From an uncultured Candidatus Saccharibacteria bacterium (GTDB lineage: Bacteria; Patescibacteriota; Minisyncoccia; Phycocordibacterales; Phycocordibacteraceae), in assembly GCA_964434255.1 (NCBI GenBank), contig CAYSUL010000002.1:6463-64887 (forward strand): a stretch of 58,425 nucleotides of DNA, given 5' to 3'. Positions 1 through 58,425 of the stretch are shown in pieces. Numbering within the stretch: the stretch's first letter is position 1; the number at the start of each line of letters is the position of its first letter. The notes beneath the pieces were generated by a model. That model was not told where the DNA came from. It saw only the letters and a list, made by a program, of their open reading frames with translations, and did no database searches. The translations under genes were made by a program, and so were the position numbers.

Positions 1-72
1 GACTACACCATCGCCACCGCGTCCTGCGGTCGCGCGTACGTTCATTTCATCGACGAGTGCCATATAGCTTGA
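1..72 (+). CDS. C-terminal fragment of an upstream gene cut by the window edge; product unknown
   Basis: Frame 1 is open from base 1 to TGA at 70-72 (..DYTIATASCGRAYVHFIDECHIA*). Third positions are G/C-biased like neighbouring genes. It is followed by the palindromic terminator at 102-139, shared with convergent secA. Confidence 0.3.
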   Translation, partial: DYTIATASCGRAYVHFIDECHIA

Positions 73-101
73 GCCTACCTGGTCGCGCATGAAAATACCA
101 G

Positions 102-139
102 AAAAGCCCCCGAGCTCGATATCGAGCTCGGGGGCTTTT
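102..139. terminator. Perfect 38-nt palindrome, likely a bidirectional intrinsic terminator between convergent genes
   Basis: aaaagcccccgagctcgat|atcgagctcgggggctttt is a GC-rich stem flanked by an A-run on one side and a T-run on the other. It lies 12 nt after the secA stop. Confidence 0.65.
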
Positions 140-150
140 CTCTCTCACTC

Positions 151-2676
151 CTACGTGACGATGGTCCACCCATCCGCGAGCAACAGCTCGGCTTTCTTAT
201 ATTTAAGTGTCTGCGTTTCCTCTCCCTTACGTATCGTGACTTCATCGTTGCGGCCGTATGTAGTGGTGTTCACGATAGGGGCAGCGGGCGCTGCCCCGTT
301 CCCGCCTTCGCTCGCCGCGACGAGTGCACGGCGCGTGCGTTCTTCTTCCGCCCGGATGCGGGCATCATCGGCAGGCTGTATATGCGGGAGAGAATCCGCG
401 AGCGCCTGCGCTATAGCATCCTCCATCACATTGAAGCGATCGAGTCCTTCACGACGGTATTCGATAAGCGGGTCGCGCTGACCGTAGGCGCGCAGCGATA
501 CGGAGCGGCGAAGATAATCCATGGTCTCGAGATGCTCGAGCCAGAAGGCATCGGTGACCTGGAGTATGAGACGGCGCATGAGCGGAAGGAACGCCTCGTC
601 CCCTATCTCCGCACGCTTCGCTTCATAGACTGCGATAGCTTCGGTATTGCCGGCGAGGCGCATGCGCACGTGAGCGTCCACTTCTTCGTCGGTACCAAGG
701 AGGGCTGCACGACGCTCACTGTATACCGCGAGGCGCTGGGTATTGAGCACGTCGTCGTACGCGAGCACCTGTTTACGGGAATCGAAATTGAAGCCCTCGA
801 TGCGCTTCTGTGCGGTCTCGAGCGACCGGGTTATCATCCGGCTCTCGATAGGCTCGTCTTCCGGTATCTTGAACGTGCCCATCACGTTCTTTATCATGTC
901 GGACGCGAACACGCGCATAAGCTTATCCTCGAGCGAGACATAGAATCGGGTCTCGCCGGGGTCACCTTGGCGACCCGAGCGACCGCGCAGCTGGTTATCG
1001 ATGCGCCTTGCCTCGTGACGCTCCGTGCCGATGACGGCGAGACCGCCGAGCTCACGGACCGCTTCTCGCGCTTCAGGGGTTGCGAGCGCGCCGCCCAGCT
1101 TGATGTCGACGCCACGACCCGCAAGGTTGGTCGCGACCGTCACCTGCCCTTTCTTCCCCGCGTCCGCGATTATCTCTCCTTCGCGCTCATGGTTCTTCGC
1201 ATTGAGCACCTCGTGGGGCACGCCCGCCTTCTTAAGGTGCTCGCTCACTACTTCGTTATCCTCGATGGATACCGTACCTATGAGGAGAGGCTGCCCCTTC
1301 TCGTTGATGGTGCGCACGTGACGTGCGAGCGCTTCGTACTTCCCAGCGGCGGTCTGGAAGATAAGGTCGTTATAGTCGGTGCGCTTGACCGGCTTGTTGG
1401 TAGGCACCGCGACCACCTCGAGCTTATAGACGGTATAGAACTCCTCCTCGGACGAGATACCCGTGCCGGTCATACCCGCCAGCGCTTCGTACATACGGAA
1501 ATAGTTCTGGAACGTCACCGATGCATACGTGCGAGTCTCGCGCTGTATCGGCACCCCCTCCTTGGCTTCTATCGCCTGATGAAGGCCTTCCGACCACCTG
1601 CGCCCTGGCTGGAGGCGTCCCGTGAACTCGTCCACGATGACTATCTCGTTCTCGCGCAGCACATACTCCTTATCCTTGCTGAAGAGTGCCTTCGCGCGTA
1701 CGGCCGTATCGAGATGGTGCGCATACTTCATCCCGCCTTCGGTATAGAGGTTCTCGATGTTGAGCGCGCGCTCCGCCTTCGCGATACCCGCCTCCGTTAT
1801 CTGCACCGCGCGTTGCTTCTCATCCACCGTATAGTCCTCATCCTTGATGAAGCCTTCCACGATAGAAGCGAAGCGCTCATAGAGGCCCTCGACCGCGGCA
1901 GCGGGTCCGGAGATTATGAGCGGCGTCCTCGCCTCGTCGATGAGGATGGAGTCGACCTCGTCGATGATGGCGTAATGGTGCCCGCGCTGGACGAGCTGGG
2001 TTGGGTCATACGCCGTATTGTCCCGAAGGTAGTCGAATCCAAGCTCGTTATTCGTTGCGTAAGTTATGTCAGCTGCGTATGCCTCCTTCTTCGAAACGGG
2101 TCGGAGGTAGTCATAGAACACCTTGAACGAGCCTGCTTCGTCGCGCTCGGCGTCCTCCGCTTCCGGCACATGCTCGCTGTCATATATATAGGAGCCGTTC
2201 GAAGTCACGACACCGACCGAAAGACCGAGGTATCCGTACACCTGTCCCATCCACGCGCCGTCACGCCTGGCGAGGTAGTCGTTAACGGTCACGACATGCA
2301 CGCCCTTGCCTGCGAGCGAGCGCAGTGTCGCCGCGAGTGTCGCGACAAGCGTCTTGCCTTCTCCGGTGCGCATCTCGGCGATGCGTCCCTTGGCGAGCGC
2401 GAGACCTCCGATAAGCTGCACGTCGTAGTGGCGCTCCTTAAGCGTCCGGACAGACGCCTCGCGCACGAGCGCGAACACCTCCGCGATATCATCGTTCTTC
2501 TCGGGCATGCCGCCCGTGCGCTCACGTACGGACGCGAGACGCTCCTGCATCTGCTCCTGTGAAAGCGCTTTAATCCCCTCTTCAAGCGAGAGGGCCTGCA
2601 CGACCACCGGATTCGCGGTCTTTATGAATCCCGCGGACTCGTTCTGGGCGAATAATCGCCCGAGGATATCAGCCAT
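151..2676 (-). CDS. secA: Preprotein translocase ATPase SecA
   Basis: 841 aa. SecA motifs are present: HYDVQLIGGLALAKGRIAEMRTGEGKTLVATL (Walker A), IIDEVDSILIDEARTPLIISG (DEAD-like) and TNLAGRGVDIKLGG. Confidence 0.97.
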   Translation of the reverse strand: MADILGRLFAQNESAGFIKTANPVVVQALSLEEGIKALSQEQMQERLASVRERTGGMPEKNDDIAEVFALVREASVRTLKERHYDVQLIGGLALAKGRIAEMRTGEGKTLVATLAATLRSLAGKGVHVVTVNDYLARRDGAWMGQVYGYLGLSVGVVTSNGSYIYDSEHVPEAEDAERDEAGSFKVFYDYLRPVSKKEAYAADITYATNNELGFDYLRDNTAYDPTQLVQRGHHYAIIDEVDSILIDEARTPLIISGPAAAVEGLYERFASIVEGFIKDEDYTVDEKQRAVQITEAGIAKAERALNIENLYTEGGMKYAHHLDTAVRAKALFSKDKEYVLRENEIVIVDEFTGRLQPGRRWSEGLHQAIEAKEGVPIQRETRTYASVTFQNYFRMYEALAGMTGTGISSEEEFYTVYKLEVVAVPTNKPVKRTDYNDLIFQTAAGKYEALARHVRTINEKGQPLLIGTVSIEDNEVVSEHLKKAGVPHEVLNAKNHEREGEIIADAGKKGQVTVATNLAGRGVDIKLGGALATPEAREAVRELGGLAVIGTERHEARRIDNQLRGRSGRQGDPGETRFYVSLEDKLMRVFASDMIKNVMGTFKIPEDEPIESRMITRSLETAQKRIEGFNFDSRKQVLAYDDVLNTQRLAVYSERRAALLGTDEEVDAHVRMRLAGNTEAIAVYEAKRAEIGDEAFLPLMRRLILQVTDAFWLEHLETMDYLRRSVSLRAYGQRDPLIEYRREGLDRFNVMEDAIAQALADSLPHIQPADDARIRAEEERTRRALVAASEGGNGAAPAAPIVNTTTYGRNDEVTIRKGEETQTLKYKKAELLLADGWTIVT

Positions 2677-2685
2677 ATACCGAGC

Positions 2686-2691
2686 ACTATA
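2686..2691 (-). promoter_or_regulatory. -10-like box TATAGT, 9 nt upstream of the secA ATG (leaderless-type geometry)
   Basis: The minus strand reads GAGGTATAGTgctcggtatATG. It sits just downstream of the terminator at 2732-2759, so secA needs its own promoter here. Confidence 0.3.
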
Positions 2692-2731
2692 CCTCTACGG
2701 CGGCTTCGAAGATAGGCCGGGCGGCTCCGAG

Positions 2732-2759
2732 GGAAAAGGAAAAACGCCCCAGTGGGGCG
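2732..2759 (-). terminator. Intrinsic terminator of the small basic-protein gene
   Basis: The minus strand reads CGCCCCACTGGGGCG followed by TTTTTCCTTTTCC, starting about 20 nt after the TAA at 2778-2780. Confidence 0.55.
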
Positions 2760-2777
2760 CCGTTCCTAAGAATGCAA

Positions 2778-2915
2778 TTACTTGCGCTTCTTTGCTGCCT
2801 TGCGCTTGGTCGTCTTCTTTGCAGTAGACTTCTTTGCGGCCTTCTTTGCAGGCTTGCGCTTGGTCGTCTTCTTTGCAGTAGACTTCTTCGCAACCTTCCT
2901 CTTTTTTGCTGCCAT
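2778..2915 (-). CDS. 45-aa Lys/Ala-rich basic protein (histone H1 / Hc1-tail-like composition); below the ORF-track length cutoff
   Basis: My translation is MAAKKRKVAKKSTAKKTTKRKPAKKAAKKSTAKKTTKRKAAKKRK*. Lys is encoded mainly as AAG. The gene has an internal 36-nt perfect direct repeat and is followed by its own hairpin plus T-run terminator. Confidence 0.6.
   Translation of the reverse strand: MAAKKRKVAKKSTAKKTTKRKPAKKAAKKSTAKKTTKRKAAKKRK
2799..2888 (-). repeat. In-frame direct repeat inside the small basic-protein gene
   Basis: The 36-nt block cttgcgcttggtcgtcttctttgcagtagacttctt occurs at 2799-2834 and again at 2853-2888. The period is 54 nt (18 codons). Confidence 0.9.
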
Positions 2916-3097
2916 ATGTCTGGATGAAAATTCCTACGACTAGTATTGTCGACCCACACGCAAATTCTTCCGAAGAAGTTCTTGCACGTGTGTTCCGTTA
3001 TTTATTATTGCGCGTGCAGGATTTTTTTGTAACGAAAAAATAAAATGTGTGGATAACTTTATCAAAAAAGTTTTGCGCAAATATTTCTATAAAAATA

Positions 3098-4141
3098 TTA
3101 TTCCGCCGGAATATTTCTCACCTCACGCTCAATCGTGATGCCGGTCGCGTCGAATACTTTCTGCGCGACATCGTTCGCAAGTGCGTCGACGTCATGTGCT
3201 GTCGCGCCGTCATCCGCCACAAGCACCAATGGTTGGTTCTCGAACAGGTGCACGTTCTCGTGACTATGCCCGCGCAAGCCGAGAATCTTATCCAGTATGT
3301 ACGCGAGCGGAATCTTTACCGCACCCCGACGCTGCAACGGATACTGAGGTATCGCGCCATGCTGGCGGACTATATCAAGAAACCGCCTCGACAATTCCTG
3401 GTACTCCTCTTCCGTGATGATCGGGTTCTTGAAGAACGAGCCGGCGGATCCGTACTTCGCCAGATCCGGGAACTTACGGGCCCGCACCCGCCGAACCGCG
3501 CTCCCGATGCGTTCTGGCGTATCGAGTGCGTCTCCCTGCTCCAGGAGACGCGCTAGGTCGCTATATGCGATCTGCGGTGTACCGACGTTCGTAAGTCTGA
3601 GGGCGACACCGATGATTATGAGGTTCGGTTCACGCTTGAAACGGCTGTCACGGTAGGTGAAGGCACACGCCTCGTGCCCGAACGTATGGACGCTCCCGCT
3701 CGCGACATCCATAACGGTGACTGAATCGAGCACCTGCTCCAGCTCCACGCCATATGCACCGATGTTCTGCACAGGAGCAGCACCAAGCGTGCCGGGTATT
3801 CCCGCTAGGTTCTCTATGCCCCACAGCCCGCGTACTGCTGCTTCCTTCACGATGGTGTCCCAGAGCACGCCCGCACCCGCCTCGACAACGCCCCCGTCAT
3901 CGTCTTCGGTAAATGAAAGGCCAGGAATGCACATGCGAAGTATTACCCCGTCGTATCCCGCATCACTCGCAAGCACATTGCTCCCGCTACCGAGCACCGT
4001 GTACGGAAGTGCCTGTTCGCGCACGAACGCGAGTGCTTCTTGAAGATCCTCTTTCGTGCACACGTCGATAACATAGCGCGCAGCCCCCCCAACCCGGAGG
4101 GTGGTGAGCGTCGAGAGAAGTATCTGTTTCCGCACGGTCAT
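3098..4141 (-). CDS. murB: UDP-N-acetylenolpyruvoylglucosamine reductase MurB
   Basis: 347 aa. FAD-binding N-terminus LRVGGAARY..VLGSGSNVL and a MurB C-terminal region (GSAGSFFKNP). Confidence 0.9.
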   Translation of the reverse strand: MTVRKQILLSTLTTLRVGGAARYVIDVCTKEDLQEALAFVREQALPYTVLGSGSNVLASDAGYDGVILRMCIPGLSFTEDDDGGVVEAGAGVLWDTIVKEAAVRGLWGIENLAGIPGTLGAAPVQNIGAYGVELEQVLDSVTVMDVASGSVHTFGHEACAFTYRDSRFKREPNLIIIGVALRLTNVGTPQIAYSDLARLLEQGDALDTPERIGSAVRRVRARKFPDLAKYGSAGSFFKNPIITEEEYQELSRRFLDIVRQHGAIPQYPLQRRGAVKIPLAYILDKILGLRGHSHENVHLFENQPLVLVADDGATAHDVDALANDVAQKVFDATGITIEREVRNIPAE

Positions 4142-4145
4142 TCTG

Positions 4146-6281
4146 TTATGGGAGACCGGCCAAGAACGCTTGACCCTGCCCTATCGTCTCCGGATAACGC
4201 GCCATGGTAGCTTGCGCTTCCCGACGCGCTTCACTATACCGACCAGCGAGTGCATAGGCGCTCGCGAGCCGATAACGGGCGGTCGCGGAATCCGAGCTCG
4301 CCAGATGAGTGCGCAAGAGATCGATAAGGTCGTCGTACCGCTTCGCCTCGTAATAGGCACGAACGAGCGCTGGATGGTCGACAGTTGTCGTACCGAGATG
4401 CTGCGTAAGAAGCTCCTCCGCTTTCACGTCCTCACCCGTCAACAGGTACCCACTCGCCGCATAGATGGCGAGTTCTGAAAACTGGGGACTGAGCGCGTAC
4501 GCCGCGAGATAGGCGTCCCGCGCTTCCTCATGCCTGCCCGCGGTCATGAGTACCGTGCCACGTTCGAGGATAAAATTCTGACGCATGGGCGATAGGCGCT
4601 CCGCGATGGTAACCTCCCCAAGCGCGCTTTCGTAATCTCCTATCGCACGATAGATGAGCGCGGCTTCAATACGCAGACGCGCATCGTGGGGTGCGCGCTC
4701 TATTTCCTTGTTCATCTCTGCGATAGCGAGCATTACGAACTCACCACGGAGCTGCTCAGGAACGTTCTGCTGCGATGCGAGATTCGCGGCATAATTCACC
4801 AACTGCTCTCGTATCTCTTGCGTTGCGAAAGAGTCGTCGCTGAGCGCTTTCTCAAATCGAGCCTTGTTCTCACTCGGTCCGCCCTGGATGGGCGAGATCG
4901 CATACACGAGATCGTTGGCCGCACGCATGCTCGGCATGTTCACGGTGAGGATAAGGAAAATGGCGACCGCTCCGGCGACCGGCATGATTATCGCCTGCGC
5001 TTGGCCCTTCCCTGTCGCCGGCAGAACGTCGAGCGCGGTGATGGGATGTGATGAACGATAATGGATATAGGCGAGAATAGCCGCGAGCGGGATGTAGGAG
5101 AACAGATTATCGAAGACGACGAGTGCTTGAAGTGCATAGGCCGCAAGTGCAGCGCCGAGCATGATGCGCTCGAGCGGTGTCACGGCGGGACTTCGATAGA
5201 GTGCAAGCGCGGCCACGAAGAGCAGTGATACGAAGAGGAGGAACGCCGGAATGCCACCAACGACCATCCAGTCGACAAAAGCGCTATGGGCCCGATCGAA
5301 CCATGGCTCCTGGACATAGAGTTCAGGGCGGTACTCGCTATTGAAGACGTAATTGAAACCCTCATGACCGTAGCCGACGAGCGGCCGCTCTACTATCCCA
5401 TCGATCGCCATGTTCCAAAGGGTGAATCGTACCTGCAACTCGTCCAGGGATATGCTTGCTATACGGCCCCATATCGGGTGTGCGGTAATCCAGTCGTTAT
5501 CCTTCGCGAGCCAGAATCCTCCAACCAGGATGAGGAGTGCGGCGAGGAGTGCGGCCGCACGCATACGGCCGCGCTTCCCTGACTCCATCATCCAGAGAAG
5601 CGCGGCGAGGCCGCTCGCTCCCACGACCGCGAGGATGGCTCCACGCGATGCGGTGTTGAAGAGGATGATCACCTGTAAGCCCGCGAGCGCAAGAAGCATG
5701 TGCCGCAACCATCCTTTTGATTCGAATGCCTGCCATACGCTTATAAATGCGGCAAACATAAGATACACAGCCAGATAGATAGCATTCCCAAACGTACCGT
5801 CGACGCGCACGCCACCTTGGTTTATCGGTATCCCGCCAGAAAGCTGTAGGAGCGCATAACCGCACACGAGCGCGGAGACGGCAACAAACGTAAGCCACCA
5901 CTTCCGCCACAGTTTATCCACCGAAAGTACTGACCCGGCGACCACGAAGAAAAGGAAGACATGGATGAGCGTCACGAACCCATCCATGCGTTCGAAATTG
6001 CTCCAAAACGCCTTGTGCGGGTTCACGGCAAGTAGGTCAGCTACGAACATCCAAGCCACGAGTGCCCCATAGAGAACGAATGTCCATGAGAAACGCGGGC
6101 GGTAACGACGATCTATGAATGCGAGCGCTACCCAAGCCACCGCCGCGATCTCAACAAGTATACGGAAGCAGAAACCCTTCCCAGTAATGTAGGGGAAGAA
6201 CATCTCGTTCGCCGTGTAGAGCGGCAGGAACAAGATAGCGAACAGAGCTGTAAAAGCGATGTAGCGGAGTGTGGTGATCAT
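4146..6281 (-). CDS. Polytopic membrane protein with an O-antigen ligase/Wzy_C-like core and a C-terminal TPR domain
   Basis: 711 aa. About 10 or more hydrophobic segments, a NTASRGAILAV loop typical of Wzy_C/WaaL-like proteins, and a C-terminal ~230 aa of TPR-like helical repeats. Confidence 0.7.
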   Translation of the reverse strand: MITTLRYIAFTALFAILFLPLYTANEMFFPYITGKGFCFRILVEIAAVAWVALAFIDRRYRPRFSWTFVLYGALVAWMFVADLLAVNPHKAFWSNFERMDGFVTLIHVFLFFVVAGSVLSVDKLWRKWWLTFVAVSALVCGYALLQLSGGIPINQGGVRVDGTFGNAIYLAVYLMFAAFISVWQAFESKGWLRHMLLALAGLQVIILFNTASRGAILAVVGASGLAALLWMMESGKRGRMRAAALLAALLILVGGFWLAKDNDWITAHPIWGRIASISLDELQVRFTLWNMAIDGIVERPLVGYGHEGFNYVFNSEYRPELYVQEPWFDRAHSAFVDWMVVGGIPAFLLFVSLLFVAALALYRSPAVTPLERIMLGAALAAYALQALVVFDNLFSYIPLAAILAYIHYRSSHPITALDVLPATGKGQAQAIIMPVAGAVAIFLILTVNMPSMRAANDLVYAISPIQGGPSENKARFEKALSDDSFATQEIREQLVNYAANLASQQNVPEQLRGEFVMLAIAEMNKEIERAPHDARLRIEAALIYRAIGDYESALGEVTIAERLSPMRQNFILERGTVLMTAGRHEEARDAYLAAYALSPQFSELAIYAASGYLLTGEDVKAEELLTQHLGTTTVDHPALVRAYYEAKRYDDLIDLLRTHLASSDSATARYRLASAYALAGRYSEARREAQATMARYPETIGQGQAFLAGLP

Positions 6282-6284
6282 GGG

Positions 6285-6314
6285 ATAAAACGATAGGCCG
6301 TACCGGTATGGCCT
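6285..6314 (-). terminator. Weak hairpin plus T-run after the cytidylyltransferase gene
   Basis: The minus strand reads AGGCCATACCGGTACGGCCT (one mismatch) followed by ATCGTTTTAT. Confidence 0.3.
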
Positions 6315-6334
6315 CTAGCATAACGCGCAGTACG

Positions 6335-7102
6335 CTATTCCTCTATACCTCCACCGATTGTAGGAACCTTCTGCACAATCTCCGTATTGAGGGCGACGAG
6401 ATCCGGCCGACGGGCAAGAAAAGCGACTATCTCCTCGGCAGAAAAGTCGGGGTTGCCGGGGTAGAGAGCGTCATAGACGGCAGATAGAAGCGTATAATCC
6501 TCGGCTGTATCGAGAGTAAGTCGGAGAGTCGGCCACAGCATAGCGCCTTCCGCTCGCCAGTTACCGAGCTTGAACCGTTCTGGGTGCGAACGAATGGAAT
6601 ATCCAGCATGCTCGCGATACGCAGGATCGGTATCGTTCGTATCAGCCTCTATCAGCTTCGCAAAGTCATATGCTCGTACATCGAAGCCAATAGGAAATGT
6701 TTCCTCGAATTCGTTGCTGGTGCAATCGTAGCCCCCGGAATCGAGAAGCTCGATGGCTGTATCCACCAAACGCCAATCGACGACCGGGCTGTCCGCCATG
6801 CCCTGCACAAGGATATCCGCGTTGTGTTCCTTCCCCGCTCCCACGACACGACCAAGCACATCGTCCTCGCTCCCTCGGAAATACGCACATCCCATCTCTT
6901 CGCACAATTGAACGACTGGGTCGTCGGCAGCGTTCGTCGTCGTCGCGACCACGACTTCGTCGGTGTACACGCTGCGACGATGACGTTCGATCATATGCGC
7001 CATGACCGGCTTCCCCGCGAGCGGCATCAGTATCTTGCCCGGAAGCCGCGTTGAGGTCATGCGTCCTTCGATCGTAGCGATTACTTTCTTGCCGTTGATC
7101 AT
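6335..7102 (-). CDS. Acylneuraminate/SpsF-type cytidylyltransferase (CMP-ulosonic acid synthetase family)
   Basis: 255 aa. The N-terminus VIATIEGRMTSTRLPGKILMPLAGKPVMAHMIER is typical of the CTP_transf_3 family (SpsF/PseF/NeuA-like). Confidence 0.75.
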   Translation of the reverse strand: MINGKKVIATIEGRMTSTRLPGKILMPLAGKPVMAHMIERHRRSVYTDEVVVATTTNAADDPVVQLCEEMGCAYFRGSEDDVLGRVVGAGKEHNADILVQGMADSPVVDWRLVDTAIELLDSGGYDCTSNEFEETFPIGFDVRAYDFAKLIEADTNDTDPAYREHAGYSIRSHPERFKLGNWRAEGAMLWPTLRLTLDTAEDYTLLSAVYDALYPGNPDFSAEEIVAFLARRPDLVALNTEIVQKVPTIGGGIEE

Positions 7103-7118
7103 ATATAGAAGTGCCAGC

Positions 7119-8330
7119 TTATGACTCGAAGGAAGCGATGGTCCGCTTCAGCACATCGGCCTGCGCGAGGGCGCGCTCCCAGTCCCAATAATTAGTCTTG
7201 AACGCGAGTATCTGCTTCTGCACCTTCTCCGCAACCGGGCAGAGACCGGGCGCCCATGCCTGGAGCTCTCCAGTATAGGTAGCTTCTATGACCCTCTCCT
7301 TTCCGGAGAGATCCATGGTCTGGAACATCGGCTCCAGATAGGACAGCTTCCATGCAGCGTATATACCATCGCCCCCGAGCTCCATGAATCTGGTACGGAA
7401 TGTTGTCCATGAGATGGAAGGATGGGTAAGACGCGCCGCGAATGCCCAGTATGAATTGGTATAGCCCGTCGGAGTGACCTGCGGGATGAGCCATGCGCAA
7501 TCCCCCACTGCCTCCTTAAATAGCTCGCCCACCTCGACGCGACGTTCTATGAGCTCCTCCATATGCTCCGTCTGCCCGAGCGCAGCGGCTGCGGCCAACT
7601 CCGACATGCGGTAGTTGTAGCCCATCGATACGTGTCGATCGAAATCCGGGTTCTGTATCACGTCCTTCGTTATCTGCCCGGATTTCGCGTTCACGACAGA
7701 GTAGCCGAGCAGGAAGAACTTGCGCATGGTGTCGGCGAGCTGTTCGTCATCGGTAAGCACAACGCCTCCTTCTCCGGAAGAAAGATGCTTCTGGCTCTGA
7801 AAGCTGAAGCTCGACAGGTGGCCGATGGTGCCGACCATCCTTCCCTTATAGGTGGAGAGGAAGCACTGCGCATCATCTTCGATGACCATGATGCCGTGCT
7901 TCTTCGCTAGCTCCATGATGGGATCCATATCCGGAGAAAGGCCATAGAGTGCAACTGTCATAATCGCCTTCGTACGCGGCGTAATGAGCTTCTCGATGGA
8001 CGCAGGATCTATCTGGAACGTTTCCTCATTCACATCCGCGAACACTGGCACGGCGTCAGCATGAAGGATGGCCATCGCCGTCGCGGACATCGTAAGCGGA
8101 GTCGTAATGACCTCGTCGCCCGCACGGACACCCGCCGCGAAAAGCGCGGTGTGCAAGGTAGCCGTCCCATTCGTATGCGCGATGGCGTATTTCGAGCCGA
8201 ACTTATCTGCGAACGCGCGCTCGAAGCGCCCGATCATGTTCAGCTTGCGGGATACGCTGAACTGGGAGGCAAGCACTTCCTCTACGTACTTCCGTTCGCG
8301 TTCACCTACCCGGATGATGTTCTTCTTCAT
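7119..8330 (-). CDS. DegT/DnrJ/EryC1/StrS-family sugar aminotransferase (PLP Lys retained)
   Basis: Family similarity begins at MKKNIIRVGERE (ATG at 8330). It has TNGTATLHTALFAAG and SFSFQSQKHLSSGEGG. The 117-aa upstream extension in the ORF track looks non-coding. Confidence 0.85.
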   Translation of the reverse strand: MKKNIIRVGERERKYVEEVLASQFSVSRKLNMIGRFERAFADKFGSKYAIAHTNGTATLHTALFAAGVRAGDEVITTPLTMSATAMAILHADAVPVFADVNEETFQIDPASIEKLITPRTKAIMTVALYGLSPDMDPIMELAKKHGIMVIEDDAQCFLSTYKGRMVGTIGHLSSFSFQSQKHLSSGEGGVVLTDDEQLADTMRKFFLLGYSVVNAKSGQITKDVIQNPDFDRHVSMGYNYRMSELAAAAALGQTEHMEELIERRVEVGELFKEAVGDCAWLIPQVTPTGYTNSYWAFAARLTHPSISWTTFRTRFMELGGDGIYAAWKLSYLEPMFQTMDLSGKERVIEATYTGELQAWAPGLCPVAEKVQKQILAFKTNYWDWERALAQADVLKRTIASFES

Positions 8331-8396
8331 GTGCGCAGCATAGCATGGCCTATATATAGCGTATAAACCCAGCACGCGGGCATTTCGTTGCTCATT

Positions 8397-8405
8397 TGAT
8401 ACACT
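8397..8405 (+). promoter_or_regulatory. Extended -10 box TGATACACT, 6 nt upstream of the ATG at 8412
   Basis: The sequence is TGaTACACT-ttcgcc-ATG, the same architecture as at 53799-53807. Confidence 0.35.
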
Positions 8406-8411
8406 TTCGCC

Positions 8412-8723
8412 ATGGAACCTATACTGACCGAAGCGGAAGAGAAATCCCTGATCGGCGTCTTGTATAATCACGTCTCGTTCGGCACCACACTCCAGGTCTT
8501 CGGGGAGGCAGCGACCGACAATACTCGAATAAACACCCTGCGCGGAACACTCGAGAAGCTCCTCGTAAAGTACAGCCTTATGGACTCGCTCGCTCCAGAT
8601 GTGCTGCTCCTCATGGGCATCGTCTCGCGCATTACGAGAGAACAGCTCGATACATGGGCTGCCGATGATTCCAACAAGCATCTGCAGGTACGCGCACAGT
8701 ATTTCCTTACGAAAGGAAATTAG
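8412..8723 (+). CDS. Hypothetical 103-aa protein on the opposite strand inside the minus-strand sugar region
   Basis: Balanced, helical-looking composition and G/C-rich third positions. It is preceded by an extended -10 box at leaderless distance. Its stop overlaps the stop of the convergent gene at 8720. Confidence 0.45.
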   Translation: MEPILTEAEEKSLIGVLYNHVSFGTTLQVFGEAATDNTRINTLRGTLEKLLVKYSLMDSLAPDVLLLMGIVSRITREQLDTWAADDSNKHLQVRAQYFLTKGN

Positions 8724-9325
8724 CCGACGACTTCGGGAGCAGCACCATAAGAAGGACGCAGGGCGAGGTGGCGATGGATATTGAAGCCATTCTTGTTCAG
8801 GCCCGATGGGTCTTCGTAGCGCCCCACATAAATGCGGTCACCGTTATGATCGCGGTCGCGGCACCAGACGAAGTCGTGGTTCCAGAGGCGTCCTCCATCT
8901 GTAGCGAACCAGTATGCAAAGAACGCGAAGGCGCAGGTAACGGCGGTCGGAAACGATTCCTCGGTGCCGAGCGCCGCCTCTATCTCGTCTGGACGTTTCG
9001 CCCTCGTGTCTTCAAGTACGCCCCTTCGGATGAGGTGCCAGCCACCATCAGCCGTCTCGGCCGCAGCGAACTCCTCCTTAAGGTACCAGTCCTGGTTATA
9101 CATGCATGGCTCGGAAGCCGCCGGGTCGACTCCTAATCGCTCCCGCAGCGCATTCACGGTAACGGGCGTATTGTCCGAGAATGTCCGAGGCGTGAAGATG
9201 AGGATATGCGTCTCGGCATGCGCCGCAAGCGTCTCTGTACTGAACGGCACCACTGGTGCAACTGCATCCCCGAACGAGAGCGATGCGGGCATCTTCTTAA
9301 ATTCCTCTGGGCCGATGGTTATCAT
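8720..9325 (-). CDS. Hypothetical soluble protein (201 aa), no family recognised
   Basis: Long ORF with an ATGA overlap to the upstream gene at 9322-9325. No recognisable motifs. Confidence 0.6.
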   Translation of the reverse strand: MITIGPEEFKKMPASLSFGDAVAPVVPFSTETLAAHAETHILIFTPRTFSDNTPVTVNALRERLGVDPAASEPCMYNQDWYLKEEFAAAETADGGWHLIRRGVLEDTRAKRPDEIEAALGTEESFPTAVTCAFAFFAYWFATDGGRLWNHDFVWCRDRDHNGDRIYVGRYEDPSGLNKNGFNIHRHLALRPSYGAAPEVVG

Positions 9326-9906
9326 GACTTTGACTCCTTATTCCTCAGATACGTGAGGCCTTCGGCATACGATGCGACGTCTCCCTGCAGGCCATACGTC
9401 TCGATGCGTTCGAGTTCAGGCCCAAACAGCTCAATACGCTTCCCCCACGGTTCATTCGCGTGCCATGGAAGATCCCGCACAGGCGCAGGCTGGAGAATAA
9501 GTTCGAGGCCGGCATCCTGCATGGCCTTGAGAAAGGTCAGGAATGCGCGGTACATATGGTGCGGCGATGTAACGATGAGCAGACTTTTCCATCCCCGCTC
9601 CTTCGCGAGTTCAATGACACGCACCGCTTCGGCGCGCGTATGCTGAGCGGTCTCTTCAAAGATGATTGCTTCTGCTGGTACGCCCGCTGCGAGCAATTGT
9701 TCACGGAGTCCACTACCCGGATAGCTGCCGTATTGCGTACGGGTATCCCCGCCCACGAGTACGACGGAAGACGCCTGTCCATGCGCATAGAGCTCAGCGG
9801 CATACGCGACGCGATTATTGCCATCGCCCTGCAGGAGCACTATCACATCGCCTCCTACGAGCGGCTGATGCGCGAGTTCGACGAGAAAGGCTTCCCGTTC
9901 GGTCAT
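9322..9906 (-). CDS. DUF218/YdcF(ElyC)-like protein
   Basis: Start chosen at MTEREAF (ATG at 9906), just after the NeuB stop. It has VIVLLQGDGNNR..VLVGGD..T..EA..V and LLIVTSPHHMYRA, typical of DUF218. Confidence 0.65.
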   Translation of the reverse strand: MTEREAFLVELAHQPLVGGDVIVLLQGDGNNRVAYAAELYAHGQASSVVLVGGDTRTQYGSYPGSGLREQLLAAGVPAEAIIFEETAQHTRAEAVRVIELAKERGWKSLLIVTSPHHMYRAFLTFLKAMQDAGLELILQPAPVRDLPWHANEPWGKRIELFGPELERIETYGLQGDVASYAEGLTYLRNKESKS

Positions 9907-9910
9907 ATGG

Positions 9911-10984
9911 TTAGCCGAGATCCTCCCAGCGGATAGGCTGACCCTGCTTGAGTGCTTTCGCAAGCTGCTTCCCGATGATGACACCCCTATATTTCGGATA
10001 GATGCCAAGTGCAGGGCGGAGCACGTCGATATCCTGCTCCGTAAGTACCGCGCCCACCTCGAGATCGCGCGTAACGACGAGACCGCGTCGTTGCACTATA
10101 ACGGTCTCCGATTCCTCTTCGACCACCTCCTTACGACCAGTGCCCATCGCCGCCTCGAGATTGCGCGTACGCTCGATCATCTTGCCGAACTCTTCGAAGG
10201 TCATCGAATGAGGGTGGTCCGGCCCCGCATTACCACGATCGAAGGTGATGTGCTTCTCGATAACACGAGCACCGAGCGCAACCGCACCGAGCGGCACCAC
10301 ATCATCGGGCGTGTGGTCGGAGTATCCGAGAATAGCGCCGAACGCGTTTCGATAGGTATTGAGCACATTCAGGTTCGCGCTCTCGAATTTCGAAGGATAG
10401 TTCGTTATGCACTGCATGAGCACCAGATCCTTGTTCCCGGTCTTCTCTATGATGCTGACCGCCTCATCGACTTCAGCCAAGGTGGCGGCACCCGTCGCGA
10501 GCATGATGGGTTTCCCTTTGCGGGCGATGTATTCGATCATTTCAAGCCACGTGATATCACCCGAACCGATCTTGAAGAATTCAATACCGAGGCTATCGAC
10601 GAGATCGACAGCAGCGTAATCATACGCGGCGGTCGATGGAGTGATGCCTATCTCGCGGCAATAGTCGAAGAACTCTTTGTGCCATTCGTGCGGGAATTCC
10701 ACTTCAGCGAACACTTCATCCACTGGACGATTCCAACTTCCGTGCACACCCTTCAGTTTCATAGATGCAAACGCCTCTCTCGAGACTATCTTGTTTGCCT
10801 TGAAGGTCTGTATCTTGGCGCAGTCCGCGCCGATCTCTTTCGCCTTTCGTGCGTATTCCTTAGCCGTCTCGAGACTACCGTCGAAATTTGCACCAATCTC
10901 GGCGATGAAATAGGTTGGCTGCCCTTCGCCTATTACGCGTTTCCCGATCGTGCATTGTTTTGAAAATTCGATCATATCATTCAT
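9911..10984 (-). CDS. NeuB-family nonulosonic acid synthase (PseI/LegI/NeuB type) with a C-terminal SAF domain
   Basis: It has YFIAEIGANFDGSLETAKEYARKAKEIGADCAKIQTF, GYSDHT, and a SAF-like tail (VVTRDLEVGAVLTEQDIDVLRP). Start set at MNDMIEF (10984), an 8-nt overlap with the upstream stop. Confidence 0.9.
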   Translation of the reverse strand: MNDMIEFSKQCTIGKRVIGEGQPTYFIAEIGANFDGSLETAKEYARKAKEIGADCAKIQTFKANKIVSREAFASMKLKGVHGSWNRPVDEVFAEVEFPHEWHKEFFDYCREIGITPSTAAYDYAAVDLVDSLGIEFFKIGSGDITWLEMIEYIARKGKPIMLATGAATLAEVDEAVSIIEKTGNKDLVLMQCITNYPSKFESANLNVLNTYRNAFGAILGYSDHTPDDVVPLGAVALGARVIEKHITFDRGNAGPDHPHSMTFEEFGKMIERTRNLEAAMGTGRKEVVEEESETVIVQRRGLVVTRDLEVGAVLTEQDIDVLRPALGIYPKYRGVIIGKQLAKALKQGQPIRWEDLG

Positions 10985-11696
10985 GGTACCTCGTAACGTC
11001 ATCTGCTTCGAGTGGGTGGTACCCGCCGCCCTGCTCACGTTCTTCTATCGCATGCGCACCCATGCCCGCGACCCGTCCGAGAACGAAGAGTGCCTCTGCC
11101 GCGTCCGACGGCATGGAGAGCGCGAGCACCGCTGCCGCACACGCCCCATCGATATTGAGCGGTAGCTTCTTGCCTGCAACGGCCGCGAGCGCGGCTTCGA
11201 TAGCGTATGCCTTCTCGAAGGAGGCCATCGGTACCGCAGCTGCGAGCGCCTTCTCATGGATGGCGCGCGCACGCGGATCCTCATCCTTATATATACGATG
11301 ACCGAAACCAGGAACACGTCTTTTGCGTTCAATGAATTCCTTCACCAGGGCCTCCGGTTCTTCCGGGCGCGCGAGGAGCTCCGCGGCGGCACGTCCCGCC
11401 CCCCCATGCGCATCACCTATCGCAAGGACACCGGCGGCCATGCCGACATGCACGGGATTACCTGCCGATACCGACACGCGCGGCACGTACAAGGAGGGAA
11501 CCTCTATGCCGTGCTCGCTCGATGCCACGAGCACCGCATCGAGGAGCGAACGTTCGCCATCCGTGGGAAGCCGCTTAGCGTAGAGCAGGAATACCGCCTC
11601 GGTGAATGTATGGGCTGCAAGGAGCGAAGACATCGATTGATTGTAGATGTAGTGTTCCCCTCCTTGAGAGTCGCTTATGGCAGTTGTGAATTTCAT
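10977..11696 (-). CDS. Short citrate-synthase-fold protein (citryl-CoA lyase-like)
   Basis: 239 aa with the citrate synthase signature VPGFGHRIYKDEDPRA and the downstream LNIDG region. It is far shorter than GltA and similar in size to Ccl-type proteins. Confidence 0.7.
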   Translation of the reverse strand: MKFTTAISDSQGGEHYIYNQSMSSLLAAHTFTEAVFLLYAKRLPTDGERSLLDAVLVASSEHGIEVPSLYVPRVSVSAGNPVHVGMAAGVLAIGDAHGGAGRAAAELLARPEEPEALVKEFIERKRRVPGFGHRIYKDEDPRARAIHEKALAAAVPMASFEKAYAIEAALAAVAGKKLPLNIDGACAAAVLALSMPSDAAEALFVLGRVAGMGAHAIEEREQGGGYHPLEADDVTRYHE

Positions 11697-11703
11697 ATTG
11701 TAA

Positions 11704-12603
11704 TTACAGCACGGTTTTAAGAAGAACCGGAATGTCCTCAGGCGTACGTGCGATGAGCGCGCCAGCCGCTTGAAGCATGGATATCTTTGCGGAGGCTGCG
11801 CCGCGCCCGCCTTCGATGATGGCGCCGGCGTGCCCGAGCGGCGTCTCGCCCGGGAGAGTTTCGGCGAACACGCCAGCGATGAGGGCGACTACCGGCTTCG
11901 TGAGCGTGCCTGAAGCCAGTGCTCCGGCAAGCCGTTCTTCGTATACGCCGCCCACCTCACCGAATATAACCAGCGCCCGGGTCTCGAGGTCGCGCTCGAA
12001 TAATAGGGCGATATCGAGGAAATCAGAACCGATGAGTGGATCGCCGCCGATACCGACCGCAGTAGTCTGACCGATCCCCTGCTCGCTTAGGATGCGCGAT
12101 ATCTCGGCAGTCATGCCGCCGCTCTTGGAGATAACCCCCACCGGCCCAGGCGTGAAGACACGGTGCGCGGTACCGCCCGAGCCGATACTACCGATCTTCG
12201 CTTTTCCAGGCGATATGATGCCTACGGACGACGGGCCGACAATGCGCACACCGGCTTCGCGAGCGCGCGCGATGATATAGGCGACATCGTAGAGCGGTAC
12301 CTGTTCGCTGAGAATATTGATAAGCCCGATGCCACTATCGATCGCTTCCTCGACAGCGCTCCGGACGAACGACCCCGGAACAACAATGAGCGTCGCCTCT
12401 ATGCGAGGGTGCGCCGCATGCGCCTCTCGCACCGATTCGTATACCGGCTGCCCACTCGCGATCATCCGTCCGCCCTTGCCGGGTGCGACCCCCGCAACGA
12501 CCTTGGTGCCGTACTCGAGCATTGCCGCCGCCGCACGCGACCCTTCCTTGCCGGTGATGCCCTGCACCAGCACTTCAGTGTCAGTATCAATGAGTATCGA
12601 CAT
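11704..12603 (-). CDS. Succinyl-CoA synthetase alpha-like subunit (CoA-binding, phosphohistidine loop)
   Basis: 299 aa. It has VLVQGITGKEGS..YGTKVVAGVAPGKGG and the active-site loop PLGHAGAII. Confidence 0.85.
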   Translation of the reverse strand: MSILIDTDTEVLVQGITGKEGSRAAAAMLEYGTKVVAGVAPGKGGRMIASGQPVYESVREAHAAHPRIEATLIVVPGSFVRSAVEEAIDSGIGLINILSEQVPLYDVAYIIARAREAGVRIVGPSSVGIISPGKAKIGSIGSGGTAHRVFTPGPVGVISKSGGMTAEISRILSEQGIGQTTAVGIGGDPLIGSDFLDIALLFERDLETRALVIFGEVGGVYEERLAGALASGTLTKPVVALIAGVFAETLPGETPLGHAGAIIEGGRGAASAKISMLQAAGALIARTPEDIPVLLKTVL

Positions 12604-13663
12604 GGTGATTCATTCGTTCGAGCAATGTTTCTGCGGACGCGGCCATCGAGCACTCGGGGCCGAACACGGTGATGGCGTATCCTTCCGTGCGTGCCGCTTC
12701 TTCCAGCAATTCCCGCGCTTCCGCCTGACGAGGTCCATCGCGCCTCACGACAATGGGATAACTAGGCTTGGGGGTAACGCGGCGCAACCCATCGAGGAAT
12801 CCCTTCATAGTCTCGTAAGTGTCGGTGAAATTCGCCGTGCCACCAACGACCCAGACGCCGCGGATCCCTGGCACCGAAAGCACGCGCACCGTTAGTTCTT
12901 CAACTACTGAAGCTGGTGGATTCCCGGAGTATTCAACGTAGTTAGCGGGCTTCCCGCCCGCGCTCATCAGGAGGTCGATAGTGAGCATGGATGCACCACC
13001 ACCCGAAGCGATGACGGCAATATCACCACCAAGCCTAAGAAACGGACGTTCGCCGTCTTTCGTGACAGCGGAATCGGTGACTATCTTCGCATCGCCCGCG
13101 ACCACACTCCCATCATCAAGCACGAATAACGGATTGACTTCGAGCAACGCGAGTTTCTGCGCTACGAACACGTCCCAAAGAGTGGTGAGTGCGTTCGTAA
13201 GGGCTTCGGTCGGTTCGATACCGGCAGCGAGGAGCGCTCGTTGTGCGAGCGCGGTATCGAGCCCGATAAGGATGGGCACCGGCGTGATTGTGGCCGATGC
13301 AACACCAGTGCCACCCTCAGCCGCAAGCGCGAGCACCGGCCCGCGCGCGTCGCCATCGTATGAAAAGCTTACGTAGCATTCACGTCTATAGTCTATAAGT
13401 TCTTCGGCGAGGAGATACTCCGGCAGATACCCATCGAGCTCGGTAGCGAGTAGCTGGCGTGCGCCAGCCGTAAAGGCAGCACTGTCTTCCACCACAAGGA
13501 TGCCACCCTTGCGTTTCCTATCGCCGACAGGTACCTGGGATTTGAGAACGAGCGGAAACGAGAGGACGAGGTCTGTCTGATCCGATCGCACTATCGCATA
13601 TTCTGGCGTGCGTATCCCTGCGGCGCGGAGCAGTTCCTTTCCCTCATGCTCAAGCAACCTCAT
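12587..13663 (-). CDS. Succinyl-CoA synthetase beta-like ATP-grasp subunit
   Basis: 358 aa. It has MRLLEHEGKELL, LLEVNPL and IAVIASGGGASMLTIDLLMSAGGKPANYVEYSGNP, colinear with SucC. Confidence 0.8.
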   Translation of the reverse strand: MRLLEHEGKELLRAAGIRTPEYAIVRSDQTDLVLSFPLVLKSQVPVGDRKRKGGILVVEDSAAFTAGARQLLATELDGYLPEYLLAEELIDYRRECYVSFSYDGDARGPVLALAAEGGTGVASATITPVPILIGLDTALAQRALLAAGIEPTEALTNALTTLWDVFVAQKLALLEVNPLFVLDDGSVVAGDAKIVTDSAVTKDGERPFLRLGGDIAVIASGGGASMLTIDLLMSAGGKPANYVEYSGNPPASVVEELTVRVLSVPGIRGVWVVGGTANFTDTYETMKGFLDGLRRVTPKPSYPIVVRRDGPRQAEARELLEEAARTEGYAITVFGPECSMAASAETLLERMNHHVDTH

Positions 13664-13672
13664 AGAAACTCG

Positions 13673-14677
13673 TTATGCCGCCCCCCGTATGCCATCGACA
13701 ATGCGAAGAAGCTCTTCTTTCGACATCTCCCCTTCCGTGCCGTGGCTTTCGAACGAGTAATCAGGAGGAAGCGGCGTGCCTTTTTCGGAATACTTCTTGA
13801 GACGCTCCGTCGTGGCCTCACTCGCATGCTCAGGAAGCACGACGAAATAATTCTCGAAGAATACGGAGTGCCGCGCCTCTTCTTTAGTAAGCAGAATCTC
13901 GTGAAGCTTCTCGCCGGGTCGAATACCGATGATGGTGCGCTTCGCCCCGGGCACGACGATGTCGAAGAGGTCCGTCAGCTTCATGGTCGACGCCTTCGGG
14001 ATGAAGATCTCGCCTCCTTCCATATGCTGAAGCGCGAAGAGCACGATCGAGAAGGCTTGCTCGAGGTCGATCCAAAAACGCGTCATACGCTCGTCCGTAA
14101 TGGTCACCGTATGCGTGTCCTTGGTCTTGATGAGCTTCTCGATAATGGAGCCGCGACTACCGACGACATTGCCGTACCGGACCGCGCTGAAGTGCGTCTT
14201 TCCATCAGAGTACGCGTTGCCCGCGATGAAAAGCTTCTCCGCACATAGCTTCGTCGATCCGTAAAGATTCACAGGCATTGCTGCCTTATCGGTCGAGACC
14301 AGCACCACCTTTTCGACTCCTTGATCGAGCGCTGCCTCGATAACATTCTGACTACCGATGATGTTGGTCTTCACTGCCTCGAACGGATTGAACTCAAGTG
14401 CCGGAACCTGCTTGAGTGCGGCGGCATGTATGACGATATCAACGCCATCAAAGGCTCGCTGGAGTCGAGGGAGATCGCGGACATCACCCAAGAAGAAGCG
14501 GAGGCGATCGTCGGCGATCTCCGCCTGGATTTCAGATTGCTTGAGCTCATCGCGAGAGAAGATGATGAGCTTCTTGAGCGTGGAATTGGCCAGGATATGC
14601 TTGGCGAAGTTCTTGCCGAACGAGCCGGTCCCGCCGGTGATGAGCACGGTCTTGCCTGTGAGCGAGTCGAATTGCAT
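13673..14677 (-). CDS. UDP-GlcNAc 4,6-dehydratase (PseB/FlaA1/CapD type)
   Basis: 334 aa. It has VLITGGTGSFGKNF, IFSRDELKQ, VIHAAALKQVP and NLYGSTKLCAEKLF. Confidence 0.85.
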   Translation of the reverse strand: MQFDSLTGKTVLITGGTGSFGKNFAKHILANSTLKKLIIFSRDELKQSEIQAEIADDRLRFFLGDVRDLPRLQRAFDGVDIVIHAAALKQVPALEFNPFEAVKTNIIGSQNVIEAALDQGVEKVVLVSTDKAAMPVNLYGSTKLCAEKLFIAGNAYSDGKTHFSAVRYGNVVGSRGSIIEKLIKTKDTHTVTITDERMTRFWIDLEQAFSIVLFALQHMEGGEIFIPKASTMKLTDLFDIVVPGAKRTIIGIRPGEKLHEILLTKEEARHSVFFENYFVVLPEHASEATTERLKKYSEKGTPLPPDYSFESHGTEGEMSKEELLRIVDGIRGAA

Positions 14678-14695
14678 AGGGCGGATTGTACGATT

Positions 14696-15592
14696 TTACG
14701 GCGTTGTAATCAAACGGATGGCGCCCCCCATAGTCTTCGGGCGGAGCAGGGCCTTTTGAGGAAGGAACGGTGTTGCTCCTTTGCGGGGCAGTACGATGGT
14801 CTTTTTCCTGGCCAGAAGCGCTGCCACAAGCGCCACGGTCTCGACTCCTACAACCAGCCGCGCCTCGGCAAGGTCGCATGCGATATCTGGCTCGGAGGAT
14901 TTCTCGATAGCGAATTTGGAACGATGCTTTCGTATCACCGTGTTGTATCGTTTCCGATCGTCTGCCGGATGGAAACGTATTCGTATGCGGTGCGGTCCTT
15001 CCCGCTTCTCGAGCTCAGAGAGAAAATGCTCGAGTATCTGCTCCGCTCCCGGTACGGCATCGCTCACAAAAAGAATGGTGCCTGGTGCGGCGCGCGTCTT
15101 GCGAGCGATCTTCGTGCGCGCGATGATGGCTTTGAAGTATTCGTTTGCGACGAGGCGGACATGGGTGCGCGGGAAGTACTTTCGTGCGAGTACCTCAGCG
15201 TCGCGATCACCCACCCAGATCTCGTCCGGAAGGTTGGACTGCCAGCCCTTCGTCGGATAGCCGAACCGTTCACGGTATCGGTTCCAGGATTCCAGGTACA
15301 CGATGGTCTTTCGCCCATCGTGCTTAGCTGCCCATAGCGCGTCTTTCTCTATGCCTGTCATCCAGCCGGTCGCGGTGAGCAGTCGAGTATTTGGGTATGC
15401 GCGCATCAACCGTGCCATGCCGGCAGGGCTTCTCGGAGCCGATCGATACGCCAGCCCTTCGCGCGCGAAGATATGAGCGGCAGGTCCTGCCGCATATGCA
15501 GCGTATGCATCGGGCGGAAGCTTCGCGCGAAGGTACCCGGCGATTATTTCCGCTCCGCCCGCATCATGCACCACTACCAGCGTTTTCTGCAT
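14696..15592 (-). CDS. Hypothetical Rossmann/GT-B-like protein; possible PseG-like nucleotide-sugar hydrolase (weak call)
   Basis: 298 aa. The C-terminal half resembles a GT-B nucleotide-binding lobe (ARLVVGVETVALVAALLARKKTIVLP). It sits between the PseB-like and DegT genes. The functional call rests mainly on context. Confidence 0.4.
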   Translation of the reverse strand: MQKTLVVVHDAGGAEIIAGYLRAKLPPDAYAAYAAGPAAHIFAREGLAYRSAPRSPAGMARLMRAYPNTRLLTATGWMTGIEKDALWAAKHDGRKTIVYLESWNRYRERFGYPTKGWQSNLPDEIWVGDRDAEVLARKYFPRTHVRLVANEYFKAIIARTKIARKTRAAPGTILFVSDAVPGAEQILEHFLSELEKREGPHRIRIRFHPADDRKRYNTVIRKHRSKFAIEKSSEPDIACDLAEARLVVGVETVALVAALLARKKTIVLPRKGATPFLPQKALLRPKTMGGAIRLITTP

Positions 15593-15595
15593 GTG

Positions 15596-16906
15596 CTAGC
15601 GGAGTTCGTCACGCCGTGCGTACACCTTGTGGAATGCGGTGATGACATCATCGAGATCCTGCTTCGTCATGCCTGGACGCATCAGATCGTGCGACACGAA
15701 CTCTTTCTCATACCAACGCTCGACAACGGGACACATCCCCTTCTCGTAACGGGCGACGCCCGCATAGAATTCAGAGCGGAATGGATACCCCTTGGAGCCG
15801 AATGCTATTTGCTTCTGGAATACCGGCATGAGATAGATGGGCTTCACATAGCCGCCTGATATGAGCGTGCCCTCTTCTTCCTGGAGTTCGTTCGGCGGGA
15901 GTTCAGCCGCTACCGCCTCAACGAAACGAGCACGCGGCACCCCGACTATCTCTTCTTCGTAAAGGAACGATTGCATGTAGTGTACGGACTCGGTGCCTGG
16001 CCGGATATGCGTCGGGCGAAAACCTGGCATGTCTAGCGAGCGTTCGGCGATATACGCGCAATTCTTTTGACGCTCTCGCACAAGGCCATCGAGCTTCTTG
16101 AGCTGCTCGCGGCCTATGGCTGCCTGGAGCTCGGTGAGGCGGTAATTCTGGCCGACCATGTTCACTAGATTCGTCTCTCCCTTGTCCTCGACGACTGCTT
16201 CCGCATGATTACGGATGAGCTGCATGCGCTCCGCGAAGACTGGGTTGTTAGTGACTGCGATGGAGCCCTCGCCAGTATGTATGTGCTTGTGATAGTTGAG
16301 GGAGAAGATACCGATATCCGAAAGTGTTCCGGCCATCCGGCCGCCATACGTCGCACCCGGCGCCTGCGAGCTGTCAGCGATGACGACGAGGCCGTGCTTC
16401 TTTGCGATAGCGTTGATGGCTTCTACGTCATGGACGCCACCAAGCAGATCGACCACAATGATAGCCTTCGTTCGCGGTGTGACGGCAGCTTCAACCGATT
16501 TCGGATCCAGACAGTAGTATTCGGGCTCGATGTCAGCGAACACTGGGACTGCTCCGTAGAAAAGTGGCGCAGTCGCTGAGATGCACATGGAGTACGGACT
16601 CACGATGACCTCATCGCCCGGTTCGATGCCGATAGCACCAAGTGCGGTGATGAGGCCGGAGGTTGCTGAGTTCGTGGAGACCGCGAACTTCACGCCGAAC
16701 CGGTCCGCCCACTCCGCCTCGAAGGCCTTCACCTCGGGGCCACCGAAGAATGCGGAATCCCAGGCGCCAATGAACTTGGAGAGCGCACCGGAATCCATCA
16801 CACGCATCGCTGCTTCCTTCTCCTCCTTCCCTATCGGGTTATAGGCAGGGAAGAGCTTTTCCTTGCTGCGCACCGGTTCGCCTCCATTGATTGCGAGAGT
16901 AGTCAT
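15596..16906 (-). CDS. DegT-family sugar aminotransferase (PLP Lys retained)
   Basis: It has LAINGGEPV, STNSATSGLITAL and FSLNYHKHIHTGEGS. ATG at 16906 is preferred over the GTG at 16939. Confidence 0.85.
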   Translation of the reverse strand: MTTLAINGGEPVRSKEKLFPAYNPIGKEEKEAAMRVMDSGALSKFIGAWDSAFFGGPEVKAFEAEWADRFGVKFAVSTNSATSGLITALGAIGIEPGDEVIVSPYSMCISATAPLFYGAVPVFADIEPEYYCLDPKSVEAAVTPRTKAIIVVDLLGGVHDVEAINAIAKKHGLVVIADSSQAPGATYGGRMAGTLSDIGIFSLNYHKHIHTGEGSIAVTNNPVFAERMQLIRNHAEAVVEDKGETNLVNMVGQNYRLTELQAAIGREQLKKLDGLVRERQKNCAYIAERSLDMPGFRPTHIRPGTESVHYMQSFLYEEEIVGVPRARFVEAVAAELPPNELQEEEGTLISGGYVKPIYLMPVFQKQIAFGSKGYPFRSEFYAGVARYEKGMCPVVERWYEKEFVSHDLMRPGMTKQDLDDVITAFHKVYARRDELR

Positions 16907-16920
16907 ATCGGAATGAGAAG

Positions 16921-17874
16921 TTATAAGAAGGTCCGGCACGCCGCATCGGTTCGAAGCGCATCGGTGAGCGTCGAGCGCGGTTCTTCATTGCCGTCGAGCA
17001 CGCGAACCGAATGCTCCATCAATCGCTCCATGGAATGGACCAATCCCGTCGGTTCCGTACGAGCGGGCCCAAGGATACGGAAACCGGCATAGAGTGGGTC
17101 AGGGATGACCTCCTCCGTTGCAAGCATCATACCTTCGTCAAGGAACCGAAACCTCCGTTTCTCGGTCCGAATCTCAAGCTCGAAGATAGAATACGCGCGC
17201 TCATCCCCTCCCATAAGAGAGAACTGTGGACACCGTTCGAAGGAAGCGAAACCGCTGACGGTCGGCTCGCCCTCCCAGTCCGCGAGCCTAGAAAGCGGGA
17301 CGCTCGTTACGAGCTCTCCGAACAGTAGCCGGGCAAGATCCAGCATATGCGAGCCCGTATGCAGGATGCCTTTCGAGTAGAGCGCGCCCGCGGACAGCAC
17401 CGAGCCATGCTTCCCCTCTCGTAGCTCTTCCGCAAGACGCACGACGGTGTCATCGAAGCGCCGGCGGAAATTAACGATAACGGGGATACCGCTCGCGCGA
17501 ACCGCCTCCTCAACGCGTGCCGCATCAGCCAGATCGATAATCGCAGGCTTCTCGAGGATGACAAGCCTCGGTCGATGCGAGAGCGCTTGGATGAGGATAT
17601 CCGCATGTGTTGCATCGGGCGTGGCTATCACGAGGATATCAGGTGAGACTTCTGACAGAAGCTGTTCGGCCGCTGGCACAAATTCCGTTCCCCACTTACG
17701 GGCTTCTTCTACACCCTTCGTCGCATCGATGTCGGTAAGCGCGACGAGCGTGAGACGCGAATGTCGCGTAACAGCATGCGCATGCGTGAGCACCTGCCTG
17801 GAATCAGGTGTATCGAACCCAGAAGCGATGCGCCCCGCTCCGAGTATTCCGACAGTGTATGAAATGTCAGTCAT
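16921..17874 (-). CDS. Gfo/Idh/MocA-family NAD(P)-dependent sugar oxidoreductase
   Basis: It has VGILGAGRIASG and LVILEKP. Three in-frame ATGs (17898, 17886, 17874) are possible starts. 17874 places the Rossmann motif near the N-terminus. Confidence 0.8.
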   Translation of the reverse strand: MTDISYTVGILGAGRIASGFDTPDSRQVLTHAHAVTRHSRLTLVALTDIDATKGVEEARKWGTEFVPAAEQLLSEVSPDILVIATPDATHADILIQALSHRPRLVILEKPAIIDLADAARVEEAVRASGIPVIVNFRRRFDDTVVRLAEELREGKHGSVLSAGALYSKGILHTGSHMLDLARLLFGELVTSVPLSRLADWEGEPTVSGFASFERCPQFSLMGGDERAYSIFELEIRTEKRRFRFLDEGMMLATEEVIPDPLYAGFRILGPARTEPTGLVHSMERLMEHSVRVLDGNEEPRSTLTDALRTDAACRTFL

Positions 17875-19225
17875 GGGAAAGTGCATATCCTGCGGCATTC
17901 GGGATCATTCCAAGCGCTCGGAGAAACTCAATGAAATCGAACAGAAGATAATCATTGTATTTGCGTGCCGCTACCTGGAACCCGAACGGGAGACCGCTCG
18001 GAGCGGTGAATTGCGGCACGCTCACCACGGGCAAATGCGCGAGCGTCCACATGAGCGACGGATCGGGAAGCTCCGGTACATCACGGAGCGGGGCCTCTCC
18101 GGCGGTAGAAAGCGAGATGATGACATCGTATGCATCGAACATGTCGTCAACTGCATAGATGAGTTCATTTTGTTCCTCGACGGCTTTCGCATAGTCAGCA
18201 AGTAGAATACGTTTCCCGCTCTCGATAAGCTCGTTCATAACCGGTGATACGAACTCGGCCTGCTGATGCTCGTCCTTGAAGTAGTACGAAAGTGCCTTGT
18301 TATAGATAGTTTCGTGGATCTGGTGTGCGTGCATGCTTCCAGGCGGAAGCGTGGCATCAACAACATCCACCTCCGCGATGCCCGCGAGCTGCTCTATGAA
18401 TTGAGAGAGCGCCTGCTGCGCGTATTTCGGCGCCTGTTCCCAGGTATGAGTACGTGCGAACCCGACGCGCCAGGGGCGCCCCGTTCGCTTTGTCTGGCGC
18501 ACACTATCGCGAAGCGCTTCCGTACTTATCGGATAGTCGAGCCCATCCACTCGCATAGCATCGAAACCACGAGTGAGATCCTCGGCATGCGCAACGAAGA
18601 AGCCGAGTGTATCGAGACTATCCGTCGTCTTGAGCGTACCCGTACGCGGAATGGTGCCAAATGATGGCTTGCATCCATACACGCCACAGAAGCTCGCCGG
18701 GCGCACGATTGAACCTGCCGTCTGAGAGCCGGTTGCAATCGGTACCATACCGAGCGATACCGCGACCGCGGACCCACTCGATGACGTACCGGGAGTGCGG
18801 CTCGTGTCCCATGGATTCTGTGTCGAATTGAGCGCATGGACAGCGAACTCCGCGGTAACGGTCTTCCCTACGACGATCGCGCCCTGACGCTTGAGATTGA
18901 AGACGGCACGCGCATCGTTCCCGGGCGTGAAGTCCTTCCAAAGCGGGCTTCCCATCTGCGTGGGAAAATCGAGCGTGTTGTATATATCCTTCACGCCAAC
19001 CGGCATGTAGCGAAGCAGGTCTTCACGGGTGCGTTCGTTGTCGGCGCCTAGACTCAAGCGCTTCGCGTGCGCAGCATCTGCTACATGCTCCCAGGCTCGA
19101 AACGTATCCTGGGATGGCTGTATGGCATCGATTGATTCCGCAAGAATGCTTTCAGCAGTGCGCTTGCCGTCTTCCACGTCATCGATGAGTGACCCTATGG
19201 ACCGCGTTAGGAAAAGCGAGCTCAT
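17867..19225 (-). CDS. Amidase-signature (GatA-like) family amidase
   Basis: 452 aa. It has GVKDIYN (Lys), the AS stretch [38 protein letters not shown]-type, and an ATGA overlap with the upstream amidotransferase at 19222-19225. Confidence 0.85.
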   Translation of the reverse strand: [452 protein letters not shown]

Positions 19226-20433
19226 GACTTAAGGTACGGACGCCTCTGCGCAGTCACATTGAATTTCTCGATCAGCTGCTCCGCGAACGGGAGAAGCCGT
19301 TCTTCATGCGCGTGCGGATTAGGTATGACCGGCGTGTCCGTTCCCTGCAGGCGCGGATGCCGTAGCTTCTTCATGGTCTCGTAGAACTCCTCCTCGGTCG
19401 AGCCTGAGATAGCAAGGTAATAATCGAGTGCGTGCGGACGCATCGGATCGTGCTTTCTAATAAGCTCGAACCCTTCGTCGCGAGTAAGAAGTCCGTTGCG
19501 CACATCGACACTTGCCTGCTCGGTCGTCCTGCCATATCCACGCTTAAGGTAGCAGGTGAAATCGTGCATACCGGACATGATGTCCTCGACACTCTTGTAT
19601 CGCTTATAGGTTCCCTCCATCTGCGTCTCCTTCCAGCCATAGGTATCGCGTAGGAATTCCGTCTGGCGCTCATCGTCCCAGAAGAGATAATCGCCCAAGT
19701 GGAGGCCCCACACACCTACTGTGTCTATTTCCTCCTGCGACGGCACAGTGAACGGGAATAGGTCGCGTGCACTCACCTCAGTGTCAACCATCTCATCGGC
19801 ACGCAATCGCGCCGACTGCTGTATGAAATACTCGCGATCGAAGGCATGCACCGGATCGGCATAGGTCGCGCGACCGGAGTTTTCCGCGAGCGATTCGCCC
19901 CATATCAGGAGCGGTATCTTGAACCGCACCGCCACCTGGAGCGGGAACGAACCGACGCCCGCGTGATCATGCCAGCTCACATCCCCGATGCCTTCGACCG
20001 ACTTCTTCACTAATCGATTGATGAGTCCACGATTCGGCGTGAACGCGATGTGGTCCACATTGAATATCTCTAGGCTGTTCTGCAGGTTGTACCACCCGCT
20101 CTCGCTCCACCAATTATGACTGAATGTCACGGCGAGCGGTTTCATCCCATATACCTTTGTGAGGACATGGAGCTGATAGGTACTGTCCTTTCCGCCACTG
20201 ATGGGAATGATGCAATCATAATTATCACCTGCCGCGGCTTTCGCTTCTTCGAGTATCGTGCGGAACGCCTTCTCGCGTTCCACCCAATTGATATGAATCT
20301 TCTGTTCTGAGGACTGACATGCTTGGCAGACGCCCATCTCATCGAACCCGACGCCATGTTGCGTCTCGGGTATACAGCAGCGTGTGCAGTATTGCAGATG
20401 CGGGAAAAGCGGGCCGGGACGTACGTGCGGCAT
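19222..20433 (-). CDS. N-acetyl-sugar amidotransferase (PP-loop; WbpG/WbuX/PseA type)
   Basis: 403 aa. It has an N-terminal Cys cluster CTRCCIPETQ..GVCQAC and a PP-loop IIPISGGKDSTYQ. Confidence 0.8.
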   Translation of the reverse strand: MPHVRPGPLFPHLQYCTRCCIPETQHGVGFDEMGVCQACQSSEQKIHINWVEREKAFRTILEEAKAAAGDNYDCIIPISGGKDSTYQLHVLTKVYGMKPLAVTFSHNWWSESGWYNLQNSLEIFNVDHIAFTPNRGLINRLVKKSVEGIGDVSWHDHAGVGSFPLQVAVRFKIPLLIWGESLAENSGRATYADPVHAFDREYFIQQSARLRADEMVDTEVSARDLFPFTVPSQEEIDTVGVWGLHLGDYLFWDDERQTEFLRDTYGWKETQMEGTYKRYKSVEDIMSGMHDFTCYLKRGYGRTTEQASVDVRNGLLTRDEGFELIRKHDPMRPHALDYYLAISGSTEEEFYETMKKLRHPRLQGTDTPVIPNPHAHEERLLPFAEQLIEKFNVTAQRRPYLKS

Positions 20434-20438
20434 AGGCG

Positions 20439-20987
20439 CTAGGGCGCGGAGAATTCGGCAGCGAGCAGGCCGTACTCGACAATGTCGACGTACTCCCCCG
20501 CCTTGAAGAAGGCCTCACGGCGCACGCCCTCCTCCGTGAAGCCAAGAGTGACCGCAAGCTTTTTCATCGCCTCGTTCTTGCTCGATGTGCCGCAGTATAT
20601 CCGGTGCAGATTCAAGGCGCCGAACCCATGCGCCAGTATGAGTACCGACGCCTCCTTGGCGATGCCCTGCCCCCAATAGCTTTTATCGCCGATCATAATC
20701 GCGTACTCCGCATTCCGACTCACATAGTCGATCTGCTGGAGCGAGATGTTCCCAATGTGCTTGCCGGTGTCTTTGGCAACGATTGCAAGGACAAGATTCC
20801 TTTTCAAGTCCGCTACCTCGGCAAGGTAGGCACGTGCGGCCTCTATGGTGTAGGGGAATACATGATGTCCGTTATGGGCCCCAACCTCCGAGTCGTTCAG
20901 CCAGCTGATATAGTCGCCCGCGAGGTCCTCCTCTGCCAAAGGACGTAGGGCTATGCGGGTTCCGTCTATAAAAATGGAGGAAATCAT
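20439..20987 (-). CDS. GNAT-family N-acetyltransferase (RimJ/RimL/PseH-like)
   Basis: 182 aa. It has WGQGIAKEA and a YCGTSSKNEAMKKLAVTLGF acetyl-CoA-binding-type region. Confidence 0.85.
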   Translation of the reverse strand: MISSIFIDGTRIALRPLAEEDLAGDYISWLNDSEVGAHNGHHVFPYTIEAARAYLAEVADLKRNLVLAIVAKDTGKHIGNISLQQIDYVSRNAEYAIMIGDKSYWGQGIAKEASVLILAHGFGALNLHRIYCGTSSKNEAMKKLAVTLGFTEEGVRREAFFKAGEYVDIVEYGLLAAEFSAP

Positions 20988-21096
20988 GGGTACGATATGC
21001 GCCAGTATACTATGGAAACCGGCGCGCTACGGCCTACGTTACACTCTATATAGCTAGTGCACGGTATATACTACGCAGTATCTTCCCCTGTCTTTC

Positions 21097-22617
21097 ATGA
21101 AAATCAGCTTCTTCCTCCAGCGCCGGTTCGCCTACATAGGGCATGCCATGGCCAGCCACATACAGACACAGTGGCCGGGCACCCAATTCAGTGCCATCGT
21201 CCAGATGCGGCAGGGATACGACTTCCTCGTGGCGCAGAAGGACATCCCCTACCACTCCCTTATTCTCGATGAGGATATCTTCCAAAAAATACGGCACGAG
21301 AAAGTGGACCCCGCCTACATTGATTGGCTCGAAAGCGAGTATGGGATTCCAAATCTCTGGCCGTACCTATATATAGATCGCGTGGTCATGAATGGCCAGC
21401 TCGTTCGAGAATATCCGCACCACACGCCGATTCTTTCGCATGAAGAGATGCTCGCGTGCGTGCAGGTGTACGCCAAAGAGATTATCGCCTTCTTGGACCG
21501 GGAGCGGCCGGACGCGGTCGTCCTATCGGTTGTCGGTTGCGTGTCCGCGCTACTGCTCTACCACATTGCCAGGAAGCGCGGCATTCAGACGATAAATATC
21601 GAATTCGCGCGCATCGGCAATCGCATCGTGTACTCGGAAGACTACCGCACCTTGTCATGGGTCAAAGAACGTTTTCTTGCCATTCAAGCGGGACGTATCT
21701 CCACTGCCCAGAACGAAGCAATCGCGTTTCTCGAGACATTCCGGAAACAGCCAGCACCCTACGATGCCGATTACATGCAGGAGTTCTATGCAAAGAAAGG
21801 CCGTCTCTCTGCGCTTTCCTTCCTCCGTCCAAAAAAACTGCTTCGGAGCATTCCTTGGCATATCGGCACGTTCTTTCATGATCTTCGTAGGGCTCGAAAC
21901 CCCGACTACACGGACATTTTTATTTGGTGGTCGCTCTTCGACAAGCTGAAGCGAAAATTTCGCTCCTTTATCGGCTTTTCGGATCTCTATGACGCTCCTG
22001 ATTTCTCGGTATCCTTCGCTTATGTACCGCTCCATATCGAACCAGAAATAGCGATGATGCTCTATGCACCGTATTACACGAACCAAATCGAGCTCATCAG
22101 GGCGGCCGCGCGCGCCCTCCCGCTTTCCATGCTGCTCTATGTAAAGGAGCATCCGGGAATGGTCGGATATCGTACACGCGCCTTCTACAAAGAAATCCGG
22201 AAGATCCCGAATGTACGCCTCATTGCCCCGCACCTATCCGGAACGGAACTTGCCCGACATGCCGCGCTCACTATCACTATCACGAGTACGAGCGGATGGG
22301 AGGCCCTCCTGCTTAAAAAGCCGGTCATTACTTTCGGTGACGTCTTCTTCAATGATATCCCCAACGTCCTCAAGTGCCAGGGATTCGACGAGCTGCCATA
22401 TCTTGTCAAACGGCAGCTGACCGAGTGGCGACATGACGAAGAGACGCTCGTGAACTATATTGCCGCGCTCATCGAGGATTCCGTAGAAGTCGACTTCAGC
22501 GAGCTGTGGAACCGCGGCGCATCAGCAGACGAAATGAAGCAGGATGCGGGCATGCGCGCCCTCTCGCTTCTCCTCGGCGAGAAGGTCGGCCTCACCCCCC
22601 TGCCCACCCTTCCATGA
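21097..22617 (+). CDS. Capsule-biosynthesis KpsS/KpsC-like (Capsule_synth) protein; candidate ulosonic-acid transferase
   Basis: 506 aa. It has FAYVPLHIEPE, LYVKEHPG and ITITSTSGWEALLLKKPVITFG, matching the pattern I recall for PF05159. First gene of the plus-strand unit. Confidence 0.5.
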   Translation: MKISFFLQRRFAYIGHAMASHIQTQWPGTQFSAIVQMRQGYDFLVAQKDIPYHSLILDEDIFQKIRHEKVDPAYIDWLESEYGIPNLWPYLYIDRVVMNGQLVREYPHHTPILSHEEMLACVQVYAKEIIAFLDRERPDAVVLSVVGCVSALLLYHIARKRGIQTINIEFARIGNRIVYSEDYRTLSWVKERFLAIQAGRISTAQNEAIAFLETFRKQPAPYDADYMQEFYAKKGRLSALSFLRPKKLLRSIPWHIGTFFHDLRRARNPDYTDIFIWWSLFDKLKRKFRSFIGFSDLYDAPDFSVSFAYVPLHIEPEIAMMLYAPYYTNQIELIRAAARALPLSMLLYVKEHPGMVGYRTRAFYKEIRKIPNVRLIAPHLSGTELARHAALTITITSTSGWEALLLKKPVITFGDVFFNDIPNVLKCQGFDELPYLVKRQLTEWRHDEETLVNYIAALIEDSVEVDFSELWNRGASADEMKQDAGMRALSLLLGEKVGLTPLPTLP

Positions 22618-24086
22618 GCGACGCTACGCCCGGAGCGCTCGGACAGTCGCTCGTTGCCGGCCGGTGGTCGCTTATAAACACGATTGCGCAGCGAGTGCTC
22701 GTGTTCGGCTCGTTCTTGGTCCTCGCCCGATTCCTCGTCCCTGGCGACTTCGGTATCGTCGCCCTTATCGCCATCGTGCCGAGCCTGCTCGACGGCATCA
22801 CCGCACTCGCGTTTGATACGGCAGTCATACAGAAGAAGGGCGCCATAGACCGGTATCTGAACGTCATATGGACATTCAACATCCTGCGCGGCACGGGCAT
22901 ATTTCTCATAGTGTTCGCTGCTGCCCCCTTCATCGCCGCATTCTTCAACATCCCCGACGCCCTGCCAGCACTTCAGCTCGCTGGTCTCGGCATATTCATC
23001 CAAGGATTTATAAATATCGGCCAGACGTACTTCTTCGTAACCCTTGATTTCAAGAAAGTGTTTATCCGAGACATGGTACTCAAAGTGAGCTACGCCATAT
23101 TCGCCGTGGCGCTCGCCTACTCGCTGCATTCTTACTGGGCACTCTTCTTCGGACAGATCGGCTCGGTTCTCGCGCTCGTCATCGCCACCTACGTACTGCA
23201 TCCGTACCGACCGCGACTCGATTTCGATTTCGGCAAGCTTAAAGAACTGCTTTCGTTCAGCCAGTGGCTTTTGGGGCAGGAAGCGCTGAACCAAATCGTG
23301 CGTTCAACAGAGGATACGCTTATCGGCCGATTTGCCGGCCCCACCGACCTCGGCCTTTTCGGAAAAGCGAAAGCGCTTGCCACGGCGCCTACCTCCCCTA
23401 TCGTGAGCCTCATCAACAAGGTGAGCTTCACGTCCTATGCCAGGCTCCAGGATTCGCTCGAGCACGTTATTGAAGGAATGAACAAGACCTTGGATATCCT
23501 ACTCGCGCTCGCGATTCCGTATCTTATCGTCGTCTTGGTGACTGGCAACCGCATCGTACTCCTGCTGCTCGGTCCCGATTGGACGGCGCTCACTCCGTAC
23601 CTTCAGATTCTGGTCGTCGGCGCAACATTCGATATGCTCTTCGTTACTGTCGCCGCCTCCCTATTCAACGCGCTTGGCAGGTCGCGAACTCAATTCATGA
23701 TCAGTTCGGTTTACGCCGTGAGCATCCTTGCCGGATTCTTCCTGCTGGTGCCCTCGCTTGGCATCCTTGGCGCCGCACTTGCAACCACATTCAGCATGGC
23801 ATTGACGGCTATGCTCACGCTGTATTATATACGGACGATTCTACACATGAACTTCGCTCGCATCGGCTGGAGCTTGGTGAGTACCGCACTGTCATGCGCA
23901 CTGCCCGTACTCGTCGCGTACCAATTGCTCCGGTACCCGTTCTTCAATAGCAACATCGGGTACTGCCTGCTCATAGGCCTTGCTGGGATACTCTACGCAG
24001 GCGGCCTCTATCTCATGCATGCGCTATTTAAAAAAGGCCCGTATCATACCCTTGAGCTCGTCCTGCGCTCATTCATACGCCCATGA
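22614..24086 (+). CDS. Wzx-like polysaccharide flippase (MOP superfamily)
   Basis: Start at MSDATPG (ATGA overlap at 22614-22617). About 12-14 hydrophobic helices, and an N-terminus (WSLINTIAQRVLVFGSFLVLARFL) typical of Polysacc_synt proteins. Confidence 0.8.
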   Translation: MSDATPGALGQSLVAGRWSLINTIAQRVLVFGSFLVLARFLVPGDFGIVALIAIVPSLLDGITALAFDTAVIQKKGAIDRYLNVIWTFNILRGTGIFLIVFAAAPFIAAFFNIPDALPALQLAGLGIFIQGFINIGQTYFFVTLDFKKVFIRDMVLKVSYAIFAVALAYSLHSYWALFFGQIGSVLALVIATYVLHPYRPRLDFDFGKLKELLSFSQWLLGQEALNQIVRSTEDTLIGRFAGPTDLGLFGKAKALATAPTSPIVSLINKVSFTSYARLQDSLEHVIEGMNKTLDILLALAIPYLIVVLVTGNRIVLLLLGPDWTALTPYLQILVVGATFDMLFVTVAASLFNALGRSRTQFMISSVYAVSILAGFFLLVPSLGILGAALATTFSMALTAMLTLYYIRTILHMNFARIGWSLVSTALSCALPVLVAYQLLRYPFFNSNIGYCLLIGLAGILYAGGLYLMHALFKKGPYHTLELVLRSFIRP

Positions 24087-25030
24087 CCACCCACACCGTA
24101 CTTGTCACCGGAGCGGCCGGCTTCATCGGTTCGCATCTCATCGACCGACTAGAGCGCGAGGAGCGCTATGCCGTACAGGCGCTCTCGCGAGAACCACACG
24201 AAGACACTCAGCGCGTTACGTTTGTGCGCGGCGACCTCGCGTCGCCCGAGACATTCCGTATGGCGCTTGCCGACTCGACGGCAGTCGTGCACCTTGCCTC
24301 CGTCATCGACATAACGCAATCGCTCGCCGCGCCGAGAGAGAACATCGACCGCAATGTCGACATGCTCCTCTCGCTCCTCGAAGAGATACGGAAGGGCGGG
24401 AAAAAGCAGCTGGTGATTTTCACCTCCACGGATCGCCTGTACGGTAGGACGACGAAGCGTGTCGTGACCGAGACCGAGACGCCGTTCCCGCTTGAGCCGT
24501 ATACCGCCGCGAAAATTATGTGCGAGACACTGCTTACCACCTATCAGTCGCTCTATGGGATTCCCTATATCGTGCTTCGCATGGACAGTGTCTATGGCCC
24601 TCGCCAACCGCGGACCATGTTCATATCCGATATCATCCAGAAAATGATTACTGAGAGTACGGTACTCGTCGGTAATCTCGCCGCAAAAAAGAACTTTGTC
24701 TATGTGGGGGATGTGGTCGATGCGCTTGTGGCGGCCCTAGATGCGCCAGAGCGCATGCATAATACGGCGTACAATATCGGCGGCCCGCTCGTATCCATGG
24801 AGGATATAGCGCACATCGTGCAACGACTCATCGAAACTAGACTCACCAAATCTATTACGATACGCTCATCAGAAGCGCTTAAACGCCCGTCGAACATAGA
24901 GGTCAGGCCGTTCCGACTCTCTACTGCGAAGGCGCGAAGATGTCTTGGCTGGAAACCACGGACGACGCTTGCCGACGGACTTGCGGCAACTATCAATTAT
25001 TTCGTACACGAACATGAAACCCAAGGATGA
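24083..25030 (+). CDS. NAD-dependent sugar epimerase/dehydratase (extended SDR)
   Basis: It has VLVTGAAGFIGSHL, an STD..Y motif and YTAAK (YxxxK). Confidence 0.85.
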   Translation: MTTHTVLVTGAAGFIGSHLIDRLEREERYAVQALSREPHEDTQRVTFVRGDLASPETFRMALADSTAVVHLASVIDITQSLAAPRENIDRNVDMLLSLLEEIRKGGKKQLVIFTSTDRLYGRTTKRVVTETETPFPLEPYTAAKIMCETLLTTYQSLYGIPYIVLRMDSVYGPRQPRTMFISDIIQKMITESTVLVGNLAAKKNFVYVGDVVDALVAALDAPERMHNTAYNIGGPLVSMEDIAHIVQRLIETRLTKSITIRSSEALKRPSNIEVRPFRLSTAKARRCLGWKPRTTLADGLAATINYFVHEHETQG

Positions 25031-26291
25031 TTCAAGACAGCTTTTCGCACTCCTTAAAAAGGTCGTCAACGCGCGCACCAAACAGAATCTTCCGCCGCCT
25101 GGACGCGTGAGTATCGGGTGGCCGGTATTCGATCATCGCGAAATCGGGAATGCGCTTTCTTCCTTGCTCGATATGCGCATTTCGCAAGGTCCGAAGGTCC
25201 GGGAATTTGAGGCAGCCTGCGCTGCGTACATCGGGAAGAAATATGCCGTCGCAGTAAATTCCGGCTCATCCGCAAATCTTCTCGCGCTTACGGCGCTCGT
25301 CGCTTCCGGTAGATGTCCCAAGGGTTCGGAAGTCATCTTGCCGGCAACGACCTTCGCGACCGTCGCTTCGCCCATCCTGCAAGTCGGGCTGGTGCCAGTC
25401 TACGTCGATGTCGACCCAGTCTCGTGGAACCTCGACCCGAAAGAAGTGGAGAAAGCGATCTCCCCGAAGACCAGCGCCATTATGCCGGTTCATACCTTCG
25501 GCAACCCGGCGGATATGCGCCGCATCATGCGTATAGCGAAGAAGCACGCACTCGCCGTTCTTGAGGACTGTTGTGAGGCGCACGGCGCAGCCATTGACGG
25601 CAAGAAAGTCGGCTCCTTCGGCGACCTTTCCACGCTCAGCTTTTTCGTCGCGCACAACATCACCACCGGCGAAGGCGGCATGATATTTACCGATGACGCG
25701 TCCATGCGCGACCTGCTTCAATCGCTCCGTGAATTCGGTCGCCTCCCCGCGCACATCTCCGACGCAGAGCGCTTCACCTACGATGACCAGGTACTCAAGG
25801 GATTCGATGCGCGATACATCTTTACCCGAGTCGGATACAACGTGCGTATGACCGACGTCACCGCCGCACTCGGTATCGAGCAAATCAAGAAACTGGACCG
25901 CCTGAACGCAAAACGAGTCGCTACCGTAGCAACGTATAACAAAGCATTTGCTCCGTACGAAAAATACCTGACACTACCGAAAGTGGCGCCCGGCGCCTAT
26001 CACAGCTACTACGGCTATCCATTTATGCTGAAGAAAAGCGCACCGTTTGGCCGTCTCGATCTCGTGCTCTTCCTCGAAAAGCACGGTATCGAGACCCGTC
26101 CGTTCTTCGGCGGATGCCTCCCCGACCAGCCTGCCTTTAGAAACGAACCCAAGCGCGTCGTCGGCGCGCTCCCCGTCGCGCGCGAGGCGCGAGATCAGAG
26201 CATATTCATCGGCTGCCATCCCGCACTCACGCCAGAACATATCCGTCACACCATCGCCGTCTTCAAGGAATTCTTCGCGAGCTACCCTTAG
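25014..26291 (+). CDS. DegT-fold sugar 3-dehydratase type (RfbH/E1/ColD-like), with His in place of the PLP lysine
   Basis: Start at MKPKDD (25014). The active-site block SFFVAHNITTGEGG has His where aminotransferases carry Lys (compare SFYPAHHITMGEGG in E1/RfbH). It also has NSGSSANLLAL. Confidence 0.7.
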   Translation: MKPKDDSRQLFALLKKVVNARTKQNLPPPGRVSIGWPVFDHREIGNALSSLLDMRISQGPKVREFEAACAAYIGKKYAVAVNSGSSANLLALTALVASGRCPKGSEVILPATTFATVASPILQVGLVPVYVDVDPVSWNLDPKEVEKAISPKTSAIMPVHTFGNPADMRRIMRIAKKHALAVLEDCCEAHGAAIDGKKVGSFGDLSTLSFFVAHNITTGEGGMIFTDDASMRDLLQSLREFGRLPAHISDAERFTYDDQVLKGFDARYIFTRVGYNVRMTDVTAALGIEQIKKLDRLNAKRVATVATYNKAFAPYEKYLTLPKVAPGAYHSYYGYPFMLKKSAPFGRLDLVLFLEKHGIETRPFFGGCLPDQPAFRNEPKRVVGALPVAREARDQSIFIGCHPALTPEHIRHTIAVFKEFFASYP

Positions 26292-26295
26292 ACGC

Positions 26296-27444
26296 ATGCG
26301 CATACTCTTCGTCACATCCAAGCTAAATTTCGAAAGTGGGGGCGGCTCCGTTCCTGATTTGAATCTAAAGGCGCGCACGCTCACCGACTTCGGCCACGCA
26401 GTCTCTGTGCTCACGGTGTTCAAGGAACGCAATAGCGAGCTTGGCACGCTTCCCTACACCGTACTTGAAGAGCACGTGCCCGCGCGCGCACCCCTGCTCG
26501 CCGTACAGAAAAATATCGTGCGCATCCTGCGTACCCACGAAGCATCCTTCGATGTTTTTCACATCGAAGGCCAATTCACCTACGGCGCCGGCCTCTATCG
26601 ACTTCTTGGCGGGCGCATACCGGTTGTCGTGTTCTGCAACCGCGAAATGCCTATCTGGGCCCCGGTTGCGGGCGTCGCTTCGTCCATCAAGCGGGCACTC
26701 CGCATCGGCATTGAAAGAACGCTCGGTTCCCTGTTGGCGCGAAGCATCGACCACTACATATTCACGAACCCTATCCTTGCCAAGGAATACCGGACCTTCG
26801 GGTACCGTGCTCCCTATACGATTATGACCGATTTTGTTAACCCGGAGGAGAAGCGCGCACGAATCGGGGCATCGCTCCCCATTCCGGCACAGCGAGGTAT
26901 GGAAAAGCCGGTCTACACGCTATTTGCTTCCGGCCGCATGATTCCGGGAAAGGGCTTCCACCTCCTTATCGAAGCACTTTCCCATATTCCCGACCCGTGC
27001 GTGCGTCTCGTCCTTTCTGGGAACGGGCCCGAGCGCGAGCATCTTGAGGCGCTCGCAGAGAAGAAAGGCGTCCGTGACCGTATAACCTTTCCCGGGTGGG
27101 TAGCGGAGCAGGAACTTATGCGCCATATCCAGTCGGCGGACATATTCGTACTTCCGGCATGGCGCACTGACCTTACATCGGTACTCCTCCTTGAGGCGCT
27201 CGTCTTTGCGACACCGGTCATCGTGCCAAGCGATACCGCCCTCGCATGGGTCGCAGGGAAAAGTGCGCTCCACTTCAGGGACGGCGACGCGCGGGATCTG
27301 GCACGAGCGATTACGGAACTCATCGCCTCCTCCGCTCTTCGCGTGGAGCTGTCGAAGGGAGCTGTCGAGCGCCTGCAGGAACTCGAGTACCACGCCATGG
27401 CACGCACCCTGGAGTCCAGGATGCATGCGCTTACCACCCGCTAA
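26296..27444 (+). CDS. GT4-family glycosyltransferase
   Basis: Start at MRILFVTSK (26296). The C-terminal lobe has FPGW..ADIFVLP..E....LEA. Confidence 0.85.
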   Translation: MRILFVTSKLNFESGGGSVPDLNLKARTLTDFGHAVSVLTVFKERNSELGTLPYTVLEEHVPARAPLLAVQKNIVRILRTHEASFDVFHIEGQFTYGAGLYRLLGGRIPVVVFCNREMPIWAPVAGVASSIKRALRIGIERTLGSLLARSIDHYIFTNPILAKEYRTFGYRAPYTIMTDFVNPEEKRARIGASLPIPAQRGMEKPVYTLFASGRMIPGKGFHLLIEALSHIPDPCVRLVLSGNGPEREHLEALAEKKGVRDRITFPGWVAEQELMRHIQSADIFVLPAWRTDLTSVLLLEALVFATPVIVPSDTALAWVAGKSALHFRDGDARDLARAITELIASSALRVELSKGAVERLQELEYHAMARTLESRMHALTTR

Positions 27445-28433
27445 GCAGTCGGTGCCGGATGTTTCGCGTACCACGCAATCGTTTTTCCGAGCCCTTCTTC
27501 AAGTGCGGTCGTGGCCTCCCACCCAGTGTCGCGCTTTATTTTCGAAACGTCAGGTAGCCGGCGCTTTACACTTCCTTCAGGAGAGCGCTGTTGCTCAATC
27601 TTTGATGGTCGCCACCCCGTAAGCCTAAAGATCTGCTCGACCAACTCGTCGATGGACGTCTCTATCGATGTACCGATATGGTAGGTGCCGCCATCGGTGG
27701 TCGTTGACCCCATGACCCGTTCGATGGCCTCAACGGCATCCTCTATGTAACAAAAAGAGCGAGATTCATCGGCACCGTAGATCGTGAACGGTTCTTCCTT
27801 TTTGGCGATACGCCCCAGTATCTGCGGTATGACATGGTCGTACCCGGCGCGTGGGCCATAGAAATTATGTGGACGCACAATCGACATGCGGAAATCGTAC
27901 GCCTTTGCGTAATGTATGAAGAAAAGTTCTCCGATGAGTTTCTGTCCGCCATAAGACCAGCGTGGATTATACGTATCCGCTATGACGAGCGGGACCGTCT
28001 CCGGCGTGGGTAGCGGAAGGCTACCGAATGCTTCGAGCGCGCTCGCATACGCTTCGTTCGAAGACGTGTAGAGTATCTTCGCACCCGGTACGCCATTCTT
28101 CTGCCGGAACCACTCGAGCGCGTTCATGGTAGTCGAGACACCGATACGCAGTACTTCATGCGGAATCTCATAAAATAGTTTTGTCCCGTTTATACCAACG
28201 AAGTGATATACCTCCTCGTATCCTCCGCCAAGCGCCTCCCATGCGGCGAGGTTCGTCAGGTCGCCCTCGACAAGCCGTACGTTCGGGAGCGCGATGAGCG
28301 CCTCGAAATCAGCATCCCGCTTCCCTCGGAAAAAGTTATCGGCGAGCGTTACGTCCTCGCCTGCGCCAGCAAGACGCCTTGCCAAGGCGTGGCCGACAAA
28401 TCCCGCACCGCCGGTGATAAGAATTTTCTTCAT
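27441..28433 (-). CDS. NAD-dependent sugar epimerase/dehydratase (extended SDR)
   Basis: It has MKKILITGGAGFVGHAL, an SS..Y motif and SYGGQK. Confidence 0.85.
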   Translation of the reverse strand: MKKILITGGAGFVGHALARRLAGAGEDVTLADNFFRGKRDADFEALIALPNVRLVEGDLTNLAAWEALGGGYEEVYHFVGINGTKLFYEIPHEVLRIGVSTTMNALEWFRQKNGVPGAKILYTSSNEAYASALEAFGSLPLPTPETVPLVIADTYNPRWSYGGQKLIGELFFIHYAKAYDFRMSIVRPHNFYGPRAGYDHVIPQILGRIAKKEEPFTIYGADESRSFCYIEDAVEAIERVMGSTTTDGGTYHIGTSIETSIDELVEQIFRLTGWRPSKIEQQRSPEGSVKRRLPDVSKIKRDTGWEATTALEEGLGKTIAWYAKHPAPTA

Positions 28434-29470
28434 ATATTAAAGTTCTTTATAACGCCAGATGAAGCTCTGAGCTTATCCTCGAGCCGCTTGATATCGCGCT
28501 GTTCCAAGGACTCGCGGACAGCTGGGTCGTCATAGTCCTGACTTCTCCACGCAAGAGCGCGAAGCATCTCCTCTGCCCACGCATCCGCGTCTATCGGATT
28601 ACCCGCCGAATCCTTTTCAGCCCGTATATATTCCTTCCCGACCATAATGACGGAGGCAAGCGCGGGAGCGACCGCGGCATGCACCGGAGCCAGAAGCCAT
28701 TCTTGCAGTTTCTTGCGAGTAAGCGGAATGAAGAATGTCTCATTTTCGCCATCGCCCTGTCGCACCGATAATACTTCGGCTGGAATATCCGTTTCCATAG
28801 CATAGACCAGGTCGGCACCGCCGGTCCACGGGTTATGGACGAGCCCCGCTGAGTACAAAGATGAGATTTCTTCTTCTTTGAGAGCAGCTTCTTCCTCGGT
28901 CTCGCGCAAGGCTGCGGCAGTAGGATCAGTCTCCTTCCGTATCTCCAGAAAGCCGCCGAGACTGGCATGCAGTCCCCCCAGTTTGTAGTCAGCCCTTCGA
29001 CGCTTCGTCATCATCATCATGAGTTCGCCCTGCGTATTTTTCGCTACGACGACCGCAGTGACGGCGAGCGGCAGCGGCTCGTAGTCTTTTCCTTCCTTTC
29101 CTTTGCTTCGCACAAATTCCTGAAACGCTTCGGATTGCGACGCGTGTGCGTCGCGATAGCTTATGGTCGGATCGAGTGTAAGGACAAGCGTACGCTCGTC
29201 ACCTGATCCGACTTCCTCTTCATGCTTAGCCAAGCGGTAGCGGGTCGGTGTTTCGTCCTCCGGCCAGGGCGTGAGCCCCTTCTTAATGCTTGTCTGCCAT
29301 ACAGTCCCCAAAATCTCCTCCGACTCAGAGGTACGCTTCATAGTCGTTCCCGGTTCCGTAATAACGGTCTTTATGGCATCCGGACGCCATTTCCCGCTCT
29401 CAAGTACGGTGAAGAATCGTTGACTCTCGCCACGTTCAATAGTCTTTTTTGATAGGTTTTCTATGTTCAT
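28430..29470 (-). CDS. Hypothetical protein with a degenerate Nudix-like segment
   Basis: 346 aa. GGFLEIRKETDPTAAALRETEEEAAL resembles the Nudix box (REUxEE part intact, upstream spacing off by one). The N-terminal ~130 aa are unassigned. Confidence 0.4.
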   Translation of the reverse strand: MNIENLSKKTIERGESQRFFTVLESGKWRPDAIKTVITEPGTTMKRTSESEEILGTVWQTSIKKGLTPWPEDETPTRYRLAKHEEEVGSGDERTLVLTLDPTISYRDAHASQSEAFQEFVRSKGKEGKDYEPLPLAVTAVVVAKNTQGELMMMMTKRRRADYKLGGLHASLGGFLEIRKETDPTAAALRETEEEAALKEEEISSLYSAGLVHNPWTGGADLVYAMETDIPAEVLSVRQGDGENETFFIPLTRKKLQEWLLAPVHAAVAPALASVIMVGKEYIRAEKDSAGNPIDADAWAEEMLRALAWRSQDYDDPAVRESLEQRDIKRLEDKLRASSGVIKNFNI

Positions 29471-29489
29471 GCAAAAAAGAAAAAGCGTG

Positions 29490-30470
29490 TTAGTCCGGTC
29501 GAGTAGCCTTTCTATCGGCGCCGAGTGTCGATTTTAGCATCTGTTTCATCTGCTTTATGACTGCGTGGCGCAGCTCCTTAAGCGCCCTCCATCCCGAGAT
29601 ATGCCCCTCCGGCCACACCGAATACCATTCCGGCATGAGGGGAAATTCTTCCTCGAGCTTGTGATGCTGCGTGTTCGCCGCGTATACGCCGGTAAGCAGC
29701 GGCAGCTGATCCTCCGTCCCGTAGCGCCCCAGAAACGCACGCATGTCCTTGGGCAAGCAGTGGCCGCCAAAAGCACGTCCGTAGCGCAAGTAGCTCCGGT
29801 TATCGAACAAAAAACCGACAATGCGATCTATCTCCGCGAGCTGTGCCTGATCCGAGGGACGACCGATTGCGTCACCGATCTCGTTTACGAAGGCGATACG
29901 CATCGCATTCCACATGTTTGAAAGATATTTGATGAACGCCGCCTCCCGCGGCGTGCCATTAAAAGTCTTGTGCGCCCGCTCGCGTAGCACGGCAAAGAGG
30001 GCTGGTTCCGGGCGGCTATCCGTCGCTTTTCCGACAACGAAAAAATAGGGCTTGAGACTCTCCTCGACCGCCTTCTTTTCATGCAGGAACTCCGGCACGT
30101 AGTAATCAAAAGTAAGGGATGCGAGCGTTTCCGGGACAATGGTCGAGCGCAGAATGACCCCGCCCGCCGCCTTTTCAAGCGAGACGAGCGCCTTCTCTAT
30201 GAGCGAAATATCCTGTGCGCCGTCTTCGGAAACTCGGTCACCGACGCAGACAACATACCAGGTATTCGGCGCATCCCATTCCGTAACGGTCGAGAGACGT
30301 TCTAGACGATCGTATACGGCCGCATACTCCGTATAGTGCCGTTCCGGGGTGGCCGGGTCGAAGTAGGCAACGTCACGCCCAAGCAATTTCAGGCTGATTG
30401 CATTTGCCTGCCCCACCCACCCGAAGCCGACGATGACGAACCGTTCACCTTTCCCTGTAGAACTTTTCAT
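29490..30470 (-). CDS. Short UDP-glucose/GDP-mannose 6-dehydrogenase-family protein lacking a recognisable C-terminal nucleotide-sugar domain
   Basis: 326 aa. It has the Rossmann motif VGFGWVG, the central FIKYLSNMWNAMRIAFVNE, and the catalytic Cys motif FGGHCLPKD at about aa 238. Only about 90 divergent residues follow. Confidence 0.65.
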   Translation of the reverse strand: MKSSTGKGERFVIVGFGWVGQANAISLKLLGRDVAYFDPATPERHYTEYAAVYDRLERLSTVTEWDAPNTWYVVCVGDRVSEDGAQDISLIEKALVSLEKAAGGVILRSTIVPETLASLTFDYYVPEFLHEKKAVEESLKPYFFVVGKATDSRPEPALFAVLRERAHKTFNGTPREAAFIKYLSNMWNAMRIAFVNEIGDAIGRPSDQAQLAEIDRIVGFLFDNRSYLRYGRAFGGHCLPKDMRAFLGRYGTEDQLPLLTGVYAANTQHHKLEEEFPLMPEWYSVWPEGHISGWRALKELRHAVIKQMKQMLKSTLGADRKATRPD

Positions 30471-30493
30471 GGTTTTGGTATGCGAACTATAAC

Positions 30494-32215
30494 TTAGAAC
30501 GAATATAAAAAGAAACGCGGGGTCGTAGCTGCGAGTATGAGTCCCGGAAGCTCCTCACGGACGGCGGGCGGGAGGGGGTGCGACGTAATCAGATAATCCA
30601 TACGGTACCTCCGTAGCTCATCGACCAGGTTCTTTTGCGCGAACGGCGCATACGCTTCCTCCACGACAGCAAAGCGCGCAAGCAGCCACGAGTCCACACC
30701 AGATGCGAAAAGCTGATGCCAGTCTTGGAAGAAATACTGACGAACTTCGACGGGATGCGCGAGGAGATATGCAGGGAGGTCCGCAGAATCAATCCCTTGC
30801 AGACGCAGATAGAGAAGATAATTATGCAGAATGCGCTCTTCGGGAATTCCATAGAATACGAAAATGCTGCTGTACACCCTACAAGGAGTATATGCAGGAA
30901 TAAGTCGTTCCAAAGCACTGTCCGGCGTGAGCACATAGGCAACGCAGTTATCCGATTCATCTTTCAGGAGCGAGAAGACTGCCGCGGTATCTTGGAGCGC
31001 ACGGAACTCGTCGAGCCGGGACACGTAGCTGGTCATCGAATACATGCCGGAGGAGAGGGCCACGGCCGAGGCAAGAAACATCGCACTGCGCCAGAACCGT
31101 GGCGCGTGCGCCCGGAGCGTCACGTAGCCCGCCACGAGAAGCGAAACGAAGCAGAGCGGAATGACATATTGCACGAAGTGCGGATGCCAGATTTCCCTCC
31201 CGGTGAATACCTGCTGATTGAACACAAGCCACGACCCCCCGAGGAAAGCGCCAAGATAGCTCCACACATGAGCGTGCACGGTCTCCTTTTTCACCCATCG
31301 ACTAAAATAGTACGCACCGAACACGATGATACTCGTCGCTAACAGAAAATAATTTATAACTGGTTCATGCGTGTAAAACATGCCGTTACGCATAGTGAGG
31401 GCTCGCCCCTCCTCTCCTCCGACCGCGGTAAGGGTGTGGTACCAGTACCCGGCGTTCAGGATGAACGCGATGGCAATTGCATAGAAAAGCTCGCGCGCCA
31501 CCGCGTATTCTCGACGAAAGCACCTGATGACCAGAAGCATCCCGGTAACGGCGAGCGAAATGCCGTAACTGAAGAAGTAGCCGACGGAGAGTGCGATGAG
31601 TGCTCCGAGCGGCACATAGGCAAACCGAAACCGTCGTTCACTGATTACCGTAAGCAGGATGACCACCCCGAAGATTTCAAGAGCGCCGATGACCGGATTA
31701 ACGAGACGCGTCCAGACGAGCGGCGAAGGGAATGCCGTTCCTCCAAGGACAGCGAGCACGTGGCGCACGTCCACGAGATCGTATCCAAGCGTGACCGTAA
31801 GACCGGCAGTTATAGACAGTAGCTCCGCATCGTGCGGGGACGCGGTTCGCACGATTCGTCTCGTACCGACATACACAAGCAAGAATAAAGCGGCGGGTAG
31901 CACGAATTTACTTGCCAGAAGCGTGCCAGAAAGACCAAGCAGCATGGCGGGGATCGCATACAGCCACGGATTGATAGGCGCTATCGGCGCCTGTTCCTGT
32001 TTGTATTCAAGAAGGTAGGGCGACGCGATGGATTCCCCGTCTACGAGTTGTTTAATCTGGACGCGATAGATATCATCGTCATCCATAAACTGTGCGGGCA
32101 CTCCCTGGTAGTCGGGACCGAGCGCCAGGGGTGCGACAAACGAAGGCGCGATCGCAATACTTCCGACCACGAGAGCAAAGAAGAGCATCCGGATGGTGGT
32201 AGGAGAAAGTCGCAT
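30494..32215 (-). CDS. Polytopic membrane protein, candidate GT-C-fold glycosyltransferase
   Basis: 573 aa with many TM segments. An acidic motif FMDDDDIYR lies in the first extracytoplasmic loop after TM1, where GT-C enzymes carry their DxD/ExD motif. It shares an operon with GtrA/GtrB-like genes. Confidence 0.45.
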   Translation of the reverse strand: MRLSPTTIRMLFFALVVGSIAIAPSFVAPLALGPDYQGVPAQFMDDDDIYRVQIKQLVDGESIASPYLLEYKQEQAPIAPINPWLYAIPAMLLGLSGTLLASKFVLPAALFLLVYVGTRRIVRTASPHDAELLSITAGLTVTLGYDLVDVRHVLAVLGGTAFPSPLVWTRLVNPVIGALEIFGVVILLTVISERRFRFAYVPLGALIALSVGYFFSYGISLAVTGMLLVIRCFRREYAVARELFYAIAIAFILNAGYWYHTLTAVGGEEGRALTMRNGMFYTHEPVINYFLLATSIIVFGAYYFSRWVKKETVHAHVWSYLGAFLGGSWLVFNQQVFTGREIWHPHFVQYVIPLCFVSLLVAGYVTLRAHAPRFWRSAMFLASAVALSSGMYSMTSYVSRLDEFRALQDTAAVFSLLKDESDNCVAYVLTPDSALERLIPAYTPCRVYSSIFVFYGIPEERILHNYLLYLRLQGIDSADLPAYLLAHPVEVRQYFFQDWHQLFASGVDSWLLARFAVVEEAYAPFAQKNLVDELRRYRMDYLITSHPLPPAVREELPGLILAATTPRFFLYSF

Positions 32216-32898
32216 TACGGTTTACGGACTATGAGATACAGCACCGCGGCGACCTCTTCCGCCCCCGGCCAATGATTGAAGACTACGTCGAGTAGCTTGA
32301 TTGGAAGGAATACGAACATCGCGAGATTCGTTATGAGCGACTTGAGTGGCGCGTATCCGCATGAGAGCACCATGCCCGTGACGTGACAGAGGTACGCGTC
32401 GAGCGCCGAGAACGGGCCGGCACGCACGCCTATCTCGACCATGTCGAAATCCTTATATAACTCCTCAAGTCCCCTTTTGGTCCAGCGCTGGTAATCGGAG
32501 GGCGATGAATGGAACGGGTACATGAATGGCGTTGCGACGTAAGCGAGTCCGCCGGATTCCAAAAGGCGATACATCTCCGCGACTACCGTCTGCGGCTGCG
32601 CAACATGCTCCAACACATTATCGGAGACGATGCGCGCCACACTGCCGTCTGGGAGTGGCACGGCAGTAGCGTCTGCCACCAAATCGACTCCCGGGTACGG
32701 GTGGATATCAATGTTCGCCATACCGTCTTCGGCATATACCCGCGGACCGGACCCTAGATTCACCGTCTTCCCCGCTCGAGGGAAGCGCGCCAAGAATTTC
32801 TTAGCTGAAACACCCGAAAAAAGCATCGGGCCGAAAACCGTTGCAATAAAAAAATAAAACCCCGGCCACTTCTTAAAATATTCGCGTACGTCGCTCAT
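32215..32898 (-). CDS. Class I SAM-dependent methyltransferase
   Basis: It has VNLGSG and VSDNVLEHVAQP..EMYRLLESGGLAYV. Start at MSDVREY (ATGA overlap at 32895-32898). Confidence 0.8.
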   Translation of the reverse strand: MSDVREYFKKWPGFYFFIATVFGPMLFSGVSAKKFLARFPRAGKTVNLGSGPRVYAEDGMANIDIHPYPGVDLVADATAVPLPDGSVARIVSDNVLEHVAQPQTVVAEMYRLLESGGLAYVATPFMYPFHSSPSDYQRWTKRGLEELYKDFDMVEIGVRAGPFSALDAYLCHVTGMVLSCGYAPLKSLITNLAMFVFLPIKLLDVVFNHWPGAEEVAAVLYLIVRKP

Positions 32899-33662
32899 AT
32901 TTTTTTGGCCGTAAGAATCCATCCGGTCCCCTCAGGCGTTTTGTGCACTGCCACATCCGCGAGCGGCAATCCTTTCGTAAGCGACAGTACTTCCTCACGC
33001 GTCCAGTAGTTGGCGATATCCGGTATGAGCTGATCGAAAACAATGCTATGGATATGCCAGAAATCGAACGTGGAGAGCTGGCGCAGATATGCGCTTGGCC
33101 CCCTGAATGTCTTCACGAACACAAAGAGCGGTAAGGAGCAGAAGTATGAGAGGAAGTGCACGAGCGCCGGTGGGAGTTTTGACGTGATACCTTTACGCAC
33201 TGGATCAACGAACTTCACAATCCATTCATTACCCTCGTAGCTATATACCCACACCAGCAACCGGCCGCCCGGCTTGAGGGCCGCGACCATGTTGGCCACG
33301 GCCCGTGCAGGGTCGGCGAGATGATGGATGACCCCGATAGAGAATGCAATATCGAATGTTTCCTTCCAGTCGATATCGTAGATGCTTTTAAAAAGGACTT
33401 CCGCGTTCGGGAACGCGTTGAGCGTTTCCTTCGCACGAGCAACCGAGCGGATATCAAAATCAAATGCCGTGCCCGAAGCCGCACCGTACGTCATCGGCCA
33501 GTACGTATTGCGCCCCATACCGCACCCAGCATCGAGCACTCGCTTCCCTACCCAGTCGGCAGGAGTCAGCGGGTGTGTCCAGTTACGGAACTGACGCTCG
33601 TAATCCGGTGTCATCCAAGTATAAGTGTCCCACTCGTATCCGAAGCGATCTTGTGACGACAT
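32895..33662 (-). CDS. Class I SAM-dependent methyltransferase
   Basis: It has VLDAGCGMGRN, FSIGVIHHLADP and LKPGGRLLVWVY. Confidence 0.8.
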   Translation of the reverse strand: MSSQDRFGYEWDTYTWMTPDYERQFRNWTHPLTPADWVGKRVLDAGCGMGRNTYWPMTYGAASGTAFDFDIRSVARAKETLNAFPNAEVLFKSIYDIDWKETFDIAFSIGVIHHLADPARAVANMVAALKPGGRLLVWVYSYEGNEWIVKFVDPVRKGITSKLPPALVHFLSYFCSLPLFVFVKTFRGPSAYLRQLSTFDFWHIHSIVFDQLIPDIANYWTREEVLSLTKGLPLADVAVHKTPEGTGWILTAKKI

Positions 33663-33664
33663 AG

Positions 33665-34234
33665 TTATCCTTCCTTGCGGAATACGAAGGCGATTTCATC
33701 GAACCCGCCGACCCAGAAGCACCAGATACGGCTCGCGAAGGCAGGCGAGAGATTTGCAACCCCCGAGATGACGACGTTAACGCCGCGCAAGAAAGCGATG
33801 GATGCTGCGCCGTATCCCATAAATGGCAATAGATGGAAAAAGGCGAGCCATGAGAGCCGGAGCGATTGCAAGGTAAACGGCACCCCGTAATATCCGGACT
33901 TCGTGAAGTTCGGACTGAAATACAGCGGGAACGTCACATCAAACCCGTGCTCATGCTCCGCATGGGTGAACCCCCGGCTAAAATGCGGAACCTTTACGTG
34001 CAGGGTACCGCCTGGCGCAAGGAGACGATGAAACTCCTTCATGATAAGAAAGGGCTTCTCCAGATGCTCGAGCACGTGATATGCCTCGATGAGGTCAAAA
34101 GATCCGTCCGGAAACGGGTATGGAAGCGAATTCAAATCATGTACCACGTCCGGATGCACCAGGGGCGACCAATCGAGATTTAGGTACCCCTCCTTCTTAT
34201 CCTCGCCGCACCCAAGATTCAGCTTCCGTATCAT
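33665..34234 (-). CDS. Class I SAM-dependent methyltransferase
   Basis: It has LNLGCG, IEAYHVLEHLEKP and LLAPGGTLHVKVP. Confidence 0.8.
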   Translation of the reverse strand: MIRKLNLGCGEDKKEGYLNLDWSPLVHPDVVHDLNSLPYPFPDGSFDLIEAYHVLEHLEKPFLIMKEFHRLLAPGGTLHVKVPHFSRGFTHAEHEHGFDVTFPLYFSPNFTKSGYYGVPFTLQSLRLSWLAFFHLLPFMGYGAASIAFLRGVNVVISGVANLSPAFASRIWCFWVGGFDEIAFVFRKEG

Positions 34235-34243
34235 CGGTACATT

Positions 34244-36115
34244 CTACCCCACCCACCTATCCCGCCAAATTTGGAACACCATGAGGTTCCAGAGCTCTTT
34301 TCGATTGTCCCGCGCGCCGCTCATGTGGTCGTCGATGAGTTTTGAGACGTACTCAGGATTCAGATACCCCTGGCTACGGAGTTTGTCTTCGGCGAGCGTC
34401 TCGAGACAGAAATCTCTCAGCGGTCCGCGAAGCCAGCGAGCAAGCGGGATACCGAAGCCCTTCTTCTTGCGATGCGCAATCCCCTGCGGGAGTTTATCCT
34501 CCATGAGTTTCTTCAGCAGGTACTTCGTCGTGCCGTTCCGGTACTTGTAATGATACGGGAGCGAAAAAACGAATTCCGCCAACGCATGGTCAAGAAACGG
34601 CGCACGCGTCTCAAGACCGTAGTGCATGCTCGCTCGGTCCATCTTTACCAACACCTGGTCCATCAGATAGCTGCGTGCGTAGGCAAACAACAGTCGGTTG
34701 CCTGTGTCCGGTTGACCAAACAATGCGGTCGCGCGATCAATATCTTCGAACACGTCTGTCTCCCGCACTGCCTCCACGAGTCGCGGACCCGCAAGCAAGA
34801 ACCGCTCCGCTTTATTGAAGGTGCCCAGCCACTCCATATGGCGATGCACGGGATTCGGTTCATCGCTTGAGACCAGTTTCCGAAGAGCATACGAGGTCGA
34901 GATATTACCCACCGAAGCAGGGAGTGCGTCGACGCCGGCCCTGATACCTTTCCGTACCCAGGACGGTAGTGCACGATACGGAGACGAAATAGTGTCGGCC
35001 GAGAATGTCGGATACCCGGCAAAAAGTTCATCGCCGCCGTCGCCACCAAGAGCAACCGTAACGGACTCCCTCGCAAAACGAGATAGGAGGAGTGTCGGGA
35101 TAACGGAAGCGTCGGCAATCGGTTCAGAGAGCACGTCGGGAAGTTCCGTGACGAGCGCGAGCGCATCCTCCGCGCGCACGATGCGTTCGTGATGCACCGA
35201 TCCGATGTGTGCCGCCACGTCGCGTGCATACGCCGACTCATCGAAATCCGGCTCGTCAAAGCCAATCGAAAAAGTATGTATGGGTGCAGCACTGTTTTTT
35301 TGCGCATAGTAGGCAATGGCAGAACTATCAAGTCCCCCGCTCAGGAACACGCCGAGCGGTACATCGCCCACAAGCTCACGCGATACGGTAGCCGCCAAAA
35401 GCTCGTCGAGTCGATCGAGAGCCGCAGACTCCGAGAGTACTGACACCCGGCGAGGTGGCTCCCAGAACGCATGCGTCTCGACCGGCTTACCCTTCGTGAA
35501 GAGGGCGACCGTCCCCGGCTCGAGCTTATGTACGCCGTCCAGAAGCGCGCGCGGCGTGGGCACGTAATCCAATTGCAGATAGCATGTAAGCGCCGAAAGA
35601 GACAGATTCCGCGTTGCGAGCCCGGGCACCAAGAGCGCATTAAGTTCCGACGCGAACGTTACTACGTCGCCTTCATGCGACCAGTATAACGGCTTCTCTC
35701 CCATGCGATCTCGTGCAAGCATGAGTCGCTTTGCGGAAAAATCGTAGAGCGCGATGGCGAACATCCCGCTCAAGCGCCGCACGCATTGCTCGCCTTCCTT
35801 GGCATAGAGTGCGAGCAGTACTTCCGTATCCGAATTGGTCTTGAATACCTGTCCCTTGTCCTCTAGCTCCTGGCGAAGTTCGGCGAAGTTGTATATCTCA
35901 CCGTTGAAGACCACTGCGACCGTCCCGTCCGCGCTCACCATCGGCTGGTTCGCTTCGGCGCTCGTATCTATGACGGAAAGACGTGCGTGCGCAAGCGATA
36001 CGCCACCCGCTACCAACAGACCAGTATAATCCGGCCCGCGATGCGCAAGCGCGGCTATCATCCGACGAGCGAGAGGTTCATCTTCCTGCCCAATGATTCC
36101 CGCTATGCCACACAT
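34244..36115 (-). CDS. asnB: Asparagine synthase (glutamine-hydrolysing) family amidotransferase
   Basis: 623 aa. It has the N-terminal nucleophile MCGIAG and the PP-loop FLSGGLDSS. Confidence 0.9.
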   Translation of the reverse strand: MCGIAGIIGQEDEPLARRMIAALAHRGPDYTGLLVAGGVSLAHARLSVIDTSAEANQPMVSADGTVAVVFNGEIYNFAELRQELEDKGQVFKTNSDTEVLLALYAKEGEQCVRRLSGMFAIALYDFSAKRLMLARDRMGEKPLYWSHEGDVVTFASELNALLVPGLATRNLSLSALTCYLQLDYVPTPRALLDGVHKLEPGTVALFTKGKPVETHAFWEPPRRVSVLSESAALDRLDELLAATVSRELVGDVPLGVFLSGGLDSSAIAYYAQKNSAAPIHTFSIGFDEPDFDESAYARDVAAHIGSVHHERIVRAEDALALVTELPDVLSEPIADASVIPTLLLSRFARESVTVALGGDGGDELFAGYPTFSADTISSPYRALPSWVRKGIRAGVDALPASVGNISTSYALRKLVSSDEPNPVHRHMEWLGTFNKAERFLLAGPRLVEAVRETDVFEDIDRATALFGQPDTGNRLLFAYARSYLMDQVLVKMDRASMHYGLETRAPFLDHALAEFVFSLPYHYKYRNGTTKYLLKKLMEDKLPQGIAHRKKKGFGIPLARWLRGPLRDFCLETLAEDKLRSQGYLNPEYVSKLIDDHMSGARDNRKELWNLMVFQIWRDRWVG

Positions 36116-36117
36116 AG

Positions 36118-37101
36118 CTACTTGAAATTGTGGCGCTCCTTTATGACGTACGGGCGCTTCTGCTGGGATTCATAGTAGGTCCGCATAATCATCTCCGCCA
36201 CGAGCCCCATAAGGAAGAGCTGTACACTAACAACAACGCACATGGCAGCGAAGGTCGGGAGTGGCGTTTGTATAAGCGATATCCCTTCAAAGAAGCGGAG
36301 GTACAGCGCAAGCACGATAGACAACACGCCGAACCCCAGCACGTAAAATCCGACAAGTCCAAAAAATTGCATTGGACGGTTCATATATTTCTCGAGGAAT
36401 TTAAGCAGGAGGAGATCCGGGAGCACGCGCAGGATGCGTGAGAGCCCGTAGTTACTCGTACCGAATCTCCTCGGCGCATAGCGTACCGGAAGCTCGGCAA
36501 CGCGCGCACCCATCTGGGCCGCGTAGGCGGGAATGAATCGATGCATCTCTCCGTAGAGTGGAATACCCTGGATAATCTCACGACGATAGGCTTTCAACGT
36601 GCAGCCGTAGTCATTAAGCGGCAGACCGGCGATTCGCGAGATAAGCCAATTCGCAGCATGCGATGGAATCTTTCTTGTGAACGACTGCTTCGCCCACCGG
36701 TTGGTGCGCCACCCTGAAACGACCTGATACCCCTCTTCGAGCTTATTGATGAGCTGACCGATATCGCTGGGGTCATTTTCGAGGTCGCTGTCTATGAGTA
36801 CGACAAAGTCGCCCGTGGCCGCCTCGATACCGGCCGCAAGCGCTGCCGTCTGCCCGAAATTGTTACGGAGAAAAATAAGCTTGACGCGGTGGTCGCGGTC
36901 CGCGATTTCTTTAAGCACGCGCGCACTTCCGTCTCGAGAACCGTCATCGACGGCTATAATCTCATACTCCCGCCCGAGAGCAGTGAGCGCTTCCGTCAGG
37001 CGCTCGTGGAGAATCGGCAGATTCTGCTCTTCGTTATATACCGGAGTAATGACCGAGATGGCAACGATTGGCGCCGTTTTGGTAAGTAATTCGTGCTTCA
37101 T
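36118..37101 (-). CDS. GT2 polyprenyl-phosphate sugar synthase (GtrB/DPM1/ArnC-like)
   Basis: It has ISVITPVYNEE, IIAVDDGSRDGS, VLIDSDLENDP and two C-terminal TM helices. Confidence 0.85.
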   Translation of the reverse strand: MKHELLTKTAPIVAISVITPVYNEEQNLPILHERLTEALTALGREYEIIAVDDGSRDGSARVLKEIADRDHRVKLIFLRNNFGQTAALAAGIEAATGDFVVLIDSDLENDPSDIGQLINKLEEGYQVVSGWRTNRWAKQSFTRKIPSHAANWLISRIAGLPLNDYGCTLKAYRREIIQGIPLYGEMHRFIPAYAAQMGARVAELPVRYAPRRFGTSNYGLSRILRVLPDLLLLKFLEKYMNRPMQFFGLVGFYVLGFGVLSIVLALYLRFFEGISLIQTPLPTFAAMCVVVSVQLFLMGLVAEMIMRTYYESQQKRPYVIKERHNFK

Positions 37102-37104
37102 AGG

Positions 37105-37512
37105 TTATGGGCGGGGCGCAAATACAAGCAGTTTGTATATCACGAACCCATACACCGCAATAGTGCCACTTGAGAGAACTTGCGCAAGGAGGTAATGAAA
37201 TGCGAACACAGAAACAAAAAGGTACATGAGGAGCGCATTGACACCAATATTTACCGTTGCCAGTGCCGCATAGCTCATCAACTGCACGGGTAGCCGCCCT
37301 GAGGAGCGCTCGCGGAACGTCCAAAATTTCTGAAGGAGAAAACTCGCCAAGAGAGTAACGATAAAGGCAATCGTGCTACCGGCGAGGTACCACAGACCAA
37401 GCAGATCCACGCACACATACAACGACACGATGTTCACGGCGAGCGCTATCAGCCCGGCCGCAAGGTAACGGCTTATGCGCATGAGCGTGGGATTTCGGAT
37501 TAGAGACATCAT
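37105..37512 (-). CDS. GtrA-family small membrane protein
   Basis: 135 aa with 4 TM segments and FLLQKFWTFRE, typical of GtrA. Confidence 0.8.
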   Translation of the reverse strand: MMSLIRNPTLMRISRYLAAGLIALAVNIVSLYVCVDLLGLWYLAGSTIAFIVTLLASFLLQKFWTFRERSSGRLPVQLMSYAALATVNIGVNALLMYLFVSVFAFHYLLAQVLSSGTIAVYGFVIYKLLVFAPRP

Positions 37513-38618
37513 GATTTTTTGACCATCTCAAGCACGAGCCGCGCACGCGCCTCCCAGGTATGCTGCATAGCGATTCTTTGTGCGGTCCTCACCTTATGGT
37601 CAGATGAGGTGCGGTCGGCAATACTTGATCGAATAGCGCGCGCCAAGTCTTTCGGGTCATCCGGTCGCGCGAATACCGCACATGACTCGTCCACCACCTC
37701 TCGAAGACTCGGAAGATCGGACGCTACGACCGGCCGACCGCTTGCCAGATACTCAAAGAGTTTCATTGGCGATGTGTACAGACTCGAGAGAGGCTCACGC
37801 GCCGTGTTCGGGAGCACCAGTACGTCCGCGGACCGCAAGTAGTGCGGGATTTCCGCGTGCGGCTGAGTGGGAATGACCCGTATCGTCTTGTGCATTTTAT
37901 ATCGTTCCGTAAATCGTTGTCTGTCTCTGTCGGTACCACCGACAAATACCACCAACGCTTCGGGCAAAAGTCTCGCCGCTTCGGCCAGCGTATCCACACC
38001 CTTCCACGCATAGAGATGACCGGCGTACATGACGATAGTGGCATCTTGCGGAAGTCCGGTGCGTGCGCGCGCCTCCTCCTTCGTTTCGGCAAGAGCGAAC
38101 TGTTCGTACGCGACGGCATCGGGAGCGACCAGTAGCTTCCCTTCCGAAACCCCGTGAGCGACAAAAAACTTCTTGAGCGCGTGTGTAATAACGACCACGC
38201 GCTCCACCTGATGCACGGCCTGATGCACAACTACATTCCACCTGCCTTCGTGCGCCTCGTATACGCGGGGCGCACGGATGCCGCAAGCAAGAAGCGCAAA
38301 CTCATCCCTTCCATAGATGACATTCGCTTCTGTATTTTTTCCGTAGCGCCATACTGAATAGGCAAAGCTCAGTCGATGCAGCAAGAAGCCGAGGTATCCC
38401 AACCCGACCGTCTGAAGCGCCGGCAGTACGCGGATGGCGAATATGCGTTTGATGCCGTAGTAATCAAACGGGTCCTCCGAGAGCGCATCGTTCCGTCTCG
38501 GGACCACCAACTCCACCGTATGCCCAAGGCGCGCGAAGGCCTCGCACATCTTCATGATTTGAAGACCGTGCGCTTTTTCGGTCGGAATGCGTGCGCTTGC
38601 CAGATAGAGGATTTTCAT
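37509..38618 (-). CDS. GT4-family glycosyltransferase
   Basis: It has MKILYLASARIPTEKAHGLQ and a C-terminal ADVLVLP..E..S..K..EY motif. Confidence 0.85.
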   Translation of the reverse strand: MKILYLASARIPTEKAHGLQIMKMCEAFARLGHTVELVVPRRNDALSEDPFDYYGIKRIFAIRVLPALQTVGLGYLGFLLHRLSFAYSVWRYGKNTEANVIYGRDEFALLACGIRAPRVYEAHEGRWNVVVHQAVHQVERVVVITHALKKFFVAHGVSEGKLLVAPDAVAYEQFALAETKEEARARTGLPQDATIVMYAGHLYAWKGVDTLAEAARLLPEALVVFVGGTDRDRQRFTERYKMHKTIRVIPTQPHAEIPHYLRSADVLVLPNTAREPLSSLYTSPMKLFEYLASGRPVVASDLPSLREVVDESCAVFARPDDPKDLARAIRSSIADRTSSDHKVRTAQRIAMQHTWEARARLVLEMVKKS

Positions 38619-38622
38619 ACGC

Positions 38623-39240
38623 TCATTTCACAGCAAAGAGGTAGTAGCCGCTCGTTTGACTGCTTCTCTCCTTATGAAGAAGTCGGTCGAGCGTCCGACC
38701 AAGCGTGCGTACGGGCCATGACTTCCCTCCAGGGAAGAGATGGAAGAGCGTCTCGAACGCGCCTCGAACGGATACGAATTCGCTGTGCGAGAAATCCTTA
38801 AACAGGAGCGGGAGCGTGTCGTGCGTGAAGCGCCAGTAGTCTTTGTAGTAGCCGACCTCGGCGTGGTAGTAGTACAGAAACGGTACGTACACGAGACAGA
38901 ATCCCCCAGGCTTAAGCACGCGATACATCTCCTGGCACGCCAGAATGGGGTTCTCGACATGTTCGAGTACGGCAATGGCGATGACCGCATCCTGCGACGC
39001 ATCGCTAAACGGCAACGCATGAATATCACCGACGATGTCGGGATTAAACGTATCGACTGGATCGAGAATCTTATACTCCATCTTCTTCGCGAGCGGCAGT
39101 ATCCATGCGTTTTCGGGCCTGAACCGATTATTGCGCGTCGGGTCAATCCGAAGCCCTCCACCGATATCGATCACGGATTTCTTCTCCGTAAAGATACGGG
39201 TGACTGCTTGTTTGAAGAATGCATCATGGGAAGTGCTCAT
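38623..39240 (-). CDS. Class I SAM-dependent methyltransferase
   Basis: It has VIDIGGG, IAIAVLEHVENP and LKPGGFCLVYVP. Confidence 0.75.
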   Translation of the reverse strand: MSTSHDAFFKQAVTRIFTEKKSVIDIGGGLRIDPTRNNRFRPENAWILPLAKKMEYKILDPVDTFNPDIVGDIHALPFSDASQDAVIAIAVLEHVENPILACQEMYRVLKPGGFCLVYVPFLYYYHAEVGYYKDYWRFTHDTLPLLFKDFSHSEFVSVRGAFETLFHLFPGGKSWPVRTLGRTLDRLLHKERSSQTSGYYLFAVK

Positions 39241-39875
39241 ACGGTGGCGATGAAAACATATCCGAGCGGATTGCGATATGCGCTATCCGGCCGCATGCGG
39301 AGGAACAGCTCGTTCCAGGATGCGTACCACAGATAGGCGATAGGGCGCAGAGCACGCGGAAGCGAAAGTGCGAGAGTATTGAAGTTAGCGAGGAGTGGTC
39401 CCTCGGCGAGCGGCGAGATCGAGGCGGTCTCGAAGCCTGCGTCAGCCAGCAGGCGCGCGAGTGCTTCATGCGTGTACCGGAAATAATCATGCGGATCAGG
39501 GTGGTAGCCGACCCAGAACGGCACGAAGCCTATGAGACGTCCGCCCGGAGCAAGGACACGCCGCACTTCCCCTAGGAGAAACGAGTGATTATAGACATGT
39601 TCGAGGACGTTACAAAGGAGGACCGTGTCCGCGCTCGCTCGTTCGCCCGGCAACGCGTCCTTCTCGAAATCGATCCCGGTCATCGAACCGTCTACGATGT
39701 TGATGGATGCATCGGTTGCCTTCTGGAGGTACGAAAAATAGTCAGGTGCATGCCCTCCCCCAACGTCGAGCACACGGCCCACGAGCGTATGCGCACGGAG
39801 CGCCTGGTTCATCCGAATACGAGCCAGACTCTGACCCCTAAAGAGCGCGCGCATCGTCTCAAGTGTTCGGACCAT
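39237..39875 (-). CDS. Class I SAM-dependent methyltransferase
   Basis: It has VLDVGGGH, LLCNVLEHVYN and LAPGGRLIGFVP. Start moved to MVRTLET (39875), next to the upstream stop. Confidence 0.75.
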   Translation of the reverse strand: MVRTLETMRALFRGQSLARIRMNQALRAHTLVGRVLDVGGGHAPDYFSYLQKATDASINIVDGSMTGIDFEKDALPGERASADTVLLCNVLEHVYNHSFLLGEVRRVLAPGGRLIGFVPFWVGYHPDPHDYFRYTHEALARLLADAGFETASISPLAEGPLLANFNTLALSLPRALRPIAYLWYASWNELFLRMRPDSAYRNPLGYVFIATV

Positions 39876-39876
39876 A

Positions 39877-40527
39877 TCAGGCGGGCGTTGCGATGACCAC
39901 GAGGGTCTCGAGGTACTTTGGCGTAAAGCGAGCAAGGAGTGCATAGACGCCATTCAAAAATTTCTTCTTCCAGCTCTCTGGATACGCGTATTCGAGCGAA
40001 TATACATACGCGATCTCCTGCAGTTCAAAGCCGCACTTCCCGAGAAGCGTACGAAGCGTCTTCCGATTGAAATAGCTGGTATGATCCGCGTTAACCGTCG
40101 GCTCGTCCTTAGTGAGCTTTTCGGCGAGATTGAAAAGATTGAAGCAGTTCGGTGTGGTCAGTACGAGACGACTCGTCGGGCCCATATGATTAACGCACGC
40201 AGCGAGGAATGCGCCTGGATTCGGGAGGTGCTCGATGATATCGCCTGCAAATACGACATCGAACCGCTGGTCCGGGAAGGAGAATTGTTCCGCACTCTCC
40301 TCGTGATAGCGACGCGTATCCGGGAATCCTGCGCGATCTATCTCAAGATCGACACCGAACACCTCTTTGGCCTGCTTCTGTAGGAGCGCGTGGGGCCAGT
40401 GATCGCTATTGTTCCGTATCCCTTGTCCGAGAAATCCGACATCGAGCACTGTATCGGTACTTTTCACGACTGCACCTATCAGTTCGGCTTTGTTGCGAAA
40501 TACACGGGGGTGGCTCATATACCTCAT
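39877..40527 (-). CDS. Class I SAM-dependent methyltransferase
   Basis: It has VLDVGF.GQG, FAGDIIEHLPNP and SRLVLTTPN. Start at the ATGA overlap (40524-40527). Confidence 0.75.
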   Translation of the reverse strand: MRYMSHPRVFRNKAELIGAVVKSTDTVLDVGFLGQGIRNNSDHWPHALLQKQAKEVFGVDLEIDRAGFPDTRRYHEESAEQFSFPDQRFDVVFAGDIIEHLPNPGAFLAACVNHMGPTSRLVLTTPNCFNLFNLAEKLTKDEPTVNADHTSYFNRKTLRTLLGKCGFELQEIAYVYSLEYAYPESWKKKFLNGVYALLARFTPKYLETLVVIATPA

Positions 40528-41555
40528 GAGTATAGGGCGCGCGCCAAGCGACCGCAAAGCACAGGAAGGCTCTCCTCCTCGGCGAGGATGCGCATGGTGT
40601 CGCGCTCACGCTCTTGCTCGAGCACAGGAAGTGACAGAAGCACGTTCAAGCGCTCGAAAAGCGTGAACACGTCTGTGAAATGGAACATGTCGCCTGCCAC
40701 TTCCCGGAAATCTCCGCTTGCAGCCAGCACGAGGCAGCCGCTTGCAGCCGCCTCGAATATCGTCTTGTCATACATCCCAGGCGGGGAGCAATTCACGAAA
40801 ATGTCATGCGTACGGAAGACCCGTGCCGCCCTCTCATTAGGTATGCTCGGATAAAAGCGCACACGGTCATGGAGCCCGCGACGCTCGACCTGATGTCTGA
40901 GATTGTCGTAGTACACCGCATCCTCCTTGTTCGGTGCTCCATAGAATGAAGCGGTGAAGCTCGTCCCCTTCTCTATCAAGAGACCGAGTGCTTCGATTAG
41001 CATGTCGGGACGTTTAGACGGGGACATGCGCGCAAGAAAAAGTATCGACCCCGGGGCTCTCGACACACTCTCTCCATTACCAAATCGCTTTGTATCGACG
41101 CCGACTGGCATAAGCACTGTCTTCGTATATTTCGCTGTGTAGGAGTACTTCGAGGTGCAAAATACGCTCACGCAGAACGCCGCGGCAATGTCAGTCAGAA
41201 GCGACCCCGCATAATGGTTGCGCCAGAGGTATACGCGCTTACCGAGGAACTTCCACAGCCACCCGGCAAGGAGTATGTACTCCTGGTTCATGTGCACGAA
41301 CACTGCGTCGTACTCACGACGCAGCCCCCAAACGATGCTGAGGAACCGAAGCGAATAAACGAGTGCCGAGCGAGCGCTACACTCTTTCCCGAGTGAGTGC
41401 ACGCGCACGTTCGAAGGTAGCGTATGCTCGCCCTCGTACAGACATATCACCTCTATCGATTCAACGTGTTTCGCGAGCTCGATGAGCCAGCCGTGATACG
41501 CTCCGAGTACTGCATCATTGCGGTCAACGACCTGGGTTACGAAGAGGAGCTTCAT
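40524..41555 (-). CDS. GT4-family glycosyltransferase
   Basis: 343 aa. It has MKLLFVTQVVD and a C-terminal lobe with HDIFVNCSPPGMYDKTIFEAAASGCLVL. Confidence 0.8.
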   Translation of the reverse strand: MKLLFVTQVVDRNDAVLGAYHGWLIELAKHVESIEVICLYEGEHTLPSNVRVHSLGKECSARSALVYSLRFLSIVWGLRREYDAVFVHMNQEYILLAGWLWKFLGKRVYLWRNHYAGSLLTDIAAAFCVSVFCTSKYSYTAKYTKTVLMPVGVDTKRFGNGESVSRAPGSILFLARMSPSKRPDMLIEALGLLIEKGTSFTASFYGAPNKEDAVYYDNLRHQVERRGLHDRVRFYPSIPNERAARVFRTHDIFVNCSPPGMYDKTIFEAAASGCLVLAASGDFREVAGDMFHFTDVFTLFERLNVLLSLPVLEQERERDTMRILAEEESLPVLCGRLARALYS

Positions 41556-42004
41556 GGAAGTTCAGAGAGTGTGTGGATGACCGGCCATCTGCCGTCTCCC
41601 TTCGCTTCGTCACGAATGATTTGGAATACATTCACTCCGGGACAAAGTACACTCATATTCTCGAGTTGCCCGATAGAATCGTCTACGAATACCGGGGACG
41701 CTCCGTACATGCTGATATGCGGCGCAAGGTATTCGCCCTTCGCTTTTCCTGCTGTATACATAACGGCGATACGCGGAATGCCCGAAAGCGCACTTTCTAT
41801 TATTCCCGCCCCCTCCTCCTTATCCATGGCGGTTATAACCATGGCACTGTTCCCTTTGTCGCGCAGGAATCCCGCAGCATCAGGATAGAGGAACTGCGCT
41901 AATTCTCCTGGAGCGAACGCCATCCCGCCTTCCCTGCTCTTCATATACGTATCGAACGTAGCAGTATCGAAAAGGGTCCCCGCGAAATCGATGAGATACA
42001 TCAT
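41552..42004 (-). CDS. HAD-superfamily-like small protein with an atypical motif I
   Basis: 150 aa. YLIDFAGTLFD resembles DxDGTL, but the second Asp is Ala. It has a late VFVDDS motif. ATGA overlaps at both ends. Confidence 0.4.
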   Translation of the reverse strand: MMYLIDFAGTLFDTATFDTYMKSREGGMAFAPGELAQFLYPDAAGFLRDKGNSAMVITAMDKEEGAGIIESALSGIPRIAVMYTAGKAKGEYLAPHISMYGASPVFVDDSIGQLENMSVLCPGVNVFQIIRDEAKGDGRWPVIHTLSELP

Positions 42005-43158
42005 GCGGGTATGCCGGCTATCGTGCGGGAGAGGTCCTGCGCTATCTGCGCCGGCTGGTCGGCGAGTGATGCGAGGTGCGCCTGCGCCTTACGTTCTGCG
42101 CTCATGGTGAGCGTCTTGCGCGACTGCACGTCCTCGATGAGGCCTACGATGTGGACGGCGAGCGCAGCCGGGTCGCCCGGCGGCGCGACCAGCACATCCT
42201 CGTATCCTGTGAATACCTCGCCCACGATGCCCACGTCGGTCGTGATGATCGGTACGCGGGCGAGTGCGGCCTCGATGAGCGTGAGCCCGTATCCTTCGTA
42301 CGCGCTCGCTTGGATGTATGCCTGCGCGCTCCGCAGGAGCCCGAGCGCATCCGTGCGCCATCCAAGGAATACGACCTTGCCAGCAAGTCCGAGCGAGCGG
42401 ACCCGCTTCTCCAGCCCTCGCCTCGAGCGCCCGTCACCAACTATAAAGAGCCCGGCTGACGGGTAGAGCTTGGTGATGCGCGCGAGCGCGGCGAGGATAT
42501 CCTCGATACGCTTCTCGGGCTCGAGCCTGCCGGTGGTCATGAGCGCGAAGGAGAACGGGTGCGATGGGAGTGCAACGGGTTCAGGAAGCGTAACGCTCGT
42601 CGCTATGGGTATCACCGTTATGGGAGCGATGCGGTTCCCGTAGCGTTCCGCGAGCGAGGCCTCGATACGTCGCGACACCGCACGGATGCCGTTCGCCTTC
42701 GGCAGTATCGTATCAGCCAGATGCAATCGCACCTTATTCAGGAACGGCACGGGGACCTTCGGCGAGCGCATGACGCCGCTCCGCGTGAACCAGGGCGAGC
42801 AGAAATCGGTATGCACCTGGATGTGGAGCTTGGCGGGCGTTCCCTTCACCGCCTCATGCGCGATCCACCCGTACTCGAAGGGGTCCTGTGCGGACACGAC
42901 TTCGATACCCGCTTCCGCTACGAGCCTGCGCGCGTTCCGCTTGAGCGCGAGCAGGCTTCCGAGCTTCCCTCCTCCGACCGCGGTGAGAATGAGCGCTCCC
43001 TCTTGCACGCCTTCAGCGTATGCGCGCACGTCCTTAGGATGCGCCCGCGAGAGCACGTGCAGCTGACCTATGGCCGCTGCATACGTCTGCATACGAGCGC
43101 GCACAGGACTATTCGGGTCGAATAGATTGGGGTCGTTCGATATGAAAAGCGCTTTCAT
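42001..43158 (-). CDS. GT4-family glycosyltransferase
   Basis: 385 aa. It has GRLEPEKR, LFIVGDG and ASAYEGYGLTLIEAALARVPIITTDVG. Confidence 0.85.
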   Translation of the reverse strand: MKALFISNDPNLFDPNSPVRARMQTYAAAIGQLHVLSRAHPKDVRAYAEGVQEGALILTAVGGGKLGSLLALKRNARRLVAEAGIEVVSAQDPFEYGWIAHEAVKGTPAKLHIQVHTDFCSPWFTRSGVMRSPKVPVPFLNKVRLHLADTILPKANGIRAVSRRIEASLAERYGNRIAPITVIPIATSVTLPEPVALPSHPFSFALMTTGRLEPEKRIEDILAALARITKLYPSAGLFIVGDGRSRRGLEKRVRSLGLAGKVVFLGWRTDALGLLRSAQAYIQASAYEGYGLTLIEAALARVPIITTDVGIVGEVFTGYEDVLVAPPGDPAALAVHIVGLIEDVQSRKTLTMSAERKAQAHLASLADQPAQIAQDLSRTIAGIPA

Positions 43159-44246
43159 ACAAGAGAAGTGAGGAGCGACTTCGTTGCGGTTATCATCGCA
43201 TCCATGCTGAATCGAGCGGACGAAGCGCGCGCGTTGCTGCTCAATCGCGCACGAAGAACATCATCTGCGATTAATCGTCGTATCGCTGCTGTGAGCATCT
43301 CCGTATCGCGGGACTCGATAAGGAGACCGTTCTCGCCATCGGTCACGAGTTCCGGATTCCCGCCCACCGCGGTCGCGATTGAAGGCACACCGAGGGAGAG
43401 CGCTTCGATGAGGAGATGCGATAGGCCTTCATAGGTGGAATTGAGCACGAAGACATCAGCCTCTCGGAGCGTCGCGAGCGTTGCGTCGTGAGGAAGCGCC
43501 CCCGTGAACAGGACTTTGCCGGGAGCGACTTCGGCAGCCAACTGTTCGAGGCGCGCACGCGACGGCCCGTCGCCCACGATAACGAGCGAAGCTCCTTCGA
43601 TATCCTTTACCGCCTCGATGACCCCTTCCATCTGCTTCCAGGGAACCAGGCGTCCGATGGAAACGATGCGAGGGTGCGGAAGGGCGAGGACCGCATCCGG
43701 CGCTCTTCCCGTCTCTTCGCTACGCATCGCGTTATATATGACGGAGATGGAAGCAGGTTCGACGTCCTTCCAGGTAGAGACGACGCGCTTGAGGTATTCG
43801 CTCGGTACGATGATACGCACCGCGCTTCGTGCTACCCATGACTCCACGCCCTGCAGGAATCTGACCTCGAACGGAAGGCTGCGTGCAGTGGCGAACTGGT
43901 CGAGCGTGTCGGTGAGACCGAAGCGCTGGCGTCCCTGTTCCCACGCATAGTCCCCCACCACTTTCACGACGAGCGGCTTCTTGAGGAAGCGAGCGGCGAG
44001 CGCGGCAGGAAGCCCTACCGATACCGGATCGAGCGCGAGGATGAGGTCTGCCTCCTTGCCGCTTCGGAGCACCATGAAGAAATAGATGAGATGGCGGAGG
44101 AGCTTCGGGAACCTGCGCACGAGGCCGAATTTAACTACCATCACGTCAACCCCAGCGCCTGGCAACGCCTCTTCGAGCGTGCGTACATAGGTAGCAGGGC
44201 CGCCGGGGTCCGGCGGGTATAGGGGGGTCGCGATAAGGACGCGCAT
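43155..44246 (-). CDS. GT4-family glycosyltransferase
   Basis: 363 aa. It has MRVLIATPLYPPDPGGPATY and STYEGLSHLLIEALSLGVPSIATAVGGNPE. Confidence 0.85.
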   Translation of the reverse strand: MRVLIATPLYPPDPGGPATYVRTLEEALPGAGVDVMVVKFGLVRRFPKLLRHLIYFFMVLRSGKEADLILALDPVSVGLPAALAARFLKKPLVVKVVGDYAWEQGRQRFGLTDTLDQFATARSLPFEVRFLQGVESWVARSAVRIIVPSEYLKRVVSTWKDVEPASISVIYNAMRSEETGRAPDAVLALPHPRIVSIGRLVPWKQMEGVIEAVKDIEGASLVIVGDGPSRARLEQLAAEVAPGKVLFTGALPHDATLATLREADVFVLNSTYEGLSHLLIEALSLGVPSIATAVGGNPELVTDGENGLLIESRDTEMLTAAIRRLIADDVLRARLSSNARASSARFSMDAMITATKSLLTSLV

Positions 44247-44255
44247 ATCCCTATT

Positions 44256-45476
44256 CTAGCTCGCCTTGGCCGTGCCCGTCATACGCGAGAAAATACCGCG
44301 CATGGACTCGGAAACCGTCTCCCAATCATAGCGTTCGTGCACCATATGCTCCGCAGTATCCATGACAGTTAGAACCTCGGCAGGCCGCGCAAGGATGTCC
44401 TCTACCGCCTCTGCTATCTGCTGCGGAGCGTCAGCATCGACCGCCCATCCGGTCGTTCCCTTATCCGGGTTGCGCTTCGCGTCGTACAGGAAGTCGGCGA
44501 TGCCGCCCTCCTGCGTCGCGATGACCGGCAGCCGTGCCGCCATCGCTTCGACAAACGAGTTACCCATGCCCTCGGAGCGCGAAGGGCGGATGAATATATC
44601 CGAGGCCTTTAGCGCGAGCGGCATCTCCGCATGCCCGATCTGTCCCATGAAGCGGGCGCGGCTATCGACACCGAGCTCCTTCGCAAGCTCTTTGAGTTTC
44701 ACCTCGTCAGGACCGATGCCATAGATAATGAACGAGACATTGGTTGGCAGCAGCGGAAGCGCGCGTATGACGTCGTCTATCCCGTTCTTATGCACGAGGC
44801 GAGACGTCGTTACCATGTATACATCCCCTTCCTTTTTTCCAAGCGATTCCTTGAATTTCGCAATGGCTTCTTCCGAATGAGATGCGGAGAAATGCGCTAC
44901 GTTGACCGCGTTCGGGATGACCGTTGAATCGCCTTGGAATCCCATACGTATCCCCCACGCACGAAGGAAATTGGAGATGGGTTGCAGATAGTCCGCGCTC
45001 GTGAAGCCCTGACGGAAGAGGCCCCATACCGGCTTCATCATACGCTCGATGTATTCAGGCGGATCCCCCTCCTGAAGGGTAAGGAGGTATGGCACGCGAG
45101 GGAATCGTTTCTTGAAGAGCCCTGCAGGAATGGCGCAGGAGTGGGCCATCATCGCCCAGATGCCGTCATACGAATGCTGACGATGCAATTTCTTCGCCTC
45201 GAAGTATGCGATGAATTGATAGAGGAATTTATTCAAATGAAGCGGGAACTTCTTGAGGTCCGCTATGGAAGGATCGGGACGCGCAGGCCCGATGCGATGC
45301 ACCAGCACATTCCCTATGCGCTCCTCCTTCGGAAGGTTCGAATCGAAACGAAGCGTCACCATGTGGAACTCGATCTCATCGGAGGGAACACGATCTGTTA
45401 TCTCCTTAATAGCCACTTCCGCCCCTCCTATGAATTGAGGAAAGTAGTTCAGTGAAAAGATGAGTATCTTCGTCAT
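44256..45476 (-). CDS. GT4-family glycosyltransferase
   Basis: Start at MTKILIFSLNYFPQFIGGAE (ATGA overlap at 45473-45476). It has RPSRSEGMGNSFVEAMAARLPVIATQEGG. Confidence 0.85.
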   Translation of the reverse strand: MTKILIFSLNYFPQFIGGAEVAIKEITDRVPSDEIEFHMVTLRFDSNLPKEERIGNVLVHRIGPARPDPSIADLKKFPLHLNKFLYQFIAYFEAKKLHRQHSYDGIWAMMAHSCAIPAGLFKKRFPRVPYLLTLQEGDPPEYIERMMKPVWGLFRQGFTSADYLQPISNFLRAWGIRMGFQGDSTVIPNAVNVAHFSASHSEEAIAKFKESLGKKEGDVYMVTTSRLVHKNGIDDVIRALPLLPTNVSFIIYGIGPDEVKLKELAKELGVDSRARFMGQIGHAEMPLALKASDIFIRPSRSEGMGNSFVEAMAARLPVIATQEGGIADFLYDAKRNPDKGTTGWAVDADAPQQIAEAVEDILARPAEVLTVMDTAEHMVHERYDWETVSESMRGIFSRMTGTAKAS

Positions 45477-46324
45477 GCGTCCGTTACGGAGCGGATATAC
45501 GCAGGAAGAGATTCCGTCGGTCGCCAACCGAGAAGCTCGGTCTTGCTCGTATCTATATCGGAACCCATGCGATTCCCGAGGACTTCGGCACCCATGCGCA
45601 TGTCGCCACCGAACATTTCAGCTACTTCGAGTATGGAGTACGCCTCCCTATTTCCAATGCCGAAGTCATCCCCTTCGCCCTTCTCTCCCACGATTATAAG
45701 TGCGGACACGATATCATCGATGTGCGTGAAATTACGCTTCTGTGTACCCGGCGCATTCACCGTGAGCGGCTCTCCCGCCATACGCTTCTGCTTGAATATT
45801 TCTATGACTGTGCCGTACGCGCCCGCGCGCTCGCCCGGACCGTACACGTTGTAGAAGTAAGTAATCGCATACGGCACGCCATACCAATGCCCGTAATTGC
45901 GGACAAGTTCGGTGTTGCTCGCCTTCGCCCATGCGTACGGGCTTTGATCACGACCGAGCCCTCCGTCGCCGAATTTCGTCGATGAGCCGGCATATACTAT
46001 CTTGACTGTTTTCTTTCGACAGAACTCGAGCACTGCGCATGTCCCGATCTTATTGAGATCCCACACGAGCGCAGGCTCCGTGAGGCTCTTCTCGACGCGC
46101 GAATATTCCCCCAGGTGATACACGAGGTCTGGGGACTCAGGCACCAGGCTCTCAATATCCTTCGTGTGCCCCTCACGGTATTCAACGCCCGGAACATGGT
46201 TCTCCCGAGAACCGGTGAAATAGTTATCGAGCGAGATGACTCGATGCCCTTCTTCCTTAAGCCTGCGGCAGAGATGGGAGCCGATGAAGCCTGCTCCGCC
46301 GGTTACGAGAATGGTCTTAGCCAT
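45473..46324 (-). CDS. NAD-dependent sugar epimerase/dehydratase (extended SDR); first gene of the long minus-strand glycan unit
   Basis: Start at MAKTILVTGGAGFIGSHL (46324). It has a GSS motif and YAWAK. Confidence 0.85.
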   Translation of the reverse strand: MAKTILVTGGAGFIGSHLCRRLKEEGHRVISLDNYFTGSRENHVPGVEYREGHTKDIESLVPESPDLVYHLGEYSRVEKSLTEPALVWDLNKIGTCAVLEFCRKKTVKIVYAGSSTKFGDGGLGRDQSPYAWAKASNTELVRNYGHWYGVPYAITYFYNVYGPGERAGAYGTVIEIFKQKRMAGEPLTVNAPGTQKRNFTHIDDIVSALIIVGEKGEGDDFGIGNREAYSILEVAEMFGGDMRMGAEVLGNRMGSDIDTSKTELLGWRPTESLPAYIRSVTDA

Positions 46325-46364
46325 GGATAGTGTAACGATACGGTACCGGCATGAAAAGACAAAT

Positions 46365-46407
46365 GCCGCCCCCACGGAGAAGCCTCAGCTCGTTCCGTGG
46401 GGGCGGC
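46365..46407 (-). terminator. 14-bp GC-rich hairpin followed by a T-rich tract
   Basis: The arms are gccgcccccacgga and tccgtgggggcggc with a 15-nt loop. The minus strand then reads ATTTGTCTTTTCAT. It lies between the coupling-protein-like gene and the glycan operon. Confidence 0.5.
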
Positions 46408-46424
46408 CGGTACGCTATTCATGC

Positions 46425-46467
46425 CGGCGGTACTAATTGGTAATGAGATCACTCATTAGTACCGCCG
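46425..46467 (-). terminator. Second hairpin (13-bp arms) directly after the coupling-protein-like gene
   Basis: cggcggtactaat ... attagtaccgccg. There is no clear T-run. It is tandem with the 46365-46407 hairpin. Confidence 0.35.
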
Positions 46468-46484
46468 TACACCCGGAAAAGTTT

Positions 46485-48245
46485 CTATAGATTGTCCTTG
46501 AAGATATCGCGTAGCACGTTCTCCGGAACTTCAAACGCGCCGGGCTTGGGCTCTTCAGGACGACGCTCGGGAGTCGGGCGAGGTTCCGGTGGCTTCGGCC
46601 TATCATTTCGCTGCGCCGGGCGTGGCTCCTTCTCAATGACTCCAGCGAGCGCGGACTTAAGGGACGTGTGCACTTGAGTTCCCTTCTCTTCCTTCGCCGA
46701 CTTGGCGTTCGCCATCGTGCTCCTGAGTATCGCCTTCAAATCCTCCGCGCTTTTGTTGCTTGAGGGAGGTGCACTACGGGTTTCTTCGCGCCTTGGTTCA
46801 GGTCTGGGGTCGCGGCGCGGCGCATCGCTTTGCGGGCGTGGAGCCGGTCGCATAGTAGACGGAACTGGGCGTGGTCTATCGCCTGCACTCGACTCCTTCG
46901 GCGGGTATTTAGGAGGATACTTCTTTGCAGGAGGCTCGGGCGGTTCCTCATTCGCCGTGAGGGTGAGCTCGCTGTATATGGCCTCTTCGATACCGGCGCG
47001 TGGGTTGCCGAAATGCATGCGTGACGCCTCGACGACCTCCGGACGGAAGGAGCGAGGCGGCTGGTCTATGGGCGGAATGGTCACCGCAGAGAACGGGCGG
47101 GAACCGATGCCGTCTATCATGAGCGACAGGTATATCTGCGCGAATCCGAGGTTCACGAGGTCCTCCGGAGTGAACTCAGGTGCAAACACAACCTCGAGCT
47201 TCTCCGCGTCGAACGGTCCGACACGGAACGCTATAGTCGTACCCACGTTACCGAACACTGCGGCAGCCACCTCCTCCTCCATCTGCTCCACGTACTGGTG
47301 CGCGATGATGAGGTTCAATTGGTACTTGCGGGCCTCGGAGAGTATCTCGGCGAACGTCTCGTTCGCGAAGTTCTGGAATTCGTCCACGTAGAAATAGAAC
47401 TTGGGGGCTTTCTTGAGCTCGTGGCCCGGAAGGTCAGCGCGGCTCATCGCTCCCAAGAAGAGGCGCGTCGTTATCATGGAGCCGAGCAGCTTCATGTTCG
47501 TATCTCCCACGAGCCCCTTCGAGAGATTAATGAGAAGGATTTTCCGTTGATCCATCATCTCGCGGATGTCGAAGGAGGACTTCGACTGCCCGATGATGTT
47601 GCGGATGAGCGGGTTGCTCGTGAACTGACCTATCTTGTTCTGAATTGCCGGCGTCGCCTCCTGCGTATAACGGTCGGTATAGGTGTTGAACTCCTTTATC
47701 CAGAAATCCTTCACGACCGGGTCTTTCACGTTATCGATGACCTTCTTCCTATACGCCTTGTCGGTATACATGCGGTTCACGCCGAGAAGGGTCGCCCCGG
47801 GGTATTCGAGGAGCGCAAGGAGGGTATTAGAAAGAATGTATTCCATGCGGGCGGACCACGCATCCACCCATATCTTCTTGAACGTCGCCATGAGACCCGA
47901 GACCACGAGGTGGCGCTTGTCGTACCCGACGTCCTCCATGACGTTGAATGCGATAGGCTGCTCGAGATCGAACGGGGCGAAATACACCACGTCCTTGATG
48001 CGGTTCTCCGGTATGAAATCCAGCAGCTTATCTATCGCGCTTCCGTGCGGATCGATGAAGGCCATGCCTTCCCCGTTCCGGATATCCTGGATGGCCATGT
48101 TCTCGAGCAGGGTCGACTTACCCATACCCGTCTTCCCGATGACGTACATATGGCGCTCCCTATCCTTAGCCTTGATACCGAAGGGCGTGCGCTTGCCGCG
48201 TGAATCGGTGGCGGCGAAATAGGTCACTCGTTCCGGATTCTCCAT
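46485..48245 (-). CDS. TraD/VirD4/TrwB-like (type IV coupling-protein-like) P-loop ATPase, soluble, with a low-complexity C-terminal tail
   Basis: 586 aa. It has Walker A VIGKTGMGKST, Walker B FYFYVDEFQNF and the LIIAHQY motif. No N-terminal TM helices. The last ~170 aa are Pro/Arg/Glu/Lys-rich. Confidence 0.7.
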   Translation of the reverse strand: MENPERVTYFAATDSRGKRTPFGIKAKDRERHMYVIGKTGMGKSTLLENMAIQDIRNGEGMAFIDPHGSAIDKLLDFIPENRIKDVVYFAPFDLEQPIAFNVMEDVGYDKRHLVVSGLMATFKKIWVDAWSARMEYILSNTLLALLEYPGATLLGVNRMYTDKAYRKKVIDNVKDPVVKDFWIKEFNTYTDRYTQEATPAIQNKIGQFTSNPLIRNIIGQSKSSFDIREMMDQRKILLINLSKGLVGDTNMKLLGSMITTRLFLGAMSRADLPGHELKKAPKFYFYVDEFQNFANETFAEILSEARKYQLNLIIAHQYVEQMEEEVAAAVFGNVGTTIAFRVGPFDAEKLEVVFAPEFTPEDLVNLGFAQIYLSLMIDGIGSRPFSAVTIPPIDQPPRSFRPEVVEASRMHFGNPRAGIEEAIYSELTLTANEEPPEPPAKKYPPKYPPKESSAGDRPRPVPSTMRPAPRPQSDAPRRDPRPEPRREETRSAPPSSNKSAEDLKAILRSTMANAKSAKEEKGTQVHTSLKSALAGVIEKEPRPAQRNDRPKPPEPRPTPERRPEEPKPGAFEVPENVLRDIFKDNL

Positions 48246-48253
48246 TTGCTTTT

Positions 48254-48259
48254 AGTATA
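48254..48259 (-). promoter_or_regulatory. -10 box TATACT (context CGGTATACT), 8 nt upstream of the ATG at 48245
   Basis: The minus strand reads cgGGTATACTaaaagcaaATG. It lies immediately downstream of the terminator at 48281-48310. No SD is present. Confidence 0.35.
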
Positions 48260-48280
48260 CCGCGAAGATATTGCTGGGGT

Positions 48281-48310
48281 TAAAAGAAAACGCCTGCACG
48301 GAGGCAGGCG
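48281..48310 (-). terminator. Intrinsic terminator after the 76-aa ORF
   Basis: The minus strand reads CGCCTGC-ctccgt-GCAGGCG followed by TTTTCTTTTA. Confidence 0.6.
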
Positions 48311-48325
48311 CTTCGATGAAAGTGC

Positions 48326-48556
48326 TTACGAAGGAACGAAGACCCCGCCGGCAGTCCAAGTCTCACCACAACTGAGGTAGCGGAGCCGCCGATACAGCTC
48401 CTTACGGATTGCGTCACGATCATCCGGCCTTGGGCGAGGATCTTCTTCGAGAGCCCTACGTTGCTCAGGGCTACAGTTCCTCACCGCTTCTTCGTACGCT
48501 GCAGTCACCTCCTGCAGGCTCATTTTTTGGATGGTTTCTTCTACCGAAAGGGTCAC
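48326..48556 (-). CDS. Hypothetical 76-aa protein (GTG start)
   Basis: It is preceded by AGGAGG 8 nt upstream of the GTG and followed by an intrinsic terminator. No family recognised. Confidence 0.5.
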   Translation of the reverse strand: MTLSVEETIQKMSLQEVTAAYEEAVRNCSPEQRRALEEDPRPRPDDRDAIRKELYRRLRYLSCGETWTAGGVFVPS

Positions 48557-48564
48557 TCTCTCAT

Positions 48565-48570
48565 CCTCCT
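48565..48570 (-). promoter_or_regulatory. Canonical Shine-Dalgarno AGGAGG
   Basis: The minus strand reads TAGGAGGatgagagaGTG. Confidence 0.6.
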
Positions 48571-48615
48571 ATCAGACGATTCCCCGGGCATAGTGCCACG
48601 AACCTCTATACATGG

Positions 48616-49698
48616 CTACTGGTACTGTATGAACATCGGTCGCGGCGTGAGCTTCAGCAGGTCAGCCGGCTGCAGCAGCCTATCGGACGGTGGCTTCATA
48701 TCGTTCTTATAGAAGATCTTGAACCCGGTGAACTGGACCGGCTCCGGCGCGATGAAGCTCTTGTACGTATTTATCTTCTTCGCTGGCGGTCCCCATCCGT
48801 CCATCACCATGATTATCTGCACCTCGGGTCGCGTCTCGATGAGAGCGTAGTCGGTGACCATGCGCTGCGTGAAGCGGTGTATCACCAGCACCTTGGGCGG
48901 CAGGTCGTGCTCCTGCACGAGGCGCGCGAGGTATGCGGACGCGCGATTAATATCACCTGCGGATACCGTCCCGATGACCGTACCAGGCTCTTCCCCTCCC
49001 TTCATATTGAATTCGGGATCTATGGCGAGATTACCGTTCGGCCTCGTGAGATACGTCTCGAGCGATTCTACTTCTGCCTGGAGCGGTGCGAGCCCGGCCT
49101 GCACCTCAAGTATCACGATGCCGTCTACTTGTCCGGCCATAGTGAACGCCTTTTCGATATGCTCGTCCGGCATGCGGAGACGGTAGTATCCCTTCGGGCC
49201 CGGGCTTTCCTGCGCGGTCATAGCGATGTAGTCGATGGCCATGACGACCGGGGTCTTTGGGTCCGCTGCTTCCCATTTCGCCTTCTCCCCCCTGAGACGC
49301 TGAAGAACGACGTCGGGTTCGAACTCGCCGAGTATGCCCATCTTCGTGGAATAGAAATTGCCATAGTAGGCGACGATGCGCTTCATGGGTAGTATGGCGC
49401 CCACCTTCGGGTACGCGGTCTGCACCGGCCACTTTCGTACGGTTGAGGTGGACGTAGTGGACGCATAGTTCGCCATCGCGAGAAGTCGCTCGTCATAGTG
49501 CGCGGTGTCGAGCTTAGCGGGCGCAGGCGGCAAGAACTTCGCCGCGAGCGAAGTGGTAGCGGAAGTTCCCTCTCTCGAATAGTTCGCATGCATCGCTATC
49601 GCGTACGGGATACCGTGCACCGTTACCGCGGTCACGATGAGACCGAGGCCGAGTATAGCCACTACAGGGCTACGAAAGAACCGTTTGAGATGCTTCAT
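48616..49698 (-). CDS. Exported or membrane-anchored hypothetical protein (360 aa)
   Basis: It has an N-terminal signal/anchor (RSPVVAILGLGLIVTAV). The rest is globular. No family confidently recognised. Confidence 0.65.
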   Translation of the reverse strand: MKHLKRFFRSPVVAILGLGLIVTAVTVHGIPYAIAMHANYSREGTSATTSLAAKFLPPAPAKLDTAHYDERLLAMANYASTTSTSTVRKWPVQTAYPKVGAILPMKRIVAYYGNFYSTKMGILGEFEPDVVLQRLRGEKAKWEAADPKTPVVMAIDYIAMTAQESPGPKGYYRLRMPDEHIEKAFTMAGQVDGIVILEVQAGLAPLQAEVESLETYLTRPNGNLAIDPEFNMKGGEEPGTVIGTVSAGDINRASAYLARLVQEHDLPPKVLVIHRFTQRMVTDYALIETRPEVQIIMVMDGWGPPAKKINTYKSFIAPEPVQFTGFKIFYKNDMKPPSDRLLQPADLLKLTPRPMFIQYQ

Positions 49699-49876
49699 GA
49701 GATAAAGATGCGCGTTCCGCTCGGCGCTTGCGACGGATGCGCAGCGTTACGCCTATCAATGCGACGAGGAGACCGAGGGCGAGATAGAACCACATGAGGA
49801 TAGAGAGCGGAAGCCCAGTGAACGGAGAGATCATGAGGAGCGTTCCTATGAAGATGAGCAGGCTTTCACGCGACAT
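49670..49876 (-). CDS. Small two-TM membrane protein (68 aa)
   Basis: Two hydrophobic helices are followed by RIRRKRRAER. It is preceded by the extended -10 box TGCTATACT, 7 nt from the ATG. Confidence 0.45.
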   Translation of the reverse strand: MSRESLLIFIGTLLMISPFTGLPLSILMWFYLALGLLVALIGVTLRIRRKRRAERASLSHEASQTVLS

Positions 49877-49883
49877 AGCCCCA

Positions 49884-49892
49884 AGTATAGCA
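49884..49892 (-). promoter_or_regulatory. Extended -10 box TGCTATACT, 7 nt upstream of the ATG at 49876
   Basis: The minus strand reads TGcTATACT-tggggct-ATG, within a 30-nt intergenic gap. Confidence 0.35.
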
Positions 49893-49906
49893 GTTCTCGT
49901 CTCGCC

Positions 49907-51073
49907 CTAGAATTCCTCTATCTTCGGGAGCGTATTGATGATGATGTCCTGCCTGAGCCCGCCGCAAATGAGCCGGTAGGTGCTCTGGAGAGTAAAGCCG
50001 TCTATTACCGCGCTATCGGAAACGCTGCAGGAGGATACGATGCTGGTCTTCACGACCTGGTCGTTCGCCATATTGCGGACAATGCAGGTAGGCGCTGAAA
50101 GATTCGACCCGCTCCAGCTGAGCGTAGTGGAGTCTCCCTGACGCACGCGCGAAGGGCTCGCGGTGATACTGATGGGGCCTGCTCCCGAACACTCTGCGGT
50201 ACTTACCGTAACGGTGACTGGTAGCGCATTCACGAGCCCAGAGGTCCCGTTGCACTGCAGGCCGTACGAAGAGGTGGTGTCGGGACTCACTAGCGCTGAC
50301 CCATCGGTCGCATCGTTCGTACTGAAACCAGCGCCTACGCACGCGTAGGTATTCGTCGAGGACCAGCTGAGGGTCGAGGTATCTCCCTGGGTGATTGCGG
50401 TCGGAGAAGCCGAGAGCGACGCGGTGGGGCTTGCAGGACACGAGGCGTCCGAAGGGACGTAGGCGGAGCAGGAGCCGCTGCATCCTATCGTCCCAGAATT
50501 CGTCATCCCGCAAGAATTAGCTGCTGAGGTGCATGCCGCGCCGTAGTTCGCAGGGAGCGCTGGAGCGCTCGCGGAGCAGGAGCCGTCGCACTGGACAGTA
50601 CCGGTGTTCGTGACGCCGCACGCGTTGGCAGTGGAGCATGACGTGCCGTAGCCTACCGGGTTGGCGGGCGCCGAGACGCTGCAGATACCATCCCCGCCCA
50701 CGGTACCCGTGTTCGAGGCGCCGCATGCATTCGTCATCGTGCAAGCGACCGGAGTGGTGCAACGCGCGTCCGTCTGACAGTACCCCCAATTGTCCGTGCT
50801 GCTCCATCCATTGGTCGAGCATGTCTTAGTGGTCGCGTTCACTTGGTAATATCCCATTTGGTTCGCCTCGCAGTCGACGAACACGGCCTCCCCTGCCATG
50901 CAGTTGAGGCCAGCGGGAATACTCGTGGCGCCGCAACCAGCTTCGGTGTACGGGCCGTTGTATTGAGCTGCGACATGCTCGGAGTACAGGATGCCGACTG
51001 CGACTATGGTGGCCGCGAGGATATAGACGCAAGCGAGAATGGTCCGTTTCGAAAGTGCGGGGATGTGGGTCAT
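49907..51073 (-). CDS. Cys-rich secreted or anchored repeat protein (three ~33-aa Cys repeats plus two Ig-like modules)
   Basis: It has an N-terminal anchor ILACVYILAATIVAVGIL. It has three copies of NACGxxNTGTVxCDGSCSxSAPAxPxxYGxxC and two modules starting ASPxxxxQGD(S/T)(S/T)TLSWS. Start set at the ATGA overlap (51070-51073). Confidence 0.7.
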   Translation of the reverse strand: MTHIPALSKRTILACVYILAATIVAVGILYSEHVAAQYNGPYTEAGCGATSIPAGLNCMAGEAVFVDCEANQMGYYQVNATTKTCSTNGWSSTDNWGYCQTDARCTTPVACTMTNACGASNTGTVGGDGICSVSAPANPVGYGTSCSTANACGVTNTGTVQCDGSCSASAPALPANYGAACTSAANSCGMTNSGTIGCSGSCSAYVPSDASCPASPTASLSASPTAITQGDTSTLSWSSTNTYACVGAGFSTNDATDGSALVSPDTTSSYGLQCNGTSGLVNALPVTVTVSTAECSGAGPISITASPSRVRQGDSTTLSWSGSNLSAPTCIVRNMANDQVVKTSIVSSCSVSDSAVIDGFTLQSTYRLICGGLRQDIIINTLPKIEEF

Positions 51074-52044
51074 GGGATGAATTGCAGTATCTTCCACCTT
51101 GAATCGAAGGTATAGATGCGCTTCGCTTTCGCTCCGTCGAACGAATAACGCCAGACCTCCGTCCCTTTTTCAGTAGAAGTCAGTATGTAGAGCGCTTCAT
51201 TACCGAGCCCGAGCCTGGTACCCGGACCAGTGTTCGAATAGGACGCTAGTTCCTTCAGAGCTCCATCCTTCAATCGAGTGATGATGACGGTAGTACCTGG
51301 GCCATCCATCCAGGCGAGGAGCGTACCGTCGGGCGATTGCACCGGCAGCGGATCCATGGCCGCGGCGGATGCATGCGCTCTCGCTATGGCGCCCGATCCT
51401 ATATCAGTAATCATGACGCCCTCGGATGAGAACCACAGCACATGGGAATCATCCGCGAAGTATGGAGAGTGGCCGACACCCAGCACCCGCTGAGCTTTCG
51501 TCGCTCGCTCGAATACGACGACCTGCGATGCCGCGGACCCAGGAAGGAGTTCGGCGAATGCAATTAGTTTCGTGCCCGGTGAAAGCGTTGCCGTCGTCTT
51601 CTTCGACACCGATGAGAGCGCTTGAGCACCATCGACGGAAAGAGCGGAAAAGCCATCAGGAAGGGTCACGATGGATACGAGGGAATTCCCTTCGAAGGCC
51701 GCGAATGTTTCAGGCGGCAATGCGCCCACAGCGTCCGTTACGTACGGGAGGAATTCCTTTCCGACGCGTTGATAGAGCATGCTCGTACTACCCGTAGCTG
51801 CGATGAAGCGCACGGATCCGAGTTCGGATGGGTATATGAAGCGACTGAGCGCGGAAGCGATGCTGTCGTGGAATGGTGGATAGAAATAGCCCGCGGCGGC
51901 AGCGAGTATAAGGAGAAGGCCCGCTACGACGCCGACCCAGACGCCTCGAGGAGTTCGTTTGGGCGTGGGTACTGGTTCGACCGAAGGAGCGACGGTCACC
52001 GGCTGTTGAGGGACCAGATCCATGCCTTTGATGATAGCATTCAT
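51070..52044 (-). CDS. Membrane-anchored hypothetical protein, possibly beta-propeller-like (TolB/WD40-like)
   Basis: A single TM segment (VWVGVVAGLLLILAAAAGYF) is followed by beta-rich repeats (SPDGTLLAW.., ..DGAL..). The fold assignment is weak. Confidence 0.55.
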   Translation of the reverse strand: MNAIIKGMDLVPQQPVTVAPSVEPVPTPKRTPRGVWVGVVAGLLLILAAAAGYFYPPFHDSIASALSRFIYPSELGSVRFIAATGSTSMLYQRVGKEFLPYVTDAVGALPPETFAAFEGNSLVSIVTLPDGFSALSVDGAQALSSVSKKTTATLSPGTKLIAFAELLPGSAASQVVVFERATKAQRVLGVGHSPYFADDSHVLWFSSEGVMITDIGSGAIARAHASAAAMDPLPVQSPDGTLLAWMDGPGTTVIITRLKDGALKELASYSNTGPGTRLGLGNEALYILTSTEKGTEVWRYSFDGAKAKRIYTFDSRWKILQFIP

Positions 52045-52071
52045 CAACCCTCAAGAACTGGGGAATACGGC

Positions 52072-52755
52072 CTAAACACTGACACAAACCACGAATTCGC
52101 CGCGAACCTGGTCCGAATGGTCCTTGAAATGAGCCGCCACCTCCTCCGGACTCCCTTCCACCAGGGATTCGTGTATCTTCGTGAGCTCCCGTAGGACGGT
52201 GACCTTCCGGTCTGGGCCAAGTACTTCAACGAGCGAGGCGAGCGCCTTCTCGATACGATGCGGGGATTCATAGAACACGACGGTGCGCTCCATGTCCGCT
52301 ATCTCCTTGAAAAGCGTCTGCCGTCCCTTCTTATGCGGAAGGAAGCCGAGGAATATGAACTCATCGGTCCGGATGCCGGCGATAGAAAGCGCGGCGGTGA
52401 GCGCGGAAGGCCCAGGAAGCGCCTCGATGATGACGTCATCCCCGAGCCGGTCACGTGCCTCCCTCACGAGAGCGCTCCCTGGATCAGATATGCCAGGAGT
52501 TCCGGCATCGGTCACGAGCGCGATATGCTTCCCCTCCCCGAGCAAGGTAAGGACGCGCGTCGCCGCGAGCTTCCCGCTCCGCGCGTGATACACGAGCAAC
52601 GGTTTCTGTATGTCGTAGCGGGAGAGCAGTTTCGCCGTCATGCGCGTATCCTCGCAGGCGATAGCATCCGCAGCCCGGAGCGTATCGAGCGCTCGGAGGG
52701 TGATATCTGCGAGATTCCCGATAGGGGTCGCGACTACCGAAAGGGTGCCTTTCAT
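52072..52755 (-). CDS. rsmI: 16S rRNA (cytidine1402-2'-O)-methyltransferase RsmI
   Basis: 227 aa. It has LSVVATPIGNLADITLRALDTLRAADAIACEDTR and GTPGISDPG. Confidence 0.9.
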   Translation of the reverse strand: MKGTLSVVATPIGNLADITLRALDTLRAADAIACEDTRMTAKLLSRYDIQKPLLVYHARSGKLAATRVLTLLGEGKHIALVTDAGTPGISDPGSALVREARDRLGDDVIIEALPGPSALTAALSIAGIRTDEFIFLGFLPHKKGRQTLFKEIADMERTVVFYESPHRIEKALASLVEVLGPDRKVTVLRELTKIHESLVEGSPEEVAAHFKDHSDQVRGEFVVCVSV

Positions 52756-52761
52756 AGCCTC

Positions 52762-52770
52762 ACTCTAGCA
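52762..52770 (-). promoter_or_regulatory. Extended -10 box TGCTAGAGT, 6 nt upstream of the rsmI ATG
   Basis: The minus strand reads TGcTAGAGT-gaggct-ATG. Confidence 0.35.
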
Positions 52771-52793
52771 AAGAATTCTGCGCACGCCCCGCA

Positions 52794-52822
52794 TTGACTC
52801 GACACCCCATACGGCGTATGGT
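52794..52822 (+). promoter_or_regulatory. Sigma70-like promoter TTGACT-17 nt-TATGGT for the plus-strand unit starting at 52858
   Basis: TTGACT is at 52794-52799 and TATGGT at 52817-52822, with a 17-nt spacer. An imperfect inverted repeat (caccccatac/gtatggtgtg) overlaps it. Confidence 0.3.
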
Positions 52823-52857
52823 GTGGTCTGACTTTTGTTCAGTACGGGAGAGAGATA

Positions 52858-53748
52858 ATGGTAACGAAAACCCTGCTCGATGGCGCCTTACGCTTCTCGA
52901 TACGGGCAGCGTCCGTCCCTTGGGAGGCAGTATGCATTCCAGAGACCGAGCAGTCCGGTAGCTGGTCCCTCAAGGACCTGTACTGCCAAGACGATACGAG
53001 CGGCAGTATAGCCGCAAGACTGCTCGCCGCCCGTCTCGGCGCAGTACTCGATGAATGCAATGTGGTGAAGGCGCGAGCTCCATCGGTCGCCCCTTCGAGC
53101 GGAAAAATCGTAGACCATCTCGAGCTGAAGGATGAAATCCTTCTTCCGCAACGTATTCGACTGTTTCGAAACCGCGAACTTCCGGCCGACGGCACGCTTC
53201 TTCGGAAACGAGGGGATGCTTTCGTAATGAGCGGCGGCGGCTGTCCGGTAATCGTCCTTACGGGCGACTCGGCCTGTGTTGTCGCGCATGCGAGCCGCGA
53301 ATCTCTCCTTCCGAAGGAATTCGAGGAAGACGGCAGACCGCACGAGGAGCACGAAAGCGTAGTGGAAGCTTCGATTCGAAAACTGCGAGAGCTCGAGCCG
53401 GGTCTCCCGTTAGATCGAGCGAGCCTTAGAGTCCTCTTTGGAATTACCCCTAAGCAGTTCAGGCACCCGGTGCACGATTCGCATCACGGCCCCAACAATC
53501 GGGGACGCCAACGATACCTCAGCAACAGGTACGGCGAAGAAGCCATGGCGAACTTCATTAGGGACCCGGAAGGTGAGGGCTATTTGGATCTCAATGCCCT
53601 AACCGTACACCAGGCGCGCGAGTGCGGGATCGAGAATGCAAAGACCGGAAGCGTGCTTCCTGCCCGAGGCGGTTTCGCCCACACCCGTCATCCGAATCCT
53701 TCGCTCGCGAAGGGCCGGAACCTGGTCGTCGTCCATCGTCTCGGTTGA
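52858..53748 (+). CDS. Possible YfiH/PgeF (DUF152, laccase-domain) family protein, divergent
   Basis: The block GGGCPVIVLTGDSACVVAHASRES resembles ADCxPV....aHAGWRG. The C-terminal FAHTRH..GRNLVVV resembles F.SYRR...GR. The first conserved His was not located. Confidence 0.4.
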   Translation: MVTKTLLDGALRFSIRAASVPWEAVCIPETEQSGSWSLKDLYCQDDTSGSIAARLLAARLGAVLDECNVVKARAPSVAPSSGKIVDHLELKDEILLPQRIRLFRNRELPADGTLLRKRGDAFVMSGGGCPVIVLTGDSACVVAHASRESLLPKEFEEDGRPHEEHESVVEASIRKLRELEPGLPLDRASLRVLFGITPKQFRHPVHDSHHGPNNRGRQRYLSNRYGEEAMANFIRDPEGEGYLDLNALTVHQARECGIENAKTGSVLPARGGFAHTRHPNPSLAKGRNLVVVHRLG

Positions 53749-53766
53749 TCTTCTCCAACTCGCAAG

Positions 53767-53799
53767 AGGCCGACCCTACGGGGCCGGCCTTCTTTTTTT
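53767..53799 (+). terminator. Intrinsic terminator
   Basis: aggccgaccc-tacg-gggccggcct (9 bp with one mismatch) followed by TCTTTTTTT. Confidence 0.65.
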
Positions 53800-53807
53800 G
53801 ATACTAT
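53799..53807 (+). promoter_or_regulatory. Extended -10 box TGATACTAT, 6 nt upstream of the ATG at 53814
   Basis: TGaTACTAT-agaccg-ATG. It overlaps the end of the terminator T-run. Confidence 0.35.
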
Positions 53808-53813
53808 AGACCG

Positions 53814-55220
53814 ATGCCCGACAAGAAGAACATCCATATCATCGGCCTCTGCGGCGTGGGAATGAGCGCTACCGGCCTTCTGCTTAAGGAGGCGGGATTC
53901 GAGGTGACGGGTTCGGACGCTGAGTGCTACGGCCCGCCAAAGGACATCCTCGACCGAGGCGGATTACAGCTCCGCATGCCCTACTCCCCCGATAACATCT
54001 CCCCGTACGTCGATCGGTTCGTTATCGGAAGGAACGCTAAGCTTTCCCCGGAAACGAATGCGGAGGTCCAGGCCGCGCACGCATCGGGCCGCCCTATCTC
54101 TTCGTTCCCCGAGATGCTCGGTGAACTGACCCGTGACCGCCAGAACGTCGTTGTTGCCGGCTCCTATGGGAAGTCCACCACCGCATCCATCATCGCGCAT
54201 GTCCTGCGGCACTCAGGAGTCGACGCGGGCTATTTCATCGGGGCGGAACCGGTGTCCCTCCCACTTCCGGCGGGCCTCGGTACACACCCGACATTCGTAC
54301 TCGAGGGCGACGAATACCCTTCCGCGCACGATGATGCGCGCGCGAAGTTCATGCACCTTCACCCACGCGATGTCGTACTCACCTCGGTCGTACATGATCA
54401 TGTGAACGTCTATCCTACGTTCGCGGACTATCAGAAACCGTTCCGCGAGCTTCTCGCACTTACCCCCGACGAGGGCATCGTGGTCGTCTGCGCTGACGAG
54501 CCAGGTGCGCTTGCGCTCGCGGAGGGGTCAGGCAAGACCCTCGTCACATACGGCATCGACCACGGGCAATTCCGTGCCACGAATATCCGCTTCGGCTCCG
54601 TTACCACCTTCACGCTCCTGCGCCCTGATGGCGGCGATATCGAGCTTTCGACGACGCTTCTGGGGCGCCACAATGTGGAGGATATCGTCGCTGCTGCGTC
54701 ATACGTCCTGACACGCGACCTGGTGTCGCCCGAAGCGCTCGCCACGAGCGTCGCTTCGTTCGGCGGCGTGCGTCGTCGTCTCGACAATATCGCTCCTGAC
54801 TCCCAAGTGCCGGTGTATGAGGGCTTCGGCTCCTCCTACGAGAAGGCGCGCTCGGCAATTGAAGCCATACGGCTCCACTTCCCCGCTCATCGCCTCGTCA
54901 CCATCTTCGAGCCGCACACCTTCGGATGGCGCAATCGTGCGAACCTCTCCTGGTATGACGATGTGTTCGCTGGAAGCGAGCTTGTCTTCGTCGCTCCGCC
55001 CGAGACCCAAGGCTCGGGGACCCATGATCAGCTTTCGCATGAGGAGATACTGCAGCGAATCGCGGCAACTGGCGTGCGGACGGAGACCTATGACCCGAAC
55101 AATGTGGAGCGAGCGGTAGCGGAGCTCGCCCCGGGCGATGTAGTGCTCGTACTGACGTCGGGAAGCCTTGAGGGATCGCTCGATGCTCTGCGGGAACGGA
55201 TAACGTCCCGCTTCTCCTGA
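53814..55220 (+). CDS. Mur ligase family enzyme, Mpl/MurC type
   Basis: 468 aa. It has IHIIGLCGVGMSATGLLLKEAGFEVTGSDAECYGPPKDIL (Mpl-like N-terminus), the P-loop VAGSYGKSTTASI and a central Mur ligase domain. Confidence 0.85.
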   Translation: MPDKKNIHIIGLCGVGMSATGLLLKEAGFEVTGSDAECYGPPKDILDRGGLQLRMPYSPDNISPYVDRFVIGRNAKLSPETNAEVQAAHASGRPISSFPEMLGELTRDRQNVVVAGSYGKSTTASIIAHVLRHSGVDAGYFIGAEPVSLPLPAGLGTHPTFVLEGDEYPSAHDDARAKFMHLHPRDVVLTSVVHDHVNVYPTFADYQKPFRELLALTPDEGIVVVCADEPGALALAEGSGKTLVTYGIDHGQFRATNIRFGSVTTFTLLRPDGGDIELSTTLLGRHNVEDIVAAASYVLTRDLVSPEALATSVASFGGVRRRLDNIAPDSQVPVYEGFGSSYEKARSAIEAIRLHFPAHRLVTIFEPHTFGWRNRANLSWYDDVFAGSELVFVAPPETQGSGTHDQLSHEEILQRIAATGVRTETYDPNNVERAVAELAPGDVVLVLTSGSLEGSLDALRERITSRFS

Positions 55221-55221
55221 T

Positions 55222-55944
55222 ATGCGGGTATACGCGAGCGAGTTCGCGCACGCCTACAGTTCATACGCCTTCGGCTACACGTTGCATGCTCAAATAGAAG
55301 CAGGAGATGACTCTCGCACCCTCTACGAACAGGGGTTCCTCCCCTTTTCAGCCGATCCTACCCTCCACGATCGGTTCTATATGGCACGGAGCGTGCGCGT
55401 ACCTCTCGCTGGCTGGAAGCCCACGAGCGAGAACCGCCGTATCCTACGGAAGTTCGATGGCGTGTTCGCAGCGGATATCCTCACTCGAGACGAGCTCCGT
55501 ACTGATGCCGCTCTCAAGGATTGCTTCCTCGACTACTTCGCCGATCGTCACGGCCAGAGCATCATGAGCGCCGCGAGGCTCGACGGCATACTCGAATCCG
55601 TACTTCCCCTTTCCTGCATGCGGTACAGGGATACTGATGGGATTCCGGTCTCCTATGTGCTCCACATCAATACGCCGGACTTCACCCACTACTGGTTCTC
55701 ATGCCACCAGACGAAGTACGCCGGGACATCGCTCGGCATGTGGCTCATGCTCGATAGCGTGCGGCGTGCGCAGGAGGAAGGACGGAAGCATCTCTACCTT
55801 GGTACGGCGTACGGAGAGAAGGGACGCTACAAGATGAATATAACGCCACTTGAATTCTGGAACGGCAGCGAGTGGAACGCGAACGAAAAACTCCTTAAGG
55901 AGCTCATCGCGGATGATGGCACGCGGGAAGTCGCGCGAAGCTAG
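55222..55944 (+). CDS. ATE/Bpt-like aminoacyl-tRNA-protein transferase homolog lacking the N-terminal Cys motif
   Basis: 240 aa. GFLPFS..FYMARSVRVPL..SENRRILRK and GTSLG..HLYLGTAYGEKGRYKMNITPLEFWNGSEW are colinear with Bpt/ATE1 (GFRRSG..CxxC..iRi..S.sqRR; SLGt..wlYLGY.i....M.YK..F.P.e....W). Confidence 0.5.
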   Translation: MRVYASEFAHAYSSYAFGYTLHAQIEAGDDSRTLYEQGFLPFSADPTLHDRFYMARSVRVPLAGWKPTSENRRILRKFDGVFAADILTRDELRTDAALKDCFLDYFADRHGQSIMSAARLDGILESVLPLSCMRYRDTDGIPVSYVLHINTPDFTHYWFSCHQTKYAGTSLGMWLMLDSVRRAQEEGRKHLYLGTAYGEKGRYKMNITPLEFWNGSEWNANEKLLKELIADDGTREVARS

Positions 55945-55945
55945 G

Positions 55946-56488
55946 CTATTCGCACGGAACGTTCTCCACGGATTCGACTGCCTTAAGGTACCGCATGCTT
56001 ATCGGCACCCGTACCAATTGATAGGGCTGCGTAAGTACCTGGGTCGTGACGCAGCCTGCTCCTGGCGCGGTCAGAGTTATGGCTACCGTACGAATGTCGC
56101 CGGTGTCGGTCACTTTCGTAACCTCTATTGCATGGCCTCCGGATGATTTCGTCCCTGCGAACACGCCGATGACGTACTCCTTCGAGAAGTCGATGGAAGG
56201 CACTGCCATCTTGTCGTCGCCATGCGCGAGCTTCCACACGCGCAGGAACGCTTCCTGATCGCGTGCGGCATAGTTCTTGCGCTCCGCCATGTCGCTTGCG
56301 CTAGCTCCGCTATCAAGGACGGAGAATGCGACATCGGTCTCGATTTCAGGCGCGCTCGGTACGCTCGCCACCTGATTCTCGAACGAGGTCGGGGCGCCCA
56401 CTCCGCTGTCTGGTGCGTAGAAATAGAAATAGGCGCCAAGGAGTATGGCGATGATGCACAGAGCGAGGACGACGAGCGTGTTTCTCAT
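55946..56488 (-). CDS. PrcB-C-domain-like exported protein
   Basis: 180 aa. It has an N-terminal anchor and VIGVFAGTKSSGGHAIEVTKV, typical of the PrcB_C family. Confidence 0.5.
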   Translation of the reverse strand: MRNTLVVLALCIIAILLGAYFYFYAPDSGVGAPTSFENQVASVPSAPEIETDVAFSVLDSGASASDMAERKNYAARDQEAFLRVWKLAHGDDKMAVPSIDFSKEYVIGVFAGTKSSGGHAIEVTKVTDTGDIRTVAITLTAPGAGCVTTQVLTQPYQLVRVPISMRYLKAVESVENVPCE

Positions 56489-56494
56489 ACGGAA

Positions 56495-56500
56495 AGTATA
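56495..56500 (-). promoter_or_regulatory. -10 box TATACT (context CGGTATACT), 6 nt upstream of the ATG at 56488
   Basis: The minus strand reads gcGGTATACT-ttccgt-ATG. Confidence 0.35.
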
Positions 56501-56535
56501 CCGCTGCCTGGCGGATGAAGGGACGCGGGTGGGTA

Positions 56536-56566
56536 TAGGAAAGCGCGCGGCCTGGGGGCCGCGCGC
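56536..56566 (-). terminator. 10-bp all-GC hairpin with a weak T-run
   Basis: gcgcgcggcc-tggg-ggccgcgcgc. The minus strand then reads TTTCC. Confidence 0.4.
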
Positions 56567-56575
56567 CGAACCACG

Positions 56576-57190
56576 CTAGAGTGGTGTAGTGAGCGTACGC
56601 AACGCACACCACGAACCCATGAGTGGTCGTTGGTTCCTGAAGTAGAGATCTCGTGCCCGACGATATATCTCGAGCCTCCGCAGGCTATCCCGGATGTGCC
56701 GAGCATCACGCGACGCCCGGTTGATGCAGAACCACCCGAACTGTCGGATGGCTTCCTCGCCTGATCGCAACGCGACGTCGGCGTACGCCAGCTCGAGAGA
56801 CTGGCGCACGGGTTCGCAAACGGGTTCGAGAGCGGCACGCTCGAGGCCACAACGAGCGACCTCAAGCACCTGCTCCCGCAAGAGCCAACAGGTACCCTCT
56901 CCCAAGTCCCTGTTGCTGTACCACAGAAGAAGAACAGAGATGGCCTCCAAGTCCTCGGGATTGCCTGTCTTCATCGCGATGGCTGTCGCTTTCTGGATGT
57001 CCGGCATGAGGCGGAGTAGTTCTGCCGTGACGTTCACGTGGTCGCGTGCGTCGTAATAGGTCTTTGCGACCTTAAGCACGTTCTCAGGGGAGCGATTCGT
57101 CGTGAGACTCATGCGCGCACTATCGACGGCCTGGGCATAATCCTCTTCTCGGGGGAGCCGCGCGATTACTTGAGGGCTTGCGAACGACAT
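56576..57190 (-). CDS. Hypothetical helical protein (204 aa)
   Basis: Long ORF with an 11-nt canonical SD 6 nt upstream of the ATG. No family recognised. Confidence 0.6.
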   Translation of the reverse strand: MSFASPQVIARLPREEDYAQAVDSARMSLTTNRSPENVLKVAKTYYDARDHVNVTAELLRLMPDIQKATAIAMKTGNPEDLEAISVLLLWYSNRDLGEGTCWLLREQVLEVARCGLERAALEPVCEPVRQSLELAYADVALRSGEEAIRQFGWFCINRASRDARHIRDSLRRLEIYRRARDLYFRNQRPLMGSWCALRTLTTPL

Positions 57191-57192
57191 AT

Positions 57193-57203
57193 ATCACCTC
57201 CTT
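57193..57203 (-). promoter_or_regulatory. Strong canonical Shine-Dalgarno AAGGAGGTGAT
   Basis: The minus strand reads gAAAGGAGGTGATatatATG. It is complementary to the canonical 16S tail AUCACCUCCUU. Confidence 0.7.
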
Positions 57204-57249
57204 TCAGGTGCAATTGTCTGTACGCACTATGCTATAAAAACCACCTTAG

Positions 57250-57322
57250 TGCAAGCGGAAGGATTCGAACCTTCGACCGCTCGAGTATCAGTCGAGTGCT
57301 CTACCAACTGAGCTACGCTTGC
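57250..57322 (-). tRNA. tRNA-Ile (anticodon GAU)
   Basis: The reverse complement is GCAAGCG-TA-GCTC-AGTTGGTA-GAGC-A-CTCGA-CTGATAC-TCGAG-CGGTC-GAAGG-TTCGAAT-CCTTC-CGCTTGC plus discriminator A. It folds as a full cloverleaf. CCA is not encoded. Confidence 0.9.
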
Positions 57323-57332
57323 GAACCTTCGG

Positions 57333-57341
57333 ATACTATCA
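57333..57341 (-). promoter_or_regulatory. Extended -10 box TGATAGTAT, 10 nt upstream of the tRNA-Ile 5' end
   Basis: The minus strand reads TGaTAGTAT-ccgaaggttc-GCAAGCG. Confidence 0.35.
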
Positions 57342-57397
57342 GAAATCCCCACCCCCTTCCAGCTCCCTCTGGTTTCTTCGATATACTGCGATTAAGG

Positions 57398-57541
57398 ATG
57401 GTACATCGCGGAACAACCCGTGAAGCCAAAGGCCTCAACCAAGTGAGGCACTCTACGATTGAGGAGAAGCAGAGACGCCACCGCAACAAGCTCCGTATCT
57501 GGAGGAGGGCCGTGAAGCGGCTTGCGCTGGTACCAGTATAA
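57398..57541 (+). CDS. Candidate 47-aa Arg/Lys-rich small protein in the 16S/tRNA spacer (speculative)
   Basis: MVHRGTTREAKGLNQVRHSTIEEKQRRHRNKLRIWRRAVKRLALVPV*. TATACT at 57382-57387 lies 10 nt upstream. The stop codon abuts the 20-bp hairpin. Confidence 0.25.
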   Translation: MVHRGTTREAKGLNQVRHSTIEEKQRRHRNKLRIWRRAVKRLALVPV

Positions 57542-57590
57542 AAGTACAGGGCGGATGATTCTCCGAGGAAAATCATCCGCCCTGTACTTT
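57541..57590. terminator. Perfect 20-bp inverted repeat (10-nt loop) between the 16S 3' end and tRNA-Ile
   Basis: aaagtacagggcggatgatt-ctccgaggaa-aatcatccgccctgtacttt. The minus strand continues TTTTATAC. It could be a terminator or an rRNA-processing stem. Confidence 0.55.
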
Positions 57591-57786
57591 AGTGTGTATC
57601 TAAGAAATCTCGCCCTCTTGTGTTCCGCCTATTCAAGCTCGTGAAAGCGTCAATTGAGCGCTTCCACTTACTACCGGTGCGTTTTTCCGGCGTCCGAGTG
57701 CCTGTTTAAGGACAGAGCACCATCTCCTCAACAATCCGAAGATTGTCGATCGACCGGATGAGCGTGATTCCTCACGACTCTGTTCC

Positions 57787-58425
57787 GATTGGATATGTTC
57801 CACGACCAGCTTCCGCTAGCCGTGCCTTGTTACGACTTACTCCCTGTCACTGAATTTACCGTAGTCCTGCGTAAAGCAAGATTTCGGGTACCCCCAGCTT
57901 CCTTGAGTTGACGGGCGGTGAGTACAAGACTCGAGAACGTATTCACCCTGGTATGGCTGACCCAGGATTACTAGCGATTCCATCTTCACGAGGTCGGTTG
58001 CAGACCTCGATCCGTACTGGGGTCGGTTTTGGGGATTTGCTCCACCTTACGGTATTGCGTCCTTCTGTACCGACCATTGTATCACGTGTGCAGCCCCAGG
58101 CATCAAGGGACATGCTGATTTGGCGTCATCCACACCTTCCTCCCCCGTGAGGGGGCAGTCTCGCCTGACATATATAACAGACAACGTGGGTTGCGTTCGT
58201 TACCCCACTGAAGGGAACAGCTCAAGCCACGAACTGACGACAACCATGCATCACCTGCCAAACACCCTCGAAGGCTTCCTCCGTTTCTGGAGGCGTGCAG
58301 TTTGGTTTCTAGCCTGGGTAAGGTTCTTCGCTTACCGACGAATTAAGCCACATGATCCACCGCTTGTGCGAGTCCCCGTCTATTCCTTTGAGTTTTAATC
58401 TTGCGATCGTACTACCCAGGCGGCT
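57787..58425 (-). rRNA. 16S rRNA gene, 3' ~640 nt (about E. coli position 880 to the end); continues beyond the window
   Basis: On the plus strand I see reverse complements of conserved 16S blocks. These are ccttgttacgactt (1492 region), acgggcggtgagtaca (1392 region), gggttgcgttcgtta (1100 region), cgaattaagccacatgatccaccgcttgtgcg and ccgtctattcctttgagttt (907 region). Helix 45 with a GGAA loop is at 57801-57824. The 3' end coordinate is approximate. Confidence 0.95.

Follow-up and report, generated by a model that had tools for sequence, protein, structure and literature searches.

Which protein supplies ammonia to a PP-loop N-acetyl-sugar amidotransferase whose gene adjoins an amidase gene? 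Acetamidino groups give a positive charge to flagellar, S-layer and O-antigen sugars and shape phage and immune recognition, and to our knowledge no biochemical work has established where the NASAT enzymes obtain their nitrogen. WbuX/WbuY/WbuZ-type systems include WbuXYZ of E. coli O145, WbpG with HisH2/HisF2 of P. aeruginosa O5 and PseA with Cj1314c/Cj1315c of Campylobacter; MMP1081-1083 of M. maripaludis, reportedly the subject of Jones et al. in 2012 (J Bacteriol 194:2693), is counted with them as an acetamidino system. In these systems WbuX is accompanied by a class-I glutaminase and a HisF-like barrel, whereas the locus analysed here, in a stretch of 58,425 nucleotides (the window) from a 710-kb Patescibacteria genome, encodes one amidase-signature protein instead.

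A WbuX-type gene and an amidase gene overlap in a pseudaminic-acid-type operon

The initial annotation had described a WbpG/PseA-type amidotransferase gene and a 452-aa amidase gene joined by an ATGA overlap, and both were found to be real minus-strand ORFs with the motifs present (Table 1). The plus-strand TCAT at the junction is the ATGA of this minus-strand gene pair. The pair is set within an operon whose pathway was assigned to the pseudaminic-acid type because a PseB gene is present, and the GNAT enzyme that opens the GNAT/WbuX/amidase trio probably adds the N-acetyl group destined for amidination.

Table 1 Features of the WbuX-amidase locus, with coordinates on the window
Feature	Position	Strand	Evidence and remarks
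GNAT N-acyltransferase, 182 aa, opens GNAT/WbuX/amidase trio	20439..20987	-	PF13302 93 bits
WbuX/NASAT-family PP-loop N-acetyl-sugar amidotransferase, 403 aa	19222..20433	-	TIGR03573 326 bits; proposed synthetase module
ATGA stop/start overlap of WbuX gene and amidase gene	19222..19225	-	Read directly in the sequence; translational coupling
Amidase-signature enzyme, 452 aa	17867..19225	-	PF01425 221.9 bits; proposed ammonia-generating module
GFO/IDH/MocA-family oxidoreductase	16921..17898	-	PF01408 59.5 bits; start overlaps end of amidase gene
DegT/PseC-like PLP aminotransferase	15596..16939	-	PF01041 272 bits; PseC model 203 bits, below cut-off
PseB, inverting UDP-GlcNAc 4,6-dehydratase	13673..14677	-	TIGR03589 413.9 bits, cut-off 407.75
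NeuB/PseI-like nonulosonic acid synthase	9911..11038	-	PF03102 272 bits plus SAF domain
CMP-nonulosonate cytidylyltransferase-like gene	6335..7102	-	PF02348 79 bits

The WbuX protein scored well above the TIGR03573 cut-off of 203.2 bits, which places it in the NASAT/WbuX family, and matched the Legionella NASAT structure 8WEX with 147 bits. Its Cys cluster YCTRCC...CQAC (C16/C19 and C36/C39) has the CxxC...CxxC form of the tetracysteine Zn motif defined for the NASAT family (PMC10607449), and its PP-loop SGGKDS (residues 79-84) agrees with SGGxDS. Neither SGGKDS nor any of the four Cys residues varied in an alignment of 53 orthologues.

The amidase is closer to malonamidase E2 than to GatA

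The neighbouring protein exceeded the PF01425 cut-off of 27 bits and contains the motif VGVKD (K79) and the Gly/Ser-rich signature GTSSSGSAV...GSQTAGS. Residues K62, S131, S155 and R158 of malonamidase E2 (MAE2) align with its K79, S148, S172 and R175, and K79, cis-S148, S172, R175 and the whole signature were unchanged in 53 orthologues from many phyla. From the roles of K62, S131 and S155 in MAE2, we assign K79/cis-S148/S172 as the Ser-cisSer-Lys catalytic triad.

The enzyme had been called GatA-like, a description that holds at the superfamily level and fails for GatA proper. Its score on the gatA model TIGR00132 was 180.1 bits, below the cut-off (481.1), and the true GatA of the same genome, encoded elsewhere, scored 523 bits. 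The closest solved structure was MAE2 from Bradyrhizobium (PDB 1obi, 1ock and others), which matched with 188 bits over residues 68-426, while GatA chains gave at most 115 bits. The segment GFGxEVKRRI of GatA, whose R358 (S. aureus numbering) we take to be the glutamine-recognition residue, is missing from the amidase sequence and present in the genome's own GatA and in 2df4. GatA-type glutamine recognition was therefore rejected for this enzyme, and its use of glutamine cannot be argued from GatA.

With MAE2 the amidase shares the triad and the uncommon motif GS-x-x-R-P, in which Arg stands at +3. MAE2, however, is a free-standing catabolic amidase without a synthetase partner; the C-terminal halves align weakly, and the identity of its substrate is not transferable. 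The invariant Arg three residues past the putative nucleophile and the MAE2-like pocket, as read from the sequence, point to a carboxylate-bearing amide as the donor. Profile and structure matches gave MAE2, GatA, AtzE, allophanate hydrolase and biuret hydrolase as the closest characterised relatives, all of which free ammonia from a terminal carboxamide.

The pair recurs across Bacteria and Archaea and is sometimes fused

For the distribution of the pair, amidase orthologues (44-65% identity) were taken from 80 loci, with flanks readable in 76. The initial annotation had envisaged that the pairing might be absent from relatives, but the orthologue adjoined the same WbuX subtype in 76/76 of the loci with readable flanks; in 75 of them WbuX came immediately before the amidase in the same orientation, and in one the order was reversed. 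The loci with an orthologue come from no fewer than 17 phyla, bacterial and archaeal, and most of the 76 pairs are translationally coupled, with overlaps of -1, -4 or -8 nt or gaps of less than 35 nt. In five loci (L024, L057, L062, L069 and, from a cultured Thalassospira, L073) the genes are fused in frame into single ORFs of about 870 aa, with PP-loop and amidase motifs intact. Apparent fusions in five Sulfuricurvum/Methylobacter loci (L077, L080, L081, L084 and L085) were discarded after frame analysis, which resolved them into separate, closely spaced or overlapping genes.

The surroundings also recur in part. Of 67 assessable loci, 64 contain a GNAT gene, which in 47 immediately precedes WbuX. 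Genes for a DegT/PseC-like aminotransferase (65/80) and a GFO/IDH/MocA oxidoreductase (56/80) are frequent in the related loci. In a Pseudomonadota sample, amidase matches at the level of orthologues (at least 489 bits) occurred solely in WbuX-bearing genomes, near WbuX, and the next amidases scored at most 330 bits. Because the pair recurs in many phyla and is sometimes fused, it is probably the signature of a two-part amidotransferase, so far undescribed, that acts on cell-surface sugars.

The amidase occurs where HisH/HisF-like partners are missing

The initial annotation had seen no HisH/HisF-like gene in the window, and our profile search agreed: homologues of HisH (TIGR01855) and HisF/WbuZ (TIGR03572) were found neither there nor elsewhere in the 97.8%-complete genome, so that the WbuX gene lacks the HisF-like WbuZ and HisH-like WbuY neighbours of a three-component system. 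Two ORFs (38623-39240 and 39237-39953) considered as HisH/HisF-like by their sizes were rejected; one is a methyltransferase gene, and no family matched the other.

Among 401 Patescibacteria genomes, eight contained a true WbuX. A HisF-like gene lay within about 1 kb of seven of these eight WbuX genes, with a HisH-like gene confirmed beside six of the seven, and an amidase partner was found in one of the eight genomes, that of the window. Both kinds of WbuX coexist in one Methanoregula genome and in one Thalassospira genome, where each kind adjoins its own type of partner. Amidase-paired and HisH/HisF-paired WbuX proteins fall on opposite sides of a branch with SH-aLRT 99, and the identity between the former and the HisH/HisF-paired ones tested is 25-38%. 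A HisF-WbuX fusion in another genome shows that the canonical partner likewise fuses to WbuX. The distribution of the amidase partner is thus complementary to that of the HisH/HisF partners. PseA/WbpG-type enzymes had been taken to stand without HisH/HisF, which is not right, as clusters of this type also carry hisH/hisF paralogues. In the Pseudomonadota sample neither partner was within reach for 9 of 37 WbuX genes, three of the nine being at contig ends. A dedicated donor is accordingly not obligatory, and free ammonia or a distant donor can apparently suffice for NASAT enzymes.

The two proteins are predicted to form a complex with a conserved interface

The lack of a predicted interface had been named as an outcome that would count against a partnership, and the opposite was obtained. 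Complex prediction for WbuX and the amidase gave an ipSAE of 0.93 in three runs against 0.01 for the best control; of 80 solved complexes 58 pass the ipSAE mark applied, as do 2 of 110 mismatched pairs, a calibration that is only rough here, where custom alignments were used. Contacts agreed to at least 94%, and the partner pLDDT was 91 or higher. The predicted interface contains invariant residues on both proteins, and conservation was higher at the interface than in the rest of each protein (0.83 vs 0.74 and 0.77 vs 0.66). No like complex has been solved, 8WEX being NASAT alone. The five natural fusions and the predicted complex, which are in silico evidence, argue that WbuX and the amidase physically associate.

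Proposed function and alternative explanations

Taken together, we consider it likely that WbuX and the amidase each contribute one half of a heteromeric amidotransferase, which would turn an N-acetyl into an acetamidino group on a pseudaminic-acid-type sugar. The amidase would hydrolyse a small primary amide with its K79/S148/S172 Ser-cisSer-Lys triad and release ammonia. The donor would be glutamine by default, and the pocket suggests a carboxylate-bearing amide. Ammonia would then cross the conserved interface to the WbuX/NASAT subunit, which would activate the acetamido carbonyl with ATP at the PP-loop, and displace the activated oxygen; the sugar position modified is likewise putative. 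The amidase would thereby do for this WbuX what WbuY (a HisH-like glutaminase) and WbuZ (a HisF-like barrel) do for other WbuX enzymes, and the nitrogen-supply module would have been replaced by a non-orthologous one. The initial proposal of an ammonia-generating partner for the PP-loop enzyme thus gained in silico support from the pairing, the fusions, the complementary distribution and the predicted interface. A literature search found no biochemical or genetic evidence on the WbuX-amidase pair and no paper about it.

Fusion, adjacency and a predicted interface fit consecutive pathway enzymes equally well, however, and the amidase could instead be a tailoring hydrolase that cleaves a substituent (for example N-acyl or amide) of the nonulosonate either before WbuX acts or afterwards, the complex and fusions then serving substrate hand-over and not ammonia supply. 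Amidase-signature enzymes as a family take large amides, a GNAT acyltransferase is nearly always in the module, and the low identity between the two WbuX clades would allow the amidase-paired one a different substrate. Such a hydrolase leaves unexplained why the amidase occurs exactly where HisH/HisF are missing and why each WbuX type has its own partner in the dual genomes; the action of its nearest characterised relatives on small terminal carboxamides and the invariance of the MAE2-like Arg at +3 also speak against it, and we regard this explanation as unlikely.

It is still far less probable that a mobile glycan cassette has simply kept the two genes together by co-inheritance, with WbuX using free ammonia and the amidase doing an unrelated job. 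The cassette clearly moves horizontally as a block and some WbuX genes have no partner nearby, but the pairing without exception in the assessable loci, the in-frame fusions with intact motifs and the confidently predicted, conserved interface do not fit mere proximity; in addition, the two proteins have diverged in a correlated way (r = 0.79), and the pair stays joined while the remaining gene order differs between loci. A structural or regulatory role of the amidase towards WbuX, without catalysis, agrees with the predicted complex, but is the least credible explanation given the invariance of K79, S148, S172 and the Gly/Ser-rich signature across the 53 orthologues.

Comparison with known systems and implications

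As a two-part amidotransferase, the pair resembles WbuX/WbuY/WbuZ systems in its synthetase family (TIGR03573, PP-loop and Zn tetracysteine), in its surface-glycan and nonulosonate pathway context, and in having a nitrogen-supply partner encoded beside WbuX that can be fused to it. LpNASAT of Legionella pneumophila agrees with the WbuX protein in fold family, PP-loop and Zn-binding tetracysteine motif (8WEX; PMC10607449). It was solved alone as a homodimer, and the 2023 structure paper only names "ammonia", giving neither a donor nor a partner protein (PMC10607449).

The proposed use of an amidase-signature protein to generate ammonia within a heteromeric amidotransferase recalls GatCAB. The amidase is nevertheless no GatA orthologue and is without the R358 glutamine-binding motif, and a PP-loop ATP pyrophosphatase stands in the place that GatB has as acceptor subunit in GatCAB; the analogy suggested with GatA is one of role, not orthology. 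We know of no established precedent other than GatCAB for an amidase-signature protein in this role. On balance, we favour the amidase being the dedicated ammonia subunit of a PP-loop sugar amidotransferase, a second class after GatCAB whose donor may not be glutamine and whose module has spread horizontally through these phyla of both domains.

If this holds, the amidase-signature fold would have a second example as an amidotransferase subunit, and hundreds of glycan-cluster genes labelled "amidase" or "GatA family" could be annotated correctly. The amidase would be a natural alternative to the HisH/HisF helpers, available also as one fused polypeptide and thus as a simpler reconstitution system. 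The reduced genome studied here, without a histidine pathway, is predicted to be still able to make the acetamidino modification.

An amidotransferase gene overlapping an amidase gene

The PP-loop N-acetyl sugar amidotransferase WbuX of the window scored 326 bits against TIGR03573 (cut-off 203.2) and 147 bits against the Legionella enzyme LpNASAT (PDB: 8WEX), the sole solved member of the family, and a Pfam search of the protein returned zero family matches. Its tetracysteine cluster YCTRCC...CQAC and PP-loop SGGKDS bear out the enzyme class proposed in the initial annotation, as does the sequence at 19222-19225 for the ATGA overlap with the downstream amidase gene.

Coordinates of the features discussed. 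L, fetched locus; G, sampled genome; C, contig.
Feature	Location	Strand	Description
WbuX	window 19222-20433	-	403 aa
Amidase-signature protein	window 17867-19225	-	452 aa
Gene without Pfam or NCBIfam match	window 14696-15592	-	298 aa
Gene without Pfam or NCBIfam match	window 8720-9325	-	201 aa
ATP-citrate-lyase-like trio	window 10977-13663	-	SucC-like ATP-grasp with citrate-binding domain; SucD-like CoA-binding/ligase; citryl-CoA-lyase-like
AsnB-like amidotransferase	window 34244-36115	-	GATase_7 + Asn_synthase
HisF-WbuX fusion, G417	L131:604-3021	+	805 aa; His_biosynth, residues 125-366
WbuX after AsnB-like gene, G407	L126:4092-5924	+	4-nt overlap
WbuX with N-terminal extension, G575	L124:3420-5714	+	764 aa; WbuX in C-terminal half
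WbuX and separated amidase, G443	L130 (C77 65981-70493)		2.2 kb apart

The earlier description of the amidase as GatA-like held at the level of the amidase-signature family (PF01425, 221.9 bits) but not beyond it, as the protein reached only 180 bits with the gatA model (cut-off 481) and 179 bits with AtzE. Malonamidase E2 (MAE2) was the closest solved structure (188 bits, E = 2e-54), GatA chains scoring at most 115 bits. K79, S148, S172 and R175, which align with K62, S131, S155 and R158 of MAE2, were invariant in 53 orthologues, and the GS-I-V-R-P arrangement, with Arg three residues past the nucleophile, is that of MAE2, whereas GatA has GGSIRQP. The GatA segment GFGxEVKRRI, which in the S. 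aureus structure contains the glutamine-binding R358, was found in 2df4 and in the genome's own GatA, and no counterpart was found in the amidase sequence. Judged by these residues, the amidase appears to be catalytically active and to hydrolyse a small amide that probably carries a carboxylate. More than 100 homologues share 55-73% identity with it. Full-length relatives of 270-330 bits were also seen in Pseudomonadota genomes without WbuX (G461, G477, G481, G532, G537 and G605); these probably represent a sister family that stands free, is possibly malonamidase-like and gave rise to the partner amidase.

The pair is conserved and repeatedly fused

Sampling one genome per species yielded 80 loci with the amidase, from at least 17 named phyla, Methanomicrobiales archaea among them; these loci were then searched with the window proteins and analysed at the ORF level. 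Pairing was judged on 76, the amidase lying at a contig end in the other four. WbuX (53-79% identity) was adjacent to the amidase in all 76; in 75 it is the next gene upstream and has the same orientation, the order being reversed in L052. At the majority of junctions the two genes overlap by 1, 4 or 8 nt or lie less than 35 nt apart. Five loci (L024, L057, L062, L069 and L073, of which L073 is from a cultured Thalassospira) encode both proteins as a single in-frame ORF of about 870 aa with the PP-loop, catalytic Lys motif, Ser-rich signature and nucleophile motif all intact. The co-occurrence and fusion survey suggested in the initial annotation favored the pairing, although the fusions are equally compatible with the main rival explanation, in which a tailoring amidase acts on the sugar in sequence with WbuX. 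In 47 of the 67 loci where this could be judged, the gene immediately upstream of WbuX encodes a GNAT protein, and the remaining cluster genes differ in content and order. Pairwise divergences of the two proteins were correlated (r = 0.79), as expected for co-transferred neighbours and alone no evidence of contact.

The amidase and HisH/HisF-like partners have complementary distributions

WbuX enzymes usually receive nitrogen through HisH/HisF-like partners (WbuY/WbuZ). Their absence from the window, remarked on earlier, extended to the whole 97.8%-complete genome, in which no WbuZ/HisF or HisH homologue was matched; the genome carries one WbuX copy and, elsewhere, a genuine GatA (523 bits). 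WbuX exceeded the cut-off in eight of 401 sampled genomes of the phylum, and the amidase occurred in this genome only. In the other seven, the sole HisF-like gene lay within about 1 kb of WbuX, with a HisH-like gene confirmed beside them in six. Two genomes hold both systems: in a Methanoregula, one WbuX is paired with the amidase and another with HisH/HisF-like genes, and a Thalassospira has the fused protein plus two more WbuX genes beside one HisH/HisF-like pair. The window WbuX shares 25-38% identity with HisH/HisF-paired WbuX proteins, which fell across a branch with SH-aLRT 99 in a quick tree (ten such rows, some on long branches).

The Pseudomonadota sample (251 genomes) contained 37 WbuX genes in 32 genomes, the centre genome not counted. 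A HisF-like gene lay within 3.5 kb of 27, including a HisF-WbuX fusion (L131) with a HisH-sized ORF just upstream, by which the canonical partner parallels the WbuX-amidase fusions. One WbuX (L130) had an orthologous amidase, separated from it by methyltransferase and PIG-L-family de-N-acetylase genes, the only non-adjacent arrangement seen. Orthologue-level amidase matches (489 and 659 bits) occurred only next to WbuX, and the next-best amidases (at most 330 bits) were all in genomes lacking it. Neither partner was near the remaining nine (three at contig ends), so WbuX normally has a dedicated partner but does not require one. One of these nine directly follows an AsnB-like glutamine amidotransferase gene (L126), with no HisF-like or amidase neighbour; another (L124) carries about 380 N-terminal residues without a Pfam match, which could represent a partner domain of a third type, and its contig holds no HisF-like or amidase gene. 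Amidase-type WbuX is a minority, roughly 3-12% in the two samples. The complementary distribution is left unexplained by a sugar-tailoring amidase, which we consider unlikely.

A predicted complex covers the WbuX pocket side

From our own 53-row alignment per chain, the predicted WbuX-amidase complex had an ipSAE of 0.93 in three of three runs, against 0.01 for the best control; of 80 solved complexes 58 pass the mark used, as do 2 of 110 mismatched pairs, a calibration that is only rough for user alignments. Contacts agreed by at least 94% between runs, and partner pLDDT was at least 91. Since no similar complex has been solved, recall of a known structure cannot account for the score. The model, which yields the interface anticipated in the initial annotation, supports binding rather than showing it. 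On WbuX, the predicted interface comprises the Zn-ribbon region (residues 17-54), the acidic W252-D253-E255-E259 and the D310-R312-G314-R318-E320 motif; on the amidase, N83, F99-R106, the F189-K199 loop past the signature and Y314/Y315. In both proteins, conservation is higher at the interface than elsewhere. In LpNASAT, conserved acidic residues with a suspected catalytic role lie close to the tetracysteine motif, on the side of the pocket (PMC10607449), and this is the side that the amidase covers in the prediction.

We consider it very probable that the two proteins associate physically. The most economical reading, and a likely one, is that they form a two-module amidotransferase whose ammonia comes from the amidase instead of HisH/HisF; this role of the amidase, put forward in the initial annotation, is supported in silico by the pairing, the fusions, the HisH/HisF complementarity and the predicted interface. 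The 2023 NASAT structure paper describes the family's function as little known and names no donor protein (PMC10607449), and none of the papers covered by our search describes the WbuX-amidase pairing.

The pair belongs to a pseudaminic-acid-type operon

The operon around the pair is tightly packed, and its genes are transcribed in this order: GNAT, WbuX, amidase, GFO-family oxidoreductase, DegT aminotransferase, the 298-aa gene, PseB (413.9 bits, over its cut-off), three ATP-citrate-lyase-like genes, NeuB, DUF218, the 201-aa gene, a second DegT, cytidylyltransferase and a Wzy_C/TPR protein. This is a pseudaminic-acid-type nonulosonate cluster. Because no PseG-like gene was recognised in it, the 298-aa gene, which is also present in 15 of the 80 loci, or the 201-aa gene may fill the PseG step. 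The trio inside this operon resembles a split ATP-citrate lyase, or a citryl-CoA synthetase plus lyase, and may supply acetyl-CoA locally for N-acetylation; L006 and L014 carry it too.

The 58-kb window makes up about 8% of the genome (710 kb, 42 contigs), whose nearest homologues, from Kaiserbacteria, Adlerbacteria and Minisyncoccia, mark it as one of the Patescibacteria. Most of the window (3098-48245) is given over to glycan synthesis: GT4 and GT2 transferases are numerous, and they are joined by sugar epimerases/dehydratases, three DegT aminotransferases, a flippase and a ligase-like Wzy_C/TPR protein of 711 aa. The AsnB-like glutamine-dependent enzyme is encoded in the same locus, which gives the organism a self-contained amidotransferase as well, one that draws on glutamine for a different sugar modification.
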